IMG/VR virus record: IMGVR_UViG_2791355019_000001
Span: 214 to 64,213 of that record
Origin: a virus
Lineage: Duplodnaviria; Caudoviricetes
Length of the DNA: 64,000 nt
Reading direction: 5' to 3' (one strand)
Made by a program: the position numbers and the translations under genes. This document shows, one piece after another, positions 1 to 64,000 of the stretch (the stretch's first letter is position 1; every line of letters begins with the position of its first letter). The notes under the pieces are model-generated. The model saw nothing but the letters and a program-made list of their open reading frames with translations, was not told the DNA's origin and did no database searches.

Positions 1-47
1 GCTGTCCTTGATCTCGTCAGGAAGCGTACTGATTTTGACGATGTCGC

Positions 48-830
48 TCATTGCGCACCCCCGGTCGATGCAGACGACGCCTTGGATACCACAGCCTTCG
101 CTGCGATCGATGCCGCAATCTCGCCGACGCGTTCCGCTCCACGCTCGTTGTAGAGGAAACTCTCCACCTGCTTCGAGGAATGCCGGCTCTTGTCAAGTCG
201 GAACTCTCCGAACTCAGACGTCTTCAGGTCGTGCTCGTTTGCGATACGCCCAACCATATTGGATGTGATGCCGTACCGCTCGCCAACCTCCGTCGCAGAA
301 TAGTGGTGCTCCTGAACGCGCGGCAGTGCAATCACTTCATCGCCAGCAGCCGGATTCACCAGTTTCGCGAAGACAACCTGACGCGCACTTTCGCCGAGTC
401 TCGGAAACTGCGCGCAGATCCGCTCTGCCGCCCTCGTCGCCATATCAATCGCCCGGGCCTTTCTGTATTGCGGAAGGCCAGACGAATGAGACGCGGCCTT
501 CGCGGCGTAGCTCCCGGTCTTACGAATCGACGGAAGAACCTCGTGCGTGACCCAGCGCTTGAACCGCTTGGCCTCCTCCTTCGTGCTACCGAAGATGAGG
601 GCGTACAGACCAGACTCGTTGATGTGGTTGGTTTGCTGCGTCCGGCCCACGCTGTCGATGGCCTCCAACTTCTGGAGGTCATCGACATCGACGTGCGAGG
701 CGAGCGCCTGGTGCGGATTGCCATAGCCGAGCACGTCGCAGACTTCCTTGGCGCTGAACCACGGCTCGCCATTGTCGTCCGTGACGACACGGATGGCACG
801 GCTCTCAAACTGAAACGGTGTGATGTTCAT
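48..830 (-). CDS. BRO-N domain antirepressor-like protein
   Basis: MNITPFQFESRAIRVV...PWFSAKEVCDVLGY...INESGLYALIFGS...AKRFKRWVTHEVLPSIRKTGSY is a typical BRO-N; ATG at 830 overlaps the arc stop. Confidence 0.9.
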   Translation of the reverse strand: MNITPFQFESRAIRVVTDDNGEPWFSAKEVCDVLGYGNPHQALASHVDVDDLQKLEAIDSVGRTQQTNHINESGLYALIFGSTKEEAKRFKRWVTHEVLPSIRKTGSYAAKAASHSSGLPQYRKARAIDMATRAAERICAQFPRLGESARQVVFAKLVNPAAGDEVIALPRVQEHHYSATEVGERYGITSNMVGRIANEHDLKTSEFGEFRLDKSRHSSKQVESFLYNERGAERVGEIAASIAAKAVVSKASSASTGGAQ

Positions 831-994
831 TGCCGGGCCTCCTTCGCTTCTTCGTGGATACGCGACTTCTCCAGCCGGTGAAGAATCTCGCTGTTCAGGG
901 ACCGATGATTCTCGATCGCACTGTGCTGCAACCATCGCTTGAGATCGTGCGGCACCCGTACCGGAGTCGGGCTGATTTGACTTGCTTTCTTCAT
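827..994 (-). CDS. Arc-family ribbon-helix-helix repressor
   Basis: VRVPHDLKRWLQHSAIENHRSLNSEILHRLEKS matches the Arc/Mnt pattern; directly upstream of the antirepressor, as in P22 immI. Confidence 0.85.
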   Translation of the reverse strand: MKKASQISPTPVRVPHDLKRWLQHSAIENHRSLNSEILHRLEKSRIHEEAKEARQ

Positions 995-1034
995 GACTGC
1001 TTCTGCTCCTTTGGGATGTGGCGTAGCTGCATCA

Positions 1035-1090
1035 TAGTACGCACTACATATCATCGCAAGTGGCGATCATGAAAAAATCGCAAGTGGCGA
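1035..1090. promoter_or_regulatory. Putative Arc/Mnt operators in the divergent promoter region
   Basis: Palindrome TAGT-ACGC-ACTA (1035-1046); 14-bp quasi-palindromic direct repeat ATCGCAAGTGGCGA at 1053-1066 and 1077-1090. Confidence 0.6.
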
Positions 1091-1104
1091 GTATCATCTG
1101 CGCC

Positions 1105-1623
1105 ATGAGCGACAAGCTAACCCCATATCCGAGTAGAACTGCAGATCAGTTCGTTGTCCGCTTCCCGGACGGCATGCGCGACCGTCTGAAGGAAGCTGCG
1201 CACGCGAACGGTCGTTCGATGAACGCCGAGATCGTCGCCCGCCTTCAAGCGAGCTTCGAGCAACCCGCCCCCGCCAACATCAGGCTGATCGACCGGATTA
1301 GCGACTCTCCGAGCATCGTCGATGAAATTGCAGCCAAGCTTGCGCAGATGACCCCGGAACAACTGGCCCGACCGCTGGCTGACATCCTTGAAGATCTTCG
1401 CCACACTCAGGAGGCGCTCGCCGAGTCAGCTGCGGCGGCTGATCGAGCGCTCACCCTCGTTCGGCACGAGCTTCCCCCCGGCACTCCGGTCAGCAGCGAT
1501 CCGCTTGCCCTCGTGCGTCGAATGGCCGCAATTCTTGAGACCGGCCAGGACAAGCCGCGCCCGCCTGTTCGCCCGCCGCCAAAGCGCACTACCCTGCGTA
1601 AGCACACGAAGAGGCATTTGTGA
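1105..1623 (+). CDS. Mnt/Arc-family repressor with C-terminal extension
   Basis: DQFVVRFPDGMRDRLKEAAHANGRSMNAEIVARLQASF Arc domain; divergent from arc-ant. Confidence 0.85.
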   Translation: MSDKLTPYPSRTADQFVVRFPDGMRDRLKEAAHANGRSMNAEIVARLQASFEQPAPANIRLIDRISDSPSIVDEIAAKLAQMTPEQLARPLADILEDLRHTQEALAESAAAADRALTLVRHELPPGTPVSSDPLALVRRMAAILETGQDKPRPPVRPPPKRTTLRKHTKRHL

Positions 1624-1688
1624 CCAGACGGCGCGAATGCGAGTCACCTCCTTCGCCGCCTCCACACACTCGCTACCGCCGGTCCCTC

Positions 1689-2339
1689 ATGAAATCCACC
1701 GCCCTGAAGCTCGCCGCCGCTCTCATCCTGCTCGCTGCTCTGGGCCATTTTTTTCGGTATGGCGTGGTACCGACCGGCCAGGGAGTCGGTGCGTATCATC
1801 TGGATCGACTGACTGGAAAAATCACTTTCATGCGCGGCAGCGAGAAGCAGACCGTGCGGAACACTCTGGATGAGCTTGCGGCGGCAGCGGACTTCGATCT
1901 AGCGAAAGCCCGCAGCAGAGGGTTTTCAGATTATGAAATTGAACAGTCCCTTCGGCAGCGCCTGAAACAGTGGGGCGACGATTGGTCCGAGTTTGAGTCA
2001 GTCGAACCGCCGAAAAATTCTGCAGCTTTCGATAGCCCGCGCCCTCCAACAACTCCGCTCCCCCTTGCAGAGTTTCGCAAGCGCTATCCGGCATACGGCG
2101 ACATGCCAGACCTTGAGCTCGCCAGTGCGCTGCACAGAAAGTTCTATAGTGATATCCCATGGGATCAGTACGCAGCGACGATCGGCCTTACAGGCAATAA
2201 GACGCTTACGGCTCCTGCTGAGGGGAACGGCATGAAGTTGGTCGAAATCCCCGATGTCGGCGTCGTCGAATTCCCTGCCGATATGACCGATGCGCAGATC
2301 ACAGAGGCCATCGAGCGCGAGTTTTTGGACCGGAAATAA
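1689..2339 (+). CDS. Membrane-anchored protein, candidate superinfection exclusion factor (P22 sieA position)
   Basis: N-terminal hydrophobic segment LKLAAALILLAALGHFF; co-oriented with mnt and convergent with the giant ejection gene; contains DDWSEFESV, resembling the QDWSGFEDV repeat of the giant protein. Confidence 0.6.
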   Translation: MKSTALKLAAALILLAALGHFFRYGVVPTGQGVGAYHLDRLTGKITFMRGSEKQTVRNTLDELAAAADFDLAKARSRGFSDYEIEQSLRQRLKQWGDDWSEFESVEPPKNSAAFDSPRPPTTPLPLAEFRKRYPAYGDMPDLELASALHRKFYSDIPWDQYAATIGLTGNKTLTAPAEGNGMKLVEIPDVGVVEFPADMTDAQITEAIEREFLDRK

Positions 2340-2398
2340 GCCCATAGCCCGCCGCCCTCAATGTAGCCGCCAAGCGACCGCTCGGCTGTCGCGGGCTT

Positions 2399-5300
2399 CT
2401 ACTTCACGTTCCCGACCGCCTCCCGCCACCGCTTCAGGTACGCCTCGTGAATGTCCGAGCGGCGTTTTTCTGTCAGCTTAAGCTGCATCCGCTTCTCGGC
2501 TTCAGTCATCATTTTGCTGTCCTTGGTGCGCTTGTCTTGCTCGTAGGTGCGTCCAAGCTGCTCCATGTACGCCTGGGTAAAGCTCCCGACGCTAATCATG
2601 ACCTCGTTCGACTTCATCATCTCCGTCGCAATCTCAGGGCTCACCTTCCGCGCATCCCTGTGCGCATTGAAGGCCGGCAAGGCTTGGTTGGCCACCTCGT
2701 AGAACTTGCTCTGATCCTGGCGGAATCCGATCTCGCCATAGGCTTTGCGAAGGAAGGGCGCCTTGGTGATGTCCTCTTCGGCAATCGCATCGTAGCTGCC
2801 CGACAAGAAGGACATCGGCCCGCCAAGGTACGCACGGGCGTAGTTGCGCCACACAGAAGGCGGCATCGAAATCAAACCCTCTTCGAACTGATTGCCCCCC
2901 GTCGCCTCATTGACGAACGCAGCCCACTTCTGCCAGCCCGTGTCGTGCATGCCGGCGCCGTACTTCTCCGAGTCGGGCTTGTGCTTGTTCCATTGCGTTT
3001 CGGGGTACAGGGGGCCGTCGCCGAATCCAGACTTGTTTGCAAAGTGCTGGTGGACCGGTGCGTAGGTGGGCGGATAGCCAGTCACCGGCATGAACGAAGT
3101 CGCGCCGGACACCGCAAGCCGAACCGCAGCACTTCCCGGCTTGATGCCGTGCGCGGCGTTCTCGCTGTTGCGATGCACGTCCACCGCAAGGGTGGCGGCG
3201 TACATCGGCACGTTCCACTGGTACGGCAGCGGAATCTTGAAGTACCGACCCGTCGAGTCGGGGATGGGCTGGCCGATGTCCTTGGCGAACGACGGCAGCA
3301 CGATGATGATGTTTCGCTCCTTCTCGTACTGGGGAATCTTGTCCCAGTAGGGGATGCCGTCATCGTCGTCACCGGCCATTGCGTTCAGCACCGCAAGCGC
3401 TGCCATGCCGGCCATGCCAGCGCCGATCAGCGCCCACGCCTGGCCCTTGTGCTTGCCATGCACCAGGGTTTCGTACATGTTGTGCACGCCCTGAACGGCC
3501 GGATTGAAGAACAGGAAGATGGAGCCGAGGCCGGCCGTCCAGGTGCCGCGGCGGTTGAAGTTGACGTTCAGGTTCTTCGCAAAGTGCGCTGCCTCGGCCT
3601 TGCTGCGCCCCGCTTCACGCATCGCCATGTAAGCCGCCAGACGGGTTGCGTTCTCAAGAGCGCCGGCATGGCCGGTGACAAGCCGCTCCAGTGCTTTCGC
3701 CGCCTTCACCGGCACGCGCCACGAGTTCTTGATCGTCAGCGACTCCATCTCTTTGACCAGCGTCTCGATCTCCTTCACCTTGCTTTCCAAGGTGTTCAGG
3801 TTCCAGAAGCCGGTCTTGCCGCCCATCGCTTTGTACTCTTCGTACAGCGGGTCTTTCGCAGCCTTCACGCCGGGGATATTCGGCATGGCCTCGCCACGGT
3901 ACGCAGCCAGCACGGCGCGCGGGTAGTTCTTGGCGAACAGGCCGGTCATGCCGATGCCTTCGCGCCCGGTAATCGAGAACAGCGCGGCCTGCAAGTCACG
4001 CGCCGGGTTGGTGTAAAGCGCAAACTCAGGCGACCAGGCGGTGTAGGACTTCGACAGGTAGCGGTTGAACGCTCCGATGTACGGGATCGCGCCGAACTCC
4101 ACGTCGTTCCAGTGGTTCGCCATCTGCTCGAACAGCTTCCGATCATGAATCTTCAGATAGACGACGTGACCCTTCACCTTCACCCCGATGGTGCCGTCGC
4201 CCTTATCGACCAGCGAATCCAGCGTCACCTTGCCGTTCTTGAAGCCCTGCTTCGTCTTCTGTGCGTCGATCTCCCACAGGTCCGGGTCGGGGTTGTCGAT
4301 GATGAACTGAAGGAAGCGGTGGTTCACTTCCGTGTTCTTGGTGCCGCGAACAATTGCGCGCTCGGCGTCGAGCATGATGTTCTCGAAGAGTTGACCGGCC
4401 TTCGAGTCGCGACCTAGTGCGCGCAGGTTTTCACTGCCGCGAATGTTGAAGCCCCTGCCGGTCCCCCGAAACGTGCGCCCGTCTTCGTCAATCGTCTCGA
4501 ACCCGCGCAGCGGAACCCACTTCCGGTACTTGGCGTTGTAGGCGTCGAACTCGCCCTGTGTGATGAGTCCGCTATCGAGCTGGAGCTGAAGCGTGTCGCG
4601 GGCGATTCGACGGATCGCGTCGGCCAGTCGGGCCAGCTTTGCGTCCGTCCCTTCCTGCCTGGCCTTGTCGATGATGGCCTTTGCTTCGGCGTCGGACATG
4701 CCGGAGCCCGTCTTCACGTGGGCATTGATCGACTGCATCTCAGCATTTCGCTCGGGTGCGTGCTCCGCGTAGGCATACAGCACCACTTCGTCCAAGGAAA
4801 CGCCGCTTGCCTTTACATCCTCAAGGATGGCTTTGGTCTTTTCGCCAAGCTGCTCGATGCGGTTTGACGCAACACCGTGGAAGCGGTCTTCGCCCCAGTC
4901 AAAGTTGTTCAGATCGGTAACGACGCCGCCTTGCTCTGCCACCGCTTTCACGACATCGCGAAGTCGGTTGTAGCGGTCCTGGATGCGCTCTTGCGCGGTG
5001 TCGGTTTTCTTCCAAGGGGGAAGCTCGAATCCGGCAGACCCATGCTGGGCTGGAAGCGCGGCCTGGCCGGCGCGAGAGAAATTGAGGTGGCCGCGCCCAG
5101 CTTGACCTCCGCTATCTTCAGGGATCACAATTCGGACATCCCCGGTATCGCTTCGGGCGTAGGACGGCACGATTCGATCCTTGATCGCTTCAAAATCCGT
5201 CGTACCGGGGTACTTCCTCATGCTGGTCATTGCCAGCGTCTTGCGCCCCGATCGCACCTCTTCAAGATACAGCACAGCCCCGTCAGGAAGCCGCTTCAGG

Positions 5301-8300
5301 CTTCCGACGATGTCCTGTCCGCGCGGCGTTTTCGCCCCCAACAGCCAAGCGTCAGGAGTGCTGACGATTTCCGGTATTGCGGAGATGTCAGATTCCACCA
5401 AAGGGAGTTGGCCCCGCTTGGCCTCTGCCTTCGCGTCACCATGCCGATTAAGCGCATGGCGCACCGCGAACATGTCCGCCGTGTGTTTGAAGCTGACATC
5501 CACGGGGACGTTCTCGCGCTGCAGCAGGCTGGCCTGTTGATCTGTCACCGTCCCGAGCGTTACCGTCTTGTTCTCGTTTCCGGCAGATCTCGCCAGGGCG
5601 ACCAATCCTCGAAGGGCGCTCTTCAGTGCGTCGCCAATCCGGCTTTGCCCCGCCTGCCCTGCGACATCCCCTCTCGCCATGTCGCGCACGTTGAGCTTCG
5701 CCAGCGCCACCAGATCATCGATGCTCGGGTTCAGCGCCACGCCGCGGCGCAGACCCCAGGCGCGCACCATCGCCACGAAGTCGCGCACGAGATCGCCGAC
5801 ACGCTTGCCCAGCTTGCGGTCGATCCAGTTCATCAGTGCGCCATCGACCGTCGAGAAGCCGGCTTGCCGGCCTTCGGTGACGGCCTGCTCCACGATGTAG
5901 GCTGCGGCCTCGGCCGCGTTACCCGTCTCGCCGGCGTCGTCCATGCGCTGCGCCACGCGCGTCAGGAACTCCCGCACCGGCTTCACCGCGTTGTCACGCA
6001 CCTCGATCAGCGCCAGCGCGCGCGCATCGATCTCGGCGCGCTGCTTGCCGTGGGTGGCCTCGTGCAGCAGCACGGCCGCCGCGGTGTGATCGGCGAGGTG
6101 CGGCAGCACGAGGAAGGTCAGGCCGCTGTCGCTGTCGTGAAAGCCCTGCACGTCGCCCGCATCCGAATACTGCGTGCCGTCGCCCTGCAGCGCGTGCAGC
6201 ACGTCGCCCGGGTCGTTGCCCGTCTTCTCGGCATAGGCGCGCGCGATCGAGACGTCGTCGCCCTGCTCGATCAGCACCAGGCCGCCGCGCTGCCCCGCTT
6301 CGCCGCGGCCGAGCATCTGGTCGACGGCGCCGGCCAGGGAGGGCAACTGGCGCGCGACGATGGCGCGCAACGCCTCCGCGGTCATCGGCGAGGGGCGCGC
6401 GTGCGTCGCCACCGCGTTGGCCGGCGTCGGCGCGCTGGCCATCTCGGTGCCGTTGAACACCACGATCACGTCTTCATCGGCCACGTCGGCGGTCGCGCTC
6501 GGCGGCATCGCGCGGCGCTCGGCGTCGGTCATGCGCTGGCGGGCCTGTGCGTTGCGGGCTTCCACCTCTCCGGCCAGACGGCGGTACTTTTCGGCCGGCG
6601 TGCCGGGCATCCGCCCCAGATCTCGCGAGGAATTTTCCTCCGCGAGGATGCTGGCTTCGGGTGCCGCATCGCGGCCGAGCGTGTTCAAGAACCATGCGCG
6701 CGCCTCGCCGAGACTCTCGCCGCGGTCCATGCGTGCGCGCAGCACCTTCGCGTCGTTCATCGCCTGCGGCGACGGCATGGTTTCCTCGAGGCTGGCAATG
6801 CTTCCGCCAGTCGCGAAGCCCTCAGCCTCCTGAATGCCGTGCTGGATCTCGTGCAGCAGCACCGACAGCGCATCGTCTTTGGTTCGCGCTTCGACGGTGA
6901 TCTGCGGCGAGCGCCCAAACGTTTGATCGTCACCCGGATGACCTTCTTCGAACATGCCTCGCTCACGCGAACCCGGCGAGAACGAGATCACCACGTCCAT
7001 CGAGCGCAGCTCCGGGTATGCGGCAAACAGCGCAGGGTGGTCTAGGATGTCGGACAAATAAGTCGCGCGAGATCCGCCGTATTCGTCCTCGCGCATATTG
7101 ACGAGGCCTGCGTCCGCATCGTTGATCTCGAAGCGCCACTTCCCGTCGGCTCCGCGGTGCCACCCGGTCTCCCGCCGCACGACTTCGGCATCCTCGCCGG
7201 CCTCGATGCGCCGCTGCGCGACATCGAGCGCCATCGTGTCGGCAGTGCGGGCGTTCTGGCCGGCGAAGGAGTAACGAAGATTGACAACATCTTCGTCGGT
7301 GATTACTCTTGGATTGAGCCTCTTGATGGTGTTCGCCTCGGGCAATTGGAGCCCGACTGCACGAAGCCATCCTGAGGCTTTTTCTGTTTGGTAGTAGCGC
7401 AGACTGCCGCGCATCCACCGCTCGATGTCTGCGGCATCGTCCTTGCCATAGATGCTGGCGACCTTGTTGATGCGGTGAAAGCCGCCGCCCTTGGCATCGA
7501 GGTGCACCGCCACAACGACCGGGCGGTCGCTGTCGTCACGCGCGTCGACCAACGCGACCAGCGCCCCTTTCTCCGTCTTCGAGTCAAAGACCATCACCGG
7601 ATCGGCCAGCAGTGCCGGCAGATCGCGCAGCGCCGCAACAGGCACGTCGTGCCCACGAATGGCCGGTCGGCTGGCCTTGTGGATCATGCTCGACGGCATC
7701 TGAATCGGCAGCGCCCTGGCGCCCAGCGCGCGCAGCACGGCGGGGGTATCGCCTACGGTCAGATCGCTGCGCGGCGCAGTCTCCATTGCTGCGATGCGAT
7801 CAACCGCCAGCGCGTATTGCTGGGCGTCATAGGGGTCGGGCCTGAACTGCGATGAGCGGCTGAGCTTCAGCCCGCCCTGGCCCGTCAGGTTCTCCATCGG
7901 GTCCATGCCCAGCTCGAACGTGTCGGCTGCGGCTTCACTGCGACGGCGGACTTCTGCGCGCCCTTCCTCCTGGCGCTGCTTGGCTGCCGCTTCACGCTCG
8001 GCGCGGGCGTCGGCTTCCGCCTGTGCGGTCTGCTCGGCTTCGCGCTGGGCGATGTCGGCGCTGGTGTAGGTTTCGAGCGTCAGCCCTTCTTGCTGTCCTG
8101 CTGCGCCCGCTTGTGTTTGCGCTGCGCCAGTTTCACCAGCCCGTTCGCCAGTTGTTGCCGCTCCTCTGACGTCAGTCGCTTCAGCGCTTCCTGCGCCTGC
8201 TTCAGTTTGTCCGCCTGCATTTGCAATTTCCTCTTCGGTGAAACCCAACGTACGCATGGCGTCGGCTTCGGATTGTTCGGCGAAGTCTCCGAATGCGTCA

Positions 8301-11185
8301 TCGAAGAACTCGGCTACTTCGCGAGCGTCTGGATTGTTCAGCACGGCATCGAACGACGCCTCGAAGTCATACATCGACTGATCTTCGGGCGCCAGATAGC
8401 CAGGATTACGCTGAGCGTCCAGCCATTCCATCATGCCCTCGATGGTGCGCGCGGATTTGACCGGAATCCATTTGCCCTGCGCGGCATCCTCGATGTGCTG
8501 CGCAAGAACGTCCGGGCGCGCTTCCATGCCCGACAAAAACCATTCTGCGCGCGGAATCCATTTGGTGCGACTAGCCTTGCCTTCAGCATCGCGGATGAGC
8601 TTTCCACCTTGCTCTGCCCATCCGGCGTCTTGCGCCATGGCGCGAAGGTCGTCGACCACCGGCATCGCGCGCTGAGTCAGGGTAGGGTCAGGTTTCAGGC
8701 GGGAACGCGCGTCCGCCGCTTTCGCCTGTGCCTGCGCGGGATTCGGCGGGTTCGTGTCCGGAGGAATGTCCGGCTGGACCGCTTGCGCCGGCGCGGCCAC
8801 GGCAGCTCCTGCGCGACGGAAAGCGGCTGCCATCGCCGAGTCCGCATGCTGATTTACACCGGCCGCCTCTGTGCGCGCCACGGCCTGGGCGATATCCTGG
8901 TCCACGGCCTCGGCGTGCAGCAGCTCGAGCTCCCTCCCCTTCTGCTCTTCGCGCTGGCGGTAGGCGTAATCTTCCTCGCGCCTGCGCAGCTCGGCCGCCG
9001 CGGCGTCGCGCGCTGCGGGGTCGGCGTGCGCGCGCGCCGTGAAGAGAAGCCCGGCCGGCGAAAGACTGGCTACGTCGAGCCGGCCCGCATGAGGCTCCGC
9101 ACCGACAGGGGGGTTACGCTCGCCTTCGCTCACGTCCGTTCGGCGCCCCTCTCCCTGGTCGCCCTGCATGAACCCAGCCACGTCGCCGAACTCCGTACTG
9201 ACGCGTTGCTTGGCGCCGGCGACGGCTTCCATTACCGGGCCGGCGAAGCGGGTCGACACCATCACCGCACCATCCTTGCGCGTGAGCGTCGGCGCCTCGG
9301 GGGCAACGGCCTTCACCGCCTCGGCGGCGCGCTCGCCGGTGACGATGACGTTGCCGTGGGCGTTGGCGACGGCCTCGACCTGCGCGAGCAGCGCGTCCTG
9401 GTCGACGTCGATCGTACCGGGGCGGGACGTTTGGGCGGCTGGAGCCGGTTGGCCTGCGCTGCGCACGGCGGCATTCTCGGCGCGCGTCACGGCAAGCTCC
9501 GCCGCGTCGCCGGTGGATGCGGCTTCGGCTTCGCGCTGCTGCAGGGCCTGCTCGATTGAGGCGGCAGCCTGTTGGGCAACGTCCGCCATCGCCGGCATTG
9601 CCGCCGGCGCCTCCGGGGCGACCGGCGCGGCACGTTGGACTTCGGCCCACTGCGCATTGCTCGGGTCAAGCGCCTGGCGGGCAAGGGCGTCGACCTGCCC
9701 CCGATAGGCGGCCTCGGCAGCAACCTGCTCGGGGTCCGCGGCCTGCGCCGGGGCGGCGTTGATCGCGCCCACTGCGGCGCCCATCGGCCCGGCGGCGGCC
9801 GCTTCCATCGTTCCATGGTTGGCGATCTGGCGCAGATCCAGCCCGTCGCGTGTACCCTCGACGATCTGGCCCGTCTGCGAGCCGAGGGCTTCGCTCGCGC
9901 CCTCGCCGAACTCCTGCGCCGTCTCGACGGCGGCGGTGCGCCCTGCCGCAACGACCGGATTGGCCGTGCCGGCCGTGCCGCGCGCCACCACGCCCTCGGC
10001 GCCGCCGGCGGTCAGCTTGCCCACGGCGCGGGTGCCCAGCCCCGCGATCAGTGCCGCGGTGTACTTGGCAAGATCCCCGCCTTCGGTTTCAGCGTAGGCC
10101 GAGCCGGCGTTTGCGGCGGCGTTGGCCCACACCGCGCCGTCGGTGGCAGCCCGCTGCTGGATGCGCGCCAAGGCCCGCTCGGACACGCGCCCGGCGTACC
10201 TGCCCGCCACCGCCTTGCCGGTGGCCGCGCCGGCGCCGCCGATGAGGAAGATCGACCCCGCGCTCGGGATCGCCACATCGGCGAGCAGATCGGGGTTCTG
10301 TACGAGGTGCTGCATCACCTGGTCGGGCGTGCCGTTGCGCACGACTTCGGCGAGTTTGGCACTCTTGCCCTGCATCTGGCGCGACTGCGACTTGCTGATG
10401 TCCTCGATCACGTCAGCGAGCGCATCCGACCCCCACTCGGCCGCGCGCCCTACCAGCGGCGCGAGCTGCAGCACGTCGAGCGCCATCTTGCCGGTGGTGG
10501 GCGCCACCTTCGCCACCGAGCCGGCCAGGTTCACCGCGCCGCGCACAAGGTCACTGTCGCCGTGCTCTCGCGCGAGCTTGTCGGCGAGCGTGTCCGGGGT
10601 TTCGACCGCACGCGCCACCGGTGCATCAACGCCGGCAGCGCCCTGGCTCGCGGCGGTCATCGCGGCGGCATCGGCGTCCATGCCCTGCTCGATGCCACGG
10701 GCGATGCGCGACTCCTTGCGGCCGTCGAGATTCTGCGCAGCCGGCAGCCCAGCGGTGGCGGCGTCGCCCTGGCGGTACTCGGCATCCATCTGTCGGGCAA
10801 GGTCGCCCACCCAGTCCTGGCGCGCGAGCAGCCGCGGGCGCGACTCGGGGAAGCGCTCGTAGCTCTGGCGCACGAAGTCGATCGAGGCGGGGTTCGCCGG
10901 GGTCGTGCGCGGCGCAGCAGGCGGCGCCTCGAATCCGGCCATCACGGTGTCGGGCTTTTCCGGCGCGCGCTCGAACGGGGCCGCCATGTTCTCGAACAGC
11001 TTCTTGCCGGCGGTGATCGCGCGATCGGTGAGGCTGGGCCCGGCCGGGGGGTCTTCCACATCCTCGAAGCCCGACCAGTCTTGAGCTGTTGCGTCCGGGG
11101 CCACATCCTCGAAGCCCGACCAGTCTTGAGCTGTTGCGTCCGGGGCCACATCCTCGAAGCCCGACCAGTCTTGTTCTTTCGCCAT
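2399..11185 (-). CDS. Giant (2928 aa) polyvalent internal virion / DNA ejection protein
   Basis: Last gene of the ejection cluster; recognisable segments: MuF-C/PBECR-like (LPALLADPVMVF..INKVASIYGK), LPD23-like (ETGWHRGADGKWRFEIND), two HExxH zincin motifs (HEIQH, HEATH), PBECR-like (VRHALNRHGD..GQLPL..IPEIVSTPD), LPD38-like C-terminus. Confidence 0.8.
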   Translation of the reverse strand: MAKEQDWSGFEDVAPDATAQDWSGFEDVAPDATAQDWSGFEDVEDPPAGPSLTDRAITAGKKLFENMAAPFERAPEKPDTVMAGFEAPPAAPRTTPANPASIDFVRQSYERFPESRPRLLARQDWVGDLARQMDAEYRQGDAATAGLPAAQNLDGRKESRIARGIEQGMDADAAAMTAASQGAAGVDAPVARAVETPDTLADKLAREHGDSDLVRGAVNLAGSVAKVAPTTGKMALDVLQLAPLVGRAAEWGSDALADVIEDISKSQSRQMQGKSAKLAEVVRNGTPDQVMQHLVQNPDLLADVAIPSAGSIFLIGGAGAATGKAVAGRYAGRVSERALARIQQRAATDGAVWANAAANAGSAYAETEGGDLAKYTAALIAGLGTRAVGKLTAGGAEGVVARGTAGTANPVVAAGRTAAVETAQEFGEGASEALGSQTGQIVEGTRDGLDLRQIANHGTMEAAAAGPMGAAVGAINAAPAQAADPEQVAAEAAYRGQVDALARQALDPSNAQWAEVQRAAPVAPEAPAAMPAMADVAQQAAASIEQALQQREAEAASTGDAAELAVTRAENAAVRSAGQPAPAAQTSRPGTIDVDQDALLAQVEAVANAHGNVIVTGERAAEAVKAVAPEAPTLTRKDGAVMVSTRFAGPVMEAVAGAKQRVSTEFGDVAGFMQGDQGEGRRTDVSEGERNPPVGAEPHAGRLDVASLSPAGLLFTARAHADPAARDAAAAELRRREEDYAYRQREEQKGRELELLHAEAVDQDIAQAVARTEAAGVNQHADSAMAAAFRRAGAAVAAPAQAVQPDIPPDTNPPNPAQAQAKAADARSRLKPDPTLTQRAMPVVDDLRAMAQDAGWAEQGGKLIRDAEGKASRTKWIPRAEWFLSGMEARPDVLAQHIEDAAQGKWIPVKSARTIEGMMEWLDAQRNPGYLAPEDQSMYDFEASFDAVLNNPDAREVAEFFDDAFGDFAEQSEADAMRTLGFTEEEIANAGGQTEAGAGSAEATDVRGAATTGERAGETGAAQTQAGAAGQQEGLTLETYTSADIAQREAEQTAQAEADARAEREAAAKQRQEEGRAEVRRRSEAAADTFELGMDPMENLTGQGGLKLSRSSQFRPDPYDAQQYALAVDRIAAMETAPRSDLTVGDTPAVLRALGARALPIQMPSSMIHKASRPAIRGHDVPVAALRDLPALLADPVMVFDSKTEKGALVALVDARDDSDRPVVVAVHLDAKGGGFHRINKVASIYGKDDAADIERWMRGSLRYYQTEKASGWLRAVGLQLPEANTIKRLNPRVITDEDVVNLRYSFAGQNARTADTMALDVAQRRIEAGEDAEVVRRETGWHRGADGKWRFEINDADAGLVNMREDEYGGSRATYLSDILDHPALFAAYPELRSMDVVISFSPGSRERGMFEEGHPGDDQTFGRSPQITVEARTKDDALSVLLHEIQHGIQEAEGFATGGSIASLEETMPSPQAMNDAKVLRARMDRGESLGEARAWFLNTLGRDAAPEASILAEENSSRDLGRMPGTPAEKYRRLAGEVEARNAQARQRMTDAERRAMPPSATADVADEDVIVVFNGTEMASAPTPANAVATHARPSPMTAEALRAIVARQLPSLAGAVDQMLGRGEAGQRGGLVLIEQGDDVSIARAYAEKTGNDPGDVLHALQGDGTQYSDAGDVQGFHDSDSGLTFLVLPHLADHTAAAVLLHEATHGKQRAEIDARALALIEVRDNAVKPVREFLTRVAQRMDDAGETGNAAEAAAYIVEQAVTEGRQAGFSTVDGALMNWIDRKLGKRVGDLVRDFVAMVRAWGLRRGVALNPSIDDLVALAKLNVRDMARGDVAGQAGQSRIGDALKSALRGLVALARSAGNENKTVTLGTVTDQQASLLQRENVPVDVSFKHTADMFAVRHALNRHGDAKAEAKRGQLPLVESDISAIPEIVSTPDAWLLGAKTPRGQDIVGSLKRLPDGAVLYLEEVRSGRKTLAMTSMRKYPGTTDFEAIKDRIVPSYARSDTGDVRIVIPEDSGGQAGRGHLNFSRAGQAALPAQHGSAGFELPPWKKTDTAQERIQDRYNRLRDVVKAVAEQGGVVTDLNNFDWGEDRFHGVASNRIEQLGEKTKAILEDVKASGVSLDEVVLYAYAEHAPERNAEMQSINAHVKTGSGMSDAEAKAIIDKARQEGTDAKLARLADAIRRIARDTLQLQLDSGLITQGEFDAYNAKYRKWVPLRGFETIDEDGRTFRGTGRGFNIRGSENLRALGRDSKAGQLFENIMLDAERAIVRGTKNTEVNHRFLQFIIDNPDPDLWEIDAQKTKQGFKNGKVTLDSLVDKGDGTIGVKVKGHVVYLKIHDRKLFEQMANHWNDVEFGAIPYIGAFNRYLSKSYTAWSPEFALYTNPARDLQAALFSITGREGIGMTGLFAKNYPRAVLAAYRGEAMPNIPGVKAAKDPLYEEYKAMGGKTGFWNLNTLESKVKEIETLVKEMESLTIKNSWRVPVKAAKALERLVTGHAGALENATRLAAYMAMREAGRSKAEAAHFAKNLNVNFNRRGTWTAGLGSIFLFFNPAVQGVHNMYETLVHGKHKGQAWALIGAGMAGMAALAVLNAMAGDDDDGIPYWDKIPQYEKERNIIIVLPSFAKDIGQPIPDSTGRYFKIPLPYQWNVPMYAATLAVDVHRNSENAAHGIKPGSAAVRLAVSGATSFMPVTGYPPTYAPVHQHFANKSGFGDGPLYPETQWNKHKPDSEKYGAGMHDTGWQKWAAFVNEATGGNQFEEGLISMPPSVWRNYARAYLGGPMSFLSGSYDAIAEEDITKAPFLRKAYGEIGFRQDQSKFYEVANQALPAFNAHRDARKVSPEIATEMMKSNEVMISVGSFTQAYMEQLGRTYEQDKRTKDSKMMTEAEKRMQLKLTEKRRSDIHEAYLKRWREAVGNVK
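11056..11173. repeat. Perfect 45-bp tandem repeat (2.6 copies) encoding QDWSGFEDVAPDATA
   Basis: Unit CCACATCCTCGAAGCCCGACCAGTCTTGAGCTGTTGCGTCCGGGG starting at 11056, 11101 and (partial) 11146. Confidence 0.95.
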
Positions 11186-11215
11186 CGGAAAGCCTCTGTG
11201 CAGTGATTGCCGCAG

Positions 11216-11248
11216 AGGCTAAGCAAGGCCGTGCAGAAGGGGTGCCCT
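11216..11248 (-). promoter_or_regulatory. Putative late promoter AGGGCACCCC-N17-TAGCCT
   Basis: One of six motif copies with identical spacing; upstream of the giant gene. Confidence 0.6.
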
Positions 11249-12371
11249 ATCGCGCCGGCACGCGCTTGCGCGCCCCGCTCGGCGTGATGAACTCAGTGCC
11301 CGGGGGCAGTCGCATTGCTTCCTCTGGCGATGTGACGCTAATCGGGCCGCTGGGCTTGGGTGCCGCAGGCGCGTCGGGCTTCGTGATCTCGGCGTAAATC
11401 TGCTTCGCAGCCGAAACCAACTCAGGCACGGTCTTCCCTGCGTTCAGATGATCGCCTTGCAACTTCGTCACAATGCTGGCGATTGCTTCTTCGGCGTTGC
11501 GCCCGCGCGCGGTGCGCACCATGTCCCAAGCGCTGGCCGTGTCTTTTGCAACGCCGTTTCGGATCAGCCATTCGGCGGTCTGGACTTCTGCCGGAACGCT
11601 GCCCGCCTTCCGGCCAGGGCGCTGTTTGGGATCGAGCAGGCGCAGTCCTTCGTTCTCGAGCCGCTGCCCAGCTGCCTCGGCGGCGTACTTGCCGGCCTGC
11701 GCGCCGGAGGCGCCTGCCGATGCCCGCGCTGCAACGGCTTGCGCTTCGTTCTCGATCGCCTTCGATCGCAGCTCTTCCATCTTCAGCTGTCGCTCCTGGT
11801 CGGCAAGGATGTCGTCGGCGCCGAGAATGGAGCCGAGCTGCATCATGGTGAAGCTGCGCACCGGCGTGCCGTCCTCGCCCACCACGGCGAAGAGCTGGCT
11901 CGGCCGCCCGAATTCGTCCGCGCCCTGCGTTGGCTGCACGGTCACGCGCCGGCCGAAGCTTTGCGAAAGCGCATCGCCCAGCTTGCCTGCATCCCCCATG
12001 CGCAGCGCCGCGGTCACGCCGCGCTGGCGCAGCTCCTTGACGTTCTTCAGCAAGGGCTCGAGCTCCTCGCGCTTGGCCTTGCCGGTTTTCACGCTGCGCT
12101 TGAATATCTCGGAGCTCACCTGCAGCGGGTCGGCGTCGGCGCCCATCTCGCTCCACGTCGTCGATGCGATCTGATCGAGCTCGGACAGCCGCTTCCGTTC
12201 GGCCTGCTTCGTGTCGCGATCCTGGCGCTGCCAGTCCTGATCCTGCTGCAGCATCGACAGCCGCGCCTGGTTCTGCCGCAGCTGCATGTCCTGCGCGTTC
12301 TTCTGCTGCTGGAACTGCGCTCCAGCCATCAGCCCCTGGCCGATGCCGCCGAGTAGGTTCAATCCGCTCAT
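11247..12371 (-). CDS. Putative DNA ejection protein (P22 gp20-like position)
   Basis: Gly-rich amphipathic N-terminus MSGLNLLGGIGQGLMAG, Gln-rich coiled coil, C-terminal SPEEAMRLPPGTEFITPSG; lies between the other two ejection genes. Confidence 0.6.
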   Translation of the reverse strand: MSGLNLLGGIGQGLMAGAQFQQQKNAQDMQLRQNQARLSMLQQDQDWQRQDRDTKQAERKRLSELDQIASTTWSEMGADADPLQVSSEIFKRSVKTGKAKREELEPLLKNVKELRQRGVTAALRMGDAGKLGDALSQSFGRRVTVQPTQGADEFGRPSQLFAVVGEDGTPVRSFTMMQLGSILGADDILADQERQLKMEELRSKAIENEAQAVAARASAGASGAQAGKYAAEAAGQRLENEGLRLLDPKQRPGRKAGSVPAEVQTAEWLIRNGVAKDTASAWDMVRTARGRNAEEAIASIVTKLQGDHLNAGKTVPELVSAAKQIYAEITKPDAPAAPKPSGPISVTSPEEAMRLPPGTEFITPSGARKRVPAR

Positions 12372-13918
12372 GCCAGCGCCCCCAGTCCAACGGTCTTGAT
12401 GGTGTCGGGCGTCTTGCCCTGCTTGCGCATCTGCAAGCCCTTCTTGTTGAGCTTTTCCAGCGTGCCCAGGCCGATCGCCTTGGAGGCCTCGGCGTTCAGG
12501 ACGAACTCTTCTTCGGTGAGCATGGACGGCACGTTGTCCGTGTTGCCCTGCCACTTGCCGGGCACATCGCCTCCGGGGCGCAAGTCCTGGATGGCCCCCT
12601 TCCGCCCGGCATCCGAGAAGCGCGCCGCGGCCTCCTGCTCGCTCACGCCCTTGTTCTGCGTGCCGACCCGGCCGCCGTCGGCCCACAGATCCAGCAGCGA
12701 GCCGACTGCGTAGGCAGCACCCACCCACGGCAGGGCTGCGCCGACCGAACCCATCAACCCAGCCGCCGCGCCACCCTCCGCAGCAATCGCTGCGCCCGCA
12801 CCTGCGCCTTCAGCAACGGTCCCGGCGGTCGTAGCCAAACCGGCCTCTTGCAAGCCCGCCATTGCAGCAGAGGACACCGCTTCGGACGCAGCGGGCGCAG
12901 CGGCAGCAACCTCGCTGACGGGCTTGATCACAGCATCCGCAACCGGCGCTTGCGCGACCTGCGACTGCGGGCCGACGATGCTGGTGTAGGCATCCGCCGC
13001 CTTGTCCGCGACCATGTTGCCGACCTTGTCCGCAGCGGTCGCAATCGTCGGGTTTTTGCCAGCCATCGTCGCCATACTTGCCATCGTCACCGGGCTTATG
13101 CCGCCCCGCTGTTGCGGCGCCTGCGCACTCGGGGGCGGCGCGATCTGCTGCATCTGGAAAAAGCCCCGGTTCTGCTGACTGCCGGCCTGGCCGCCGAGCA
13201 TGTGGCGCTCGACCTTCTTCAGCCCGGACAGGCCGCCCACCCCCTTCACCTTGCCGCCGTCCTTGAACATCGACAGCGCCATCATGCCGCCGCCCACCGC
13301 CGAGCCGATCGCATTCGACTGTGCCTGGTCCTGCGCCATCTGCTGATTGGCCTGCGTCGAGTACAGGCTACCCAGGCCGCTCAAGGCGTTGCCCATCTGC
13401 GTGGCGGCGCTGTTGCTCTGCCCGGTGAAGGTGCCCACCGCATCCTGCGCCACGGCGAGCTGGTATTTGCTGGCGTCGTTGCGGGCGATGTTCTGCCCCG
13501 CGGCCATGCGCGCGGCGTTGTTCAGCTCGGTGCTGCGCATCGAGCCAGCGAAGCGCGGGTCGTTCGGGTTGACGCCCATCGAAGCCAGATTGCGCTCGGT
13601 GGCGGCGCGCTCCATGGCGTTGGCGCCCGCCATGTCGGCGGCGGCCAGGCCCGCCTGGCGCCCGGCGTAGCCCGGATCCTGAATGGCTCCGACCTGATCG
13701 ACATAGCTTTGCACCGCGCCCGGCAGATTGGCCTCAGCCTGTTCGCGCAGCAGGCGCGCGGAGGCGGCCTGTTCTTCGTAGAGGTCTTCGAGGCTGTCGT
13801 ACTTGACCGAGCCGCTGTCGCCGCCGCCGCCGTACAGCCGGTGCAGCCGCCCGCTCGGCGAAGGGCGAAACGCTCGTACATCAAGATCAGGGCCGCAGGC
13901 CCATAGAGTTTGTTTCAC
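12368..13918 (-). CDS. Putative DNA ejection protein (P22 gp7-like)
   Basis: GTG start overlapping the upstream stop (GTGA); short basic leader ending RLYGGGGDSG; Ala/Gly/Gln-rich with hydrophobic segments. Confidence 0.6.
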   Translation of the reverse strand: MKQTLWACGPDLDVRAFRPSPSGRLHRLYGGGGDSGSVKYDSLEDLYEEQAASARLLREQAEANLPGAVQSYVDQVGAIQDPGYAGRQAGLAAADMAGANAMERAATERNLASMGVNPNDPRFAGSMRSTELNNAARMAAGQNIARNDASKYQLAVAQDAVGTFTGQSNSAATQMGNALSGLGSLYSTQANQQMAQDQAQSNAIGSAVGGGMMALSMFKDGGKVKGVGGLSGLKKVERHMLGGQAGSQQNRGFFQMQQIAPPPSAQAPQQRGGISPVTMASMATMAGKNPTIATAADKVGNMVADKAADAYTSIVGPQSQVAQAPVADAVIKPVSEVAAAAPAASEAVSSAAMAGLQEAGLATTAGTVAEGAGAGAAIAAEGGAAAGLMGSVGAALPWVGAAYAVGSLLDLWADGGRVGTQNKGVSEQEAAARFSDAGRKGAIQDLRPGGDVPGKWQGNTDNVPSMLTEEEFVLNAEASKAIGLGTLEKLNKKGLQMRKQGKTPDTIKTVGLGALA

Positions 13919-14328
13919 TGGTTGGACTCCAGGATTGCAACGCTGTAACCGACATCGAAGCCGGCGCGCTGGTACAGGCGGGCCACCGTGTTTCGGCAGC
14001 GGGTTTCGATCCAGTCGCAGCCCAGCGTGCGTGCAGCTGCGATCAGGGCCTCTTTCGCGCGCGACCCACCGCGGCCGGCGCCGTACTGGATGTAGAGCAC
14101 GCGCTTGCGGGGGTAGTTTGCGACGGTGCAGGTGACGACAAACTCGACCTCGGAGCGTTCGTTGACAATGCCTGCCGCGAACATTTCGCCCCGGGCGATG
14201 CCGTCGTGAATGTCGGCCAAGGTGTATTCGCCGCGGCCATAGGGCAGCGCCGCCGCGACCAGTGCGCCGATCTGCGGCCACAGGCAGCCGACAGCCAGAT
14301 CCTTGGGGATGACGCCGATGAATTCCAT
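13915..14328 (-). CDS. GNAT-like virion assembly protein (P22 gp14-like position)
   Basis: 137 aa, AAARTLGCDWIETRCR..VARLYQRAGF acetyltransferase-like tail; directly upstream of the gp7-like gene. Confidence 0.55.
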   Translation of the reverse strand: MEFIGVIPKDLAVGCLWPQIGALVAAALPYGRGEYTLADIHDGIARGEMFAAGIVNERSEVEFVVTCTVANYPRKRVLYIQYGAGRGGSRAKEALIAAARTLGCDWIETRCRNTVARLYQRAGFDVGYSVAILESNQ

Positions 14329-14335
14329 GTCGCCG

Positions 14336-14369
14336 ATGCTCGCCTCGATCGCCGGGCGGGGGTGCCCTT
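14336..14369 (-). promoter_or_regulatory. Putative late promoter AAGGGCACCCC-N17-GAGCAT
   Basis: Motif copy in the intergenic gap. Confidence 0.6.
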
Positions 14370-14409
14370 GGTGCGCGCGACGCTACCGCGACATGACTAT
14401 GCTTTGATG

Positions 14410-15024
14410 CTACGCCGGCCAGCCGGCGGCGAGGTCGTGGGCGAGGACGGCGCTGATGTCGGTGAGCGCGGCAATGGCGGCCTTGTGCTGCCACGCAGCA
14501 ACGAGCAGGGCCTGTTTGCGGTCCTCGATTGCACGGCTCAGGGCCGCCAGATGCGCTTGCACGGTCGCCGCATCATCGGTCGCCCAGTGCATCGCGTTGG
14601 CGCGGTCGCGCCAGCCGATCCAGCCGCCCGGCAACCCGTCGCCACGAAGGAGTCGGCCGAGCGTGCCGCTGATGTTTTCGCGCGCCTGCGTATCGGCATC
14701 GAATGCCGCGCCGGCGTAGGCGATCGGCGCAAGGTCGCGCCGAGCGAGCTCTGCACCCACTTCGGCCTGACGGGATGTGCGGGCGCGATCGAGGTCGGGC
14801 AGCCAGGATTTTGTAGGCCAGTCCCATATATGAAACTGCGATGGCCGCGGCGGCTTTTCGACGATGAGGCCGCGGCCTTGATCATAGTAATGAAGCTCAC
14901 GATCGGCCACACCAAGCGCCAGCGCAGCGCCTTCGCGCACCTGTAGATCAATGTCTTTTGCCATGCACGCGCCCGTACCGACAACCTTCCCACTCGGCTC
15001 GTAAAAAAAGAAGTGCTGCAGCAT
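14410..15024 (-). CDS. Tail fibre assembly-like protein (DUF4376-like)
   Basis: KPPRPSQFHIWDWPTKSW followed by FDAD..ARENI..WRDRAN motifs; translationally coupled to the upstream fibre gene. Confidence 0.65.
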   Translation of the reverse strand: MLQHFFFYEPSGKVVGTGACMAKDIDLQVREGAALALGVADRELHYYDQGRGLIVEKPPRPSQFHIWDWPTKSWLPDLDRARTSRQAEVGAELARRDLAPIAYAGAAFDADTQARENISGTLGRLLRGDGLPGGWIGWRDRANAMHWATDDAATVQAHLAALSRAIEDRKQALLVAAWQHKAAIAALTDISAVLAHDLAAGWPA

Positions 15025-16757
15025 CAACGCATCCTCCCTGTTACCGTGAGCATGCACGCCCCAGTTCCTGCGCTGACCGTACAGGAAATGGTCCGCGACG
15101 AATTGGGCGGGATCCATCCGCCAAACATTACGGCAGCATTCCCCCATGCCGAAACCCCTACCGCGCTGGACCCGCCCCCGCCGCCGACGGTTACGGTTGC
15201 GCTCCCACTGGTTGCATTGACCCCTGAGCCGACTGCGATGTATGCCAAGCCGTCGTCTCCAGCCGACATGCTTACGGAAGCGCCACCGCTCCCTTCTGCA
15301 TAAGCCACAGACGTTACCGCATCCCCCTTGATCTGCAGCGTATCGACGTAGGCATCCCCGGTGTAGATCTTGTTGCCGTCGATCAGGGTGGTGTTGGGGC
15401 GAGCCCAGTAACCAATCGCACTCCCGGCGCTCGCGCCGACTGCCGCATTGGCGACGACGGTTGATCCGGCTACGCCGTCGAGCTTGCCGGCATCGTTTGC
15501 AAACGAGACCGTGCCATTGAAGAAAATGCCCGAACTGTTGATCTGGAATGGCACGCGATCCGCGTAGCCGGGGCGCGCGACAACGAAGTCGGTCGCGTTG
15601 ACGACGAAGCTCGACGACTTCCCATCATTCATCAGGCCGATCCCGGCCACATGGCCGTTGACGTCGGTCTTGATCGTCCATTGCGCGTGAATGCCGTCGA
15701 TCGCCTCGGCGTGCTCTTGCACTGTTGCGACGTTGCCGTTGAGCACGGTTGCGACGGTAGTGATGTCCGACGCAAGTGCGCTTACGGCGTCTGCGCGCGC
15801 GGTCGTCTCGGTACTGATCAGCGCCAGGGATTGCGCGATGCGCGCATCGTCTGCAGGCACCCACGCCGATCCATTCCAGCGCATCAGCCTGTTGTTGTTG
15901 CCGGTGTCGATCCACAGGTCGTTGACTCGCGTCGCGGTCGGCGCCGTCGACTGTACGAACGTTGAATTCTTGCTGTTCGTGGTTGCCACCACCGTGGTGA
16001 TCTGCTGCGCCAATGCTCCGTCAGCGTCGGCGCGCGCGGTTTGCTCAGAAAGGATCGCCCCGGCGTTATCATCGACCGAAGCGGACAGGGCGGTGATCGT
16101 GTTCGCCTGCGCGGCCAGTTCACTCGACTGCACGTTGAGCGTCGTCTGCACTGCGGCGAAACTGTCGCCCGTCTCCGCGGCCAGGGTCGTGATCTGCTGC
16201 GCCATGGCGTCGTATTGGGTGGCGCGCACGGTCGACTCTTCGAGGATCGCTGCGTAATTATTGCCGACCGACACCTTCATCCCGCGCACGTCTGCACGTA
16301 GCGCCGAGCCGTCGGCGATACGCTCGGTGCGCTCGCTCAGAAACCCATCTTCCATCGCCTTGATGCGTGCAATCGACAGATTGTTTTCCACCGAAAGGTA
16401 GTCGATCGCCTTTTGTGCATGCGCAAGGGAGGAAGACAGGTCGATTGGCAGCCCCAGCGTTTCGAGCAGCTTTGCCGCCAGAGGGCTCAACGCCCCGCCG
16501 CCGCCCGCCCCACCACCTGACCCGGTGGGCGTAGACGGCGTGCTGGGGGTGGCGATCCCGAGTCCGCTGGCCACGACGGCGTCGGCCATCCCGAACACAT
16601 CAGCCGCGGTCAAAAAGCGCTCCGAACCATCCCCGGCGCGGGCGTTGCGCACATTCCACCCGTCCGCAAGCGCCTGCAGCGCGCGGCGCGTAGCCTCGTC
16701 CTTGATGGCCGAGAGCGGGGGCATCGCCGGGATGGCTGGCGCAATCTGCTTAGACAT
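15024..16757 (-). CDS. Tail tip / fibre protein (DUF1983-like, host-specificity J C-terminal type)
   Basis: Coiled-coil repeats EQTARADADGALA and WTIKTDVNGHVAGIGL..SSFVVNATDF. Confidence 0.7.
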   Translation of the reverse strand: MSKQIAPAIPAMPPLSAIKDEATRRALQALADGWNVRNARAGDGSERFLTAADVFGMADAVVASGLGIATPSTPSTPTGSGGGAGGGGALSPLAAKLLETLGLPIDLSSSLAHAQKAIDYLSVENNLSIARIKAMEDGFLSERTERIADGSALRADVRGMKVSVGNNYAAILEESTVRATQYDAMAQQITTLAAETGDSFAAVQTTLNVQSSELAAQANTITALSASVDDNAGAILSEQTARADADGALAQQITTVVATTNSKNSTFVQSTAPTATRVNDLWIDTGNNNRLMRWNGSAWVPADDARIAQSLALISTETTARADAVSALASDITTVATVLNGNVATVQEHAEAIDGIHAQWTIKTDVNGHVAGIGLMNDGKSSSFVVNATDFVVARPGYADRVPFQINSSGIFFNGTVSFANDAGKLDGVAGSTVVANAAVGASAGSAIGYWARPNTTLIDGNKIYTGDAYVDTLQIKGDAVTSVAYAEGSGGASVSMSAGDDGLAYIAVGSGVNATSGSATVTVGGGGGSSAVGVSAWGNAAVMFGGWIPPNSSRTISCTVSAGTGACMLTVTGRMR

Positions 16758-19008
16758 TCTTCAGCTCCGCAAAAGAGGCGCCCATCTCCACGCTGCGCAC
16801 CCGCCCGCGACCAATCAGCGCGACCGACCAGCGCTTTTTGCTCCCGATCGCAGGAAGCCGGAAGCTTGCTTCTCCGTCGCTGTAGCTGCTCTCCATGTCG
16901 AAGGATTGAAGCATCACGACCTGGTCGTCCGCACGGATCTCGAGCGCCCACTGCCCCCACGCGCGCAGCTTGCCTGCACCGAATATGACCGGCTCGCCGA
17001 ACACGTAATCCCGCGAGCGCCAAATCGCCTCCATCTCCGAGCCGAGCCCGAATTCAGCAAAGCCATTCGAGTACAGCAGATAGCGGATGTCGGTGACGGC
17101 CGACGTCGCAGCCCCGATCGGCGGGTCGCCCTCGAAATACAGGCCCGTCAGATTCGAGGCGTCCGGCCCCTCGGAGAGCTTGAGCATGAAGCCGTGCAGC
17201 GCCGATTCGGCGCCGTCGATCAGGCCCATTACCGAGCCGTCGTGCGCGCTCAGGACGAGCTTGTTGAAGACGGCCCGGTACTGCTGGCGCCACAGTTCTC
17301 GTGTGAAATACTGCTGGCTGGGGGCGATGTCGGCTTGGCCGCCACTGACCATGACCAGGCCGTCATTGCTGACGTAGACCGCCGAGCCCTCGATCCGGGT
17401 AATGGACTGCTCGCTCACCCCGGCCTGATCGGCATTGAGCTCCTGATCGCCGACCTGATCCGGGCGCGCGCCATAGACGAAGTACGGCTGCTGCTGGGTT
17501 GTCACGAGCACCCCGCCCTCGACCGGCACGATGCCGACGACGTTGGTCGGCATCGTCTTGATATACGGCCAGGCGTGTGGTCGGTAGGGCTCGGAGAAAT
17601 ACAGATCCTTGCCTTTCGCGCCCACAAAGAAGCCGTTGCCGCAGTACGTCAGGCAGCGCAGCCCGGCGGGCGGCGGATCCCACTCTTGCGTAACCAGGGC
17701 GACGGTCGTCGTGGGGCGCGTGAGCGCATCCCAGATCGCCCAGGCGGTCCCTTCCTTTTCCGGGCGAGGGTATTCGTTTGCTTTAATGAACTCGGCGGTG
17801 CCGCCGAAGGTGCGATACAGGTTCATCCCCACCACGGGGCGCCCGCCGGACAGAGCGGTGTATTCCTGCAGGGTCTTTGTGTCCTGCCAAGGCAGCACTT
17901 CGACGATCACCGGATCGGATGGCGCCGACTCCTCCCCCCAGTCGTTCTCGAACGTCGTCACGTAGGCGATCGACTCGACCAGGCCGGAATCGTACTGCGG
18001 CCACACGCGCCAGCGGCCGTCCGGTTCTTGCGTTCCGGTTGCCGTGCCCTCGTAGTAGACGACCCCCGTTGTCGGGTTGAACACCATGGTCTTCCACGTC
18101 ACCTCGGCCTGTACGGTCAATTCCGCCAGCACCGCCTGATCACCCTGCAAGACGTGCGCGTACAGGTCGGTGGGCGCCCAGGTCTTGCCGTCGTAGAAAA
18201 TCGCCCACGGCGACGCCTCGCTCCCCATGCTCGAGTTTGGAGGTTTGATCTTGCCGAGGGCATTGATCTGCGCGCCGGTGTTGAGCGTCAGGCTGTCGGC
18301 CGACTGCCACACATAGCCCTCTTCACCGCCCATGTCCTGCTGCCAGCTCAGCGGCGGGTCGAAATAGGCGATCGACGGCCCCGGAATGGCGATCCACGTT
18401 GCCCCGCTTGGATTGGCGGGCGCGTCGGGCACGACCGCCCCCGGCACCATCTCGGCCGGCATCGTGAGCAGGTATTCGGTCCAGGTCGAAACCGTTTCGA
18501 ACACGAGCGGCTCGAACTCCTGGATTGTGGCCGATCCTGCGGTCAGCACGCCCTTGATGGCCATGTGCACGCCCACATCACCCTGCCAGCCCATCGAGGC
18601 GAACACCTCCACGGTCGGTGGGACGGCGGGACGTGCCACCCCGACCGCCCACTGCTGCGTCGGCTGCCCCGGGTTCAGTCCAGGCGCCTTCATGTCGTTC
18701 GCCAAGGCGACGCGCACGCCGTTGCTGCTCGTGTTGGCGAAGTAGATGCGACCGTGCGTATCGTCGATGGTCGGCGAGCGATAGGCGCGCGTCGGCTCGG
18801 GCCAGGTGAAGAACCGGACGCCATCGTCCGTGAACAGCCCGCGCACAGCCTGCGTAGTGGCGATCTTGGGCGCAGGCCCTTTGATCGAGCACAGCTCGCC
18901 GCTGGAGAATTCGCAGTTGATCGCCTGCTGCGCCGCACCCTCGGGCAACAGGTGCGGCGCCGTGCGCGGAATTTCGCCGCCGAATTTGCGGATGGAAAGA
19001 ACAGTCAC
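16750..19008 (-). CDS. Tail hub / DNA stabilization protein (beta-propeller-like)
   Basis: 752 aa; FGGEIPR N-terminus and LYFSEPYRPHAWP; position in the podophage tail cluster. Confidence 0.65.
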   Translation of the reverse strand: MTVLSIRKFGGEIPRTAPHLLPEGAAQQAINCEFSSGELCSIKGPAPKIATTQAVRGLFTDDGVRFFTWPEPTRAYRSPTIDDTHGRIYFANTSSNGVRVALANDMKAPGLNPGQPTQQWAVGVARPAVPPTVEVFASMGWQGDVGVHMAIKGVLTAGSATIQEFEPLVFETVSTWTEYLLTMPAEMVPGAVVPDAPANPSGATWIAIPGPSIAYFDPPLSWQQDMGGEEGYVWQSADSLTLNTGAQINALGKIKPPNSSMGSEASPWAIFYDGKTWAPTDLYAHVLQGDQAVLAELTVQAEVTWKTMVFNPTTGVVYYEGTATGTQEPDGRWRVWPQYDSGLVESIAYVTTFENDWGEESAPSDPVIVEVLPWQDTKTLQEYTALSGGRPVVGMNLYRTFGGTAEFIKANEYPRPEKEGTAWAIWDALTRPTTTVALVTQEWDPPPAGLRCLTYCGNGFFVGAKGKDLYFSEPYRPHAWPYIKTMPTNVVGIVPVEGGVLVTTQQQPYFVYGARPDQVGDQELNADQAGVSEQSITRIEGSAVYVSNDGLVMVSGGQADIAPSQQYFTRELWRQQYRAVFNKLVLSAHDGSVMGLIDGAESALHGFMLKLSEGPDASNLTGLYFEGDPPIGAATSAVTDIRYLLYSNGFAEFGLGSEMEAIWRSRDYVFGEPVIFGAGKLRAWGQWALEIRADDQVVMLQSFDMESSYSDGEASFRLPAIGSKKRWSVALIGRGRVRSVEMGASFAELKNV

Positions 19009-19241
19009 CGATACGCCCTCACGCAGTCATTGTGCAGCGCCTTGCACGCCGCCCCCCAGCTGAACACCGCTGCCTCCCAGGCCTGGCGGTGCAGTGCCAA
19101 CGTCGGCGGTGCCGGGCAGGTCTGCAGGCACTCCAGCGGCACCGGCCGCGCCAAGGCCGTAGGCGGCATAGAGGCGTTCGAGGCGCAGGCGCTGAGCAGC
19201 GCTCCACTCGCAAGCCCGATCAGGATCGGCGGCAGCTTCAT
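19005..19241 (-). CDS. o-spanin (Rz1-like lipoprotein)
   Basis: Lipobox LSAC after a hydrophobic signal; Pro/Cys-rich; overlaps the i-spanin in another frame. Confidence 0.75.
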   Translation of the reverse strand: MKLPPILIGLASGALLSACASNASMPPTALARPVPLECLQTCPAPPTLALHRQAWEAAVFSWGAACKALHNDCVRAYR

Positions 19242-19488
19242 CGCTCACTCCTTGCGCAACAGCCGCAGCGTGGCCGCGCGCTTCTGCTGCGGAAACGGCG
19301 CGGCGGCGTTCAGCCGCAGCTGCGCGATCTGCATCTTCAACAGCGCGCTGCCAGCCCTCGGCGTAGCGGGTTGCCACCGCCAGCTCGCGTTGCGCGCACT
19401 GCCCTGCAGCCATCCCGTGACCCAGCCAAAAGCCACTTGCTGCGCCCACCAGGAGGGCGCCAGCGCCCACGATTGCCAGTAGTTGCAC
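19027..19488 (-). CDS. i-spanin (Rz-like)
   Basis: N-terminal TM segment followed by an Ala-rich coiled coil; follows the endolysin; GTG start. Confidence 0.7.
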   Translation of the reverse strand: MQLLAIVGAGALLVGAASGFWLGHGMAAGQCAQRELAVATRYAEGWQRAVEDADRAAAAERRRAVSAAEARGHAAAVAQGVSDEAAADPDRACEWSAAQRLRLERLYAAYGLGAAGAAGVPADLPGTADVGTAPPGLGGSGVQLGGGVQGAAQ

Positions 19489-19489
19489 A

Positions 19490-19945
19490 TCAGACCCCTC
19501 CCACACACAGTTGATATTCGGCCTGGCGGCGCTTGACGAGGCCGGGCAGTTCTCGCCCGCCGGCATAGGTCCAGCGCAGCAGTTCGGCGCAAGCGCCCGG
19601 GTAGTCTTGGGCGCGCAGACGGCGCACCAGGGTGGATTTGCAGGCCGCACCGGCGCCGACGTTGTAGGCCCACGACACGATTGCATCCCACTCGTGCTGA
19701 TACATCGGCACCGGGCCGATGCAGGCGCGTAGATCGGACTGGGTGCGATCGGCGTCGGCGAGCAGGCGCACCAGGGCGCGTTCGGGGGTGATTCGGTCGC
19801 CCGGGCGCACGCCTTCCGTGGTGCCGAAGCCGATCGTTTGCACGCCCACGCCGTCGTCGTAGGCGGTGTCGCGGTAGCCTTCGTGCATGGCGATACCCAC
19901 CAGGGCGGCGGCGGACAGGCTGAGGGCGGCGATGCGCTTAATCAT
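19490..19945 (-). CDS. SAR-type endolysin, GH24 lysozyme
   Basis: Weakly hydrophobic N-terminus, then the E-x8-D-x5-T triad (HEGYRDTAYDDGVGVQTIGFG) and GLVKRRQAE. Confidence 0.9.
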   Translation of the reverse strand: MIKRIAALSLSAAALVGIAMHEGYRDTAYDDGVGVQTIGFGTTEGVRPGDRITPERALVRLLADADRTQSDLRACIGPVPMYQHEWDAIVSWAYNVGAGAACKSTLVRRLRAQDYPGACAELLRWTYAGGRELPGLVKRRQAEYQLCVGGV

Positions 19946-20234
19946 GGCTGTACGGGCAGTCGGCGACATCGGTGCAGGGGCGGCGGCGGTCGAGGGTAAC
20001 CGGCAGGTTGGTGCGGCGGCGGTCTTCGACTTCGCCGCGCAGCACTTCCAGGCGGATGGCGTGCGCTTCGCGCTCGCGGCGATCGCGCCGGTAGTGGTAG
20101 GCGCCGTTGAGCAGCAGCGTCGCCAGCGCGGTGGCGATGCCGACGAGGATGCCGAGGTCGGTGAGGGTGAGCGCGCTGACGATGGAGACGCCGCTGCCGG
20201 CGTAGCTTGCGGTGGTGACGATGCGGTCGGTCAT
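19938..20234 (-). CDS. Holin
   Basis: Small TM protein with a charged C-terminus directly upstream of the endolysin. Confidence 0.7.
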   Translation of the reverse strand: MTDRIVTTASYAGSGVSIVSALTLTDLGILVGIATALATLLLNGAYHYRRDRREREAHAIRLEVLRGEVEDRRRTNLPVTLDRRRPCTDVADCPYSHD

Positions 20235-20518
20235 TGTGCGTTCCTGTACGCTTTAGGGAGATGGTTGCGCAGCCGCTCCGACTCATAGGCCTTGCGGCAG
20301 TGATCCGCTTCCGCCCATCCGAACGGCAGCCGCACGAAGACCCAGTCGATCGCCGGGCGGAAGAGCCGGCCGGTCAGCCGCCCTTCCCCTTCAAGGCGCC
20401 AGGCCGCAGCGCTGGGAGCTTCGTCCGGGTTAGCGGTGCCGAGGGTGAGCAGCACGAACAAGCACTGATTGACGGCGATGGCGATATTGAGGGCGCGGGA
20501 GGCGAGTTCCTGCTTCAT
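20231..20518 (-). CDS. Hypothetical phage protein
   Basis: Coupled start/stop with both neighbours; IDWVF..HCRKAYESE. Confidence 0.6.
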   Translation of the reverse strand: MKQELASRALNIAIAVNQCLFVLLTLGTANPDEAPSAAAWRLEGEGRLTGRLFRPAIDWVFVRLPFGWAEADHCRKAYESERLRNHLPKAYRNAQ

Positions 20519-20958
20519 TACAGCCCCAGCTTCGCCCGCTCATCCCTACCCCACTGGCGCACCGACTCGACGAACTCGCCGAACACCGCCATCTCCTGCG
20601 TCTCGTCGCTCGTCGGCGCGTACAGCCCGTTCGCCGCGCCGACGCCGATGCGGGCGAAATACATCTCGTCGTCGAGCGTGTAGGCGGCACGGATCTGCTC
20701 GACCATGCGCTGCGCGATCAGCCGGCAGGCGCGGCTTTCGACCTTGATGCGCTCGCGCAGCCCCGCATCGAGCGCGACCGGCGTCAGCGTGATCTCCGGG
20801 TGCTGCGCCGGCAGCACGGCGCCGTCGGGCATCGACACGTAGGCGAGTCCGTCGAGCGTGCAAAGCTCGAGCGCGCCCTCGGGCAGCTGGGCGCGCAGGC
20901 TGCGCCCGTTCGGGCCGGACTCGATGATCGGGGTGTAGCTATAGATTTGTGCAGGCAT
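20518..20958 (-). CDS. Hypothetical protein downstream of the DGR RT (possible fibre chaperone)
   Basis: ATG at 20958 overlapping the RT 3' end; coupled to the next gene. Confidence 0.55.
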   Translation of the reverse strand: MPAQIYSYTPIIESGPNGRSLRAQLPEGALELCTLDGLAYVSMPDGAVLPAQHPEITLTPVALDAGLRERIKVESRACRLIAQRMVEQIRAAYTLDDEMYFARIGVGAANGLYAPTSDETQEMAVFGEFVESVRQWGRDERAKLGL

Positions 20959-21952
20959 GTCGGTGCGCCTCCGGGAGTTGCGGGACAAGGTCGGGCCGCT
21001 CGGAACGCAAGCGGCGGCAGAAGTGGGCGTAGCTCGCACTGTGGCGCGCGTTCCCCATGATCGACACGAGGCTCGGCACGTCGCCGTGCCGCAGCGAGCG
21101 CGAGAAGGTGTGCAGACTGTGGCGGCGCACGAAGCGCGTTTTGCGCCAAGCGCGGAAGCCGACGAAATTCACGCCGCGCCGGGTCGGCTGGATCGTGTAG
21201 CGCGACAGTTCGAGGCGCAGGCGCTCGTGCAGGAACGTTTCGATCTGTAGCCGCAGCGCGTTCGCCTCGGCGCGCGACGCGATGCCGAACACGATGAAAT
21301 CGTCGACGTAGCGCACATACCGCTTGCGGCCGAGCTCGCGCTTGATGAAGTGGTCGAGCGGGTCAAGGTAGATCAGCGCGAACAGCTGCGACAGCAGGTT
21401 GCCGATCGGAATCCCGGTCGAGTCCGGGTAACGCGCGAACAGTTCGAGCAGCGCGAGCAGCCGCCGGTCCTTGATCCTGCGCGCGACCAGCCGCATCAGC
21501 CGCGCGCGGTCGATGCGGTAGAAGAACTTGCGGATGTCCATCTGCAGCGTGACGCTGCCGTCTGGCGCGTCGCGCAGGAACTGTTGCGCGCGGTCGGCCG
21601 CCCGGTGCGTGCCCTTGCCCTTGCGGCAGCCGTAGCTGTCGTGGATGAATCCGCGATCGAAGATCGGGTAGATCGCCGCATAGATCGCGTGCTGCACTAC
21701 GACGTCGCGAAAGTGCGGCGCATGGATCAGGCGCGGCTTCGGCTCGCGCACCTCGAACGTCACGTAGGGGCGCGGCGCATACGTGCCGGCGTGCAACTCG
21801 TCGTGCAGCCGCTGCAGATTCGCGCCGAGGTCGCGCTCGAATGCGGCCACCGCGACCTTCTTGCGCTTGCGCCGGCGCGCGGCGAGATAGGCCGCGTGCA
21901 GCACGTCAGGCGTGAAGCATTGATCGAACAGATTGCCGTGGCGTTTAGGCAT
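20939..21952 (-). CDS. DGR reverse transcriptase
   Basis: MPKRHGNLF start; KPRLIHAPHFRD, DSYGCRKGKGTH, MDIRKFF, GIPIGNLLSQ (DGR-type SQ), YVRYVDDF; no maturase or endonuclease extension. Confidence 0.95.
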   Translation of the reverse strand: MPKRHGNLFDQCFTPDVLHAAYLAARRRKRKKVAVAAFERDLGANLQRLHDELHAGTYAPRPYVTFEVREPKPRLIHAPHFRDVVVQHAIYAAIYPIFDRGFIHDSYGCRKGKGTHRAADRAQQFLRDAPDGSVTLQMDIRKFFYRIDRARLMRLVARRIKDRRLLALLELFARYPDSTGIPIGNLLSQLFALIYLDPLDHFIKRELGRKRYVRYVDDFIVFGIASRAEANALRLQIETFLHERLRLELSRYTIQPTRRGVNFVGFRAWRKTRFVRRHSLHTFSRSLRHGDVPSLVSIMGNARHSASYAHFCRRLRSERPDLVPQLPEAHRHACTNL

Positions 21953-22082
21953 GGCGGATGGTCCCCACAGCCGTGGCGGGTACTGAAACGCCATGCCCTG
22001 CCGATTTCGCCAAAATGCAGGACGGAGCCATCCCTATGTCGCCAGTATTTGCTGTGTGCAATGTCAGGTCAGCGAAGGCGAA

Positions 22083-22202
22083 ATAGTCGGCGCAGCGAAA
22101 GCCCGCGTTGTTGTTGTCGTTCGACCGGCCGTTGCTCCAACCCCGGTAGAAGACGCCAGCGTTCGCAGCGTTGTTCCAGTTGCCGGAGGCATACGGGAAA
22201 AG
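22083..22202 (-). repeat. DGR template repeat (TR)
   Basis: 120-bp ungapped match to 22672-22791; AAC-rich on the coding strand; lies between avd and RT. Confidence 0.95.
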
Positions 22203-22220
22203 CATTTCGATGGCCCGCCC

Positions 22221-22628
22221 TTATTCGGCCTGCGGGCTCGCCCGCAGACTCCGAATCCAGCCGCCGATCATCGCCCCCAGTTCGTTGATGAGGACCGACA
22301 CGGCGGTATAGCGACGCAGCGACTCGGCGGCGCTGCGCGCGCGTTTGTGATGCTCGAACTCGAAATAGCCCAGCTCGAACGCGAGATTGACGAAGGTCCG
22401 CAACTGCTCGTGCCGAACGTCGAGCTTCGACAGGCTGGTCTTGTTGTGATAGCGCTTCTGGCACTCGACGATGCCCGCGAGCACGTCATAGACGGCTTGC
22501 CGGATCTCCTGGCACAGCCCGTATTTCTCGTGCCGCGGGAAGTGGTTCAGATTCACGTTGAGCAACAGGATCAGCTCGCGGCACTTGTGATGGATCGCGG
22601 CTTGCGGGTTCGTTGTGTTCGTGCTCAT
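22221..22628 (-). CDS. avd: DGR accessory variability determinant
   Basis: FPRHEKYGLCQEIR..LSKLDVRHEQLR..INELGAMIGGWI four-helix Avd signature; between target gene and TR. Confidence 0.9.
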   Translation of the reverse strand: MSTNTTNPQAAIHHKCRELILLLNVNLNHFPRHEKYGLCQEIRQAVYDVLAGIVECQKRYHNKTSLSKLDVRHEQLRTFVNLAFELGYFEFEHHKRARSAAESLRRYTAVSVLINELGAMIGGWIRSLRASPQAE

Positions 22629-22636
22629 GGCATCAG

Positions 22637-22656
22637 GACGGCGCTACCGCGCCGCC
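22637..22656 (-). other. DGR target-recognition hairpin with GGTA (GRNA-type) loop
   Basis: Minus strand GGCGGCGC-GGTA-GCGCCGTC, 6 nt after the target stop codon. Confidence 0.8.
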
Positions 22657-22662
22657 GACCAG

Positions 22663-24930
22663 TCAATTTCCATAGGCGGCGCAGCGAAAGCCCGCGTTGG
22701 TGATGTCGCTCGACCGGCCGACGCTCCAACCCCGGCAGAAGACGCCAGCGACCGCAGCGCCGTTCCAGACGCCGGAGGCATACGGGAAAAGATTGGCGCG
22801 GCCATAGCGGTAATTGCCGTCGTTGCCGAACTGGTTCGTGCCGGCCGCGCTCATGCCGGTCGTCGCCGCTATGCCGCAGCACGAGCGCAGATAATCCGTG
22901 CCGCTCGTCGCGCCGCTGAACACCGCGTTGCTGCCGTTGCCAAAATAGTCCCATCCGGTCGTCGCGCCCCAGGGCAGAAAGCCGGTCACCGCGTCGTAAT
23001 TGGTCGCCAGATTGGCCGCCGTGCCCCATGCGTCCGTTGCGCCGCCGAAGCCGTCAGTCAGGCTCGCCAGCGCGACGCTCTCCTTGAGTACGTAGGCGTC
23101 ACCGGTCGTGATCGCGGTCGTATCGGTCGCGCTAGCGCCCGCTTGCGTGATGCCCAGCATCACTTGATACATCGCGCCATTCACGTCGGTCACGCCGCAC
23201 GCCTGTCCGTTGTGCGTGGTTTTTGCGAGGCTGCTCGCGCTGCCGGTCTTCGGCTTGTTTGCGTTGCCCGAGTCGCCCGCGCTCGTAAACGTGACGCCGG
23301 TGTCGTTGGCGTCGGCCAGGGCGCTGTTGTTGCACCCCTTCGGGAAATTCGTTGTCCCGGCCGCGTCGTACCATGCGCAGTGCGTCGCGCTGGTTGCGGC
23401 TTGGCCGTGCGCGAGCGCGAGCTTCGCCAGCGCGTCATACATGAAGATGCTGGCGACGTTGAACACGCCCGCGCCGCGGCTGCGCGCCAGCACGACGGCA
23501 TCGGCGAGGATGCCGGTGCAGCCTGTCATGCCGCTAGAGCGCGTGTACGTCGTCGTGGTCGTCAGCGAGATCGGCACGCCGAGCGCGACGGACTTGCACG
23601 AGGTCGTGCCGTTCCGGCTCGCGAGGTACTTGTCGATGAAAAAGCCCGGCTTGACCGCCCCGCCATCCTTGAATGCACGGTGCAGCGCGTAGCCTGCTGC
23701 GTTGGCTGCGGCCTCGTCGGCGAACGTCTCGATGCCCACGACATCGATCGCATTGGCGCCGTAGGTCGCATAGCGCGGGCTGGAAGCGTTGCCAATGCGG
23801 TAGTAGAAGCGCGGCACGAATACCATCACCGAGCCGTCGCTGTACTGGTAGTTGCCGTAATTTGCGCTCGCTTTGTCGCTCGTGCCGGCCATCGCGCTGA
23901 AGCCCGAGGGCAGCTCGGCGGGATATTCACCGACGCCGAACCCTTGCCCGCCCGGCGTGCCGACCAGACCGCCGAACGTGGCTTTGGTGGTGAATTTCAC
24001 CGGCGCGCTCCACTCGGACAGGCCGTTGCTGTTCCCTTCGTCCTGCATTTGCCACCAGTACTCCTGGCTCGTGGATAGCCCAGAGACGGTCCAGTTCAGC
24101 AGATTCACGGTGTCGCCAACGTTGCTGGCGATGATGTTCGTCATCGCTTGATCGGTCGCCACTCGGTAGCTGCGAGACTTTTGCGTATCCTCCAGTCCGT
24201 ACCAGGCGAAAGCCGAGCCGGTCAGCGTGACCGAGCCGCCTTGGTCGGTGGCACCATTGGCTGGCGATACGACAGTCGGCGTTTGCACGCCGGCGGCCTG
24301 CGCGTCGATCACGAACTCGGTCGGCACGTCATCCATCGTCACCGTCAGCGTGACCGCGCCCGCGGCGGGTGGCGCAGTGAAGGTGATCGTGTCTCCGGCG
24401 AGGCTGACCGTGCCGGCGCTGACTTGCACGACATACTCGGAAAACGCGCTGTAGTTGGTGATGGTGTAGGTTTTTTCTTGTGTGACGTATGGGCTGGGGT
24501 CGCCGGAGAGGGTTACGCCGACGCCGCTCCGAATCTCGATATTCCCGGCGCCCAGGAGGACCTGGCCGTTGACGGTCTTGATGTTGGCGCCGGAAACAAG
24601 GGTCGCCTGCTTGCTCTCGATCGCCTGCAGCGCATCAGACAGCGCCCCGGCGGTCAGCCGCAATTCAGCCCGCGTGCCTGCCGCCCAGGCCTGCGCTGCC
24701 GTACCTTCTTGCGCACGTTCAACGGTAAGCACGCCGCCCGTGCGGGCCGTGCACTTGACGATCTCCCATGCTGCCTCGTTGCCGTTTTCATCCAGGCCAA
24801 TCAGGGTGGCTCTGAATATGCCGTTCGCGGCATCCGGGAAGAGAGCCCCGCTGGTGACTTCGATTACCGTGTCTTCCGCTGCAGCCGGCGCCACCAGCGT
24901 CGTGATTGCGTTGTTGGCAAATTGCTCCAC
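22663..24930 (-). CDS. DGR target: tail fibre / major tropism determinant-like protein with C-terminal C-type lectin fold
   Basis: Fibre motif KQATLVSGANIKTVNG, Ig/FN3-like middle, GFFIDKYLAS..GVTDVNGAMYQ..GFRC; VR at the 3' end; GTG start with GAAGGAG RBS. Confidence 0.88.
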   Translation of the reverse strand: MEQFANNAITTLVAPAAAEDTVIEVTSGALFPDAANGIFRATLIGLDENGNEAAWEIVKCTARTGGVLTVERAQEGTAAQAWAAGTRAELRLTAGALSDALQAIESKQATLVSGANIKTVNGQVLLGAGNIEIRSGVGVTLSGDPSPYVTQEKTYTITNYSAFSEYVVQVSAGTVSLAGDTITFTAPPAAGAVTLTVTMDDVPTEFVIDAQAAGVQTPTVVSPANGATDQGGSVTLTGSAFAWYGLEDTQKSRSYRVATDQAMTNIIASNVGDTVNLLNWTVSGLSTSQEYWWQMQDEGNSNGLSEWSAPVKFTTKATFGGLVGTPGGQGFGVGEYPAELPSGFSAMAGTSDKASANYGNYQYSDGSVMVFVPRFYYRIGNASSPRYATYGANAIDVVGIETFADEAAANAAGYALHRAFKDGGAVKPGFFIDKYLASRNGTTSCKSVALGVPISLTTTTTYTRSSGMTGCTGILADAVVLARSRGAGVFNVASIFMYDALAKLALAHGQAATSATHCAWYDAAGTTNFPKGCNNSALADANDTGVTFTSAGDSGNANKPKTGSASSLAKTTHNGQACGVTDVNGAMYQVMLGITQAGASATDTTAITTGDAYVLKESVALASLTDGFGGATDAWGTAANLATNYDAVTGFLPWGATTGWDYFGNGSNAVFSGATSGTDYLRSCCGIAATTGMSAAGTNQFGNDGNYRYGRANLFPYASGVWNGAAVAGVFCRGWSVGRSSDITNAGFRCAAYGN
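22672..22791 (-). repeat. DGR variable repeat (VR)
   Basis: Differs from TR at 13 positions, all adenine in TR on the coding strand. Confidence 0.95.
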
Positions 24931-24932
24931 GC

Positions 24933-25214
24933 TCAAATCTCCTTCACGCGACAAAAGAGTTCGTCTTCAAGAATTTCCCCGCCCGCGGTCGTGACCTTGA
25001 TGGTGATCTTGTATTGCACCCCATCCGTGCCGCCGCTTACCCAGATCCGGGCGCGATCCCCCGCCACGAGAACCGGGGATACTTCAAGCCCAGCAGGCTC
25101 AGCCCTGCATTCGTCGATCGTTCCGATCTCGTCGCCTGGGTCGAGCGCATCGGTGTAGATCACACTCTTGCTCACGCGCTCACCCGGCTGCTTGCTGAAA
25201 GAGCCCAACTTCAT
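24933..25214 (-). CDS. Small tail/fibre adaptor-like protein
   Basis: KQPGE..IWVSGGTDGVQYKIT; in the tail operon with coupled stop/start. Confidence 0.6.
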   Translation of the reverse strand: MKLGSFSKQPGERVSKSVIYTDALDPGDEIGTIDECRAEPAGLEVSPVLVAGDRARIWVSGGTDGVQYKITIKVTTAGGEILEDELFCRVKEI

Positions 25215-26671
25215 TGCGTTCTCCTGAATTCCCGCAGCGCATCCCAGCGCTGGAGTGAGCGAAGATCGGTCGGGCGATAGAACTGCTGCTCCGAGGGGTC
25301 TTCGCCGTAGATATTCGTGTAGCCCTCGGACGGGGCAAGCAGGACCATCTCTGCGTCGCCGGAAAGCGCTGCGCCACGCACCCCGTTCGCTTCGGCGATG
25401 ATCTGAATGGAAGGGGCGGCCTCTGCCGTGCGCCGTCTGTTCGCTGCAAGCTCAAGCGCGACATCGAGGGCGGCGCTTGCGCTGGCGGTTCTGCGATAGA
25501 CGTAGCCGGCGCCTTCCAAGGTCACCAGCAAGACGGCTTCTGCATCCCCAGGAATGAGCACCTCTCCACTCAGCCCGCCTTCGGCATGTAGAAGTAGCGC
25601 GCCCTGCCCACCGCGCACTGCGCTGGCCTGGCCTATGGGGGTGACAGGGACCTCGATGACAAGCTTGCCGCGCCCCGTTCTGCGCAGCGCTCCGGCTGCA
25701 CCCGCAGCGACCTCAACTGCCGCCGACGCCCCCCCGACCTTTGCGCGCAATGCGTTGATCTGCGCATCCAGCGCGGAGGCTGCCGCCCCCGATGCCGTCC
25801 TGCGATAGACGTAGCCGGTGCAGGCGGGAATGATCTGTACCGCAGCCTGTCCTCCTCCGCGCACGAATACTTCGCCCGCGAGGTCCGTCGCACCCTGCAC
25901 GACAGCAGCGCCAGTCCAGCGCCGATATACCCGGAAGTCCGCATCGAGCGTCAATGTCTGAACCGCGCCTCCGGCCATCGTGGGCTTGGAGAGTCGGCCT
26001 GCACCGATCGCGTGAAAATCGACCGTGGCGGACCCGAGCAGGGTTTGCCTGCGCATCCCCTCATCCGTGACGCGGACCTCAACGACCGGGGAACCCCCGG
26101 CAGTGAGGTGTCGCACGCCTTCGTGGATGTGCGCCGGGTCCAGCTCTGCGGTGATTGCCAGATCATTCGGAGCCTGCGCCGCTCCGCGACGAATCGCAGA
26201 GGCGGACAGGTCGCCCATGAGCGCCATCGAAGCGGTGGCGCTGCTCCTGCGCGCCCGAGTGCCGTCGACTTCTGCAATCAGCGGCCGGATCTGCGCCTCG
26301 CCGTCGATAAAGACGACGCCGACGTGACCTGCGGCGTGCAGAAAAATGCCTGCGCCACCGAAGCCGAGGACGGTGCGCTCGAAGTACAGGATTCCGGTGT
26401 GCGTGATGGTGAACGCACCCCGACCGCTGCGATACACCGTCTGCGCCAGTTCAGCCTGAACTCGGATCGGCGCATCCAGTGAAGCGAACCGCTGCGCACT
26501 CCCCAACAGACCCGCCTGAACCTGCATGGGGGCATTGCCGCTGGCCCGGACGGTGCGCAGCCCTTCCAGCGAAGCATCGAACCCTGCAATCGCCTCCGCC
26601 GCCCCGAAGACGGCGAGGCGCGACGCCCCGTTGAGGGGGCGTGCATTCAGCGCAGATCCGTTGAGGCGCAT
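25211..26671 (-). CDS. Ala/Gly-rich repetitive virion protein
   Basis: LNGSALNARPLNG N-terminus and internal repeats (GYVYRRTAS twice); in the structural operon. Confidence 0.6.
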   Translation of the reverse strand: MRLNGSALNARPLNGASRLAVFGAAEAIAGFDASLEGLRTVRASGNAPMQVQAGLLGSAQRFASLDAPIRVQAELAQTVYRSGRGAFTITHTGILYFERTVLGFGGAGIFLHAAGHVGVVFIDGEAQIRPLIAEVDGTRARRSSATASMALMGDLSASAIRRGAAQAPNDLAITAELDPAHIHEGVRHLTAGGSPVVEVRVTDEGMRRQTLLGSATVDFHAIGAGRLSKPTMAGGAVQTLTLDADFRVYRRWTGAAVVQGATDLAGEVFVRGGGQAAVQIIPACTGYVYRRTASGAAASALDAQINALRAKVGGASAAVEVAAGAAGALRRTGRGKLVIEVPVTPIGQASAVRGGQGALLLHAEGGLSGEVLIPGDAEAVLLVTLEGAGYVYRRTASASAALDVALELAANRRRTAEAAPSIQIIAEANGVRGAALSGDAEMVLLAPSEGYTNIYGEDPSEQQFYRPTDLRSLQRWDALREFRRTQ

Positions 26672-26681
26672 GACCTATCGA

Positions 26682-27113
26682 TTACCGGGCAATCATGCGC
26701 AGCGCGCCGGGGATCGCGCTGAAAATATCGGTCGGGTCAATCGTCTTCGGCGCGGTCAGCGGGGCATGCGCCCACATGTTTCCGCCCGTCGCCGCGTCCC
26801 ACACCGAAAAGTGCGTGACTTGGACCGAGCCGGCGCCGTTGTTGGCCGGGAAGTTGATGGTGTTGGCGTTGGTGATCTGCTTGCCACCGCCGGCCTCATC
26901 GGCAGAGGCCGTCCAGGCGGACGACAGCGGCGTGCCCACGGTCATGCGCTCATACGAAGGCCAGGCCGTCGTATTGACTTCCGTGCCCGCAGTAGCGGCG
27001 TCGGTCGGGTCGGCGGTGTGCAGCGCGATAAAGAAGTTCGACGGCAGCGGAAGTTGCGTGCCGCGGAAGTGCTCGAGCAGCGCGGATTCGAGGTAGTTGG
27101 ATGCAGCGGACAT
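26682..27113 (-). CDS. Virion structural protein (fibre/decoration type)
   Basis: SNYLESALL..IALHTADPTDA..VTHFSVWDAATGGN, a common phage motif. Confidence 0.7.
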   Translation of the reverse strand: MSAASNYLESALLEHFRGTQLPLPSNFFIALHTADPTDAATAGTEVNTTAWPSYERMTVGTPLSSAWTASADEAGGGKQITNANTINFPANNGAGSVQVTHFSVWDAATGGNMWAHAPLTAPKTIDPTDIFSAIPGALRMIAR

Positions 27114-27140
27114 GGGTAATTCTCCTTACAGGGGATGGGG

Positions 27141-27827
27141 TCAAGCGGTGGGGCGAAGGTTGGGATTGGTGCCGGCGCTGTTGCGGTTGATGTCGCTCGC
27201 CTGCTCGCCCGCCGCGCGCCCGCCGATCTGAGCCGAGAAGGCCTGCAGGTAGGCCACCGCCAAGTCGGCGTTGGCGGCGTACTCGGCGTCCTTGCTGTAG
27301 CAGCGATGCAGGGTGTAATTGACGATCGCCGGCATCCAGGTGTCGTCGAGCTGGAGCGAGCCGCCATCGACCACTTCAGTTGGCGCGACGGCATAGACGA
27401 TCTCGAGCGAGCCCTGATTGATCGCCGGCTGCGGCGGATAGACGTAAAACACCTTCTGGTTCTGCGGGTCGAAGGTGTAGTGGATGACCTCGGCAGAAGC
27501 GGTGCCGGCGTGCCAGAGCGGGTTTTGGGCGTCGAGAATCTCGCGCGTCACTGCGCGCGGCGCGCGCCCCGGGGTGGCGCCGCCCGCCCCCATGTTTCGA
27601 GTGATGTCGATCAGCGTCGTGCCGTCTGCCGGCAGTTGCTGCCGAGTGCCTGCGGAGAGCGTGACGACTGCGGTCTTGACGCATGCATCGGGCTTGATGG
27701 CGACGATTTCGCGCTGCGCGTCCGAGACGTAGGTCAGCAACTCGGCGACGGGCCAGCGGATGTGGGTGGTGTCTTGCAGCAGCGTGGCAACGCGGCCGAT
27801 GACGGCTGTGGTGGTCAGGGTGGCCAT
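27141..27827 (-). CDS. Head-tail adaptor-like protein
   Basis: LLQDTTHIRWPVAELLTY..FYVYPP..YTLHRCYSKDAE; downstream of the capsid gene. Confidence 0.65.
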   Translation of the reverse strand: MATLTTTAVIGRVATLLQDTTHIRWPVAELLTYVSDAQREIVAIKPDACVKTAVVTLSAGTRQQLPADGTTLIDITRNMGAGGATPGRAPRAVTREILDAQNPLWHAGTASAEVIHYTFDPQNQKVFYVYPPQPAINQGSLEIVYAVAPTEVVDGGSLQLDDTWMPAIVNYTLHRCYSKDAEYAANADLAVAYLQAFSAQIGGRAAGEQASDINRNSAGTNPNLRPTA

Positions 27828-27852
27828 AGGGCGCTCCGGGTCAGTTGCCCGG

Positions 27853-27886
27853 ATGCTGCCGCCATGGGCTTCGCAGGGGTGCCCTT
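27853..27886 (-). promoter_or_regulatory. Putative late promoter AAGGGCACCCC-N17-CAGCAT
   Basis: Motif copy in the intergenic gap. Confidence 0.6.
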
Positions 27887-28478
27887 ACGGCACAGGCCGC
27901 ACCCGCAGACGCCCCCGCCCGGCGCCGACCTGCGCCTGCGCATAGGCGCGCTCGACACCGCCCTGGAAGGCTTGCGCTGCCACGCTCGCCCGGCTCATGT
28001 CGCCCTGCTGCAGCAAGAGCCGCATCAGGGCGCCGGCGGCAATCGGCTCGCGCCAGTAGCGCACCAACTGGTCGTCGAGCACGGTTGCGCTCATGCTCGG
28101 CTCCACTGCAACGCGCAGCACGAGACTGTCGGCGCGAACGGGGGTCTCGGCGAGCTCGATCAGGCGCGGCACGGGCTGCACGAAGCCCGTGGGCTCACCT
28201 GCCTCGGGCAGATCCAGGGACGCCATGGGGCGCCGATCCAGCGCCCGGTCGCCGACGATCACCGCCGCAAGAACGCGTACCGGCTCGCACCCGATCACGT
28301 CGACGTCGTATTCGCGCACACCGGGGATCAGCTGGATCGGATCGGTGCGCTGCTGCCAGGCCAAGCTCTGGCGGCAGAATTCGATCGCCGCATCGACCAG
28401 TGCGCGGTCGATCGCCATTTCTGGCATGTTCGGCACGTGCGGGATGATGTAGGGGTAGAGCGCGGAGAGGGCAGCCAT
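27885..28478 (-). CDS. Head-tail connector-like protein
   Basis: AAIEFCRQSLAW..YWREPIAAGALMRL; head operon position. Confidence 0.6.
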   Translation of the reverse strand: MAALSALYPYIIPHVPNMPEMAIDRALVDAAIEFCRQSLAWQQRTDPIQLIPGVREYDVDVIGCEPVRVLAAVIVGDRALDRRPMASLDLPEAGEPTGFVQPVPRLIELAETPVRADSLVLRVAVEPSMSATVLDDQLVRYWREPIAAGALMRLLLQQGDMSRASVAAQAFQGGVERAYAQAQVGAGRGRLRVRPVP

Positions 28479-28835
28479 TTAGCGTGCTCGCTTGCCCATT
28501 TGCAGGCGCACGGTATCGAGAAGCTCGGACTTCTTCATCCCCGCATCGAGCACGACGCCGAAATTGCGGTGCGCGTACTGCGCGAGTTGATCCTTGGTCA
28601 TCGCTTCGAGGTTGACCAGGGGCGGCAGGTTGTCCTGCTCTTCACGCGGCAACTCCTCGACCTTGATCTCGGTCTTGCGCTTCCTGGCATCCTCGAATTC
28701 CGGGTGGCGCAGCAGCTTGATGGCGATGTGCTCGGGCACGTCCTCGCGCGTGTCGCCGATCTCCCAGTGCAGCTTCGAGCCGTAGAGGTGGTCGGTGAAT
28801 GGCTTGGGGCCGTTGTACTTGATGGCGATGGCCAT
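28479..28835 (-). CDS. Hypothetical protein downstream of the capsid gene
   Basis: ATG 28835; C-terminal LEAMTKDQLAQYA..MKKSELL helix-extension-helix-like motif. Confidence 0.6.
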   Translation of the reverse strand: MAIAIKYNGPKPFTDHLYGSKLHWEIGDTREDVPEHIAIKLLRHPEFEDARKRKTEIKVEELPREEQDNLPPLVNLEAMTKDQLAQYAHRNFGVVLDAGMKKSELLDTVRLQMGKRAR

Positions 28836-28858
28836 GGTTTCCCCCGTTATGCTTAGCG

Positions 28859-28881
28859 AAAAAAGGGGGCCGAAGCCCCCT
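28859..28881 (-). terminator. Intrinsic terminator after the major capsid gene
   Basis: AGGGGGC-TTCG-GCCCCCT followed by a T run on the minus strand. Confidence 0.85.
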
Positions 28882-28897
28882 ACTCCTGCACGATCGA

Positions 28898-30193
28898 TCA
28901 GGTCAGCGCCACAACCGAATCGAACGCCATCACGCCGTGGTCCTTGACGTGCGCGCCGCCGAGGTTGAAGCGCAGCTTGGCCTTGCCGCCCATGCAGTCG
29001 CCGCCCACTTCGAGTGCGCGCCCGAAGTTGTAGGGGTTTTCGAGCCAGTCGAAGTGATAGTCGCTGCCCTTGTTCTTGCCGTAGGCGTTGCCCAGCGCTT
29101 GCGCGCCAAGCAGGATCGCGCGATCGACTGCGAACCCTGCAGTGATCCCCGCCGGCAAGGCGGTGGCGGTGCCGGTGCCGGTGGCCTTGTCCGCCGCCAG
29201 GACCGAGGTCAGCGAACTGCCGGTGCCGTGGCGGATGGCGCGGTTGAGCTTCTTCACCAGGATGCCGTTCCACATGCCGACTTCGCCCTTGAACAGCGGG
29301 TGCTTGGAGCCGTAAGAGGCGCGGTTCCAGGCGTTCTGCTGGAAGGAGCGAATATCGTTGCTGGTGGCCTTCAGGAGCTGCGAGTACTGGCGCGGCGACA
29401 CGTACAGCACCCACATCGGCTCATCCGAGGCGGCCGGGTCGTCGGCGATCTTGACCGGCTGCAGCGGGAAGGCCATCTCATCGAGCAGGGTGCGGATGTT
29501 GTCGATGGATTCCAGCGTCAGCACGTCGGCCGTGGCGATCGCGCCGATGTTGGCTGCGGACGGGGTGGCCAGCGATGCCCCCGCGTTGTCGATCAAATAG
29601 TGGCTCTCGAAGGTCGGCGGCGTCACGTCGTTGACCAGGATCGAGGCAAAGTCGCCGTCGGACGACAGCGGCACGATCCAGTCGTCGTTGACCTCGGTGC
29701 CGCGCGCCCCGGCTAGATGCACCAGCGTGGTCTGGTCGTCCAGGCGGGCAAAATAGCTCGTCAGGTTCGCCATGGCGATATTGCGCAGCTGATGCACGGT
29801 ACGCTGCTGCGCCATCTTGCCGCCGGCGTCGACCACCTTGGTCATCAGGTCGATCTTGACCTCCATGCTGGCGTTGGTGAGCGCGGCCCCCGTGCCCTCG
29901 GCGTCGGCGTCGCCCATGATCGGCTTGCCGCCGATGGTGCCGAACACGTCGACCGAGACCTTGTCGCCGGCCGTCTTCGACAGGTCGGTGATGCGCACGA
30001 CCGGCATGTCCTTCGAGGTCTGCCCCTTGAGCTTGTTGATGGCGTCGCCGGTGCTCGGCGCCGGGCCGGTGAGCGCGCGGGAAAAGCCCGGTTGCTTCTG
30101 GGTCTGCGCGAACAGCGCGACGGAAAAGAGCTTGCGCGCCAGCGCCGAGCCGGCTGCAACGTTGGTGGCGAAACCGCCAGTGGATCCTGCCAT
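28898..30193 (-). CDS. Major capsid protein (N4-gp56/DUF4043-like)
   Basis: DLSKTAGDKV..HPLFKGEVGMWNGILV..RAILLGAQAL..DHGVMAFD; follows the scaffold gene and precedes a terminator. Confidence 0.85.
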   Translation of the reverse strand: MAGSTGGFATNVAAGSALARKLFSVALFAQTQKQPGFSRALTGPAPSTGDAINKLKGQTSKDMPVVRITDLSKTAGDKVSVDVFGTIGGKPIMGDADAEGTGAALTNASMEVKIDLMTKVVDAGGKMAQQRTVHQLRNIAMANLTSYFARLDDQTTLVHLAGARGTEVNDDWIVPLSSDGDFASILVNDVTPPTFESHYLIDNAGASLATPSAANIGAIATADVLTLESIDNIRTLLDEMAFPLQPVKIADDPAASDEPMWVLYVSPRQYSQLLKATSNDIRSFQQNAWNRASYGSKHPLFKGEVGMWNGILVKKLNRAIRHGTGSSLTSVLAADKATGTGTATALPAGITAGFAVDRAILLGAQALGNAYGKNKGSDYHFDWLENPYNFGRALEVGGDCMGGKAKLRFNLGGAHVKDHGVMAFDSVVALT

Positions 30194-30224
30194 GGTGTAT
30201 TACTCCTGAATCACGGGTTCGGTG

Positions 30225-31184
30225 TCAGCCGAGCCGAGCAAGCAGTGCGTTGATCTGGTCCGGAGTCATGCCCGCCATCTGGGCCCCGAGCCTTTCCACC
30301 GAGAGGGTCGCGAACTCCTCCAGCGGATCGGCTGCGGGCACCGCACCGCCCGGGATGTCCGAGAGCGTGCGCGGCTTGAAGGGCTTGTCCGGGTGTTGCG
30401 CTGCCGCCGGTTTGGCCGGGCGTGCTGCGGGCTGAGGCGGAGGCGCTGGGGCGCTGGCATCGGGGCCGTAGAAGGCATCCACGATCTGCACGGCGCGTTC
30501 CAGGCGCTGTTCCAGCGTCAGCTGTCGATGAGCCGGCGAGTCTTGCAAGCGCTGATCGGCCTCGACGGCGGCCTGCCAGCGCTCCGGGTCGTTGTGCTCC
30601 CAGTGCAACAGCACCGGGTTGGCATCGACCGCGGCGCGGACGCGGGAGGCCTCCTGGTCGGCGCGGATCGCATCATCCTGCTCGATGCGCTGCGTCACCT
30701 GGGAGAGCTTGGATTCGAGCTTGCGCGTGTGCTCGAGCAGCGCCTTCACCGCCGGGAAGTCCTCGGCCATCGCATCAAGGTTGGCGGCGGAATCTTTCGC
30801 CTCGCCTTGCTGTTGCGTGCCCGCTTCCGCGGCAGCCAGTCGCTGCTCAAGCGCCTTCATCGCCTGCTCGGCCGCACGCCGCTTCTCCCGCTCGGTCTGG
30901 AGCACCGAGTAAGGAATTGCGTGCTTGCCGTCCCGGCTCAGAACGGGCGCGTGCTCGTCCTGCCCCGCTTCGTCCGCTTCTTCCTGCTTCGCTTCGCCCT
31001 GGGGCTCGCCGGCCGTATCGGCCTCCTCCGCTTCGCTCGCGCCGTCCGTTGCGCTCGGTTCAGACTGTTCGGCTTGCGGCGCCTCGCCGGCGAGCTGAGC
31101 CATCAGCGCCTCGATCGCGTCGGGGTCGCTGGGCAGTTCGTCGGGGTTGGCGGCGTAGTAGTCCAGGTCTTTGGGCTCATCCAT
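30225..31184 (-). CDS. Scaffolding protein
   Basis: Acidic N-terminus, IPYSVLQTEREKRR coiled coil; between portal and capsid. Confidence 0.75.
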   Translation of the reverse strand: MDEPKDLDYYAANPDELPSDPDAIEALMAQLAGEAPQAEQSEPSATDGASEAEEADTAGEPQGEAKQEEADEAGQDEHAPVLSRDGKHAIPYSVLQTEREKRRAAEQAMKALEQRLAAAEAGTQQQGEAKDSAANLDAMAEDFPAVKALLEHTRKLESKLSQVTQRIEQDDAIRADQEASRVRAAVDANPVLLHWEHNDPERWQAAVEADQRLQDSPAHRQLTLEQRLERAVQIVDAFYGPDASAPAPPPQPAARPAKPAAAQHPDKPFKPRTLSDIPGGAVPAADPLEEFATLSVERLGAQMAGMTPDQINALLARLG

Positions 31185-31269
31185 GTGCTTCGTGTCCTCT
31201 GTCGGTCGGAGTCCGTGGGTGGCGCGCACGCCCTTCACGCCGGGCCGCGGGGTGCGTTGCCATGGGCGC

Positions 31270-31303
31270 TTTGTACGCATACGAGCAACAGAGGGGTGCC
31301 CTT
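31270..31303 (-). promoter_or_regulatory. Putative late promoter AAGGGCACCCC-N17-TACAAA
   Basis: Motif copy in the portal-scaffold intergenic region. Confidence 0.6.
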
Positions 31304-31393
31304 GTGCGGAACCGATGCGCGTCGGCGAACAATCATGGCAAAGAAATGCCCGGCGCGAGGCCGGGCCATCTCGCCAGGGCAAGGGAGGAGACA

Positions 31394-33430
31394 CTAGGGG
31401 TGCTGCGTGATCGCCATTGCCTGGCCGGCGGTCGCAGCACGGGTCTGGAGGGTGTCGGCGCGCAGCTTCGCCACCTCGGCGGCGGCCTTCTCGGCGGCCA
31501 CCTGCTGCGCCTGCTCCTTGACCGCGAGCTCGCCGGCCTTGATCTGCAACTCGGCGTCCTTGCTCTGCAGCTTCGCCCGCGCGTCGGCGAGCGCGGCCTG
31601 CAGCTGCTCCAGCATCTGCGCCATCTGCACCTTCTCAGGATCGGGCTGCTGGCCATCTTCGCCCAATCCAAGTACCTTGCGCACCAGGTCGGCCATTTCG
31701 CGGCGCTTGGGCAGTTCGGTCGATTCGAGGAAGTACGGCACCAGCGGCGCCTGCAGCTGCGGCGGCAGGCCCTTGATCACCTCGGCCACCATCGTCATGG
31801 CCTGCGCGCGGTAGGCCGGCGTGCTGGGCACGTCGTTGAGTGCCACCTTCACCAGCGCCTTGCTGACGTCGTTCTCGCGGTATTCGAGACCGGTCAGCGC
31901 ATCGACCATGGGGCGGTTCAGCGTCACCGGCCGGGGCTTGCCCTCCTCGCCTGCATCGATCGTCACTTCCACGCCGGCCAGATCCTGCGTCACCAACTCG
32001 AGCAGGCGCTGCCCGACCAGCCGCCGCGCAAAGCGGTAGTTGTCGGTGATCTCGGCCTGCATGGTATTGCCCTGCTCCACCAGGCCCTGGATCGCCGTCC
32101 CGGACTTGGCGCCATCGGTGGCGCCGAGCATCGCGTTGTAGATGCCCGCGACCTTCTGCATCGCCTCGCCGGCCTCGGTCATCACCTGGAACTGCTGCGC
32201 CGTCAGGTTCAGGTCAGTCTCGACGTTGATGCCGTTCGCGTTGCGCCGACCCGGGTCGAGCACCACCACTGCATCCGGGCGCGCGATCTCGTCGGCGAGG
32301 TCGGTGAAGTCGTTGTAGTTGCGGTCGAGCGCGTCGGAATCGACCATCACCCGCTTGCTGGCAAGTAGCCACTGCAGCTTCTGGCGGCGGGCGTTGATCT
32401 CCTTTTGCAGCGGGATCAGGTCGCGCACTACGCCATAGGGCACGCGCGAGCGGTCCTCGCGGTAGCCCCAGAACGGCACGTAGGGCAGATGGTTGCTGCC
32501 GTAGTCCTCGTCCTGCAGCTTGTGCGGGCCGACCCACAGGCTCACGCGCAGCTTGGTGAACACCGCCTCGCGCACCGTGGCCAGCCCTTCGGCGGCCGCC
32601 AGCGCGTGCAGGGGGTTTTTCTTGTCGAACTCCGCTACGCGCCCATCGGGGAGCTTGATCACCTTCGCGCGCACCGGCACGCGATACCAGATCTCGCGCA
32701 GGCACACGAGGCCGCTGTCGGTGTTGCGCCACTCCTGCTCGAGCCAGCCCGAGCGGTGCTCCGAGTCGTAGGCGCGCATCATGCGCTCGTCGGTCTTCGC
32801 CAGATCCATCCACTCCGGCGCCCAGCCCGAGCCCACGGCGCGGATCATGTCGGCCTCGCCAGGGAAGTAGGCCACCAGAGACTCGGTCGGATACCAGCGC
32901 TCGCGCACCAGGTAGCGCGCATCCGCCAAGTCGGGCTTTCTCGCCTGCCAGTCCCACCAGATCTCGGATCGATCGACGGCTTCGACCCGGTAGTCGTACC
33001 CAAACGGGTCCGCGTTGCGCGTCACGTGCACCCAGCCCAGCCCGGCCTTGATCTGCCCGGCAAAGGCCTCGCTGCACGCCTGATCGGCCAGGGTCTCGCG
33101 CTCGGCCTCCATCAGCTTGGCCGATAGCGCCTCGGCCATCTCCTGCTGCTCATCGCGGTCAGCCACCACGCGCCAGTCACTGCGCGTCTTCGCCTCAAGT
33201 CCGAGCACCGAATTCACCAGCGGCTTGATCTGGTTGATGATGATCGGCGCCATGCCGCGCGCCTCAAGTTCGGCCACCTCGTCGGCGCCGAGTTGGTTGC
33301 CGTCGTAGAAAGAACAGGCGCGATCCGACTCCGCGCGCCAGGCCGGCTGCAGGCGGATCTGATTGACGATCTCGCGGTACTGCAGATCAGTCAGGCCGGA
33401 AGTGTCGGGGGTGCGCTCGTCTCGCTGCAT
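31394..33430 (-). CDS. Portal protein (P22-like)
   Basis: FYDGNQL..INQIKPLVNSVLG..PYVPFWGYR..YGVVRDLIPLQ..SGTAI; C-terminal coiled-coil barrel; follows terL. Confidence 0.88.
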   Translation of the reverse strand: MQRDERTPDTSGLTDLQYREIVNQIRLQPAWRAESDRACSFYDGNQLGADEVAELEARGMAPIIINQIKPLVNSVLGLEAKTRSDWRVVADRDEQQEMAEALSAKLMEAERETLADQACSEAFAGQIKAGLGWVHVTRNADPFGYDYRVEAVDRSEIWWDWQARKPDLADARYLVRERWYPTESLVAYFPGEADMIRAVGSGWAPEWMDLAKTDERMMRAYDSEHRSGWLEQEWRNTDSGLVCLREIWYRVPVRAKVIKLPDGRVAEFDKKNPLHALAAAEGLATVREAVFTKLRVSLWVGPHKLQDEDYGSNHLPYVPFWGYREDRSRVPYGVVRDLIPLQKEINARRQKLQWLLASKRVMVDSDALDRNYNDFTDLADEIARPDAVVVLDPGRRNANGINVETDLNLTAQQFQVMTEAGEAMQKVAGIYNAMLGATDGAKSGTAIQGLVEQGNTMQAEITDNYRFARRLVGQRLLELVTQDLAGVEVTIDAGEEGKPRPVTLNRPMVDALTGLEYRENDVSKALVKVALNDVPSTPAYRAQAMTMVAEVIKGLPPQLQAPLVPYFLESTELPKRREMADLVRKVLGLGEDGQQPDPEKVQMAQMLEQLQAALADARAKLQSKDAELQIKAGELAVKEQAQQVAAEKAAAEVAKLRADTLQTRAATAGQAMAITQHP

Positions 33431-33458
33431 GTCTTGGTCGCCGGGTAGAGTGGGGCGA

Positions 33459-33492
33459 ACCGTGCCACTGCAAAAGCGGCGGGGGTGCCCTT
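33459..33492 (-). promoter_or_regulatory. Putative late promoter AAGGGCACCCC-N17-CACGGT
   Basis: Motif copy in the terL-portal gap. Confidence 0.55.
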
Positions 33493-33494
33493 CA

Positions 33495-35084
33495 TCAGAT
33501 CACCCAGCTGCTGCGCTGGCGGCCGCTACGGCCGGGGGCGCGGCGAGCGCGGAAGCCGGCGTCGGACTGCGCCTCGCGGTAGCCCTGCGCAAACTGGCGG
33601 AACGCATCGGCCGCCTCCGAGTGGATATCGTGCAGCGGCGTGGCGCGCCAGGCGCCGAGCCGCGCGTCCCACTCCTTGCGGTAACTGCCGAGATGGGCGA
33701 GGCCGTCCTTGCAGCCTTCCTCGTCAAACCAGCACTGCCCGAACGCATCGCGCACCATCTGAATGCCATGCGTCACGTCGTCGACCCGCGGCACGATCAC
33801 CCAATCGCCACCGATCTCGAACTGGCGCAGCTTGTCCTCAGCCGACTCCATGCTCGCGCCCTGCTGGCGCTTGTGGCTGGCGTCGTGCGGCAGGTAGTGC
33901 TTCCCCCAGACGCAGCCCATCGCCTGCATCTGCTTGATGAAGTAGCTGTAGGGCTCGCCCCAGCCTTCAATGAAACGGAAAAATCGGTGCGTGAGGCCCT
34001 GCTGCTGGTGGAACCAGATCGCCGACCCGTCGCGCCCGCCGATGTCCCAGAAGGTATTGACGGGCACGCCCTCGAGGTGAGGCACGGCGCCGATGCGTCC
34101 GCCCTTGCGCGCCGCGGCCAGCTGCACGGCGTAGTAGGTACCTTCGGTGGAGACCTTGAATGCCTCGTCCGGCGTGCTCGGATATTCCTGCCACATCTTC
34201 TGCGGGTCGCCGGAGAACTCGCTGTCGCGCGTGGCCACGTACCAGTAGCGCTGCTGCTCGTCGAGCGTGCAGCCCATCTCTGCCTCGATCTGGGCGAAGT
34301 GCTCGCGGTCCTTGTCGGTAATGACCGATGCGCCCGGATGCGGCAGCCGGTAGGCCTCTTCCTGCCACCATGGGAAGAAGTGGAAGCGATAGTCGCGCGG
34401 GGAGAGCGGCGATCCCTTCTCAGCCACCGCCTGCGCGCGCATCGTCATCTCGTAGAACTCGCCGGACTGGCCTTCGGCGGTGGACTCGATGATCGCAACC
34501 CCATCGAGCGGCACCGCCGGCAGCGAACCGGTGACCACCTCGGCCGCCTTGGCCGGGTACTTGGCACCGATCTTGCCGAACTCGGACACATGCAGCCGGT
34601 GGATCGTCCCCGAGCGCATCGAGGTCGCCACCCGGATGCTGCTGTTGTTGTGGGCGAACAGCAGCTCCGAGGCGCTGTCGCGCGCCAGCGGCATGCGCTC
34701 GCGCAGGAAGGCCGGCAGCCGGTCGTAGGCGAGCTTCACCTTGTCGCGAAAGATCACCTCCGCGGCCTCACGGTCCTGGGCAATGATGCCGCAGCGCTGG
34801 TCGGCATTGAACAGTGCGTGGTCGAGCCAGAGGATGGCGACGAGCGTCGTGAACCCGAGCTGACGTGCCTTGAGGATCACGTTCCGGTGCCACAGCCGCA
34901 CGATCAGCCGGCGTTGCGCCCGGTTGGGGATGAACGGCACCACCGAACCCGCGCCGTCGTCGCTCTTGACCATGATCTTGTAGAGCGCGCCCGAGCACAC
35001 ACGCCACATCGGATCGGCGAGGCAGCGCAGGATGTCCGCCTCGTTCTTCGGGATATAGTCGAGCGCGATGCTACTGGCTGCCAT
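33495..35084 (-). CDS. terL: Terminase large subunit
   Basis: ILKARQLGFTT (Walker A variant), LHVSEF (Walker B), ESTAEG, WDIG nuclease motif, SEAADAFR. Confidence 0.92.
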   Translation of the reverse strand: MAASSIALDYIPKNEADILRCLADPMWRVCSGALYKIMVKSDDGAGSVVPFIPNRAQRRLIVRLWHRNVILKARQLGFTTLVAILWLDHALFNADQRCGIIAQDREAAEVIFRDKVKLAYDRLPAFLRERMPLARDSASELLFAHNNSSIRVATSMRSGTIHRLHVSEFGKIGAKYPAKAAEVVTGSLPAVPLDGVAIIESTAEGQSGEFYEMTMRAQAVAEKGSPLSPRDYRFHFFPWWQEEAYRLPHPGASVITDKDREHFAQIEAEMGCTLDEQQRYWYVATRDSEFSGDPQKMWQEYPSTPDEAFKVSTEGTYYAVQLAAARKGGRIGAVPHLEGVPVNTFWDIGGRDGSAIWFHQQQGLTHRFFRFIEGWGEPYSYFIKQMQAMGCVWGKHYLPHDASHKRQQGASMESAEDKLRQFEIGGDWVIVPRVDDVTHGIQMVRDAFGQCWFDEEGCKDGLAHLGSYRKEWDARLGAWRATPLHDIHSEAADAFRQFAQGYREAQSDAGFRARRAPGRSGRQRSSWVI

Positions 35085-35616
35085 CGCCCACCACGGGTAG
35101 CGCAGACCGGTTCAGCGCGGCCAGGAACTCGGCGATCGGATCCGACTTCTGGCGGTTGTCCTTCTCGTACAGACCGTGATGCTTGAACAGCTTCTCGAGC
35201 GCGCTGTTCTTGTCGGCGATCTTGTACTTCTTGAGATAGCCCACGAACACGCGATCCTTGCCTGATCCCTCGAACTGCTCCAGCACCTCGATACCGGCAA
35301 CGGCCGCGGCGGTGTCGTCGTCGAGTTCGTGAATGCCCTTCGGGCTGCCGTCGTCGTTGAAGAGCTTGCGCGGATCGAACAGCGCCAGTCGCGCCGCTTC
35401 GAGCAACGCGCGGTCGGCGGTGATTGCGGTGCGCTCGCCGCGCGCCTTCATGCGCTCTGCCACCGCGGCAGTCACGTGACTTTTCGTAAGCAGCTGCGGG
35501 CCAATCCACTCGGCAGTCTTCTTGCTGTATCCAGAACGAATCGCCGCCTGCGTGGCGTTCAGGTCACACAGATACTCATCCACGAAGCGCTGCTGCCTGG
35601 CGGTCAACGACGCCAT
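35071..35616 (-). CDS. terS: Terminase small subunit
   Basis: LTARQQRFVDEYLCDLNATQAAIRSGYS..KNSALEKL. Confidence 0.92.
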   Translation of the reverse strand: MASLTARQQRFVDEYLCDLNATQAAIRSGYSKKTAEWIGPQLLTKSHVTAAVAERMKARGERTAITADRALLEAARLALFDPRKLFNDDGSPKGIHELDDDTAAAVAGIEVLEQFEGSGKDRVFVGYLKKYKIADKNSALEKLFKHHGLYEKDNRQKSDPIAEFLAALNRSALPVVGDGSQ

Positions 35617-35619
35617 CGA

Positions 35620-35988
35620 TCAATCCTCCATTCTCACTACCCGGCGCGGCGCACCGGCCGGCACGGGCATCACTGTAGGGAAAAGCGCCGGGCAGGGGTG
35701 CGCCTGCTCGGCAATGGTCGAGAGCCGGTATTCCCGGCGCTCCTCCTTCGACCGGGCGCTGCCGCGGTAGATGACGATGCGCTCCTGCGCCTCGCCGATC
35801 AGCACCAACCGGCGCAGACCGAAAGCGATCGGGCGGTAGCTGGGCGGCCAGGCATAGAGCTGCACCCGCTCGGCGAGCATCTTGCGGGCAAGCTCGGCGG
35901 CCTCGATTGCACACACCCAACCGCCAGCAGCCTTCAATGCTCCGTAGGCCGCGATCGTCGCTTTATGCCTCATCTCGCGCGGGTTCAT
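35620..35988 (-). CDS. Hypothetical protein, possible winged-helix late regulator
   Basis: ATG overlapping the rusA stop; last gene before terS. Confidence 0.45.
   Translation of the reverse strand: MNPREMRHKATIAAYGALKAAGGWVCAIEAAELARKMLAERVQLYAWPPSYRPIAFGLRRLVLIGEAQERIVIYRGSARSKEERREYRLSTIAEQAHPCPALFPTVMPVPAGAPRRVVRMED
35672..35705 (-). promoter_or_regulatory. Putative late promoter AGGCGCACCCC-N17-TACAGT upstream of terS
   Basis: Variant motif copy with the same 17-nt spacing and a good -10-like hexamer. Confidence 0.55.
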
Positions 35989-36443
35989 CGGGTGCCGCCC
36001 TCCTCGAAAAGATCCCTCGCCCCCTTGCTCGACCACTCCCGCACGATCACCCGAGCCTCCGGGATCTGCCCATAGCGCTTTCGCACCTGCGCATCGGCCA
36101 CCTGCTTGTCGTCGATGAACACAATCCCGTTCATCGCATCGCAAATCGCCTTCCCCACGTTGTCCCAATCCGGCTTCGTTTCCGGCGGGAACTCCCCCCC
36201 AAGTGCCGCGGCCCGCTTTTTCTTCGACCACGACGCCGGCGGTGTCGTGATCAGCACCAGATCCAACTCCACTGGCCCTTCCATCGGCGCCCTGCCCCCC
36301 ATCGCCTGCTGCGCCGCCATGGCCACCAGGTTCTCGTAGCGGGCGGTCTTGTCGGGGGTGAACATGCGCACCCCGGCCCTCATCCGGGATGCCCTCGGGC
36401 GCCCCTTCCCTACCGGCCCCCCCGGCACGACGAACTCGATCAT
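35985..36443 (-). CDS. rusA: RusA-family Holliday junction resolvase
   Basis: PGGPVGKGRPR..KPDWDNVGKAICDAMNGIVFIDDKQV. Confidence 0.9.
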   Translation of the reverse strand: MIEFVVPGGPVGKGRPRASRMRAGVRMFTPDKTARYENLVAMAAQQAMGGRAPMEGPVELDLVLITTPPASWSKKKRAAALGGEFPPETKPDWDNVGKAICDAMNGIVFIDDKQVADAQVRKRYGQIPEARVIVREWSSKGARDLFEEGGTR

Positions 36444-36664
36444 CGCCAATCCCCCTCCTCCCCTCGGTTTCCCTTCGCCCACTGCACGGTCGCATCCGAC
36501 GCCAGTGCCGAATACGTACTGCTGCGCTTCATGGCCTCGACTGCAGCTCGGTTTCCCTGTGCCCTGAATCGAAGCAGCTGGCGCACCAAGCAGCGATGTT
36601 TGAAATCGCCCCCCCACGCTGCCCCCCTTTCGATCTTCGGGAGTAGTTCAGTTTTCGGCTGCAC
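36440..36664 (-). CDS. Small conserved-type phage hypothetical protein
   Basis: HRCLVRQLL..QWAKGNRG..GDWR; stop overlaps the rusA start. Confidence 0.55.
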   Translation of the reverse strand: MQPKTELLPKIERGAAWGGDFKHRCLVRQLLRFRAQGNRAAVEAMKRSSTYSALASDATVQWAKGNRGEEGDWR

Positions 36665-36700
36665 GACGCTGGTCTCTGGCCTGCAGCGCTTTGACTGACG

Positions 36701-37363
36701 TCATGCCGCGCTCCTGGCGTCGACCACGCGCAGCTTGGTGCTGGCGAAGCCGGTCGCCGCAGCGCATGCGGTCGAGAAGCCGATCAGCGGCCGGTTCGTG
36801 CCGCCCTGCATCACAGCCTCGGCCTTTTCCGCATCCCCGATCAGGCACGGCGGGTCGGAGCACAGACCGCGACGCACGTTGTCAGCCTCGGCGATTCCGG
36901 TCAGCACCGGCGGATAGTCGGGGCGCTCGTTGCGCATGGCGTAGCCCCGGTACCGGTTCTCGAACTCCTTGGCCACGAACGGCCACTCGTCCTCGGTCTT
37001 CAACGCCAAGCCCACCCAGCCGCCCATGTCATGCAGCACGCGGTGGATCAGCGCGTCGTCGAAAGCCACGCTGGCGTAGGGGCCGACGTGACGAACCGCC
37101 CTGTCGATCTTCGCCCAGGCCCGCAGTGCGGAGTCCTGCGTCGTCCCGCCGAGCATGCGGCGCACATCGGCGATCTTCGGCATGAACTGGCCGGTGTCCG
37201 GGTTCTGGACATGGGCATTCAGCGCATGGCGAACAGCCGGCAGATCGAGATCCTTCAGCCCCTGCCAGTAGATCGCAATCACCCCCGGCGACAGCGGCTT
37301 GCCGCAGTACTCGGCCACCGCCTGGAGCATGTCGGAGAACGCATCGAATTCGTGTTGCTGCAT
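36701..37363 (-). CDS. Replication-associated protein (DUF6475-like)
   Basis: QFMPKIADV..VAFDDALIHRVLHDMGGW..KEFENRYRGY; follows the initiator gene. Confidence 0.7.
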   Translation of the reverse strand: MQQHEFDAFSDMLQAVAEYCGKPLSPGVIAIYWQGLKDLDLPAVRHALNAHVQNPDTGQFMPKIADVRRMLGGTTQDSALRAWAKIDRAVRHVGPYASVAFDDALIHRVLHDMGGWVGLALKTEDEWPFVAKEFENRYRGYAMRNERPDYPPVLTGIAEADNVRRGLCSDPPCLIGDAEKAEAVMQGGTNRPLIGFSTACAAATGFASTKLRVVDARSAA

Positions 37364-37367
37364 GGCT

Positions 37368-38246
37368 TCACCCCTCGCCGAAGATCATTCGCTTGGCCTC
37401 ATCGGCCGCCTGTCGGTTGCGGTCGGCCAGTGTCGGGGAGGCGCGCGGCAGGGGTCGGACCTTGGCCGCATCCCGGCGCCGGCCTTCGGCGGCAGCGAGG
37501 ATCCAGGCGAACCCCTTGGTACGTGCAGCCGGCTCTTGCGCAACAGCGATGATTTCGTCGGGAGTGATGCCAGCTTCCAGCAGCGCCAGGAGCTTCGGAT
37601 TGCTGGCACTGGCGGTTTGCAGGCCGGCATTCCGAAGGGCCTTGCAAACCTGGCCGGCGACTTGGGCGATGGACTGAGCGTCGCTGTGCGGGGTGCTCTG
37701 CGCCGCGCGCGAGTCCTCGCTTGTCGACGGAGACGGAGACGGAGACGGAGACGGAGACGGAGACGGAGACGGTGCACTGCTATTTTCTGCTGCTCGCATG
37801 CTTGTAGCAGGCTCATTCAGTGCTATCGCATTGCTACTAGCAGAAGGACGCAGGCGTGCGGCGTACTCCGGCATCATCTCTGCAGCCTTCTCGCGTCCGT
37901 GGTGCTTGCAGAGCGCAAGCCACTTCGCCTTTTCAGATCGAGCATCCGCACCGGCCGCCCACGGGTTATGTTCTGCCCAGTCGTGGATTGCGTAGGCTCC
38001 GTCATCGCCGTCGATGAACCCCACCTCGACGAGCGCGCTGATGAACGCCCCTTCCTCGCCTTGCCAGTCCGCAGCAAGCTCAATGTCCTCGCCGGTCATT
38101 CCGGACAGGTCGCCATCCGGGCGCGCTTGAGCCACCCAGAGAAACAGGCAAACGAGTCGCCACGCCCCAGCCTCTCCGACTCTCCGGATCAGCTTCTTGG
38201 TCTTCGGGTGCGACGGCAGGCCGACGCTGATACGCGCATCTAACAT
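37368..38246 (-). CDS. Phage replication initiator (O-like) with Ser-Pro linker
   Basis: DARISVGLPSHPKTKKL..IHDWAEHNPW; SP repeat linker; replication module position. Confidence 0.7.
   Translation of the reverse strand: MLDARISVGLPSHPKTKKLIRRVGEAGAWRLVCLFLWVAQARPDGDLSGMTGEDIELAADWQGEEGAFISALVEVGFIDGDDGAYAIHDWAEHNPWAAGADARSEKAKWLALCKHHGREKAAEMMPEYAARLRPSASSNAIALNEPATSMRAAENSSAPSPSPSPSPSPSPSPSTSEDSRAAQSTPHSDAQSIAQVAGQVCKALRNAGLQTASASNPKLLALLEAGITPDEIIAVAQEPAARTKGFAWILAAAEGRRRDAAKVRPLPRASPTLADRNRQAADEAKRMIFGEG
37726..37772. repeat. Hexanucleotide tandem repeat (GACGGA)7 plus partial
   Basis: Encodes the SPSPSPSPSPSPSP linker on the minus strand. Confidence 0.95.
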
Positions 38247-38752
38247 CAGGTAGCCTCGCTGCCGTCTTTGTGGCTGTACGCGCGCTCAATCTGAGCCAGG
38301 CGCTTGCTGACGTACTCCTTGGCAATGAAAACGAGTTCGTCAATAACGACCGGCTCGCACACGCTCCACGCCATTGCTTCGAGAATCGCGTCCAATGACT
38401 CCTTGGCCTTCTCCTGCCCACAGGACGCACGCAAACTGGCAACCAGGTTGCGGATCGTGCCAACATCCCCGGCCAGAAGCCCGAGGCTGCGAAGCTCACG
38501 GATAAGGCCGGTCTCATACTCGCCACGGGTTTCGTGTTCGTCCTCATGGCAAGTTGCGCAGAGCGTCACGAGGGCGCTGCTCGGGTATTCCCACGGCGCC
38601 TTGCTGCTCTCGTAGTAGAGGTGGTGCACGTTCAGGGTCTTTTCGTTCTCACCGCACTGCACGCATGAGAACTGGTCTCGGCTCATGATTTCGAGCCGCT
38701 TCTTCTGCCAGTTCGGGTGGAGCAACAGCTGTCGGTACGAATCCTTCTTCAT
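38246..38752 (-). CDS. HNH endonuclease-domain protein
   Basis: WQKKRLEIMSRDQFSCVQCG..LNVHHLYY..LVTLCATCH. Confidence 0.85.
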   Translation of the reverse strand: MKKDSYRQLLLHPNWQKKRLEIMSRDQFSCVQCGENEKTLNVHHLYYESSKAPWEYPSSALVTLCATCHEDEHETRGEYETGLIRELRSLGLLAGDVGTIRNLVASLRASCGQEKAKESLDAILEAMAWSVCEPVVIDELVFIAKEYVSKRLAQIERAYSHKDGSEAT

Positions 38753-38873
38753 GCCTCGCCTCCCATCCCGCCCGTAAAAGGGTCGGGCGTGCGGGGGCGG
38801 GCAGGCATCGCCCCCGCGCCGGTGGCCACCGGCTGCCCGATTGAAAGAAGAAGGTCTTCGTGCCGGAAAGGCA

Positions 38874-39692
38874 TCACTGGATCGTCCTCACAGACGGCGC
38901 CGGCAGCGCCTTCGGCTTGCGCGGCTTCGGCAAGGCATTGGGCGGCATCGCGCGGCCCCGGCTCGCGTGCGGCTCGAACGGCGCCACATCGCCCTCGCGC
39001 AGCGCGCGCAGGCCCGCAATGGCCGCGCGGGCGACCGCCTCGGCAAAGCCGCACTCCTGGCCCCACGCGCCACTGAATCCGCCCTGTTGTGCATGGTCGA
39101 ACGCCGGCCCGGAGAGGGCGGTCTGGATCGCCTTGCACGCTTCGGCTTCATCGAACTCGGCGAGCTGCGCCACCTCGGCGAAGAACGCCGCACCCTGCGC
39201 GAACGCCGCGCCCCAGTCGTCATCCTGCCCGTGCGCCACGCTCCAGTTGATGAGCCGCCCCTGCTCGTCGCGGCGGGTGAAGGAAAGGTCGTCGCGGCTG
39301 CGGATTGCCCGCTTCACCGGGGCGGCCGCCGGCGCCGGCAGGCCCAGTGCCTGCTTCTCCATCGCGATGAAGTAGCGCCGCGCCAGGCGGCCCTGCGCGT
39401 TGTTCTCGACCATCGACAGCTCTTTGGCCATGTCGAGGGAGAGGTGGTAGTCGGTGCTGTTGTGACCGCCGCGGGTTTTGCTTCCCAGATTTGGGAAGCA
39501 AACGGTGAAGTCTTCGCCTTCGACGAATCCGTACTGCTCGATGCGCAACTTGATCCAGTCGGGGAATTTCTTGCCGACCTGCAAGAAGGCATGCAGATCG
39601 CGGGCATTGCACAGAAGGGTTTCGATGCCGGCCAGGGTGCCGGTGAAAACGGGGACGAGCGCGGTGGACGCGCCTTGGGCGGGGTGTGCCAT
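38874..39692 (-). CDS. AntA/AntB-type antirepressor
   Basis: CNARDLHAFLQVGKKFPDWIK.RIEQYGFVEGEDF..DYHLSLDMAKELSMVE..ARRYFI. Confidence 0.88.
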   Translation of the reverse strand: MAHPAQGASTALVPVFTGTLAGIETLLCNARDLHAFLQVGKKFPDWIKLRIEQYGFVEGEDFTVCFPNLGSKTRGGHNSTDYHLSLDMAKELSMVENNAQGRLARRYFIAMEKQALGLPAPAAAPVKRAIRSRDDLSFTRRDEQGRLINWSVAHGQDDDWGAAFAQGAAFFAEVAQLAEFDEAEACKAIQTALSGPAFDHAQQGGFSGAWGQECGFAEAVARAAIAGLRALREGDVAPFEPHASRGRAMPPNALPKPRKPKALPAPSVRTIQ

Positions 39693-39748
39693 GGTGATGT
39701 GCTCCGATCGGTTCGTTGCGAACCGCCCATCTCGCTTCCCAACGAGGG

Positions 39749-39826
39749 TGGGCGGCATCCGAACGGGGTGGGAAGTACCGGCGGAGCACCGGCGAGCCTT
39801 GCGGCTCCCCCGCCCGGCGCCGCCCA
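39749..39826 (-). ncRNA. C4-like antisense RNA
   Basis: Closing stem TGGGCGGC/GCCGCCCA and an internal GCAA-loop hairpin; elements GUGCUCCG and CUUCCCA are complementary to target pairs both downstream (39699-39743) and upstream (39885-39906). Confidence 0.8.
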
Positions 39827-39845
39827 TAGAGGACACACCAGACGC

Positions 39846-39878
39846 AAAAAAGCCGCTCTGCAGAACGCTGTGCGGCTT
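39846..39878 (-). terminator. Attenuator-like terminator in the C4/antirepressor leader
   Basis: AGCCGCACAG..GAGCGGCTTTTTT hairpin plus U run, next to the upstream C4 target. Confidence 0.65.
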
Positions 39879-40006
39879 TCGGCCGCTCCGATTCGGGCTT
39901 CCCAACCCGGTCGCCGGCTGTTTTCCGGCGACAGGCGAAGAGTAGTCCGGGCGGGCATGCAAGTCAATGCTTGTGTGTGCATTCGAATGTGCATACACTG
40001 CAAGGC

Positions 40007-40282
40007 ATGGAGATTGAATTCGACCCGGAGAAAGCTGCGCTGAACCCCTTGAACCACGAAGGGGTGACGTTTCAAGAAGCGGCGCCGGTGCTGCTCGACC
40101 CGTATGCCCTGACCCGTGAGGATGAGGATGCCACGGGCGAACCCCGCTTTGTGACGCTGGGCATGGGCGGCCGGGGCCGGATTCTGATCGTGGTGTGGAC
40201 GCTGCGCGGTGACAATCCGCGCCTGATTTCGGCCTGGAAGGCCAACAAACCGCAACGGAGCCGCTATGAGCAACAATTCTGA
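40007..40282 (+). CDS. brnT: BrnT-family toxin
   Basis: MEIEFDPEKA..GVTFQEA..GEPRFVTLG..LIVVWTLRG..RLISAWKA. Confidence 0.88.
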   Translation: MEIEFDPEKAALNPLNHEGVTFQEAAPVLLDPYALTREDEDATGEPRFVTLGMGGRGRILIVVWTLRGDNPRLISAWKANKPQRSRYEQQF

Positions 40283-40556
40283 CCCGATGTTCGAGCAGTA
40301 CGCCGACATGGATTTCACCGACGCCAAGCCCGTCGCCAAGGTGCCGGCGCTGGCCCGGCTTCAGGCCGAGCGCGGCGGCAAGTCGCGCATCACCATCCGC
40401 ATCGATAACGCGACCTTGGCCGTGTTCAAGGCCCGCGCCGAAATGGCCGGCGGCAACTACCAGACGCTGATGAACGAGGCGTTGGCTCAGGCTGCGCAGG
40501 GGGTGACGCTGGCCGACGTGGTGCGCGAGACGATCCGGCAGGAGCTGCGCCACTAA
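40266..40556 (+). CDS. brnA: BrnA-family antitoxin
   Basis: KSRITIRID..FKARA..GNYQTLMNEAL; overlaps brnT. Confidence 0.88.
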   Translation: MSNNSDPMFEQYADMDFTDAKPVAKVPALARLQAERGGKSRITIRIDNATLAVFKARAEMAGGNYQTLMNEALAQAAQGVTLADVVRETIRQELRH

Positions 40557-40597
40557 GCGAAGATCGGCCGCCCCCGCGCCGGCCGCCTGGATCGCAC

Positions 40598-40858
40598 TCA
40601 TTCCCCTTGCCCGCCCGATTCCTTCCCTGCTCCGGCAACCAAGGCCAAGCGGTGGGCATATAGACTGGCCACGTACTCATGACCATGGACGTGCAGCATG
40701 ACGAGCTCGCGCAGGTACTCGCTGGTGGACATGCCGGCATTGCGCGCCGCGCGGTCCAGCCCGTCCTTGGTGTCCTCGGGAACGCGGATCTTCGGCAGCT
40801 CGGCCGTGAGTTTGCCCAGCGGGCTGGTGTGGCCGCTGCGGCTCAATGAAAGTGACAT
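40598..40858 (-). CDS. Ribbon-helix-helix regulator at the CII position
   Basis: KIRVPEDTKDGLDRAARNAGMSTSEYLRELV; downstream of cro. Confidence 0.7.
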   Translation of the reverse strand: MSLSLSRSGHTSPLGKLTAELPKIRVPEDTKDGLDRAARNAGMSTSEYLRELVMLHVHGHEYVASLYAHRLALVAGAGKESGGQGE

Positions 40859-40944
40859 GACAGGTCTCTCCGGAAAAAGGGCGGCTTCCCCGATGCGGGT
40901 AGGATGTGAAGTTCCACCAACACGTCCTTCACAAAGGGGAAGCC

Positions 40945-41205
40945 ATGAACGGGAACATCGCCCAGTTGCAAGCGGGCACATTCGGGTCGCAGGCCGCAAT
41001 GCAAGCGGTGCTGAGAGCGCTCCTCACAACGCACCCCGACATCGACGTGCTGCTGCGCGCCTTGAAGTTCGAAGGAGAAGAAGCGCTTTCATTGCTGCTC
41101 GGTATGCACGTGCCTGACGCATCGCTAGACGCTTTCCGCGATACGTGGAATCACTTGGTTCCATTCCCAGATGGCGGGCCAGATTCGCTAGACCCTCGGC
41201 TCTAG
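40945..41205 (+). CDS. Hypothetical protein opposite to the cro operon
   Basis: AAGGGGA RBS and ATG; 86 aa. Confidence 0.5.
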   Translation: MNGNIAQLQAGTFGSQAAMQAVLRALLTTHPDIDVLLRALKFEGEEALSLLLGMHVPDASLDAFRDTWNHLVPFPDGGPDSLDPRL

Positions 41206-41253
41206 TGGATCGGGGGCAAGCAGCCAGAATGACGGATCCGCGGTCGGCAGCCA

Positions 41254-41526
41254 TCACACCGCCTCCCCCCGCCGATCGGGCTCGACCCGGCGGTCGGTGA
41301 CGCCGTGCTCGCCTGCGCCGTACAGCGGGTGGGGGGTGGGGGGGGGGGAAGAGGCGTCTGAGAACGCATCCGGGCGCGCAAGCCGGAGAAACTTCAGCCA
41401 AGGCTTCGGTATGCCCGCCTTTCGCCACTCCGACACGGACGGCGGCTTGAGATCGCACATCTTCGCTACGGCGGTGGTGCCGCCGAGCCGGTCGATGAGC
41501 GCTGAGGGGGTGGTGTTTGAGTCCAT
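41254..41526 (-). CDS. cro: Cro-like repressor
   Basis: LIDRLGGTTAVAKMCDLKPPSVSEWRKAGIP HTH; divergent from cI. Confidence 0.85.
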   Translation of the reverse strand: MDSNTTPSALIDRLGGTTAVAKMCDLKPPSVSEWRKAGIPKPWLKFLRLARPDAFSDASSPPPTPHPLYGAGEHGVTDRRVEPDRRGEAV

Positions 41527-41531
41527 ACACA

Positions 41532-41596
41532 ATATTAGGCGCACCTAACCAGCGAGGTCAAGTATGCCTATTGCGCCTCTTGTTAGGCTTCCCTAC
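41532..41596. promoter_or_regulatory. OR operators and PR promoter
   Basis: TTAGGCGCACCTAA (41535-48), degenerate CAAGTATGCCTATT (41559-72), TTAGGCTTCCCTAC (41583-96); minus strand TTGACC-N18-TAATAT. Confidence 0.8.
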
Positions 41597-42025
41597 ATGA
41601 GCACGCTTGCCGACCGCATCCAAGAAGCGCTAGACGACACAGGAGCCATCGCTGCGGATTTGGCACGCGCGTGCGGCGTCAAGCCGCCGTCGGTCAGCGC
41701 ATGGCTTTCCGGGGACACAAAATCGCTGAAGTCGTCCACCGCCATCCGTGCCGCAGAATTTCTAAAGGTGAATCAGCTCTGGCTGACCGAAGGCCGCGGC
41801 CCCAAGCGCCCCGAGGGCGGGGCGGCGGCCTTGCCGGAGCCGGAGAGCGCCGAGCCGACCGTCGCCGATCTGCTCGAGCGCTTACGTGCCGAGATCTCGA
41901 CCCAGCCCGAGGCGGTCAAGCGTGCGATCGCCGAGTTGGTAACCGAGTATGTGACTACGCCAGATGCGTCTGCAGGCAAGGCTGTTGCGGACGCCATTCT
42001 GAGAATCCTTGGACCGCGTACATGA
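41597..42025 (+). CDS. cI: CI-like repressor lacking an S24 autoprotease domain
   Basis: TLADRIQEAL..ADLARACGVKPPSVSAWLSG..VNQLWLTEGRG HTH; short helical C-terminus. Confidence 0.85.
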   Translation: MSTLADRIQEALDDTGAIAADLARACGVKPPSVSAWLSGDTKSLKSSTAIRAAEFLKVNQLWLTEGRGPKRPEGGAAALPEPESAEPTVADLLERLRAEISTQPEAVKRAIAELVTEYVTTPDASAGKAVADAILRILGPRT

Positions 42026-42477
42026 TTCCAGAACACGACGAACACGGCCTGCTCCCGCCAGGCATCCATGCCTGCACGCTGGACGAAGTGCGTCGGCGCT
42101 TTTGTTGGACGGATCGCCGGACGCTGCTGTTCAATGGTCTGCGCAAGCTGATCAACGAATGGTGGCTCCCGCAGGGCATTGACGGGAGTGTGCTGATCGA
42201 CGGCAGCTTTTCCCGCACCAAGGCCGAGCCGGAAGACATTGACGCGGTGTTCGACCTGGCGCCGGACGCCCCCTTTGAGCGTGTCGCCATTTGCCTGGTC
42301 CGCACGCAGACAGAACACGCGCGGCTGAAGTCGATCTATCATGTCGACGTGTGGGCGCGTCATCCTCTGATCAAGAACGACCTGTCGCTGTTCTTTCAGT
42401 ACCTAGGAGACAAAGGCGCAGCAGAACTGAACCTGCAGCGCACACATCCAAAAGGCATTCTCAGGATTTCACCATGA
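42022..42477 (+). CDS. Pol-beta-type nucleotidyltransferase-like protein (DUF6932-like)
   Basis: GLLPPGIH..IDGSFSRTKAEPEDIDAV..KGIL; ATGA overlap with the cI stop. Confidence 0.75.
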   Translation: MIPEHDEHGLLPPGIHACTLDEVRRRFCWTDRRTLLFNGLRKLINEWWLPQGIDGSVLIDGSFSRTKAEPEDIDAVFDLAPDAPFERVAICLVRTQTEHARLKSIYHVDVWARHPLIKNDLSLFFQYLGDKGAAELNLQRTHPKGILRISP

Positions 42478-43448
42478 GCCAAACCGGTTTTCCTGCCTGG
42501 AACGGCAGCCCAAAAGACGCCATGCGCGTTTTTCTGGAGCACTGCATGGAAGTCGGACTGCTGGCTGCGCGAAACGGAATGGAGGTCAGACCCAACGAGC
42601 TTGTATCCGGGGTAATCGATCAGCTCGACAAGATCGCTCGCGAGTCCTACCCGTTGTTTCAGGTCATCGAAAATTCAGATCTGGTGCTGCATGCAGAAGG
42701 CCCTGGCGCGCAGCATGACTTACCTTGGCTGTCCGCGCTCAACTGGCTGACCAGCACGGCCAACAAGAACATGCGCGGGCTGCTGCGCACCATGATTGAC
42801 TTGATGGGCGTCGACGGTAAGCGCGTCGCTCGCGAAGCCGATCTGCGCCTGTCCGGCCTTGCGCCAGGTAGCGTGTGGATTGGCCTCAAGCTGATGGTGC
42901 CAGACTCCCCCTTGCTGCCCGCAGACATCCAACTGGGCTATCGGCTGTCTGAAGCCGCCGCCCGCCTGCCCATGCTGGCCCGCTTCATCGACGACGAAGG
43001 GCTGCGCCCAGGCTTGCGCGAAGCGGAGCCTGATCCCGCCCAGCGCGATGCCGCCATGAGCTCTCTTCTTGCGTTTGCCCCGACCGGCAAGCGCGGCATT
43101 CACACGCTGGGCATTTCGTCCCGCGAATACGGCGCCGCCACACTATCGCAACGAGAGCGCGTCGTGCTTCAGGAAGCGCTTCGCCGCCCTGTTGATAGCC
43201 GCCTGCGTGCAGGCGTCTTGCAGGGTGAAGTGCGTGAGGCCGACCTGGATAAGACGCGATTCCACCTACGCACAGCTGACGGTATCGTGCGCTGCGTTCA
43301 TTCTGCACTGCGCGTCGATCAAGCGCGCAGCATGCTGGGGCGCATGCACAGTGTGTCTGGAAAATACGAAACCGATGCGGATGGCCGCCCTCGCTTGATG
43401 TACGTCGAGCGCATCGAGCCCATGCCGGAAAGCGCCTCCTTGCTCTAG
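42474..43448 (+). CDS. Uncharacterised 324-aa partner protein with OB-fold-like C-terminus
   Basis: ATGA overlap with the upstream gene; GLAPGSV motif and GEVREADLD..FHLR..VRC..SVSG. Confidence 0.7.
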   Translation: MSQTGFPAWNGSPKDAMRVFLEHCMEVGLLAARNGMEVRPNELVSGVIDQLDKIARESYPLFQVIENSDLVLHAEGPGAQHDLPWLSALNWLTSTANKNMRGLLRTMIDLMGVDGKRVAREADLRLSGLAPGSVWIGLKLMVPDSPLLPADIQLGYRLSEAAARLPMLARFIDDEGLRPGLREAEPDPAQRDAAMSSLLAFAPTGKRGIHTLGISSREYGAATLSQRERVVLQEALRRPVDSRLRAGVLQGEVREADLDKTRFHLRTADGIVRCVHSALRVDQARSMLGRMHSVSGKYETDADGRPRLMYVERIEPMPESASLL

Positions 43449-43561
43449 ACGGATGCCGCGGCCGGACCGCAAGCTGCCGCCTGATCTGCTGCCCGTTTAG
43501 CGCAGCCCGTATCGTCGGCGCGGTGCGCGGGGCGGTAAAAAAGTACAGATAGGAGGCGCTT

Positions 43562-43858
43562 ATGAACTCTGCGGGGGTGTTTTCCCGGCTATCCAGGGGG
43601 GTCGCAGTGTGGTTTGCGGTCGCCAGCCTGTATTCCCCCGCCTTCTGGGTCATATCCAAGTATGGCCTATCCACAGACGAAATCAGCCCCGCACACGGAG
43701 TTGCGCTTCTCCTGATGCTGCTCCCTCTATTGGTATTTTTGGAGTTCTCGTCCATGAGTCGAGAGCAGCACCAAGAGCACCTTGAGGAAGAGCGCCAAGC
43801 GTTCCGCCAAGGTTATTCAGAAGGGCGAGCAGCGGGGAGACAAGAAAGAATCCGCTGA
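43562..43858 (+). CDS. Small two-TM membrane protein
   Basis: AGGAGG RBS, two hydrophobic stretches, charged tail. Confidence 0.6.
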   Translation: MNSAGVFSRLSRGVAVWFAVASLYSPAFWVISKYGLSTDEISPAHGVALLLMLLPLLVFLEFSSMSREQHQEHLEEERQAFRQGYSEGRAAGRQERIR

Positions 43859-43921
43859 CGATCGCGCCGCGGGGCAGCGCCAGTCGCGGGGAGACTGAGG
43901 ATTTTCAGGAGGAGGGTAACC

Positions 43922-44110
43922 ATGCGTGCATTCTTGATCTTCACTGCAGCACTTTTCAGCTTCATTGTCACGCCGTCGATGGCTGGAGCTCAACCGGCCT
44001 CGATCTCCGAACAGGTGATCCTCGAGCACGGTGGAGGCTGCCGAAAGAGTTCGCCTCCAGGCAAGTGCTGCCACATGGACAACCGCGCGGGCAAAGTTCA
44101 TTGCCATTGA
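43922..44110 (+). CDS. Small secreted His/Cys peptide (YHYH-like)
   Basis: AGGAGGAGG RBS, signal peptide, C-terminal HGGGCRKSSPPGKCCHMDNRAGKVHCH. Confidence 0.7.
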   Translation: MRAFLIFTAALFSFIVTPSMAGAQPASISEQVILEHGGGCRKSSPPGKCCHMDNRAGKVHCH

Positions 44111-44327
44111 TGCAAGAACGGATAAGCCAGCCTCAGACTCCGCCCGTGATCACGATTCCGCAGCCTACACCGACCAGCTGCGGACGACGGCAGACTTATT
44201 ACCTGTGAGCGCCGCCAGATCAACCACCATGGCCGCCTGCGGCGACGGCGTGGTGCGCGAGGCGGTGAAGCGGCGCAAGGGAGGCGAGAATTGACCAATG
44301 CAGCCAACGGCATCGTGGAGTAGCCCC

Positions 44328-44591
44328 ATGCCGCCCATCAACTTCTCCCGCTCCGGGCGCACCGGCCCGTTCGGCAAGCTCACCGCCGAAATCCCCAAGA
44401 TCCGCGTCCCGGACGACACCAAGGACGAGCTCGAGCGCCTTGCCCGGGCGGCCGGCATCACCCTCTCCGAATACCTGCGCGACCTCCTGATGGTCCATGC
44501 GCACGGCGTGGATGTCGTGCGCGCGCTGTACGAAGAGCGCCTGTCGGCCGTCTCCCGCAACCTGGACGACAACGGAAAGATCGCGGGGTGA
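44328..44591 (+). CDS. RHH regulator, paralog of the CII-position gene
   Basis: 44/69 identical residues, ungapped, to the 40598..40858 product; GGAG RBS. Confidence 0.8.
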   Translation: MPPINFSRSGRTGPFGKLTAEIPKIRVPDDTKDELERLARAAGITLSEYLRDLLMVHAHGVDVVRALYEERLSAVSRNLDDNGKIAG

Positions 44592-44663
44592 GATTGCCCC
44601 CCGCTGCGCTGCTGGCGTCTGCCGTGCCGTACCATGACGGCTCCATAACCTGCGGAGTCCATC

Positions 44664-44789
44664 ATGAAACGCATCGCCGCCACGCTCGCCCTGGTTCTCG
44701 CCTCCTCGCTCGCCGCCGCGCACTCGGGCGGCACCAATGCGGCCGGCTGCCACACCGACCACCGCACCGGCGCCTATCACTGTCACTGA
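44664..44789 (+). CDS. 41-aa secreted YHYH-like peptide (absent from the ORF track)
   Basis: GGAG RBS; MKRIAATLALVLASSLAAA-HSGGTNAAGCHTDHRTGAYHCH. Confidence 0.75.
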   Translation: MKRIAATLALVLASSLAAAHSGGTNAAGCHTDHRTGAYHCH

Positions 44790-44971
44790 GGAGCGTCGAT
44801 GTCCTTGCATGCGAGGCCCGATTCCCGAACGACCCCATCCAAGGTAGCCGAACTCATTGCCTGCACGCGAGCAAGCGCTTCGGCTTCCGATGAAGCCGTT
44901 ACGACGAACGAAAACAGACGGCCGCCGAACTCATAGGTAAATCCATAATTTTCAAAGGTAATATCATTCAT
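44783..44971 (-). CDS. Small hypothetical protein
   Basis: MNDITFENYGFTYEFGGRLFSFVVTASSEAEALARVQAM; protein-like beta-beta-alpha composition. Confidence 0.45.
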   Translation of the reverse strand: MNDITFENYGFTYEFGGRLFSFVVTASSEAEALARVQAMSSATLDGVVRESGLACKDIDAPQ

Positions 44972-45161
44972 GGCAACGGTCACCTATCCATGCTATTGGC
45001 AAAAAAAGGACAACAAAGGTCAGTGGTACTGGATCTACTACGCAAAGAACGGCGAGGAGATTGCTCGGAGTAGCGAGAGCTACGTGAACCGCTCCGACTG
45101 CGCCAATTCGATCGCGCTGGTGCAGAACTCCTCGGGCCACAAGATCTACTACACCGAGTAA
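44970..45161 (+). CDS. YegP/DUF1508-family protein
   Basis: KDNKGQWYW...AKNGEEIARSSESYVNRSDCANSIALV. Confidence 0.8.
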   Translation: MATVTYPCYWQKKDNKGQWYWIYYAKNGEEIARSSESYVNRSDCANSIALVQNSSGHKIYYTE

Positions 45162-45242
45162 CAAGGAGTCCGAAATGGCCATTGGACACAGGAGGCATTC
45201 CCGATGTCTGTCCTTTTTCATGGCAATGGCCACCTATCCGAC

Positions 45243-45266
45243 AAGCCGCCCTTGAGGCGGCTTTTT
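45243..45266 (+). terminator. Intrinsic terminator
   Basis: AAGCCGCC-CTTGA-GGCGGCTTTTT. Confidence 0.8.
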
Positions 45267-45465
45267 CACGTATTCGCCTCATGGGCAGAGGCGACAGGGA
45301 GGGATGGCGGCATGCCTGCGTGATTCGGCAGCCGCCCCGTTACGGCGGCACATGCTGCCCCCCTCCCCTGCCTCCCGGAGTAGCAGGCTCCGGGTACAAC
45401 ACCGCCGATTACAGATCACCGTAACCGCCGGGCGCCTGGCGGTTGCTTTAACTGGAAAACGCCCC

Positions 45466-45552
45466 ATGTTCAAAGTAACCGTCCAGCTCAGCTTGAGCTA
45501 CCAGCAGGCCCTGCGCATCATCTGGGTCCTGCTCATGCTCTTGCTGGGTTAG
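45466..45552 (+). CDS. 28-aa hydrophobic peptide
   Basis: MFKVTVQLSLSYQQALRIIWVLLMLLLG, flanked by hairpins. Confidence 0.4.
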   Translation: MFKVTVQLSLSYQQALRIIWVLLMLLLG

Positions 45553-45822
45553 CAACACCCCGGCCCCGAAAGGGGTCGGGCCCATCCACCACGCCTGACG
45601 GCGTCATGAATCCTGGTCCTCGTCGCCCCGGCTGATCTGCACCTGGATGCGCACGCACCCGGCAGCCCAGCCAACCCACCCCAGCGCAACGAGCAACACG
45701 GCCCCCAGGCCGATCCACCTCAAAACCTCGTCCATTCCGGCTCCAGCCTCGGCCTGCGGCCTCGATCACGTTTCCCCCGGTCGGCCTCCGCCTCCGGGGT
45801 GGGGTCATTATTGCACGAAAAA

Positions 45823-45864
45823 TTAGGCATGCCTATTGACGCAACGTTTAGGCGCGCCTAATAT
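45823..45864 (+). promoter_or_regulatory. OL operators and PL promoter
   Basis: TTAGGCATGCCTAT (45823-36) and TTAGGCGCGCCTAA (45848-61) share the OR consensus; TTGACG-N17-TAATAT. Confidence 0.85.
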
Positions 45865-45969
45865 CACCCCATCGCCACTCGCTGAGGCGGCCCCGCTCAC
45901 CGGGCCAAGTCTGGAAAGCCGGTATCTCCGGCAGCGGGCGGCGACACCGCAAACCCACCTGGAGCAGCC

Positions 45970-46185
45970 ATGACCCAGACCGTCAGCGAACAGCTAGCCC
46001 TCGAGCGACTGGCCCGCAAGCACGAGCGCCACCTCAAGTTCGCCCGCCACTCGCCGCGAGAGCAGCGCTTCCTGCCCTTCGTTGAGGACAGCCGGATCCC
46101 CGAGATTCGGGATGCGGTAATCGGCGCGGTGGCGTTCTTCGGCCTCATCGGTGCGCTGGCGACGATGCCCTGGTGGATGCCGTGA
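45970..46185 (+). CDS. Small early protein with C-terminal TM
   Basis: GGAG RBS; first ORF after PL. Confidence 0.55.
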   Translation: MTQTVSEQLALERLARKHERHLKFARHSPREQRFLPFVEDSRIPEIRDAVIGAVAFFGLIGALATMPWWMP

Positions 46186-46216
46186 TTTTCGATCGATACA
46201 TGGAGACCTTGCAGGC

Positions 46217-47035
46217 ATGAATGCACCCGAAAAACTCGACCTCGTGTCGATCCGCGCCAGCTCACTGGCTGAGCTTTTCGACTGCCCGGCACGATGGGCC
46301 GCCAAGCACATCGATGGAAAGCGCTTACCGCGCTCTGCTGCAGCGCAGCTCGGCACCGCGGTTCACGCCAGCACCGCGGTCTATGACGCCTCGCGCCTCA
46401 CTGGCGGTCGCCCCGTGACCGCCGATGACGCTGCAGGAGCACTGGTCGATGCCATCCGCCACCCCGAGGAAGACGTCGAATGGGAAGACACCAAGCCGCA
46501 AGAGGCCGAACGCATCGGCCTATCGCTGCACGCCCGGTACTGCGCCGAAATCGCGCCGCAGCAGAAGTACCTGGGCGTTGAAGTGGCGTGCGAGCGGCTT
46601 GAAATCCCGGACCTTGGCATCGCGCTGACCGGCACCACCGACCGTGTGCGCGAAACCGCCGACGGCCAGATCGGCATCGCGGACCTGAAAACCGGCGGCC
46701 GAGCAGTGGGTGCAGACGGCACCGTCACCACCGCAGGCCACGGCCCGCAGATGGGCGTCTATGAGCTGCTGGCCGAGCAGGTCATCGGTCGCGCGATCAC
46801 CGCCCCGGCGCAGATCGTCGGCTTGAACACCGGCAAGACCGCCGCAGCGCAGCGTGTCGGCACCGGCGAGATCGAAGGCGCCCGCGCCGCGCTCGTCGGC
46901 ACAGCCGAGCAGCCCGGCATGCTCGAGCACGCCAGCCGAATCATCCACTCGGGCCTGTTCTTCGGCAACAGCAAATCCGTGCTGTGCAGCCCGAAGTTTT
47001 GCCCGGCGCATCCGACGTGCCGTTTCAAGGGCTAA
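46217..47035 (+). CDS. PD-(D/E)XK RecB/Cas4-like exonuclease
   Basis: SSL..DCPARW, LGTAVH, LTGTTD..IADLKTG, QMGVY, C-terminal CSPKFCPAHPTC. Confidence 0.85.
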   Translation: MNAPEKLDLVSIRASSLAELFDCPARWAAKHIDGKRLPRSAAAQLGTAVHASTAVYDASRLTGGRPVTADDAAGALVDAIRHPEEDVEWEDTKPQEAERIGLSLHARYCAEIAPQQKYLGVEVACERLEIPDLGIALTGTTDRVRETADGQIGIADLKTGGRAVGADGTVTTAGHGPQMGVYELLAEQVIGRAITAPAQIVGLNTGKTAAAQRVGTGEIEGARAALVGTAEQPGMLEHASRIIHSGLFFGNSKSVLCSPKFCPAHPTCRFKG

Positions 47036-47038
47036 GTC

Positions 47039-47599
47039 ATGACGAACGATCACGAGCGCTGGGAACCGGTGGCCGGCTTTGAAGGGCTCTACGACGTCAG
47101 TTTCTCCGGCCGCGTTCGCAACGCCCGGAGTCTGCGTGTCCTCAAACCCAAGAGCGCAGGGGCCGGCTATTCACAGGTTTGCCTTGGTGCGGGGAACTAC
47201 CGGTACGTGCACCGGCTTGTTGCGGATGCCTTCCATCCCAATCCGGACGGACTTCCTCAGGTGAATCACCTCGATGGCGACAAGCGCAACAACGCCGCCG
47301 ACAACCTCGAATGGTGCAGCCGCTCAGCGAATCTCCGTCACGCCTACAACGCCGGCCTGCTCAAGACGACCGCGTGCATGAACCCACGCAGGGGCGCCGC
47401 GCATCACCGCAGCCGCCGGGTCTGCATGCGCAGCGAAGCGGGCCACATCCGGATCACCTACGGGTCGATCTGCGAGGCGTCACGCGAAACAGGAATCAAC
47501 TTCTCGTCCATCCATGGCGCAGCGCACGGCAAGTTTCAGCAGGCCGGCGGCTGGCACTGGGAATTTGAACCGCAAGGAGAAACACATGAACGCCCCTAA
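47039..47599 (+). CDS. NUMOD4-HNH homing endonuclease
   Basis: WEPVAGFEGLYDVSFSGRVR (NUMOD4); VHRLVA..VNHLDGDKRNN..NLEWC; NUMOD1-like tail. Confidence 0.9.
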   Translation: MTNDHERWEPVAGFEGLYDVSFSGRVRNARSLRVLKPKSAGAGYSQVCLGAGNYRYVHRLVADAFHPNPDGLPQVNHLDGDKRNNAADNLEWCSRSANLRHAYNAGLLKTTACMNPRRGAAHHRSRRVCMRSEAGHIRITYGSICEASRETGINFSSIHGAAHGKFQQAGGWHWEFEPQGETHERP

Positions 47600-48593
47600 T
47601 TCCACCAGTCTTTCCGCCCTTCGTGCGCCACAAGAGGCCAGCATGCCGCCGGTGCGCGCTGGCTTCTTCGACCTGCAGAGCTTCGAGCTCATGCAGCGCG
47701 TCTCCAAGGCATTTTCCGCGTCGGATCTGGTGCCGCAGCAGTACCGCGGCTCCGACAAGATCGCCAACTGCATGATCGCCATGGACATGGCGCAGCGCAT
47801 GGGCGCCAACCCGCTCATGGTGATGCAGAACTTGTACATCGTGCATGGCACGCCGAGTTGGTCGAGCAAGTTCCTGATCGCCACGATCAATGCGTCGGGC
47901 CGCTACTCGTCGCTGCGCTACGAGTGGAAGGGCGAGCCGGGCAAGCCGGATTTCGGCTGCCGTGCATGGGCTGTTGAGCGCGAGACCGGCGAACGCCTCG
48001 ACGGCATCTGGGTGACGTGGGAGATGGTGAACGCCGAGGGCTGGAGCAAGAAGAATGGCTCCAAGTGGCTGACCATGCCGGACCAGATGTTCGTCTATCG
48101 CGCCGCAGCGTTCTGGCAGCGTGCCTATGCCCCCGAGCTTGGCATGGGCCTGCAGACAGTCGAAGACGTGCACGACGGCCTTGTTCTGGAGCGCCAGGTT
48201 GATGGGACGTTCGCCGTCAGCATGGACGATCTGCGCGCACCACCGCCCGCAGCACAGCCCAAGCTGGAAGAGCGTCAGCCCACGACCGTTCCGCAGGCGA
48301 CCCGCGCCGCCGAACACGTCGATGCCGAGACCGGCGAGATCCGCGAGCCGCAGCAACACCGCCAGGCTGAGCCGCAGTCTGGCCCGGGCTTCGCAGACGC
48401 GCACGCTGCGGTGCGCTCGGGTGACTTCGACCTCGCACGAGACATCGCCCGTTCCCTCCCCGAACAGCAGCGCCAGCAGATCGAGGCCGCGATCGCCAAC
48501 CTGTCACCGGCAGCCGGAGAGAGCGAGAACCCCGCGCCGCAAGCGCAGCCCGCCCGCCGCGGCCGCGGCCAGGGTGGCCTGGGCCTCGAGTAA
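47586..48593 (+). CDS. RecT-like single-strand annealing protein
   Basis: SDLVPQQYRG..NCMIAMDMAQRMGANPLMVMQNLYIVHGTPSW..WLTMPDQMFVYRAAAFW; paired with the exonuclease. Confidence 0.75.
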   Translation: MNAPNSTSLSALRAPQEASMPPVRAGFFDLQSFELMQRVSKAFSASDLVPQQYRGSDKIANCMIAMDMAQRMGANPLMVMQNLYIVHGTPSWSSKFLIATINASGRYSSLRYEWKGEPGKPDFGCRAWAVERETGERLDGIWVTWEMVNAEGWSKKNGSKWLTMPDQMFVYRAAAFWQRAYAPELGMGLQTVEDVHDGLVLERQVDGTFAVSMDDLRAPPPAAQPKLEERQPTTVPQATRAAEHVDAETGEIREPQQHRQAEPQSGPGFADAHAAVRSGDFDLARDIARSLPEQQRQQIEAAIANLSPAAGESENPAPQAQPARRGRGQGGLGLE

Positions 48594-48672
48594 CCGATCA
48601 ACGGGGCGAAGCCGGCCATCCTCCCCTGCCCGATCTACAGGCCAGCCGAGCCCCGCCTACACCGAGAACACC

Positions 48673-48873
48673 GTGAGCGACACCGTTCAAGACCACTACA
48701 CCGAAGACGACTTCGAATCCCTGCTCGACGACGCGGAAAGCAACGCCGCCAACGACTGGGAAGAGGGGTTCGTCGCCGACATGAAGGCGCGCTTTCAGCA
48801 GTACGGCAAGCGCATGTACATCAGCGCCGCGCAGCGTTCGCACCTCGAGCGCATCGCGGACGACGAGGGCTGA
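48673..48873 (+). CDS. Small acidic hypothetical protein
   Basis: GTG start; DWEEGFVADMKARFQQYG..ISAAQ..LERIA. Confidence 0.55.
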   Translation: MSDTVQDHYTEDDFESLLDDAESNAANDWEEGFVADMKARFQQYGKRMYISAAQRSHLERIADDEG

Positions 48874-48876
48874 CCC

Positions 48877-50133
48877 ATGATCCGCAACATCGTTGCCTAC
48901 CCGCTCCCGCGCGGCTGGCCGCACCTCGCTCATGAAACGGCGGCACTGCTATCCCGCCGCGAGTTCCAGGGCTGCGGTGCCCTAGATACTGCTCACGCCG
49001 GCTTCGTGCCGCCGCGCGACGACGCTGCGCTGTGCGAAGCCATCGCCGGACGTTATCTGTTCTGCCACCAGCATGAAGAGAAGATCCTGCCCGCCTCCGT
49101 CGTCAACGAGTACGTCGAGATCAAGTGCGAGGAGATCGAGCAGCAGCAGGGCTACAAGCTCGGTCGCAAGCAGCGCACGATGGTCAAGGAAGAGGTCGTC
49201 ACCGAACTTCTGCCGCAGGCCTTTACCAAGAAGCGCCGCACGCTCGCATGGATCAACAGCGAGCGCGGGTGGTTGATCATCGAGGCCACGAGCACCAAGC
49301 GTGCTGAGGACGTGCTCGAAGATATGCGCCACGCCCTCGACACCGTGCCTGCAGGGCTACTCAGCACCGAAGTGAATCCTGCTCGCGCGATGCTTCGCTG
49401 GCTAGCCGATCAGGAGGCGCCGGATCGCTTCACCATCGACTCGGATTGCGAGCTCGTCTCCTTCGCAGAGGATGAGGGTGTCGTTCGGTACACGAACTGG
49501 GATCTCGCCGGCGAAGACATCCAGCACCAGATCTCCATCGGCCGCGCGCCTACCCTGCTCGGGCTGACGTTCGATGATCGCGTCAGCTTCATCATGACGA
49601 ACCGGCTCGAGCTCAAGCGGATTCTCCTGCTGGACATTGTCACCGCCGGACAAGAAGAGGCGGACGACGCGATCGCCAAGTTCGACGCCGATTTCACTCT
49701 GGTCGCCGCCGAGATTGAGGGCGTACTGGAAGCGCTGGTCGACGAGTTGGGCGGGCTGGCGAAAAAGGGTGATCCAGATCTCGTCGACATGGGCAACGGC
49801 GGCGCAGAGCCTGGCCGTAGCACTGGTGATCTACGTCGTGAAGTGCGTTCGGCGTTCGAAAAGCTGGCCGAGGGGGTCGCGGCCCATGGCGGCAGCATGA
49901 CGATCAGCACCGGAGACGACCAGGTCATCGTTGGCGTGGGCAACGACCTCGACCCGCTATACCACGACGCAAAACGCATCGTGATCGAACAGGGCCGCCC
50001 CTCCATCTCCCTGGTCCAGCGCCACCTGCGCATCGGCTACAACCGCGCCGCGCGCCTCATCGAGCAGATGGAGACCGACGGCCTCGTCTCCGCGATGCGG
50101 GCCGACGGCACTCGTGAGGTGCTCGCAGCATGA
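48877..50133 (+). CDS. rdgC: RdgC-family protein fused to an FtsK gamma domain
   Basis: [24 protein letters not shown] (RdgC); [42 protein letters not shown] (FtsK gamma). Confidence 0.85.
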
Positions 50134-51941
50134 AACTCCACTCCATCCACGCCGACGGCTTCCTCGGCGCGCGCACGATCGACCTGCCGCTCATCGAGCC
50201 GATCACTCTGGTCGCCGGCCAGAACGGTGCCGGCAAGAGCAGCCTTAAGGACGCCATCAGCTTTGCCCTGGTCGCCGACCTGTGCCGCGTCAGTAAGAAA
50301 GGCGACGCCGAAACCCTCATCAGCGAGGGGGCCTCCGCCGCCCGGGTGTTCGTCCAGACCGACACCAGCGATTTCGAAGTGCACATCAGCAAGGCCGGCA
50401 AAATCACCGATCACGCCTCCGGCCGTGAGCCGCACGCGGCCCTGCCCTTCGTCCTGGACCCTGCCCGCTTCGCGCAGCTCGCCGAGGCCGACCGCCGCAT
50501 CATGCTCTTCGGCCTGCTGGGTATCGAGACAAGCCACAAGGCCATCGGCGAGCGCATGACCCGGCGCGGCCTGAGCGCGGAGAAGATCGCCGCGGTGCTC
50601 CCGCTGCTGCGCGCCGGCTTTTCCGCCGGCGAGAAGCACGCCAAGGAACTGGCATCCCAGGCCCGCGGCGCGTGGAAGGCGGTCACCGGCGAACCCTACG
50701 GCGACAAGAAGGCCGAAGGCTGGGAGCCGCCGCCGGTCGCAGCGCTGGCAGGGGACCCCTCCGCTCTGGCTGAGAACGCGGAAGCACGTGCGCACGAGTT
50801 CGCTCAGCAGGTTTCCGATCTGCAGCAGGATCTCGGCGCCGCTCGCGCAACGCGGGAGGCGGCTCAGCAGCGCGCGGTCCGTATCGAGCGTCTGCGTGAT
50901 CAAGCCGGCATGGTCGAGCGCATCAAGAGCCGGCTGGCTACCGCCGAGGAAAACATTTCCCACTGCAAGGCGCAGCTCACCGCCGCCGGCAGCGAAGATC
51001 CGAAGGCGCCGGGCAGCTACCTGCTGCGCGGTATGGCGAGCACCCTTGGCGAGTTCGTCGAGATCGCAGACGACGCGGGAATCGACGCCAGCCTCACCAA
51101 CCGCGCACGCACCCACCTCGCCGAGTACCGCAAGCTGCACGGCGACCCCAACGCTAAGCCCGCCGATCCGGCACGCCTGGCGGAGATTCGCCATGCCCTC
51201 CAGACGGCCGAGTCTGGCGCGGCGAACGCCCGCAGGGATCTCGCTGCCGCCGAAGCCGCCGGTGCTGAGCTTGAAGATCTCGAAAAAGCCGCGCAGGCCG
51301 AGACCCCGAAGACCGGCGACATCGAGACTCGACTAGCCGATGCCCAGCGCCGCCTCGCGGACTGGCAGACGGACGCCCGCAAATACCGCGACGCTACCGG
51401 CGCCGCAGAGCGTCGCACGCAGCAGATCGCCAGCGCTGCAGCGCATCACGCCGACGTGCAGCAGTGGTCCGCGATCGCCGATGCGCTGAGCCCGAACGGG
51501 ATCCAGGCTGAAATGATCGCCGAGGCGCTCGGTCCGCTGAACGCGCGCCTTGCCGAACATGCTGCACTCGCGCAGTGGCAGCCGCCGCGCATCGGAGCCG
51601 ACATGGCCATCACCGTCGGCGGCCGGCTCTACCCGCTGTTGTCGGAGAGCGAGCGCTGGCGCGCCGACGCGCTGCTCGCGGTAACGATCGCCCAACTGTC
51701 CGGCCTTCGGCTGGTCGTGCTCGACCGCCTGGACGTACTCGACACCGCCGGTCGAGAAGACGCGCTGTTCTGGCTCTCCGATGTGGCCGAGACCGGGCAG
51801 ATCGACACCGCAATCATTCTCGCCACGCTGAAGGCCGCGCCCCCGGCCAAGGCCTTGCCGCCGCACATCGCAAGCCACTGGATCGAGCACGGAACCCTGA
51901 TCGCCACCCACACCAACCAGCAAGACCTGGAGGCAGCATGA
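50130..51941 (+). CDS. SMC/SbcC-like ATPase
   Basis: GQNGAGKSS Walker A, long coiled coil, LSESE signature, [10 protein letters not shown] Walker B. Confidence 0.85.
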
Positions 51942-52564
51942 AGCCCATCCTCTTCTACGACACCGAGACAACCGGCCTGCCCGACTTCAAGGCCCCGTCC
52001 GAAGCGCCTCACCAACCCCACATCGTCCAGCTCGCCGCCCTGCTGGTCGATCCCGATTCACGCCAGACCATCGCCAGCATGGACGTGATCGTGCGCCCCG
52101 ATGGCTGGACGATTCCCGCCGAAGTCGCGGAGGTGCACGGCATCACGACCGAGCGCGCAATCACCGTCGGCGTGTCCGAAAGCACTGCGCTCGGGCTGTT
52201 CCTTGACCTGTGGCACGCCGCCGATTTTCGCGTCGGGCACAACGAGAGCTTCGATGCCAGAATCGTCCGCATCGCCCAACACCGCTTCGAATGCGGCGAA
52301 CTCGACGTCTGGAAGGAAGGCCGCGCCGAGTGCACCGCCCGCCTGGCCACGTCGATCTGCGCAATCCCGCCCACCGATCGCATGCGCGCCGCCGGTCGAT
52401 TCCATCACAAAACCCCGAACCTCGTGGAAGCCTACCGCCACTTCACCGGTCGCGACCTGGATAACGCTCACAGCGCAATGGCCGATGTGCAGGCCTGCCG
52501 CGACGTCTACTTCGCAATCCAAGACAAAAGGAACGCAGAAGCCAGCGAGGGGACCGCATCGTGA
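51938..52564 (+). CDS. DEDDh 3'-5' exonuclease (DnaQ-like)
   Basis: FYDTETTG, VHGIT, GHNESFD, AHSAMADV. Confidence 0.9.
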   Translation: MKPILFYDTETTGLPDFKAPSEAPHQPHIVQLAALLVDPDSRQTIASMDVIVRPDGWTIPAEVAEVHGITTERAITVGVSESTALGLFLDLWHAADFRVGHNESFDARIVRIAQHRFECGELDVWKEGRAECTARLATSICAIPPTDRMRAAGRFHHKTPNLVEAYRHFTGRDLDNAHSAMADVQACRDVYFAIQDKRNAEASEGTAS

Positions 52565-53736
52565 AAGCCCGCGACAACCTCCCTCTGCGCGACCAGATCG
52601 TCGCCTTCTTGAAGGCTCGCAACGAGGCCACGCTCAAGCAGATCACCGCGTCGACCACCGAGCGCGACTTCCCGTCGCGCGTAACGGGCGAACTGAACAA
52701 GATGCGGACCGACGCCCTGGTCGAGTGCGAAAAGAAGAAGGGCAAAAACGAGCTGTGGTACTGGCTCGCCGCGCCCGCCAATGCGGTGATGCAAGACGCC
52801 CAGCCGGCGGTGGCGAAAAACACCGGCAGCAGCGCATTGGACCCTCTGTCTCCCTCCGAGGGCGCTGCCGTCCAACCAAAGCCTGCGCCGGTCGCTGTCG
52901 CCTCTACTTCGACGGCGCCGGCTGCGGTTCTGCTCGGCGTGCTCGCCGACATCCGCGCCGCAATCGGCGACAGCGGGCAGATCATGCTCGGCGGGCTGGC
53001 CGAGCACATCCGCGCCATCCACGACCTCGGCGAGGCGCACAGGCGGGCATGCATTCTGTGGGAGCGGTCGATGATGGACGCCGTCGGCGAGGACGGCGTC
53101 GGCGATGTCGTTACGGCAATCGGCAAGCTGAAGGATGACCTGCGCGACGCGCACCTGGAGCTCGCCGTGATCCGCGAGTTGCTCGCCGAGCGCATCGGCG
53201 GCGAGATCGACCCGAGCGACATGAGCGAGAGCGAAATCGCCCGCGCCGCGGCGCAGGTGATCGACCGGCACGACGACGAGCTTGTCGAGCAGGCGAAGAC
53301 GATCATTGACCTGCACGGCCAGCTCGACACCATTGCCGCAGCGCTCCCCGACGCGCGCTACATGGACCCGCCTGACGGCGGCAGCGTGACGCTTGCCGAG
53401 CAGGTCGCGCGCATGCGTGCCGACCTCGCGAACGCCGCCGCCCTGAACACGAAGCTCGAGCACCTCCTCGGCGTCGAGCGCACCGCGAACGAGGCCCTGC
53501 GCGAGCAGATCGACCACATCACGCACGGCGGCGAGCCGGAGATCGACGGGACCCTCATCGACGGCTACGCCGTGGTTGTGCCGAAGCGGCCGATGCGCCG
53601 TTTCACGGGGCACGACAGCGCCGTGGCCGCGGCGATGGCGGCCGCACGCAACGGCAGCGGGCGCGGCGACGTCTTCGCGCTGGTGCCGGTCGGCCGCGCC
53701 GTGCGCGGCGCTGAATGGAAGGGGGCGGGCAGATGA
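52561..53736 (+). CDS. Hypothetical protein (N-terminal wHTH-like, coiled coil)
   Basis: Coupled GTGA/ATGA overlaps; YMDPPDGGSV motif. Confidence 0.6.
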   Translation: MKARDNLPLRDQIVAFLKARNEATLKQITASTTERDFPSRVTGELNKMRTDALVECEKKKGKNELWYWLAAPANAVMQDAQPAVAKNTGSSALDPLSPSEGAAVQPKPAPVAVASTSTAPAAVLLGVLADIRAAIGDSGQIMLGGLAEHIRAIHDLGEAHRRACILWERSMMDAVGEDGVGDVVTAIGKLKDDLRDAHLELAVIRELLAERIGGEIDPSDMSESEIARAAAQVIDRHDDELVEQAKTIIDLHGQLDTIAAALPDARYMDPPDGGSVTLAEQVARMRADLANAAALNTKLEHLLGVERTANEALREQIDHITHGGEPEIDGTLIDGYAVVVPKRPMRRFTGHDSAVAAAMAAARNGSGRGDVFALVPVGRAVRGAEWKGAGR

Positions 53737-54032
53737 ACCGCGACCAGATCGAAACCGGCGGGCCGGCATTCCCGATGCAGGAACCCCAAGCGATCCACGC
53801 CTACGCCGTCGCAGCGGTCGAAGGGATTACGGACCCGGACGAGCGTGATCGCGCGTATCTCAAGGCGCGCGGCGAGGCGGTCGGCGGGATGAGTCTGCGC
53901 GACTACTTCGCAGCGAAGGCGATGCAGGGGTTTGCAGCAGACTCCGATACCGCATGGGGTGATGGTGTAAATGGGGTCGCCCGAACTGCATATGAATGGG
54001 CGGACGCCATGCTGCGAGCACGGAGGGCGTGA
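53733..54032 (+). CDS. Phage hypothetical protein
   Basis: TGGPAFP..GMSLRDYFAAKAMQG..AYEWADAML, a common phage motif. Confidence 0.75.
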   Translation: MNRDQIETGGPAFPMQEPQAIHAYAVAAVEGITDPDERDRAYLKARGEAVGGMSLRDYFAAKAMQGFAADSDTAWGDGVNGVARTAYEWADAMLRARRA

Positions 54033-54682
54033 TGAAAGAACGCCCGGTTCTGTTCTCGGCACCAATGGTGCGCGCGATTCTCGAAGGACGGAAGACGCAG
54101 ACGCGCCGGGCCGTGAAGATCACGAACCGCACGCCTGGCCTGGCCGCCTGCCTGCAGCCGGCTGACCCGGCATGGGTGAGGAAGAAGACCGCCGCCGAAC
54201 TGTGCCCCTACGGCCAGCCCGGCGACCGGCTGTGGGTGCGCGAGGCGTGGGCAGAAGGTTGGACATATGGGGGTGCGAGGCGCTGCGTCTTCTACCGTGC
54301 GACATTGGATGGTCTGCAGGGCGATGCGGAGACGGGCATCAACCACGACCCGAAGCTCGGCGCATCTCCACCGAACATCATTCGGTGGCGTCCATCCATC
54401 CACATGCCCCGCTGGGCCTCGCGCATCCTCCTGGAAGTGACTACCGTTCGCGTCGAGCGGCTGCAGGATATCAGCGAGGCCGACGCAATCGCGGAGGGCA
54501 TCCTCGAACAGCGCAGTCAGACTGACGCAGGATGGGTCGATTACTGGCCTAGCGAGGATGGCGAGCCGTTCGCGCGCGCCTCGGAGGCATACCGCGCCCT
54601 GTGGGAGTCGATCAACGGCCCCAGTTCGTGGACGGCAAACCCGTGGGTGTGGGTCATCACGTTCAGGAGGATCGAGCAATGA
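54032..54682 (+). CDS. ASCH/PUA-like phage protein
   Basis: MVRAILEGRKTQTRR..GDRLWVRE..WRPSIHMPRWASRI..W.ANPWVWV. Confidence 0.8.
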   Translation: MKERPVLFSAPMVRAILEGRKTQTRRAVKITNRTPGLAACLQPADPAWVRKKTAAELCPYGQPGDRLWVREAWAEGWTYGGARRCVFYRATLDGLQGDAETGINHDPKLGASPPNIIRWRPSIHMPRWASRILLEVTTVRVERLQDISEADAIAEGILEQRSQTDAGWVDYWPSEDGEPFARASEAYRALWESINGPSSWTANPWVWVITFRRIEQ

Positions 54683-55113
54683 ACCGCCGCCGCCTCCGCG
54701 CCCGCCCCACCATCGCCGACATGGCCAAGGCCTTCGGCTGCGTCGACGCCATGCTCGACAAGCTTTCGCAGGGCTGGATCCACGAGATCCAGGGGCAGCC
54801 GGTGTTCAAGAACCCCGCCGACGAAACCTGGTACGACATCCCCGCCGCGCTCGCCGGCTGGATCGATCTGTGGCAGCGCATCGCGACGAAGCGCTCGCTC
54901 GACATCGACCTGAAGCCGCTCGCCAAGCTCGCCGCGAAGCTGAACCACGGCGTGCCGCTGCAGCCCGCCGAGGTCGCCGCCTGCATCGAGATCGTCACGG
55001 CCTGCAAGCGCGCCTACCGGCGGATGGACGTCTATGAGATCGGCAGCCTCGTGCGGACGCAGCTGATCGCGAACGAGGTCGAACTGCACGGGCTGACGGG
55101 GGTGGAGGCATGA
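54679..55113 (+). CDS. Hypothetical protein
   Basis: AGGAGG RBS and coupled overlaps. Confidence 0.6.
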   Translation: MNRRRLRARPTIADMAKAFGCVDAMLDKLSQGWIHEIQGQPVFKNPADETWYDIPAALAGWIDLWQRIATKRSLDIDLKPLAKLAAKLNHGVPLQPAEVAACIEIVTACKRAYRRMDVYEIGSLVRTQLIANEVELHGLTGVEA

Positions 55114-56672
55114 AGCGCGACGCCTTCACACTGCCCCTGCTCGCCGAGGAGCTGATCATCGACAACTTCGCCGGCGGCGGCGGGACCTCGACCGGCCTCG
55201 AAGCCGCCTTCGGCCGCCCCGTCGATATTGCGATCAACCACGACCCGGAAGCGCTCGCGATGCATGCGGCGAACCACCCGCACACGCGGCACCTGTGCGA
55301 ATCGGTGTGGGACGTCGATCCGCGCGAGATCAAGGGGCCGGTCGGCCTGGTGTGGCTGTCGCCGGACTGCAAGCACTTCAGCAAGGCGAAGGGCGGCAAG
55401 CCCGTCGAGAAGAAGATCCGCGGCCTCGCATGGGTCGCGCTGCGCTGGGCGGCGGTGAAGCGCCCGCGGGTGATCATGCTCGAGAACGTCGAGGAGTTCA
55501 TCACCTGGGGCCCGCTCATCGAGCATCCGGACGGCACGATGCGGCCCTGCCCGCGGCGCAAGGGCCGCGAGTTCGGCGCCTTCACGAACGCGCTTCGCCG
55601 GCAAGGCTACTCGGTCGATTGGCGCGAGCTGCGCGCCTGCGACTACGGCGCGCCGACGATCCGCAAGCGCTTCTTCCTGATCGCGCGCCGCGACGGGCTG
55701 CCGATCCGCTGGCCCGAGCCGACGCACGGCCACCCGGCGAGCCGCGAGGTCCTCGCCGGCCACCGCAAGCCGTGGCGCACGGCTGCCGAGTGCATCGACT
55801 GGACTCTACCCTGCCCGTCGATCTTTGAGCGCAAGCGCCCGCTTGCTGATGCCACGCTGCGCCGGATCGCGAAGGGGGTGATGCGGTACGTGGTGGAGGC
55901 TGTGGAGCCGTTCATCGTCGGACTCGCTCACGGCGAGTTCAGCGAGCGAGCCGGCAGCCGTACCCATGCACTGCACGACCCGATGCGCACGATCCACGCA
56001 GGCGGCGGAAATTTCGCACTGGTCGCCCCGGTGCTGACCGAGTGCGCGAACGCCTCCTCCCCGCGCAGCATGCCGATCGATGAACCTCTGCGGACGATCT
56101 GCGCCGAGACGAAGGGCGGGCATCACGCCCTCGTCGCCGCCTTCATGGCGAAACACTACGGCGGCGTGGTCGGCCACGAACTGCACGGCGAGCCGCTTCA
56201 TACCGTCACGAGTCAGGACCACAACGCACTCGTCGCCTCGCACCTGGTGAAGCTGCGGAACAACGGCGTTGGCAGCGATCACCGTGAGCCGCTTCACACC
56301 ATCACCGGCGGCGGCGAGCACTTCGGCGAGGTCCGCGCCTTCCTCGTGAAGTATTACGGCACCGATCAGGACCCGCGCCTCGAGGAACCGCTCCACACGG
56401 TGACCACGAAGGACCGCTACGGCCTGGTCACCGTCGCCGGCGAGCAGTACCAGATCGCCGACATCGGCATGCGGATGCTCGCCCCGCGCGAACTCTTCCG
56501 GGCGCAAGGCTTCCCCGAGCACTACATCATCGGCGACGACCCGGCGCAGGGCCTGTGCCTGACGAAGTCGGCGCAGGTACGCATGTGCGGGAACTCCGTC
56601 TGCCCGCCGGTCGCGCAGGCGCTGGTGACGGCGAATTTCGAGCACGAGAAGGCGTGGAGGGTTCAGGCATGA
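55110..56672 (+). CDS. C5 DNA cytosine methyltransferase
   Basis: DNFAGGGG, SPDCKHFS, ENVEEF, RKRFF, repeated EPLHT target-recognition segments, GNSV. Confidence 0.92.
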   Translation: MKRDAFTLPLLAEELIIDNFAGGGGTSTGLEAAFGRPVDIAINHDPEALAMHAANHPHTRHLCESVWDVDPREIKGPVGLVWLSPDCKHFSKAKGGKPVEKKIRGLAWVALRWAAVKRPRVIMLENVEEFITWGPLIEHPDGTMRPCPRRKGREFGAFTNALRRQGYSVDWRELRACDYGAPTIRKRFFLIARRDGLPIRWPEPTHGHPASREVLAGHRKPWRTAAECIDWTLPCPSIFERKRPLADATLRRIAKGVMRYVVEAVEPFIVGLAHGEFSERAGSRTHALHDPMRTIHAGGGNFALVAPVLTECANASSPRSMPIDEPLRTICAETKGGHHALVAAFMAKHYGGVVGHELHGEPLHTVTSQDHNALVASHLVKLRNNGVGSDHREPLHTITGGGEHFGEVRAFLVKYYGTDQDPRLEEPLHTVTTKDRYGLVTVAGEQYQIADIGMRMLAPRELFRAQGFPEHYIIGDDPAQGLCLTKSAQVRMCGNSVCPPVAQALVTANFEHEKAWRVQA

Positions 56673-57052
56673 CCAACATCGTCTATCGCATCCAAGATGC
56701 CGATGGCCGCGGCCCTTGGAAACTCGGATTCTCGCGGCACTGGGTCGAGGATCGCGACGACCATGACCTGTTGATCCCGTGGTACCGGGAATTCGGCCGC
56801 GTCGATCAGCGCGCCATTGTCGGCATGCACATCGGCTGCGGCTGTCGCACCGAAGAGCAGCTTCGGCGGTGGTTCACGCCCACCGAGTACGCGCGCCTCG
56901 TGGAGTTCGGCTATCGCGCCGTGCAGATGGAAGTCGGCCGCATTCTGGCCGAATCGAACATCCAGTGCGTGTTCGAGCGGGTGAGGCCGCTACGATGGGA
57001 TGTCGAGCCGTTCGCGCTGTACGAGATCGGCGTGAAGGGAGTGACGGCATGA
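56669..57052 (+). CDS. Hypothetical protein
   Basis: VYRIQDADGRGPW..QLRRWFT; coupled overlaps. Confidence 0.6.
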   Translation: MTNIVYRIQDADGRGPWKLGFSRHWVEDRDDHDLLIPWYREFGRVDQRAIVGMHIGCGCRTEEQLRRWFTPTEYARLVEFGYRAVQMEVGRILAESNIQCVFERVRPLRWDVEPFALYEIGVKGVTA

Positions 57053-58275
57053 CCCGCGACCTCTCCCTCTTCGAAGGCGGCGCCCGCCTGCAGATGACGG
57101 AATCGATCGAGCTGACGATCCAGTCGATGCGGGCCCACGGCCCGCGGCACGATCACTGGGTGTTCGCATGGTCCGGCGGCAAGGACTCGACCGCGACGCT
57201 CACCCTGATCCTCTACCTCATTGCCGCCGGCAAGATCGCGGCGCCGAGGCGCATCACCGTGCTGTACGCCGACACCAGGCAGGAACTGCCGCCGCTGGCC
57301 ATTGCTGCGCAGGAGATCATGGACTGCCTCGCCGAGCGCGGCGTCGCGTACCGCATCGTCCGCGCGCCGCTCGACAAACGATTCCTGCCCTACATCCTCG
57401 GCCGCGGCGTTCCGCCTCCGAACAACAACACGCTTCGGTGGTGCACGCGCCAGATCAAGGTCGATCCGATGACGGCCGCGATCGCCGAGACCCTCGCTGA
57501 CGGTACCGCACTGGTGATCACCGGCGTGCGCCAGGGCGAGAGCGCGATCCGCGACCGCCGCATCGAGATGAGCTGCAGCAAGGACGGCGCAGAGTGCGGC
57601 CAGGGCTGGTATCAGCAGGTCCTGCCGGAGTCGAAGGGCGTGCGCGGCCGCATCGCCACCCTCGCGCCGATCCTGCACTGGCGCGTCTGCCACGTCTGGG
57701 AATGGCTGCGGCACTGGGCCCCAACTGCGGAGTTCGGCGAGTGGCCGACCGAGGTCATCGCCGACGCCTACGGCGGCGACGAGGCCGAGGAGATCAACGC
57801 CCGCACCGGCTGCGTCGGCTGCCCGCTTGCGCAGGAGGAGAAGGCGCTCGAGGCGATCCTCGCCATGCCGCGCTGGCAGTGGCTGGCACCGCTGCGTCGC
57901 CTGAAGCCGATCTACCGGGAACTGCGCGAGCCGAGGAACCGGTTGCGCAAATCCGGCGCCGAGACGCGCAAGGACGGCTCGCTCGCTGCCAACCCGCAGC
58001 GCATGGGCCCGCTCACCTTCGAGGCGCGCGAATGGGCGCTCGCCGAGATCCTGAGCATCCAGGCCGAATGCAACGCCGCACGGCCTACGCGCGTGCCGGC
58101 GCTGTCGCTGATCGACGGCGAGGAAGAAGCCCGCATCCGCGAGCTGATCGCCGCTGGCACCTGGCCAGACGGATGGAGCGGCGATGAGCCGCATGCGGAC
58201 GAGTTCCTCGGCGTGACCGTGTATGCGAACGGTGCCGAGCAGCACGATCTATTCGGACTTGAGGAAACAGCATGA
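57049..58275 (+). CDS. PAPS reductase / DndC-like PP-loop protein
   Basis: AWSGGKDST, RWCTRQIKVDP, TGVRQGES, RTGCVGCP, GPLT. Confidence 0.85.
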   Translation: MTRDLSLFEGGARLQMTESIELTIQSMRAHGPRHDHWVFAWSGGKDSTATLTLILYLIAAGKIAAPRRITVLYADTRQELPPLAIAAQEIMDCLAERGVAYRIVRAPLDKRFLPYILGRGVPPPNNNTLRWCTRQIKVDPMTAAIAETLADGTALVITGVRQGESAIRDRRIEMSCSKDGAECGQGWYQQVLPESKGVRGRIATLAPILHWRVCHVWEWLRHWAPTAEFGEWPTEVIADAYGGDEAEEINARTGCVGCPLAQEEKALEAILAMPRWQWLAPLRRLKPIYRELREPRNRLRKSGAETRKDGSLAANPQRMGPLTFEAREWALAEILSIQAECNAARPTRVPALSLIDGEEEARIRELIAAGTWPDGWSGDEPHADEFLGVTVYANGAEQHDLFGLEETA

Positions 58276-58532
58276 CCACAAAACCCCTCACCGCAATCAA
58301 GCCGATCTACGTCGACCTCCCGACCGTTGCCGAGATCGTCGCGCTGTCGGTCACGACGGTGCAGGAACTCGTCAGGCAGGGGCAATTCCCGGCCCCGCGC
58401 CAGACATCCGGCCGCCGCGTCGCCTGGCTGGTGCGCGAGGTCGAGGAATGGGCGGAGAGCCGGCCGACCTCGAGTCTGTTGCCGCCGCCGAATACGGGGG
58501 CGAAGAAGCCGCGGAAGCAGGTTGCGGCGTAA
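58272..58532 (+). CDS. AlpA-family excisionase / regulator
   Basis: GQFPAPRQTSGRRVAWLVREVEEWA. Confidence 0.85.
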   Translation: MTTKPLTAIKPIYVDLPTVAEIVALSVTTVQELVRQGQFPAPRQTSGRRVAWLVREVEEWAESRPTSSLLPPPNTGAKKPRKQVAA

Positions 58533-58594
58533 CGACCGAAATGAGCGGACCTGAGCCGCTTTTGGCGAAGGTCCGCTCGATGAACTAGTTCGAC
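58527..58594 (-). other. attC site (distal)
   Basis: Minus strand GTCGAAC-N5-CAT(C)GAGCGGACCT..AGGTCCGCTCATT-N6-GTTACGC, with an extra C in L''. Confidence 0.75.
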
Positions 58595-58621
58595 GGCACG
58601 AATACCGGAGAGGATGAAACG

Positions 58622-58888
58622 ATGAGCACTGAACTGGACCTCGACGATGTGGCATCGCAGAGCAACAAGGCGGTCGCGGAACTGGCTGCGCTGCGCACGG
58701 AACTCGCGATCCTGCGGGGTCAGATTGCGACTGCGCCTCGCGGCATTTCTGCGGAGGCGGATTTCGAGCGAATGACGTGGACATTTGAGATTGAGCAGGG
58801 ATGCCGGGTCGGTGGCGGCACCTACGCGCTGGTGTGCCTGCCGTCGAACGACCAAGGCAAGCGGACCGAACGAAGCGCAGCGAAGTGA
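58622..58888 (+). CDS. Cassette-borne hypothetical protein, inverted relative to attC
   Basis: GGAGAGG RBS; stop codon lies inside the next attC. Confidence 0.6.
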   Translation: MSTELDLDDVASQSNKAVAELAALRTELAILRGQIATAPRGISAEADFERMTWTFEIEQGCRVGGGTYALVCLPSNDQGKRTERSAAK

Positions 58889-58915
58889 GTGTCCGCCTTG
58901 GGCACCGAGTTGCCC
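58843..58915 (-). other. attC site (middle)
   Basis: Minus strand GGGCAAC-N5-GCCCAAGGCGGAC..GTCCGCTTGCC-N6-GTTCGAC. Confidence 0.7.
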
Positions 58916-58943
58916 GACGGCCAATCAGAACGAGGACAGTCAA

Positions 58944-59225
58944 ATGGATAAACCACACCGGGCCGTGAGGCTCACCCTGAAGATGGAGGCGGACTCTCCG
59001 CACGAACTGGCTACCGCACTGATGAACTTTGCCGTGCAGATCGAGCGCGGCGAGGTTTCGAAAGGCGTCAGCGGAGGGTGCAGCAGCGGCGCGATTTACG
59101 AACTGCTGCACGCGCCGGAGCAGACGCACGAAGCATATTTCGAGCAGGTGCGCGAGTACCTGGCGAGCAAGTCGGGCAACGCAGAGCTGAAAGGCGCCTG
59201 CACGAAAGAGCAACAGGACCAGTGA
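58944..59225 (+). CDS. Cassette-borne hypothetical protein, inverted relative to attC
   Basis: GAGG RBS; reads into attC (..SGNAELKGA..). Confidence 0.6.
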   Translation: MDKPHRAVRLTLKMEADSPHELATALMNFAVQIERGEVSKGVSGGCSSGAIYELLHAPEQTHEAYFEQVREYLASKSGNAELKGACTKEQQDQ

Positions 59226-59265
59226 CGCCGGCTGTTCAGGCGTCCTTTCGAGCGCCGGGTTAGCC
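59174..59265 (-). other. attC site (proximal)
   Basis: Minus strand GGCTAAC-N5-GCT(C)GAAAGG(A)CGCCTG..CAGGCGCCTTTCAGC-N5-GTTGCCC. Confidence 0.8.
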
Positions 59266-59289
59266 GGCACAGTAACCACGGAGAATGGC

Positions 59290-59619
59290 ATGGCACTGCA
59301 ATGCACAACGATGCAACAAGAGGACGCGCTGGCCGCTGTGATTGGCGAGCGTTCTTTCCAAGACCAGAAGTGGGGAACCATCACCGAGCACCCGCACGAG
59401 GTTGGTTCCTGGCTCACGATCATGCGGCAACTGCTGAACGATGCCGAGCGGGCCTACATGAGCCAACGCGGCGACATTGGCGCCCTGGACGAACTGCGCA
59501 AGGTCGTAGCGGTCGGCGTGGCCTGCATGGAGCAGCACGGCGTTCCGTCCCGCTTGCGCAAGGAGCCCGCCATCAACCTGGACGGCTACCGCGAGGCGGG
59601 CAGCGCCCTGGCTGGGTGA
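59290..59619 (+). CDS. Cassette-borne small helical protein (MazG-like fold possible)
   Basis: ER.FQDQKWG..H....WL..ELRKVVAVGVACMEQHG; GGAG RBS. Confidence 0.6.
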   Translation: MALQCTTMQQEDALAAVIGERSFQDQKWGTITEHPHEVGSWLTIMRQLLNDAERAYMSQRGDIGALDELRKVVAVGVACMEQHGVPSRLRKEPAINLDGYREAGSALAG

Positions 59620-59620
59620 C

Positions 59621-59650
59621 GGCTAACTCCAATTAACAGAGAGAAATCGT
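59621..59650 (-). other. attI-like site
   Basis: Minus strand CTGTTAATTGGA-GTTAGCC; no attC palindrome follows; lies between the cassette array and the divergent intI fragment. Confidence 0.5.
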
Positions 59651-59686
59651 CGGTTGGCGTTCCACGATCACCCGGAAACCCTTGCC

Positions 59687-59872
59687 ATGACTGAAACCAT
59701 CGAACAAACCGCGACAGTCGCCACGGCGCAGCAGCCGCGCCTGATGGATCGGGTACGGGCGGCGCTCCGGGTTGCGCACTACGCGCTGAGCACGGAGCGC
59801 ACGTACTGTCACTGGATCAAGCGCTACATCCTGCACCACAACAAGCGCCACCCGCTCGACCGGATCTCCTGA
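59687..59872 (+). pseudogene. intI: Truncated integron integrase (N-terminal SAM-like domain only)
   Basis: PRLMDRVRAALRVAHYALSTERTYCHWIKRYILHHNKRHP matches the IntI N-terminus; stops 5 codons later, just before the phage integrase 3' end. Confidence 0.8.
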
Positions 59873-59874
59873 CG

Positions 59875-61170
59875 TTACCTTCGAGCCAGCCCCTCCAGGT
59901 GCGCATCCAGACGTCGGAGCCACTCCACCCGCTGATCGTCGTAGGAATGCAGGTTGTACGTCCCGACGATCCCCGGCTGCATGTGCCCGATGACCGCCTC
60001 GCCGACCTCGTTCGGGCAACCGATCGACGCGAGCAGCGTGCGCGCTGTCCGGCGCAGATCGTGCGGCGCCCAGTGCGTCACCGGCAACCGCGGCCTCGGC
60101 TCATCCGGCCTCGTGCGGCTGTAGGGCTGGTGGTGATAGACGGCGACCTGCACCGTCTTCTGCTCGACAGGCTTCACGACCTTCGTCTTCGCCGGGAACA
60201 GATAGCCAGCCCCGTACAGATCCTTCCGGCGTAGCACGACCGTGCGCGCGCGCCCGAAGAGCGGTACGCGCAGGTCCGTGGCGTTCTCGTGGCGGGCGTT
60301 CTTCGTCTTCTCCTTCGGGCACTGCCACCACAGAATGCCGTCCGCCTCCTCGCGCACTTCGCTGCCGGACATGCCGCAGATCTCCGCGCCGCGCGTCGCC
60401 GTCCAGAGGTAGAGCGTCAGCACGTCCTCGACGAGCGAGGAGAAGTTCGGCAGCCATCGGATGACCTCGCCTGTCTCGTCGGCCGTCAGTACGCGCTTCG
60501 ACGTGCCGACGTGCTGGCCGCCAATCTTCTTCCCCTTGCTCTTGATCTTGCCTCTCAAGATAAGTCGCCACCAGTTCGGCGATGTGTCCGGCAGCCTCCC
60601 CGAGTCGATCGCGTAGTCCCACGCCGCGCCCAGTTCCGAGCGGAGGTTCTGCGCCTGCACCGGGGCACGCTCAGCGATGGACCGGATGAGGTCAAAGGCC
60701 TGGCTGCGGGTGAGCGTTGCTGCAGGGAGGGAGGCGGTTGCGCCGAGGTCCAGATCGAACATGCGCCGGACCTCGGCTGCGCCCTTCCGTTGCCGGGTGA
60801 TGCGGATGTGTCCGGCGTAGTAGTCGTTGCACACGTCGAGCACGGTATAGGCGGCGGTCATGGCCTGCCGGCGCTTCGCCTCGACCTGCCGGCGCTTCTC
60901 TGCCCGCGCTTCCTTCGCAGCAAGCGCGGGATCTTCCCCGGCCTCGCGCGCCCTGCGCAGCCCATCCCACGCCGCGACAGCCAGATGCACCGACATCGCC
61001 GGCCACTCGCCGAGCTTCGTCTGTCGCATGCGCCCGTCGATCGGGCTCTTGTAGCGGTACGTCCACGCGCGGCCGCTCTCCGTGGCGACGATCCGAAGAC
61101 CGGGGAATTCAGGGCTGGTAAGATGCTCGCCCGCAGGCAGGAGCTTGATGGTGCGTGCGTCGAAGGTCAT
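59875..61170 (-). CDS. int: Prophage tyrosine integrase with N-terminal arm-binding domain
   Basis: PGLRI..WTYRYKSP..KLGEWP arm domain; catalytic TATRGAE, KTKN, HDLRRTART, IGH, TY. Confidence 0.93.
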   Translation of the reverse strand: MTFDARTIKLLPAGEHLTSPEFPGLRIVATESGRAWTYRYKSPIDGRMRQTKLGEWPAMSVHLAVAAWDGLRRAREAGEDPALAAKEARAEKRRQVEAKRRQAMTAAYTVLDVCNDYYAGHIRITRQRKGAAEVRRMFDLDLGATASLPAATLTRSQAFDLIRSIAERAPVQAQNLRSELGAAWDYAIDSGRLPDTSPNWWRLILRGKIKSKGKKIGGQHVGTSKRVLTADETGEVIRWLPNFSSLVEDVLTLYLWTATRGAEICGMSGSEVREEADGILWWQCPKEKTKNARHENATDLRVPLFGRARTVVLRRKDLYGAGYLFPAKTKVVKPVEQKTVQVAVYHHQPYSRTRPDEPRPRLPVTHWAPHDLRRTARTLLASIGCPNEVGEAVIGHMQPGIVGTYNLHSYDDQRVEWLRRLDAHLEGLARR

Positions 61171-61173
61171 CCT

Positions 61174-61268
61174 GGCGTAACTTCGGCTATGACGTTACCG
61201 TCCCGGCGTAACTTCGGATTTGGGATGCCGGCGTAAGATCGGTTTCTGGATGGCCAAAAGCTACGCCA
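61174..61268. repeat. Putative integrase arm-type binding repeats
   Basis: GGCGTAACTTCGG at 61174-86 and 61205-17, GGCGTAA at 61230-36, inverted CTACGCCA at 61261-68. Confidence 0.6.
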
Positions 61269-61369
61269 ATCTGCCAAGTGTTGGCAAGTTTTGACGTGTG
61301 CAGGCGTTACTACCGGTAAAACTGCAGGCCGCTCGGATTCACATACGAAACAACGGATTAGGCTGCAAA

Positions 61370-64000
61370 TTGACGGTAAAACAGGACGTTACGGACGAGG
61401 GCATCGCGAGTCACACGCCAGTGATGCAGCAGTACCTGCGGCTCAAGGCGCAGCATCCTTCCACGCTGCTCTTCTACCGCATGGGCGATTTCTACGAGCT
61501 CTTCTTCGAGGACGCGGAAAAAGCTGCGCGCCTCCTCGACATCACCCTGACCACCCGCGGCCAGTCCGGCGGCAGGCCGATCCGGATGGCGGGCGTGCCC
61601 TTCCACGCCGTCGAGCAGTACCTCGCCCGCCTGGTGAAGCTGGGCGAATCGGTGGTGATCGCCGAGCAGGTCGGCGAGCCGGGCGCGACCAAGGGGCCGA
61701 TGGAGCGCGCGGTGAGCCGCATCGTCACCCCCGGTACGCTGACCGACGCCGCGCTGCTCGACGACCGCCGCGACGCCCTCCTGCTGGCGGCCAGCGTGCA
61801 CCGCGGCGTGCTCGGCCTGGCCTGGCTCAACCTCGCCAACGGCGACTTGCGCCTCATGCAGTGCGCGGCCGAGAACCTGCAGGCCCAGTTCGAGCGCCTG
61901 CGCCCGGCCGAAGTCCTCGTTCCGGACGGCCTTGCGCTGCCGCTGCTCGAGCGCCTCGTGCCGGCACTGCGGCGCCTGGCCGACTGGCAGTTCGACCCCC
62001 AGACCGGCCTCCGCCTGTTGACCACGCACTTCGGCACCCGCGACCTCGCCGGTTTCGGCGTTGCCGAGACCGGCGCGGACGGCCTGCCGCTGGCGCTCGG
62101 TGCGGCGGCGGCGCTGTACGACTACGCCCAGGCCACCCAGCGCCAGACCCTGGCCCACGTCACCGGCCTCACCGTCGAACGCGAATCCGAATACCTGCGC
62201 CTGGACGCCGCGACCCGGCGCAATCTCGAACTGACCGAGACCCTGCGCGGCGAACCTGCCCCCACCCTGCTGTCGCTGCTCGACGGCTGCGTCACCAGCA
62301 TGGGCTCGCGCTGGCTGCGCCATGCGCTGCACCACCCGCTGCGCGAGCGCGCCATCCCCGCCGCACGCCAGGCCGCAGTCGCGGAGCTGGTCGGCGAAAC
62401 CACCGACTACGGCATCGACAGCCGCGACGGCCGCCTGGCCGCAGCGGTGCGCACAACGCTGCGCGGCGTCGCCGACGTGGACCGCATCACCGCCCGCATC
62501 GCGCTGCGCAGCGCGCGCCCGCGCGACCTCTCGGCGCTGCGCGAAAGCCTCGCCCGCCTGCCCGCGCTGGGTGAGGCCTTGTCGGCGTGCGGCGCGGCGC
62601 TGCTGGTCGAGCTGCGCGCTGCGCTGGAGATCGCCCCCGACCCTCTGGCCCTGCTGCAGCGCGCGATCGCCGCCGAGCCCGCCGCCATGGTGCGCGACGG
62701 CGGCGTGATCGGACCCGGCTTCGACCCCGAACTCGACGAACTGCGCGCGATCCAGAGCAATTGCGGCGAATTCCTCCTCGCCCTTGAAGCGCGCGAGCGC
62801 GCGCGCAGCGGCATCGCCAACCTCAAAGTGGAGTTCAACCGCGTCCATGGCTTCTATATCGAAGTCAGCCGCGCCAACGCCGACAAGGTGCCCGACGACT
62901 ACCGCCGCCGCCAGACGCTGAAGAACGCCGAACGCTATATCACCCCGGAACTGAAAGCCTTCGAAGACAAGGCCTTGTCGGCGCAGGAGCGCGCCCTGGC
63001 ACGCGAGAAACTGCTCTACGACCAGATCCTCGATGCCCTCGCCGGCCACATTCCGGCACTGCAGCGCATCGCCCGCGCGCTGGCGACGGTAGACGCGCTC
63101 GCCGCCTTCGCCGACGCTGCGCTGCGCAACGGCTACGTGCAGCCGCGCTTCATCGACACCCCCGGCGTGCACATCACCGGCGGCCGCCACCCGGTGGTCG
63201 AACGCCAGGTGGAAAACTTCATCCACAACGACGCCCGCCTCGCCCCCACCCGCCGCATGCTGATGATCACCGGCCCCAACATGGGCGGCAAATCGACCTT
63301 CATGCGCCAGGTCGCGCTGATCTGCCTGCTCGCCCACGTCGGCAGCTTCGTCCCGGCCGAGGCTGCCGAGCTCGGCCCGCTCGACGCGATCTTCACCCGC
63401 ATCGGCGCCTCCGACGACCTCGCCTCCGGGCGCTCGACCTTCATGGTCGAAATGACCGAAGCCGCCGCCATCCTGCACGGCGCCACCGCCCACAGCCTGG
63501 TGCTGATGGACGAGATCGGGCGCGGGACCTCCACCTTCGACGGTCTCGCGCTGGCCTTCGCCATCGCCCGCCACTTGCTGGAAAAAAACCGCAGCCTGAC
63601 CCTGTTCGCCACCCATTATTTCGAACTCACCCGGCTCGCCGCCGACTACCCGGAGTGCGCCAACGTGCATCTGGACGCGGTCGAGCACGGCCACCGCATC
63701 GTCTTCCTGCATGCGCTGGAGGAAGGCCCGGCGAGCCAGAGTTACGGCATCGAGGTCGCCGCGCTCGCCGGCATTCCGGCAGGCGTGATCCGCGACGCCA
63801 AGCGGCGGCTGCGCGCGCTGGAGAACCGCGAGATCGACGCCGGCCCGCAGGCCGACCTGTTCGCCGCCCTGCCCGAGCCCGAGGACGAACCCCTGTCGCA
63901 CCCGGTATTGACCGAACTGGCCGCGCTCGACCCCGACACCCTCAGCCCGCGTGAGGCGCTCGAGCACCTCTACGCCCTGAAGCGTCTGGCCGACGCCTGA
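61370..64000 (+). CDS. mutS: DNA mismatch repair protein MutS (start uncertain, probably phage-supplied)
   Basis: [59 protein letters not shown]; stop at 64000. Confidence 0.97.

What the first reader, a model, noticed from the sequence alone, without database searches (positions are those of the whole stretch)
1689..2339. Membrane-anchored chain of ejection-protein terminal motifs: candidate decoy superinfection exclusion system
Seen: an N-terminal TM segment followed by four short modules joined by linkers: DFDLAKARSRGFSDYEIEQSL; DDWSEFESV; LAEFRKRYPAYGDMPDLELASALHRKFYSD; MKLVEIPDVGVVEFPADMTDAQITEAI. Module 2 matches QDWSGFEDV, which is triplicated at the N-terminus of this phage's own giant ejection protein on the convergent neighbouring gene. 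From memory (not searched), the other three modules resemble N-terminal segments of ejection proteins of other podophages. Known: P22 sieA sits between ejection gene 16 and mnt and blocks DNA entry. Inferred: the lysogen displays a panel of ejectosome docking peptides from several phage groups and jams assembly of incoming ejection conduits. I know of no description of such a mechanism.
Basis: partly seen in the sequence, partly recalled or inferred. Interest (0 to 1): 0.8.

Follow-up and report, generated by a model that had tools for sequence, protein, structure and literature searches.

The report
Membrane decoy of phage ejection-protein heads
A prophage gene sitting where phage P22 keeps its exclusion gene sieA encodes a small membrane-anchored protein strung with four short modules that otherwise head the large injected proteins of this and other short-tailed phages, so it probably blocks DNA entry by rival phages through mimicry, though nothing has been tested.

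Summary
ORF 1689-2339 (+) encodes a 216-aa protein: one N-terminal hydrophobic helix, then four small modules on flexible linkers.

All four modules map to the N-termini of proteins in the P22 gene-16 position:
- M2 (DDWSEFESV): the resident giant protein, 3 copies.
- M3: hundreds of viral proteins.
- M4: 12 of 12 viral loci.
- M1: one related prophage, weaker evidence.

M3 and M4 occur nowhere else in this genome. Homologs shuffle module content.

The gene lies just downstream of a Mnt homolog and converges on the last ejection gene, as sieA does in P22. It has no sequence similarity to SieA.

New here: each module type co-occurs with its own C-terminal tail on the upstream ejection protein.
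- M3 with DPLG(I/L)R: 82 of 83 loci.
- M4 with (F/Y)NPxTGx(I/V)E: 12 of 12 loci.

This suggests a tail-to-head handshake that the membrane protein could intercept.

Best reading (about 0.5): a polyvalent decoy that excludes superinfecting phages. The scan's earlier notes record similar decoys on other DNA, and my four literature searches found no description in print.

The parts
1689..2339 (+). Candidate decoy exclusion protein P0001, 216 aa. Alternative GTG start at 1620 gives 239 aa.
   Evidence: ORF and translation. No significant Pfam, NCBIfam or PADLOC family. AF2 model shows small domains on flexible linkers.
1692..1751 (+). N-terminal hydrophobic helix (aa 2-21): signal-anchor or signal peptide, placing the rest in the periplasm.
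   Evidence: AF2 helix 2-21, pLDDT about 90. Hydropathy scan. Lys-rich N-terminus read. The topology is inferred.
1758..1829 (+). Conserved core beta-sheet (aa 24-47, Y-x-L-D-R-x-T-G motif), shared by all full-length relatives.
   Evidence: Alignment A1. Also present in a module-less roughly 80-aa homolog in genome G174 at the same kind of position.
1890..1964 (+). Module 1 (aa 68-92, DFDLAKARSRGFSDYEIEQSLRQRL).
   Evidence: Present in P0003. Resembles two tandem repeats at the N-terminus of the gene-16-position protein of a related prophage, G040/L117: SW score 48, reached by 0 of 2000 shuffles. BLASTP was negative.
1977..2003 (+). Module 2 (aa 97-105, DDWSEFESV): copy of the resident giant protein's N-terminal motif.
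   Evidence: Genome-wide motif count: 4 of 4 occurrences lie in these two neighbouring genes.
2061..2195 (+). Module 3 (aa 125-169): three-helix mini-domain, an N-terminal module of gene-16-position and polyvalent virion proteins.
   Evidence: phrog_10691 positions 4-58, E 6.2e-4. 841 proteins at E<=1e-3. Starts within the first 12 residues in 117 of 153 proteins and in 80 of 80 viral loci. The only copy in the genome.
2235..2330 (+). Module 4 (aa 183-214): beta-hairpin plus helix mini-domain.
   Evidence: At residues about 3-12 of 200 to more than 2031-aa ORFs in 12 of 12 viral loci. The only copy in the genome.
1060..1623 (+). Mnt homolog (Arc-family ribbon-helix-helix repressor), directly upstream on the same strand.
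   Evidence: Pfam Arc, E 8.7e-20. 32% identity to P22 Mnt, E 2e-10.
827..1054 (-). Arc-like repressor, divergent from the mnt homolog.
   Evidence: Pfam Arc, E 4.1e-8. Back-to-back promoter-like sites at 1031-1059 (-) and 1069-1097 (+).
48..935 (-). Antirepressor (BRO-N / Ant).
   Evidence: Pfam Bro-N, E 4.7e-29. PHROG anti-repressor Ant, E 1.1e-54.
2399..11185 (-). 2928-aa polyvalent virion/ejection protein (gene-16 position), convergent with P0001 across a 59-nt gap.
   Evidence: Pfam MuF_C, LPD23, PBECR3 and LPD38. A relative with the same N-terminus carries 2 motif copies.
11057..11173 (-). Three tandem QDWSGFEDV motifs at the giant protein's N-terminus (aa 5-43).
11247..12371 (-). Upstream ejection-type protein gpB (gene-20 position, 374 aa). 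Its C-terminal ~85 aa are not conserved in two related prophages whose downstream N-terminal modules also differ.
   Evidence: relatives match query residues 1-230 and 123-289 only.. No PHROG or Pfam hit.

Best explanation
P0001 is most likely a prophage-encoded, inner-membrane-anchored, periplasm-facing superinfection-exclusion protein that works by mimicry.

In short-tailed phages of this kind, three ejection proteins leave the virion and build a conduit across the envelope. The N-terminus of the last one (P22 gene-16 position, here a giant polyvalent protein) carries a short module. That module appears to pair with the C-terminal tail of the preceding one (gene-20 position, the periplasmic tube). 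Different phage groups use different tail/module pairs.

P0001 displays four such N-terminal modules on flexible linkers: one of the resident phage's own type (M2) and three of foreign types (M1, M3, M4). Expressed with the Mnt repressor in the lysogen, it would capture the tube ends of incoming phages of all four types, or otherwise compete with their gene-16-type proteins. The conduit would never couple to the inner membrane and DNA would stay out.

Shown: the anatomy, where the modules come from, module shuffling, the sieA-like position, and tail/module co-occurrence.
Inferred: the topology, expression in the lysogen, tail-module binding, and exclusion.
For: 1. Position. The layout is [ejection genes] -> <- [P0001] <- [mnt homolog] | [arc, ant], the same as P22 7-20-16 -> <- sieA <- mnt | arc ant.

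2. M2 matches the resident giant protein's triplicated N-terminal motif. All 4 genome-wide occurrences of the pattern lie in these two genes.

3. M3.
- 841 library proteins at E<=1e-3.
- In 117 of 153 proteins M3 starts within the first 12 residues, and 64 of those 117 are 500 aa or longer.
- In 80 of 80 viral-contig loci it starts about 4 residues after the Met of a 590-845-aa ORF.
- In contig L079 that ORF follows a phrog_598 'DNA ejection' gene and a 455-aa gene, i.e. it sits in the gene-16 position.
- In Vibrio phage 1.211.A and Thalassomonas phage BA3 it heads the 2715-aa and 2631-aa giant proteins.

4. M4 is at residues about 3-12 in 12 of 12 viral loci.

5. M1 resembles the tandem N-terminal repeats of the P0002 homolog in prophage G040.

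6. M3 and M4 occur only in P0001 in the 3.71-Mb genome. The genome's prophage has no DPLGIR tail and the genome has no YNPxTG tail. These modules therefore have no resident counterpart.

7. Module shuffling on the same anchor:
- P0003: M1+M4
- P0011: M3
- P0014: M4
- P0010: M3
- G174 homolog: none

8. Tail/module code.
- The upstream protein ends in DPL[G/E/R][I/L]R in 80 of 80 M3 loci and in both cultured phages.
- It ends in [FY]NPx[TK]Gxx[ED] in 12 of 12 M4 loci.
- There are no cross-combinations among 1668 and 336 ORFs.
- The tail codons vary synonymously.
- The upstream proteins fall into 24 clusters at >=50% identity.

9. Periplasmic setting of the modules elsewhere. Thirteen M3 proteins have a hydrophobic segment N-terminal to M3. 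By my reading of the sequences printed, 7 of these also have a C-terminal hydrophobic segment followed by basic residues. One protein fuses a lytic-transglycosylase-like region (my reading of its sequence; no domain search run) to M3 (P0106).

10. Precedent. [quoted passage not shown] The gp20 C-terminal 33/66 aa are essential, and high MOI saturates SieA (PMC10883804: abstract, sections 5 and 13, and part 1 of section 14 (Discussion) read).
Against: - No functional, binding or expression data of any kind.
- The tail/module co-occurrence could reflect physical linkage. The two elements are adjacent on the DNA and may simply move as one mosaic cassette. The loci are also related to each other and were chosen as the best matches to my query.
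- One exception: in prophage G299 an M3-like N-terminus (HMM E 3.3e-8) follows a gpB homolog whose tail is not DPLGIR.
- None of the 92 viral loci carries a second M3 or M4 ORF within about 6-10 kb, so such decoys are not a regular companion of these ejection genes.
- M3 also occurs in cellular TM + 2xM3 proteins whose C-terminal regions look Sel1-like to me (my reading; not searched). It is therefore not purely a phage docking module.
- M1's match rests on one post hoc pairwise comparison, and BLASTP saw nothing.
- P0001 is rare: 1 partial match in 300 genomes of its family.
- No strong Shine-Dalgarno sequence precedes the ATG at 1689 (read).
Confidence: 0.5

Rival explanations
1. The modules are general periplasmic adaptor mini-domains that bind a conserved envelope component such as peptidoglycan or a membrane protein. 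P0001 is then a lysogenic-conversion envelope protein whose purpose is not to block phage DNA entry. Ejection proteins carry the same modules only because they also work in the periplasm.
For: M3 occurs in cellular TM + 2xM3 proteins with Sel1-like C-terminal regions (my reading of the sequences; not searched), in 5 of 400 sampled genomes of the phylum. It is also fused to a lytic-transglycosylase-like region (my reading; no domain search run) in P0106. The M3-bearing phages infect very different hosts: Vibrio, Thalassomonas, Shewanella and Pelagibacter.
Against: This does not explain why each module type pairs with its own tail on the upstream ejection protein. It does not explain why M2 copies a peptide found only in the resident giant protein, nor the sieA-like position. 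No similarity to any known binding domain was found in Pfam, NCBIfam, PDB sequences or PDB folds.
Confidence: 0.2
2. The N-terminal modules are virion-incorporation (capsid or portal targeting) tags, comparable to the T4 capsid targeting sequence (recalled, not searched). P0001 has some role in the resident phage's own assembly, or in timing, by sequestering or releasing such tags.
For: The modules sit at the extreme N-terminus of cargo-like proteins of very different size and content, 58 to 3478 aa. This is what a transferable tag would look like.
Against: P0001 lies on the opposite strand to the late operon and downstream of the mnt homolog. Its modules follow a hydrophobic anchor and are predicted to be periplasmic. 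Related small proteins hold the modules between two membrane anchors with basic cytoplasmic ends. Three of its four modules match nothing in the resident phage.
Confidence: 0.1
3. P0001 is a mosaic by-product. Recombination at the variable junction between ejection genes left fragments of several N-termini fused to a small membrane protein, with no selected function for the modules.
For: The region is a recombination hot spot. Three related prophages carry three different gpB tails and three different downstream N-termini. The region has lower G+C (0.59-0.60) than the window's mean of 0.66.
Against: The reading frame is intact. M3 and M4 fold with high confidence. P0001 keeps 9 of the 10 nearly invariant M3 positions, with a conservative Y for F at the tenth (read). 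Several independent relatives combine the same anchor with different intact modules. M2 is conserved at the peptide level but not the DNA level.
Confidence: 0.08

Closest known systems
Phage P22 SieA (superinfection exclusion A; Leavitt et al. 2024, PMC10883804)
   Same: Gene position: convergent with the last ejection gene and downstream of mnt, beside arc/ant. Membrane location, predicted for P0001. Presumed target: the gp20/gp16-type ejection proteins. For SieA this rests on escape mutants (abstract and Discussion read).
   Different: No sequence similarity (best E 0.081 for a single pairwise comparison). SieA is described as having several predicted transmembrane helices and a conserved cytoplasmic motif (section 13). 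P0001 has one N-terminal helix and a roughly 190-aa modular periplasmic part that copies ejection-protein N-termini. No mimicry is described for SieA.
HK97 gp15, TP-J34 Ltp, Tuc2009 Sie2009: membrane or lipoprotein exclusion proteins of long-tailed phages
   Same: Prophage-encoded envelope proteins that block DNA injection. Escape maps to the protein thought to form the conduit, the tape measure (as summarised in the SieA paper's Discussion).
   Different: Their phages have long non-contractile tails. I did not fetch or compare their sequences. As far as that Discussion reports, none is a copy of the target's partner.
Large polyvalent proteins of phages and plasmids (Iyer et al. 2017, PMC5512222); phi24B gp47
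   Same: The neighbouring giant gene is one: MuF_C, LPD23, PBECR3 and LPD38. M3 heads many such proteins. phi24B gp47 (LPD38, MuF-C) was found in virions by proteomics and proposed as an ejection protein (passages seen).
   Different: P0001 is small, membrane-anchored, and holds only the short N-terminal modules with no effector domains. The 12 passages shown for my N-terminus query (of 19 places) in the 2017 paper do not describe these modules.
Earlier notes of this scan on other genomes (e1-5909720, e1-5853084, e1-5356169, e1-3668962 and others)
   Same: Small prophage membrane proteins or lipoproteins that copy the peptide heading the phage's giant injected protein. Two notes report that the copy, the giant's peptide and the neighbouring protein's tail switch together. 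These are AI notes, not independent evidence.
   Different: This protein carries four modules, three of them foreign to the resident phage. Two of them (M3, M4) are folded mini-domains and not short peptides.

Membership tests
P22 SieA family (types A-C) | Sequence homology to SieA, including the motif FxRYPxEAxxFNK | tested here: not met
   BLASTP of P0001 against P22 SieA gave a best E of 0.081 over 45 aa for a single pairwise comparison. The motif, quoted from section 13 of PMC10883804, is not in the P0001 sequence (read).
P22 SieA family (types A-C) | Multi-pass inner-membrane protein | tested here: not met
   P0001 has a single hydrophobic helix, aa 2-21. No dedicated TM predictor was available.
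P22 SieA family (types A-C) | Gene sits between the last ejection gene and the mnt/arc/ant region of a short-tailed temperate phage | tested here: met
P22 SieA family (types A-C) | Blocks DNA injection by related phages | not testable with these tools
   Needs plating, lysogenisation and K+ efflux assays.
M3 module (N-terminal ~45 aa of phrog_10691-type and other virion proteins; no Pfam, NCBIfam or PDB entry found) | Profile match and retention of the conserved positions | tested here: met
   phrog_10691 positions 4-58, E 6.2e-4. My M3 HMM gives E 2.1e-25. 9 of the 10 nearly invariant positions are kept. AF2 pLDDT 93-97. BFVD matches to N-terminal pieces of polyvalent proteins: rmsd 0.5-0.6 over 40-41 residues, prob 1.0.
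M3 module | Location at the extreme N-terminus of the protein | tested here: not met
   In P0001 it is internal (aa 125-169), behind a membrane anchor. This is also true of 13 of the 36 internal cases among 153 proteins.
Known anti-phage defence systems (PADLOC-DB 2.0) | Match to any component model | tested here: not met
   0 families at E<=1 for P0001, P0003, P0014 and P0095.
HK97 gp15 / Ltp / Sie2009 exclusion proteins | Sequence or fold similarity | not tested
   Their sequences were not fetched. PDB fold searches of the P0001 model gave nothing above Z 4.4, which is inconclusive.

The most novel reading that the evidence does not exclude
Short-tailed phages join their periplasmic-tube protein to their inner-membrane or giant ejection protein by an exchangeable 'handshake code': a C-terminal tail on one and a cognate N-terminal module on the other. 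At least four types exist: DPLGIR-M3, YNPxTGxIE-M4, and the types read by M1 and M2. Prophages exploit the code with programmable, modular decoys. P0001 would be a polyvalent version that excludes four phage groups at once by capturing their tube ends at the inner membrane.
Probability: 0.4. Interest if true: 0.85.

Novelty: new variant of a known kind. Interest (0 to 1): 0.8.

Why it matters
If true, it gives a simple, readable rule for who excludes whom among temperate short-tailed phages. The exclusion spectrum could be read from the modules on the decoy and from the tails and heads of the ejection proteins.

It would also expose a specific contact in the poorly understood trans-envelope DNA conduit: tube tail to inner-membrane protein head. 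That contact can be tested directly with peptides and domain swaps.

It would explain why the junction between the last two ejection genes is so mosaic. It would also suggest an arms race, for example the triplication of the resident motif.

Finally, it names two widespread mini-domains (M3, M4) that are absent from Pfam, NCBIfam and the PDB.

Tried and rejected
**Closed or blank tools**
I could not see the genomic context of P0003, P0004, P0011, P0014 or the double-anchored small proteins.
The planned co-fold of a DPLGIR-tailed C-terminus (A4, residues 300-455) with M3 (A5, residues 1-60) was not run.
- RNA runs: none was listed.

**Searches that found nothing useful**
- PDB by Foldseek: no match at E<=0.001. 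PDB by VIA-align wide: best Z 4.4. PDB sequence profile of M3: 0 hits at E<=10.
- tblastn against cultured phages: M1+M2 gave no match; M4 gave one hit at E=1.
- The exact DWSGFEDV coding pattern in IMG/VR gave 3 stretches. Only 1 was in frame (as DWTGFEDV), internal to a protein whose sequence did not resemble an ejection protein (no annotation run). I take it as chance.
- M1 in viral contigs: none.
- A1 (anchor family) in viral contigs: none. In genome contigs: 1 locus.

**Ideas considered**
- That M1 resembles the C-terminal mini-domain of Rhizobium phage RHph_Y25 EVC10_013: rejected, BLASTP found nothing.
- That the anchor's Y-x-L-D-R-x-T-G hairpin mimics the YNPxTGxIE tail: noted by eye, not tested, not claimed.
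- That M3 is a peptidoglycan-binding domain: not tested.
- The M4 jackhmmer run drifted into M3. The two share a [FY]P..M[STP]D..[IL]..A[IL] core. I did not resolve whether they are homologous.

**Literature**
- No paper holds DPLGIR or DPLGLR.
- Listings for decoy / mimic / superinfection exclusion / ejection proteins and for sieA showed no such mechanism. I read only their titles and the starts of their abstracts, apart from PMC10883804.
The domain catalogue of PMC5512222 may bear on whether M3 or M4 was named before.
Full report
**What is there**

ORF 1689-2339 (+) encodes 216 aa. An in-frame GTG at 1620 overlaps the stop codon of the upstream gene and follows AAGAGG. It is a possible alternative start that would add a strongly basic 23-aa cytoplasmic extension.

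AlphaFold2 with a 62-row alignment gives mean pLDDT 77.9 and pTM 0.36. The model shows:
- a hydrophobic helix, aa 2-21;
- a small three-stranded sheet, aa 24-47;
- a helix, aa 52-66;
- M1, two helices, aa 71-94;
- M2, low confidence;
- M3, three helices, pLDDT 93-97;
- M4, a beta-hairpin plus helix, pLDDT 83-94.

The low-confidence linkers are rich in Pro and Thr. The protein is a string of small domains on a membrane anchor. Pfam, NCBIfam and PADLOC give no significant family.

**Context**

The window holds a temperate phage. It has a diversity-generating retroelement reverse transcriptase (20939-21994) and a tail-fibre gene (22663-24954).

On the minus strand, two ejection-type genes are followed by a 2928-aa polyvalent protein:
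- gpA, 12368-14494 (phrog_8003 virion structural protein);
- gpB, 11247-12371;
- the giant protein, with MuF_C, LPD23, PBECR3 and LPD38 domains.

P0001 converges on the giant gene across 59 nt. Directly upstream on its own strand is an Arc-family repressor that is 32% identical to P22 Mnt (E 2e-10). An Arc-like gene and a BRO-N antirepressor lie divergently.

The annotated P22 record shows the same layout: 7-20-16, then convergent sieA, orf59a and mnt, then arc and ant. P0001 is therefore a positional analogue of sieA. It is not a homologue.

**M2**

The giant protein begins MAKE(QDWSGFEDV-APDATA)x2-QDWSGFEDV. P0001 has DDWSEFESV.

The pattern DW[ST].F[ED].V occurs 4 times in 6.79 million six-frame residues of the whole genome, all in these two genes. 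Only 15 of the 24 nucleotides agree, so the peptide is conserved and the DNA is not.

A 2816-aa relative that a source names as a Thauera aromatica LPD38 protein has the same N-terminus with two copies and different central domains. The public gene call for the resident giant protein (P0162, 2901 aa) starts at an internal GTG and drops two of the three copies.

**M3**

- phmmer of P0001 against 1.84 billion representatives finds 841 proteins at E<=1e-3. Nearly all of the 150 listed match aa 125-172.
- I held 156 proteins. Of these, 153 others carry M3. In 117 of the 153 it starts within the first 12 residues: 43 are <=200 aa, 10 are 201-499 aa, 49 are 500-999 aa and 15 are >=1000 aa.
- The bodies belong to phrog_5880, phrog_10691 and polyvalent families with InPase or LPD38 domains.
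- In cultured phages, 20 records match, all through M3. In Vibrio phage 1.211.A and Thalassomonas phage BA3 it heads the giant gene that follows the portal, coat and adaptor genes.
- In IMG/VR at least 600 stretches match and 564 were confirmed. In the best 80 loci M3 starts about 4 residues after the only available Met of a 590-845-aa ORF, in 80 of 80.
- In the 37-kb contig behind L079 the order is: major head, adaptor, head closure, a 935-aa gene, phrog_598 'DNA ejection', a 455-aa gene, then the M3 protein. That is the P22 gene-16 position.
- BFVD and the ESM Atlas place the fold in N-terminal pieces of viral polyvalent and 600-730-aa proteins. The PDB has nothing similar.
- In the window's own genome M3 occurs only in P0001.

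**M4 and M1**

M4. A profile of 14 instances finds it only in P0001 in the genome and in none of the 80 M3 loci. A viral-contig scan with three close instances returned 12 loci. In 12 of 12 the module sits at residues about 3-12 of ORFs from 200 to more than 2031 aa with Gly/Ala-rich bodies.

M1. It was found only in the close homolog P0003 and in one other place. A search with gpB found homologs in 2 of 300 genomes of the family. In G040 the protein downstream of the gpB homolog is homologous to P0002 residues 95-175 (E 1e-7). It begins with two tandem repeats, GFDLExARxAGAxDxRIAxFLAxR, and ten columns are invariant with M1. The Smith-Waterman score is 48, reached by 0 of 2000 shuffles of either sequence. 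BLASTP reported no alignment, and the comparison was made after seeing the sequence, so I count this as moderate evidence.

In G299 the corresponding protein starts with an M3-like module (HMM E 3.3e-8).

Three related prophages thus carry three different N-terminal heads on the gene-16-position protein. Their gpB proteins are alignable only outside the C-terminal ~85 residues.

**Module shuffling**

The anchor plus core recurs with different cargo:
- P0003: M1+M4;
- P0011: M3;
- P0014: M4;
- P0010 and L004: M3;
- a roughly 80-aa version in G174: no module. It again converges on the last structural gene, near a gene whose product looks antirepressor-like to me from its N-terminal sequence (my reading; not searched).

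Other small proteins hold M3, M4 and short motifs between an N-terminal and a C-terminal hydrophobic segment whose outer ends are basic (P0004, P0019, P0095, P0107, P0113). By the positive-inside rule the modules then lie in the periplasm. P0106 joins a lytic-transglycosylase-like region (my reading of its sequence; no domain search run) to M3.

I infer that the modules act outside the cytoplasm.

M3 loci:
- In all 80, the gene just upstream ends within 60 nt of the M3 gene.
- Its product ends in DPL[G/E/R][I/L]R plus 0-4 residues.
- Among 1668 ORFs of >=100 aa in those loci, exactly 80 have this tail, one per locus.
- The tail is invariant in an alignment of proteins only 26-40% identical to the first sequence.
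- Its codons vary synonymously, and many loci have a separate ribosome-binding site after the stop. It is therefore not a translation signal for the next gene.
- Both cultured phages show it...NNDPLGLR and ...ENDPLGIR.

M4 loci:
- In all 12, the upstream product ends instead in [FY]NPx[TK]Gxx[ED].
- 12 of 336 ORFs carry it, one per locus, and there are no cross-combinations.

A gp7-like gene precedes the tail-bearing gene in both cultured phages and in 4 of the 12 M4 loci.

The window's genome has no YNPxTG tail and its prophage has no DPLGIR tail.

Caveats:
- The loci are the best matches to my queries and are related to each other: 24 clusters of upstream proteins at >=50% identity and 8 at >=30%.
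- Tail and head are neighbours on the DNA, so linkage alone could keep them together.
- G299 is an exception.

**Mechanism**

The P22 work reports the following (abstract, sections 5 and 13, and part 1 of section 14 (Discussion) read):
- Escape mutants lie in the C-terminal regions of gp20 and gp16.
- The C-terminal 33/66 residues of gp20 are essential.
- gp20 probably forms a tube of extended chains, and gp16 sits at the inner membrane.
- High multiplicity saturates SieA.

Put together with the tail/head code, the simplest reading is that the tube protein's tail docks on the head module of the gene-16-position protein at the inner membrane. P0001 is anchored there and shows four head modules on flexible linkers. 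It would capture incoming tube ends and abort the conduit.

I put this at about 0.5. The rivals are:
- a general periplasmic adaptor with another purpose (0.2);
- a packaging-tag function (0.1);
- a mosaic by-product (0.08).

**Novelty**

Four literature searches found no description of such a decoy or of the DPLGIR tail. For most papers I saw listings only, and supplements were closed.

The scan's own notes report similar decoys on other DNA in at least 18 genomes. Two notes report co-switching of decoy, head and tail. These are unchecked AI notes. My tail/head result was obtained before I read them, and on different loci.

What sets this case apart is the four-module panel, three modules of which are foreign to the resident phage.

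Noticed in passing
L019-L098, L102-L113, L001:11064-11945, L002:9086-9940: The C-terminal tail of the gene-20-position protein co-occurs with the N-terminal module of the next protein. DPLG(I/L)R goes with M3 (82 of 83 loci) and (F/Y)NPxTGx(I/V)E goes with M4 (12 of 12). There are no cross-combinations.
   Followed up: yes
window 11105-11185 (-): The public gene call for the giant protein (P0162, 2901 aa) starts at an internal GTG inside the repeat and omits two of the three QDWSGFEDV motifs. The ATG at 11185 has GAGG 7 nt upstream and matches the start of the Thauera-named relative P0163.
   Followed up: partly
window 1620-1623: An in-frame GTG overlaps the stop codon of the mnt homolog (GTGA), with AAGAGG 5 nt upstream. 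P0001 may be translationally coupled to Mnt and may carry a 23-aa Arg-rich N-terminal extension.
   Followed up: no
L008, L010, L012 (G486, G374, G302); L009, L011: Cellular proteins with a membrane segment, a long low-complexity linker, two tandem M3 modules and, in some, C-terminal regions that look Sel1-like to me (not searched). M3 is therefore not confined to phage proteins.
   Followed up: partly
L006:10380-10800 (Rhizobium phage RHph_Y25 EVC10_014); P0095: A phrog_5880-type structural protein begins with two copies of a short FDDL(I/V)P motif. The same motif (FDDLIP) follows M4 in the double-anchored small membrane protein P0095. Other short N-terminal motifs also recur in anchored small proteins: NPFDRFD in P0145, FDQFD in P0094, and GPWxKY in P0015, P0017 and P0019.
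   Followed up: no
L017:9944-10186 (G174): A minimal ~80-aa homolog with the anchor plus core and no modules. It converges on the last structural gene of another prophage, with a gene nearby whose product looks antirepressor-like to me (my reading of its N-terminal sequence; not searched).
   Followed up: partly
P0045 (2634 aa): It carries M3 at residue 3 and again at residue 2605, i.e. at both ends of a giant protein.
   Followed up: no
   Followed up: partly
window 1060-1623 (+), residues 37-134: Weak PADLOC hit of the Mnt homolog's C-terminal extension to ZorA (E 3.3e-4). My guess, untested: helical-region noise.
   Followed up: no

Follow-up and report, generated by a model that had tools for sequence, protein, structure and literature searches.

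Layout of the locus and the deleted integrase gene

The window, by which we mean the whole 64,000-nt stretch of viral DNA analysed here (positions 214 to 64,213 of IMG/VR record IMGVR_UViG_2791355019_000001), contains at 58527-59872 a real but disabled integron, situated between the alpA and phage integrase genes of a prophage. The prophage setting given in the original prediction is borne out by profile matches in the window to portal (E 2e-157) and major head (E 4e-105) proteins, with further matches to terminase, tail fibre, RecT, exonuclease and integrase that are contiguous with the element. attC sites were scored with R1, a covariance model that we built from 14 attC sites of other genomes, none of them from the window, and that is distinct from the IntegronFinder model; R1 was run over the whole window with filters off, and its 38 hits were ranked. 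The features are as follows.

58272-58532, plus strand: alpA-like HTH gene (Pfam HTH_17 and Phage_AlpA; PHROG excisionase/regulator families)
58527-58594, minus strand: attC1, attC of cassette A, last in the array and abutting alpA (R1 47.6 bits, E 9e-12)
58533-58848, minus strand: cassette A, 316 bp from crossover to crossover, with attC1, an RBS and most of ORF1; matching ends at 58588 and 58839 (11 bp)
58622-58888, plus strand: ORF1, 88 aa (21 homologues at E ≤ 0.001), its last 12 codons coming from attC2
58843-58915, minus strand: attC2, attC of cassette B, degenerate (R1 11.7 bits, E 0.73, rank 4 of 38, marginal)
58849-59179, minus strand: cassette B, 331 bp; matching ends at 58909 and 59171 (10 bp)
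58944-59225, plus strand: ORF2, 93 aa (43 homologues at E ≤ 0.001), its tail read from attC3
59174-59265, minus strand: attC3, attC of cassette C, with canonical geometry (R1 match 59179-59260, 25.4 bits, E 5e-5)
59180-59626, minus strand: cassette C, 447 bp, adjoining attI; matching ends at 59259 and 59620 (8 bp)
59290-59619, plus strand: ORF3, 109 aa (137 homologues; phrog_2831, E 7.5e-5)
59627-59686, minus strand: attI region, with the crossover between 59626 and 59627 (G/TT on the minus strand)
59687-59872, plus strand: delta-intI, an integron integrase gene that has lost ~0.8 kb of its interior in frame (from blastn against L074)
59875-61170, minus strand: phage integrase gene (Pfam Arm-DNA-bind_3 and Phage_integrase; phrog_1)

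The alpA gene is the last of a plus-strand phage operon and forms the left backbone boundary of the integron module, its TAA stop codon (58530-58532) falling within the R box of attC1. The right boundary is the phage integrase gene, which is convergent with delta-intI and followed by mutS at 61298. The cassette genes are co-directional with the methylase, PAPS-reductase and alpA genes and inverted to read with the phage operon, as had been proposed.

What was described earlier as the first 61 codons of an IntI does have IntI homology (Pfam PF13495, E 5e-11; 83% identity to the N-terminus of an intact 335-aa IntI), but the ORF joins ~56 N-terminal codons in frame to the last five (LDRIS-stop), with the junction in codons 55-58. 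The protein ends in PLDRIS-stop, compared to PLDRIA-stop in the intact IntI of L074, a contig of Aromatoleum toluolicum T. In blastn, window positions 59617-59859 align to L074 9931-10176 and 59851-63992 to 10987-15097, and the window lacks L074 10177-10986, i.e., the interior of intI. A contig from sequencing run X1 (record 4) spans 59582-59961 with zero differences. The fragment scores 34.5 bits on TIGR02249, for which the cut-off is 265, so that the intact IntI of a complete integron is missing here, while R1 scores the attC sites (attC2 marginally) and an attI with G/TT junctions adjoins the intI 5' end. A passage of PMC4889954 defines a CALIN as at least two attC within 4 kb without intI; the window copy packs three minus-strand attC sites into 0.74 kb and, its intI being deleted, lacks a functional integrase, which makes it operationally a CALIN with attI and delta-intI.

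attC sites, array polarity and the reversed cassettes

R1 matches all three palindromes on the minus strand at the places where attC-like sites had been predicted, two of them with confidence and attC2 marginally, and attC1 yields only a partial match of 8.6 bits on the plus strand. The score of attC3 rises to 39.2 bits in an R1 search of its own genome. Stem-loops matching attC1 at ~84-86% are found in many genomes of the bacterial family; attC2, whose L box pairs poorly, shares 76% identity with attC1 in the left arm (repeat family D4). Folding is by itself a weak indicator, with z-scores of -3.1 and -2.8 for attC1 and -0.7 to -1.9 for attC2 and attC3; attI folds no better than chance (z +0.85 and +0.38), as expected because this site is used double-stranded. 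A hand-written attC scanner that demanded a perfect 3-bp L box and a 6-of-7 stem proved too stringent, as attC3 was its sole match in the window and the related arrays gave none, and R1 was used in its place. A reading of the palindromes as REP elements or terminators was also weighed and rejected. One more R1 match in the window below E 0.1, at 18601-18665, lies inside a virion gene and is probably due to chance.

On the plus strand attC3 reads AAC-5 nt-GCT...CAGGCG-T-CCTTTC-G-AGC-5 nt-GTT, with extra-helical G and T in the 3' arm, which makes the plus strand the bottom (putatively recombining) strand; a hand-written structure scan likewise classes attC3 as of bottom-strand type on the plus strand. 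The extra-base rule was checked on a known class 1 cassette of the genome's second contig, in which the extra C and A are in the 5' arm of the top strand. Both the window and every examined locus of the IntI clade described below have intI opposite to the attC top strand. The top strand of the array is the minus strand, in agreement with the original argument from the extra base and the divergent intI. The attI-like site proposed beside intI is similarly upheld by its conservation, which in 8 of 8 clade loci sets in exactly after AA/C (59626/59627), at AAC/T..AATT, and extends as far as the start of intI at 59687; on the cassette side the eight are unrelated.

The matching cassette ends noted earlier (11, 10 and 8 bp) are exact. 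Each cassette follows an "attC first" plan, in which attC is followed by ~25 nt containing an RBS and then by a gene that ends at or just past the crossover and, for 3 of 3 ORFs, is directed toward attI and intI, contrary to classical integrons, whose genes point away from attI. ORF1-3 each have a GGAG-like RBS 6-10 nt upstream of the ATG, which itself lies 24-28 nt past an attC, and ORF1 and ORF2 cross the crossover into the next attC. ORF1 homologues are conserved to N76, which coincides with the AA/C crossover, with variable tails beyond; ORF2 homologues diverge past approximately residue 76-79, again at the crossover. GC contents at the three codon positions are 0.65/0.51/0.72 for ORF1 and 0.65/0.40/0.78 for ORF2. 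Pfam and PHROG searches gave no family for ORF1. ORF3 belongs to a widespread family of small phage genes, with homologues at 14 IMG/VR loci, the closest of which (L154) lies in a plain phage operon devoid of attC hairpins; R1 at E ≤ 0.1 finds no attC beside ORF3 homologues on the 14 viral contigs. Judged by their homologues, and in agreement with the earlier description of three plus-strand ORFs with their own RBS, two of them entering attC, ORF1-3 are real genes on the strand opposite to the attC top strand.

We considered the opposite polarity, in which the plus strand is the true top strand and the cassettes are ordinary (RBS, gene, attC), with an array that starts at alpA and an intI piece at its far end. 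Each ORF would then be followed by an attC, as is classically seen, and the matching ends suit both orientations since attC sites are near-palindromes. Against it are the strand preference of R1 (47.6 vs. 8.6 bits for attC1), the extra-helical G and T in the plus-strand 3' arm, a conserved attI that starts at AA/C beside the intI 5' end, the loss of ORF1 and ORF2 homologue conservation exactly at the crossover of the minus-top reading, and a contig of run X2 in which 59179-59627 forms a unit only if the minus strand is on top. This polarity is already contradicted by four independent lines of evidence, and we consider it highly improbable.

Lying on the bottom strand and pointing toward attI, the genes could not be expressed by a Pc promoter located there, and the gap of 24-28 nt from attC to the start codon is too short to hold a promoter. 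Expression from PL rather than Pc, as the original prediction had it, is putative; scanning both strands of 54000-61400 gives no promoter-like sites (0.8 expected), and a terminator scan of the same interval gives five sites (3.7 expected), none of them between alpA and delta-intI. The LexA-box consensus is CTGT-N8-ACAG; with up to one mismatch it occurs 11 times in the window, compared to 14.8 expected, and not at all in 59600-59700. Contigs from an RNA library (X3) cover 57516-58534, 59292-59442 and 59851-61000; they cannot show transcription or strand, and the gaps between them are meaningless. ORF1-3 are probably still expressed as ordinary genes of the phage operon.

The same module in related prophages and a phage-associated IntI clade

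L074 carries the same prophage end beside mutS, in the order alpA, cassettes, full-length intI, int. Its alpA (L074 8879-9116) is 85% identical to that of the window at the nucleotide level, attI and the intI 5' end 78%, and the int-mutS interval 82.5%, with 91% amino acid identity between the phage integrases, while the cassette interval is unrelated. The homology breaks at 58530 on the alpA side and at 59617, i.e., at crossover points. In run X2, one contig (record 10) matches the flanks 58227-58534 and 59851-61000 with one and zero differences, respectively, but holds an insert of 2,677 nt between them vs. 1,316 nt in the window, in which further reversed cassettes and a complete intI would be expected, and another (record 12) matches exactly 59179-59627, cassette C alone, and then continues into different sequence at the 59179 end. 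The cassette-precise variation anticipated among relatives is thus found, in the form of gain, loss or replacement of discrete cassettes. Homologues of ORF1-3 are absent from all other fetched arrays and the relatives of ORF3 lack attC, so the evidence for movement of the window cassettes themselves comes from one metagenome contig. In a further related prophage of the same genus at the same site (G191), the alpA-int interval is without an integron and holds an unrelated low-GC gene of 177 aa.

The IntI proteins of all seven relatives in a prophage context score 448-486 bits on TIGR02249 over the full model length and contain no stops. In an IntI tree of 165 rows, the smallest clade containing these seven has 30 tips (SH-aLRT 94), comprising the seven prophage-like rows and 23 IMG/VR rows but none of the 100 other (chromosomal) genome rows, a phage-only composition that holds for the rows sampled, the clade having first been chosen by similarity to one query, IMG/VR having been scanned with six peptide patterns only, and IMG/VR calls being able to include host flanks. 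Phage-type integrases with a mutual identity of at most 31% adjoin intI in L074 and in four further members (G132, G229, G313 and G133), and ten hand-picked neighbours of clade intI genes on viral contigs are eight tyrosine integrases, one serine recombinase and one portal protein. A home-made profile places a tyrosine recombinase within 2.5 kb downstream of intI at 13 of 23 clade loci vs. 0 of 68 non-clade genome loci, although seven of the 13 matches belonged to the profile's own training set; among the 34 non-clade IMG/VR rows an adjacent tyrosine recombinase is found in 8 of 31. One clade member (G149) has host-like neighbours with no integrase in view. Clade arrays are short, with ~2-8 cassettes. 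A DNA search of deposited phage genomes matched only the integrase gene (7 records), and a search of 50,697 phage records with clade IntI proteins gave ten matches, all below 60% identity to the clade. The module is a lineage trait: within our sample of rows, its IntI type occurs in phage or prophage settings only, usually beside the phage's own integrase.

By a longest-ORF test, about 50 of 60 clade cassettes are reversed (18 of 22 segments in genomes and 32 of 38 on viral contigs), compared to 8 of 42 in sister-clade chromosomal arrays, in which the other 34 are canonical; the rule is crude, leaving 10 of the 60 clade segments not reversed, and ties counted as reversed in the sister set and as canonical in the clade sets wherever intI is on the plus strand. 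PHROG matches overturned two of the four genome exceptions, and 5 of 10 reversed cassette ORFs match PHROG families (E 2e-13 to 3e-41). The cassettes of the clade include an NTP-pyrophosphohydrolase-like one. A GC-phase strand test, correct for 27 of 27 window genes and for 119 of 132 300-nt chunks, was dropped for this comparison in favour of the longest ORF because it is ambiguous or contradictory in chromosomal cassettes of low GC3.

Origin and significance of the reversed integron

We find it likely that temperate phages harbour an integron type that carries reversed cassettes and serves as an exchange point, and that 58527-59872 is one of its copies, now disabled. In intact members, IntI would insert a cassette at attI, just upstream of intI, and the reversed gene would thereby be appended in sense to the 3' end of the phage operon; read-through from phage promoters, rather than Pc, would then transcribe the cassette genes and intI, and the module would act as an exchange point for small phage accessory genes. 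The original prediction had proposed a system designed to use IntI supplied in trans, which does not fit relatives that encode IntI in cis and a window copy that is a deletion derivative. The array of the window could be mobilised only in trans and would be frozen unless an IntI so acts; with intI destroyed and attC2 marginal, it may be fully inert. In the suggested search of the host for a full-length intI and related attC sites, the one intact IntI is an IntI1 on the 53.7-kb second contig, and the only other attC of the window family is a single solitary site.

It was also supposed that the prophage had captured the integron. According to the parts of PMC9892861 on which we draw, most phage integrons published so far are fragments captured from host arrays, and a one-off capture of a piece of a host chromosomal integron, through imprecise excision or illegitimate recombination as in Vibrio anguillarum phages, would make the reversal accidental. 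The attC family is indeed common in chromosomal integrons of the same bacterial family, and the related prophage lacking an integron at the same site would agree with such an event. We nonetheless consider it unlikely, given the same module with an intact intI at the same place beside mutS in a related prophage of another named species, an IntI clade with no chromosomal row among 100 whose neighbours include no fewer than five unrelated integrases as well as one serine recombinase, a host that offers no chromosomal integron of the window family as donor, and a reversal that is systematic across the clade. Slightly less credible still is that the locus is a dead relic, its palindromes being at most intergenic hairpins between three ordinary phage genes and its intact relatives having no useful rate of exchange. 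The deleted intI, the degenerate attC2 and the absence of any cassette common to the fetched arrays point in that direction; all seven relatives, however, keep full-length, stop-free IntI genes above the family cut-off, near-identical backbones carry different arrays with breaks at crossovers, and cassette C occurs alone in another context.

The phage-resident, reversed integron that we favour resembles class 1 and sedentary chromosomal integrons in the TIGR02249 IntI of the relatives, an attI at the intI 5' end and an intI divergent from the attC top strand, as well as in attC R boxes, a 5-nt spacer, a 3-bp L box, bottom-strand extra-helical G and T, a G/TT crossover and an attC of its own for each cassette at the end far from attI. 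It differs from classical integrons in bottom-strand cassette genes directed at attI and intI, in a module that ends a phage operon beside the integrase gene and, in the window, in an internally deleted intI. Reversed cassettes in chromosomal arrays, such as those for toxin-antitoxin systems, are a scattered minority amid canonical cassettes and have their own promoters; in the phage IntI lineage, in contrast, reversal is the rule. The orientation of toxin-antitoxin cassettes is mentioned in a portion of PMC13108822. A section of Cury et al. 2016 (PMC4889954) outlines the inverted integron-integrase group of Treponema and others, in which, as here, intI is co-directional with the cassette genes; the window intI, however, retains the classical orientation (intI on the plus strand, attC top strand minus), and the inversion affects the genes within the cassettes. 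The main-text parts of a survey of 10,705 phage genomes (Qi et al. 2023, PMC9892861) report three complete integrons and one In0, described as parts of Vibrio or Shewanella host arrays or, in P1, as class 1 mosaics, and test phage attC sites with IntI1, the supplement listing further phage CALINs; these cases share with ours the presence of integron parts within temperate phage genomes, and those main-text parts do not describe a phage-specific IntI lineage or a reversed-cassette rule. Neither a phage-specific IntI clade nor systematic cassette reversal was found described in the literature outside subscription journals. The variable interval between the last early gene and int is also like the moron or accessory-gene hot spots of phages next to int; here the variable genes are bounded by attC and attI, and exchange can therefore be site-specific, unlike illegitimate recombination at those hot spots.

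From the relatives it seems that some temperate phages have an integron type of their own with which to exchange small accessory genes. A broader proposal, to which we give even weight for and against, is that temperate phages of Rhodocyclaceae-like Betaproteobacteria sustain an integron lineage of their own, located between the end of the early operon and the integrase gene, with "attC first" cassettes that would allow site-specific exchange of accessory or counter-defence genes. Phage transcription, instead of the LexA-controlled Pc/PintI pair, would switch on the cassette genes and IntI, and transcription through the array would displace the recombining bottom strand, which could couple cassette mobility to induction. 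Integrons are regarded as bacterial devices, and those carried by phages have been reported to be rare, captured fragments. Their working is said, in the relevant parts of PMC5027507 and PMC13108822, to need cassette entry in the orientation that Pc can express. In practice, reversed arrays would be mis-annotated by integron-finding software that expects genes to lie on the attC top strand. If our reading is true, the phage arrays would represent a second, viable integron architecture, a precise gene-swapping tool for phages at the accessory hot spot beside int, and a natural experiment on the determinants of cassette orientation and expression.

Attachment sites and cassettes in the alpA-integrase interval

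The window is a real prophage, with genes for portal (E 2e-157), major head protein (E 4e-105), terminase, tail fibre, RecT and an exonuclease, and a PAPS-reductase-like gene. A reverse transcriptase gene (phrog_1423, E 6e-107) adjoins the tail-fibre gene at 20939-24954, consistent with a diversity-generating retroelement. Between the alpA-like gene and the phage integrase lie three small plus-strand ORFs, three palindromes and a 61-codon IntI-like ORF.

Features of the alpA-integrase interval (attC scores from our home-built covariance model; homologues counted at E<=0.001)
58272-58532, alpA-like gene, left side of the integron interval
58527-58594, minus, attC1, 47.6 bits
58533-58848, cassette A, minus strand as top
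58622-58888, plus, ORF1, 21 homologues
58843-58915, minus, attC2, 11.7 bits, E 0.73
58849-59179, cassette B, minus strand as top
58944-59225, plus, ORF2, 43 homologues
59179-59260, minus, attC3, 25.4 bits
59180-59626, cassette C, minus strand as top
59290-59619, plus, ORF3, 137 homologues
59687-59872, plus, deleted intI
59875-61170, phage integrase gene (int), adjoining mutS

Across the bacterial family, many genomes carry stem-loops ~84-86% identical to that of the first palindrome, and these have the textbook attC layout (RYYYAAC, 5-nt spacer, 3-bp L box, extra base, stem, L box, 5 nt, GTTRRRY). The polarity rule was checked first on a cassette of known orientation, the single class 1 cassette on the 53.7-kb second contig of the window's own genome, whose attC has C and A as extra bases on the top strand's 5' arm, equivalent to G and T on the 3' arm of the bottom strand. 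We find that a covariance model trained on 14 attC sites from other genomes, all in top-strand orientation and none from the window, matches all three palindromes in a search with filters off, as the original prediction of attC-like sites proposed, and does so on the minus strand, which had likewise been named as the array's top strand; attC1 scores only 8.6 bits on the plus strand, and attC2 is a degenerate site. In 23 + 7 + 9 + 24 further loci this model always puts attC upstream of intI and on the other strand, with two kinds of exception: one L186 match shares the strand of intI and lies downstream of it, and a few low-scoring second matches fall on the other strand of sites already matched. 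Minus-strand attC and this shared placement give the window classical integron geometry.

The same search of the host genome finds one additional attC of the window's family, a solitary plus-strand site (C1:1643510-1643576; L033 1501-1567; 62.8 bits) in a low-GC stretch, followed on the same strand by a 307-aa ORF and lying beside a presumably TniB-like ORF; this site may represent a cassette, or else the remnant of one borne by a transposon.

The plus-strand assignment of the three cassette ORFs stands, given their homologues and a sense-frame pattern of codon-position GC. ORF1 homologues are conserved to ...LPSN (N76 being the AA|C codon) and then end or continue into unrelated tails, and ORF2 homologues lose conservation in the same way near residues 76-79. 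Because conservation ends at the crossover, the protein cores of ORF1 and ORF2 end there, with tails supplied by whichever attC follows. In the window these tails are translated attC of the neighbouring cassette (58849-58888 and 59180-59225), and protein ends are thus set by array context; the predicted ends in the circularised cassettes are ...SNDRNERT for ORF1 and ...SGNDQGKRTERSAAK for ORF2. Each ORF has its own attC upstream and starts 24-28 nt past it.

Contigs from public sequencing runs also bear on the cassette limits. One contig of run X2 has a near-identical backbone on both sides (0-1 differences) and 2,677 nt between 58534 and 59851, versus 1,316 nt in the window; a second X2 contig matches only 59179-59627, that is, cassette C, and then continues into other sequence. 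Run X1, at least 99% identical to the window in all 10 aligned contigs, bridges the array and the intI deletion, but X1 is not independent of the window and may be the same source. Cassette limits, homologue breaks and public contigs together place ORF1-3 on the bottom strand.

An internally deleted intI and its attI site

The start of the 61-codon ORF matches the integron-integrase N-terminal domain (PF13495, E 5e-11); the ORF scores 34.5 bits against the family model TIGR02249 (cut-off 265) and is 83% identical to the intact 335-aa IntI of genome G132. The same prophage end, adjoining mutS, is present on a contig of Aromatoleum toluolicum strain T (L074), in the order alpA, two cassettes, full 335-aa intI, int, mutS, with an integrase 91% identical (aa) to that of the window. 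The two align by blastn in three blocks (window 58293-58530, 59617-59859 and 59851-63992), from which it follows that the cassette interval is unrelated, that the shared backbone extends no further than the stop codon of alpA, which falls within the last R box, and that L074 10177-10986 is absent from the window. Cassette variation among relatives, as anticipated, is thus found in both L074 and the X2 contigs. The absent segment and the matching C-terminal ends (PLDRIS* in the window, PLDRIA* in L074) reveal an in-frame internal deletion, with ~9 nt of microhomology at the junction. The ORF had been read as the first 61 codons of an IntI, which holds for its N-terminal match but not for its retained C-terminal end; the latter rules out a 3' truncation.

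The proposed attI-like site is likewise upheld: in 8 clade loci conservation starts exactly at AAC|T..AATT, while the preceding bases vary (GGCT, GCCC, GCAT and so on). An edge of this kind marks attI x attC crossovers at G|TT.

In the window the system is frozen; its cassettes could be moved only by an IntI in trans, for which the IntI1 of the plasmid-like second contig is the sole candidate. That contig holds a class 1 integron (C2:21129-26222) with intact IntI1 (508 bits), a duplicate of the intI1 5' third just upstream (C2:22199-22516) and a single cassette encoding 408 aa, followed by what, from their protein starts, are presumably qacEdelta1, sul1 and orf5. The suggestion that IntI acts in trans by design fails, since L074 and G132 carry full 335-aa intI genes, and relatives ordinarily encode their own IntI in cis.

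A phage-context IntI clade with reversed cassettes

IntI occurs in 242 of 401 genomes of the bacterial family, and the window's type forms a small clade. The seven nearest IntI (G132, L074, L075, G149, G229, G313, G133), all above the TIGR02249 cut-off, group together in a 108-row tree (SH-aLRT 99); with 57 IMG/VR rows added, the smallest clade containing them has 30 tips (SH-aLRT 94), these seven and 23 viral-contig rows, with 0 of 100 other genome rows. A phage-type integrase lies directly beside intI in G132, G229, G313, G133 and L074, and these integrases are at most 31% identical to each other. Ten viral-contig neighbours, chosen by eye among 23 loci, comprise eight tyrosine integrases, one lambda-type portal and one large serine recombinase (Resolvase, Recombinase and Zn ribbon; L168 9164-10744, in place of a tyrosine integrase). 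A tyrosine recombinase lies within 2.5 kb of intI in 13/23 clade loci versus 0/68 non-clade genome loci and 8/31 non-clade viral loci, by a home-made profile whose own training sequences account for 7 of the 13 clade matches. Non-clade IntI (45-61% identity) with such a neighbour are found in IMG/VR loci L190, L193-L195, L197, L199, L203 and L204; integrons from other lineages may be more frequent in phages than reports suggest.

In three related prophages int lies directly beside the mutS 5' end (window 61171-61440; L074 12308-12436; L032, from genome G191, 12180-12357), and a Burkholderia gladioli prophage adjacent to mutS was reported in 2026 (PMC13366799). The G191 prophage, of the same genus and at the same mutS site, has neither attC nor intI in its alpA-int interval (L032, G191:C1, 9855-10884), which holds an unrelated low-GC 177-aa ORF instead, so phages of this group acquire or lose the module as a unit.

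Cassette genes that read toward attI, opposite the attC top strand, are here called reversed. By a crude rule that takes the longer ORF per inter-attC segment (50-nt margin), 18/22 segments in genome arrays of the clade are reversed, as are 32/38 in its viral-contig arrays; two of the four non-reversed genome segments are overturned by strong PHROG matches to the reversed ORF. Applied to the sister clade's long arrays on chromosomes, this rule gives 34/42 canonical segments. Phage protein families are matched by 5/10 reversed ORFs, including an NTP-pyrophosphohydrolase family. One prophage-like contig with a clade integron (L070, G313:C31) holds a second cluster of four attC near terminase (17526-18909), a CALIN elsewhere in the phage genome, with genes again reversed (one NTP-pyrophosphohydrolase-like, one phrog_1017 member).

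Phage integrons are described as rare, with three complete and one In0 among 10,705 phage genomes, and as captured host-array pieces or class 1 mosaics (PMC9892861). Among 50,697 deposited phage records we find 10 IntI matches, all below 60% identity to the clade. The 'inverted integron-integrase group' (PMC4889954) has intI flipped relative to attC, whereas the window's intI is in classical orientation and the cassette genes are flipped instead. We found no description of a reversed-gene phage integron in the literature covered, which excluded most subscription journals and all supplements.

Predicted expression and the phage lineage

Where the module is intact, IntI would place cassettes at attI with its customary strand specificity, and the reversed gene would then join the alpA-ending phage operon in sense, at its 3' end and directly upstream of intI; cassettes and intI would be read through from phage promoters. 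Scans find no promoter-like sites in 54000-61400 and no terminator-like sites between alpA and the deleted intI, the short gap from attC to start codon leaves no room for a cassette promoter, and in G229 a methylase, the cassettes, intI and int follow in order on one strand, resembling the lambda early leftward (PL) operon, which ends with int. Together these make read-through the simplest candidate model, as predicted from sequence. A pattern scan saw no LexA-box-like motif at attI.

The original observation is confirmed, and its interpretation is largely right with two changes: the integron, though indeed inside a prophage, belongs to a phage lineage, as the 30-tip clade and the L074 module with full intI indicate, and IntI would normally be provided in cis. 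The window copy is a decayed member of this lineage, and the reversed-cassette phage integron is more than one prophage's peculiarity.
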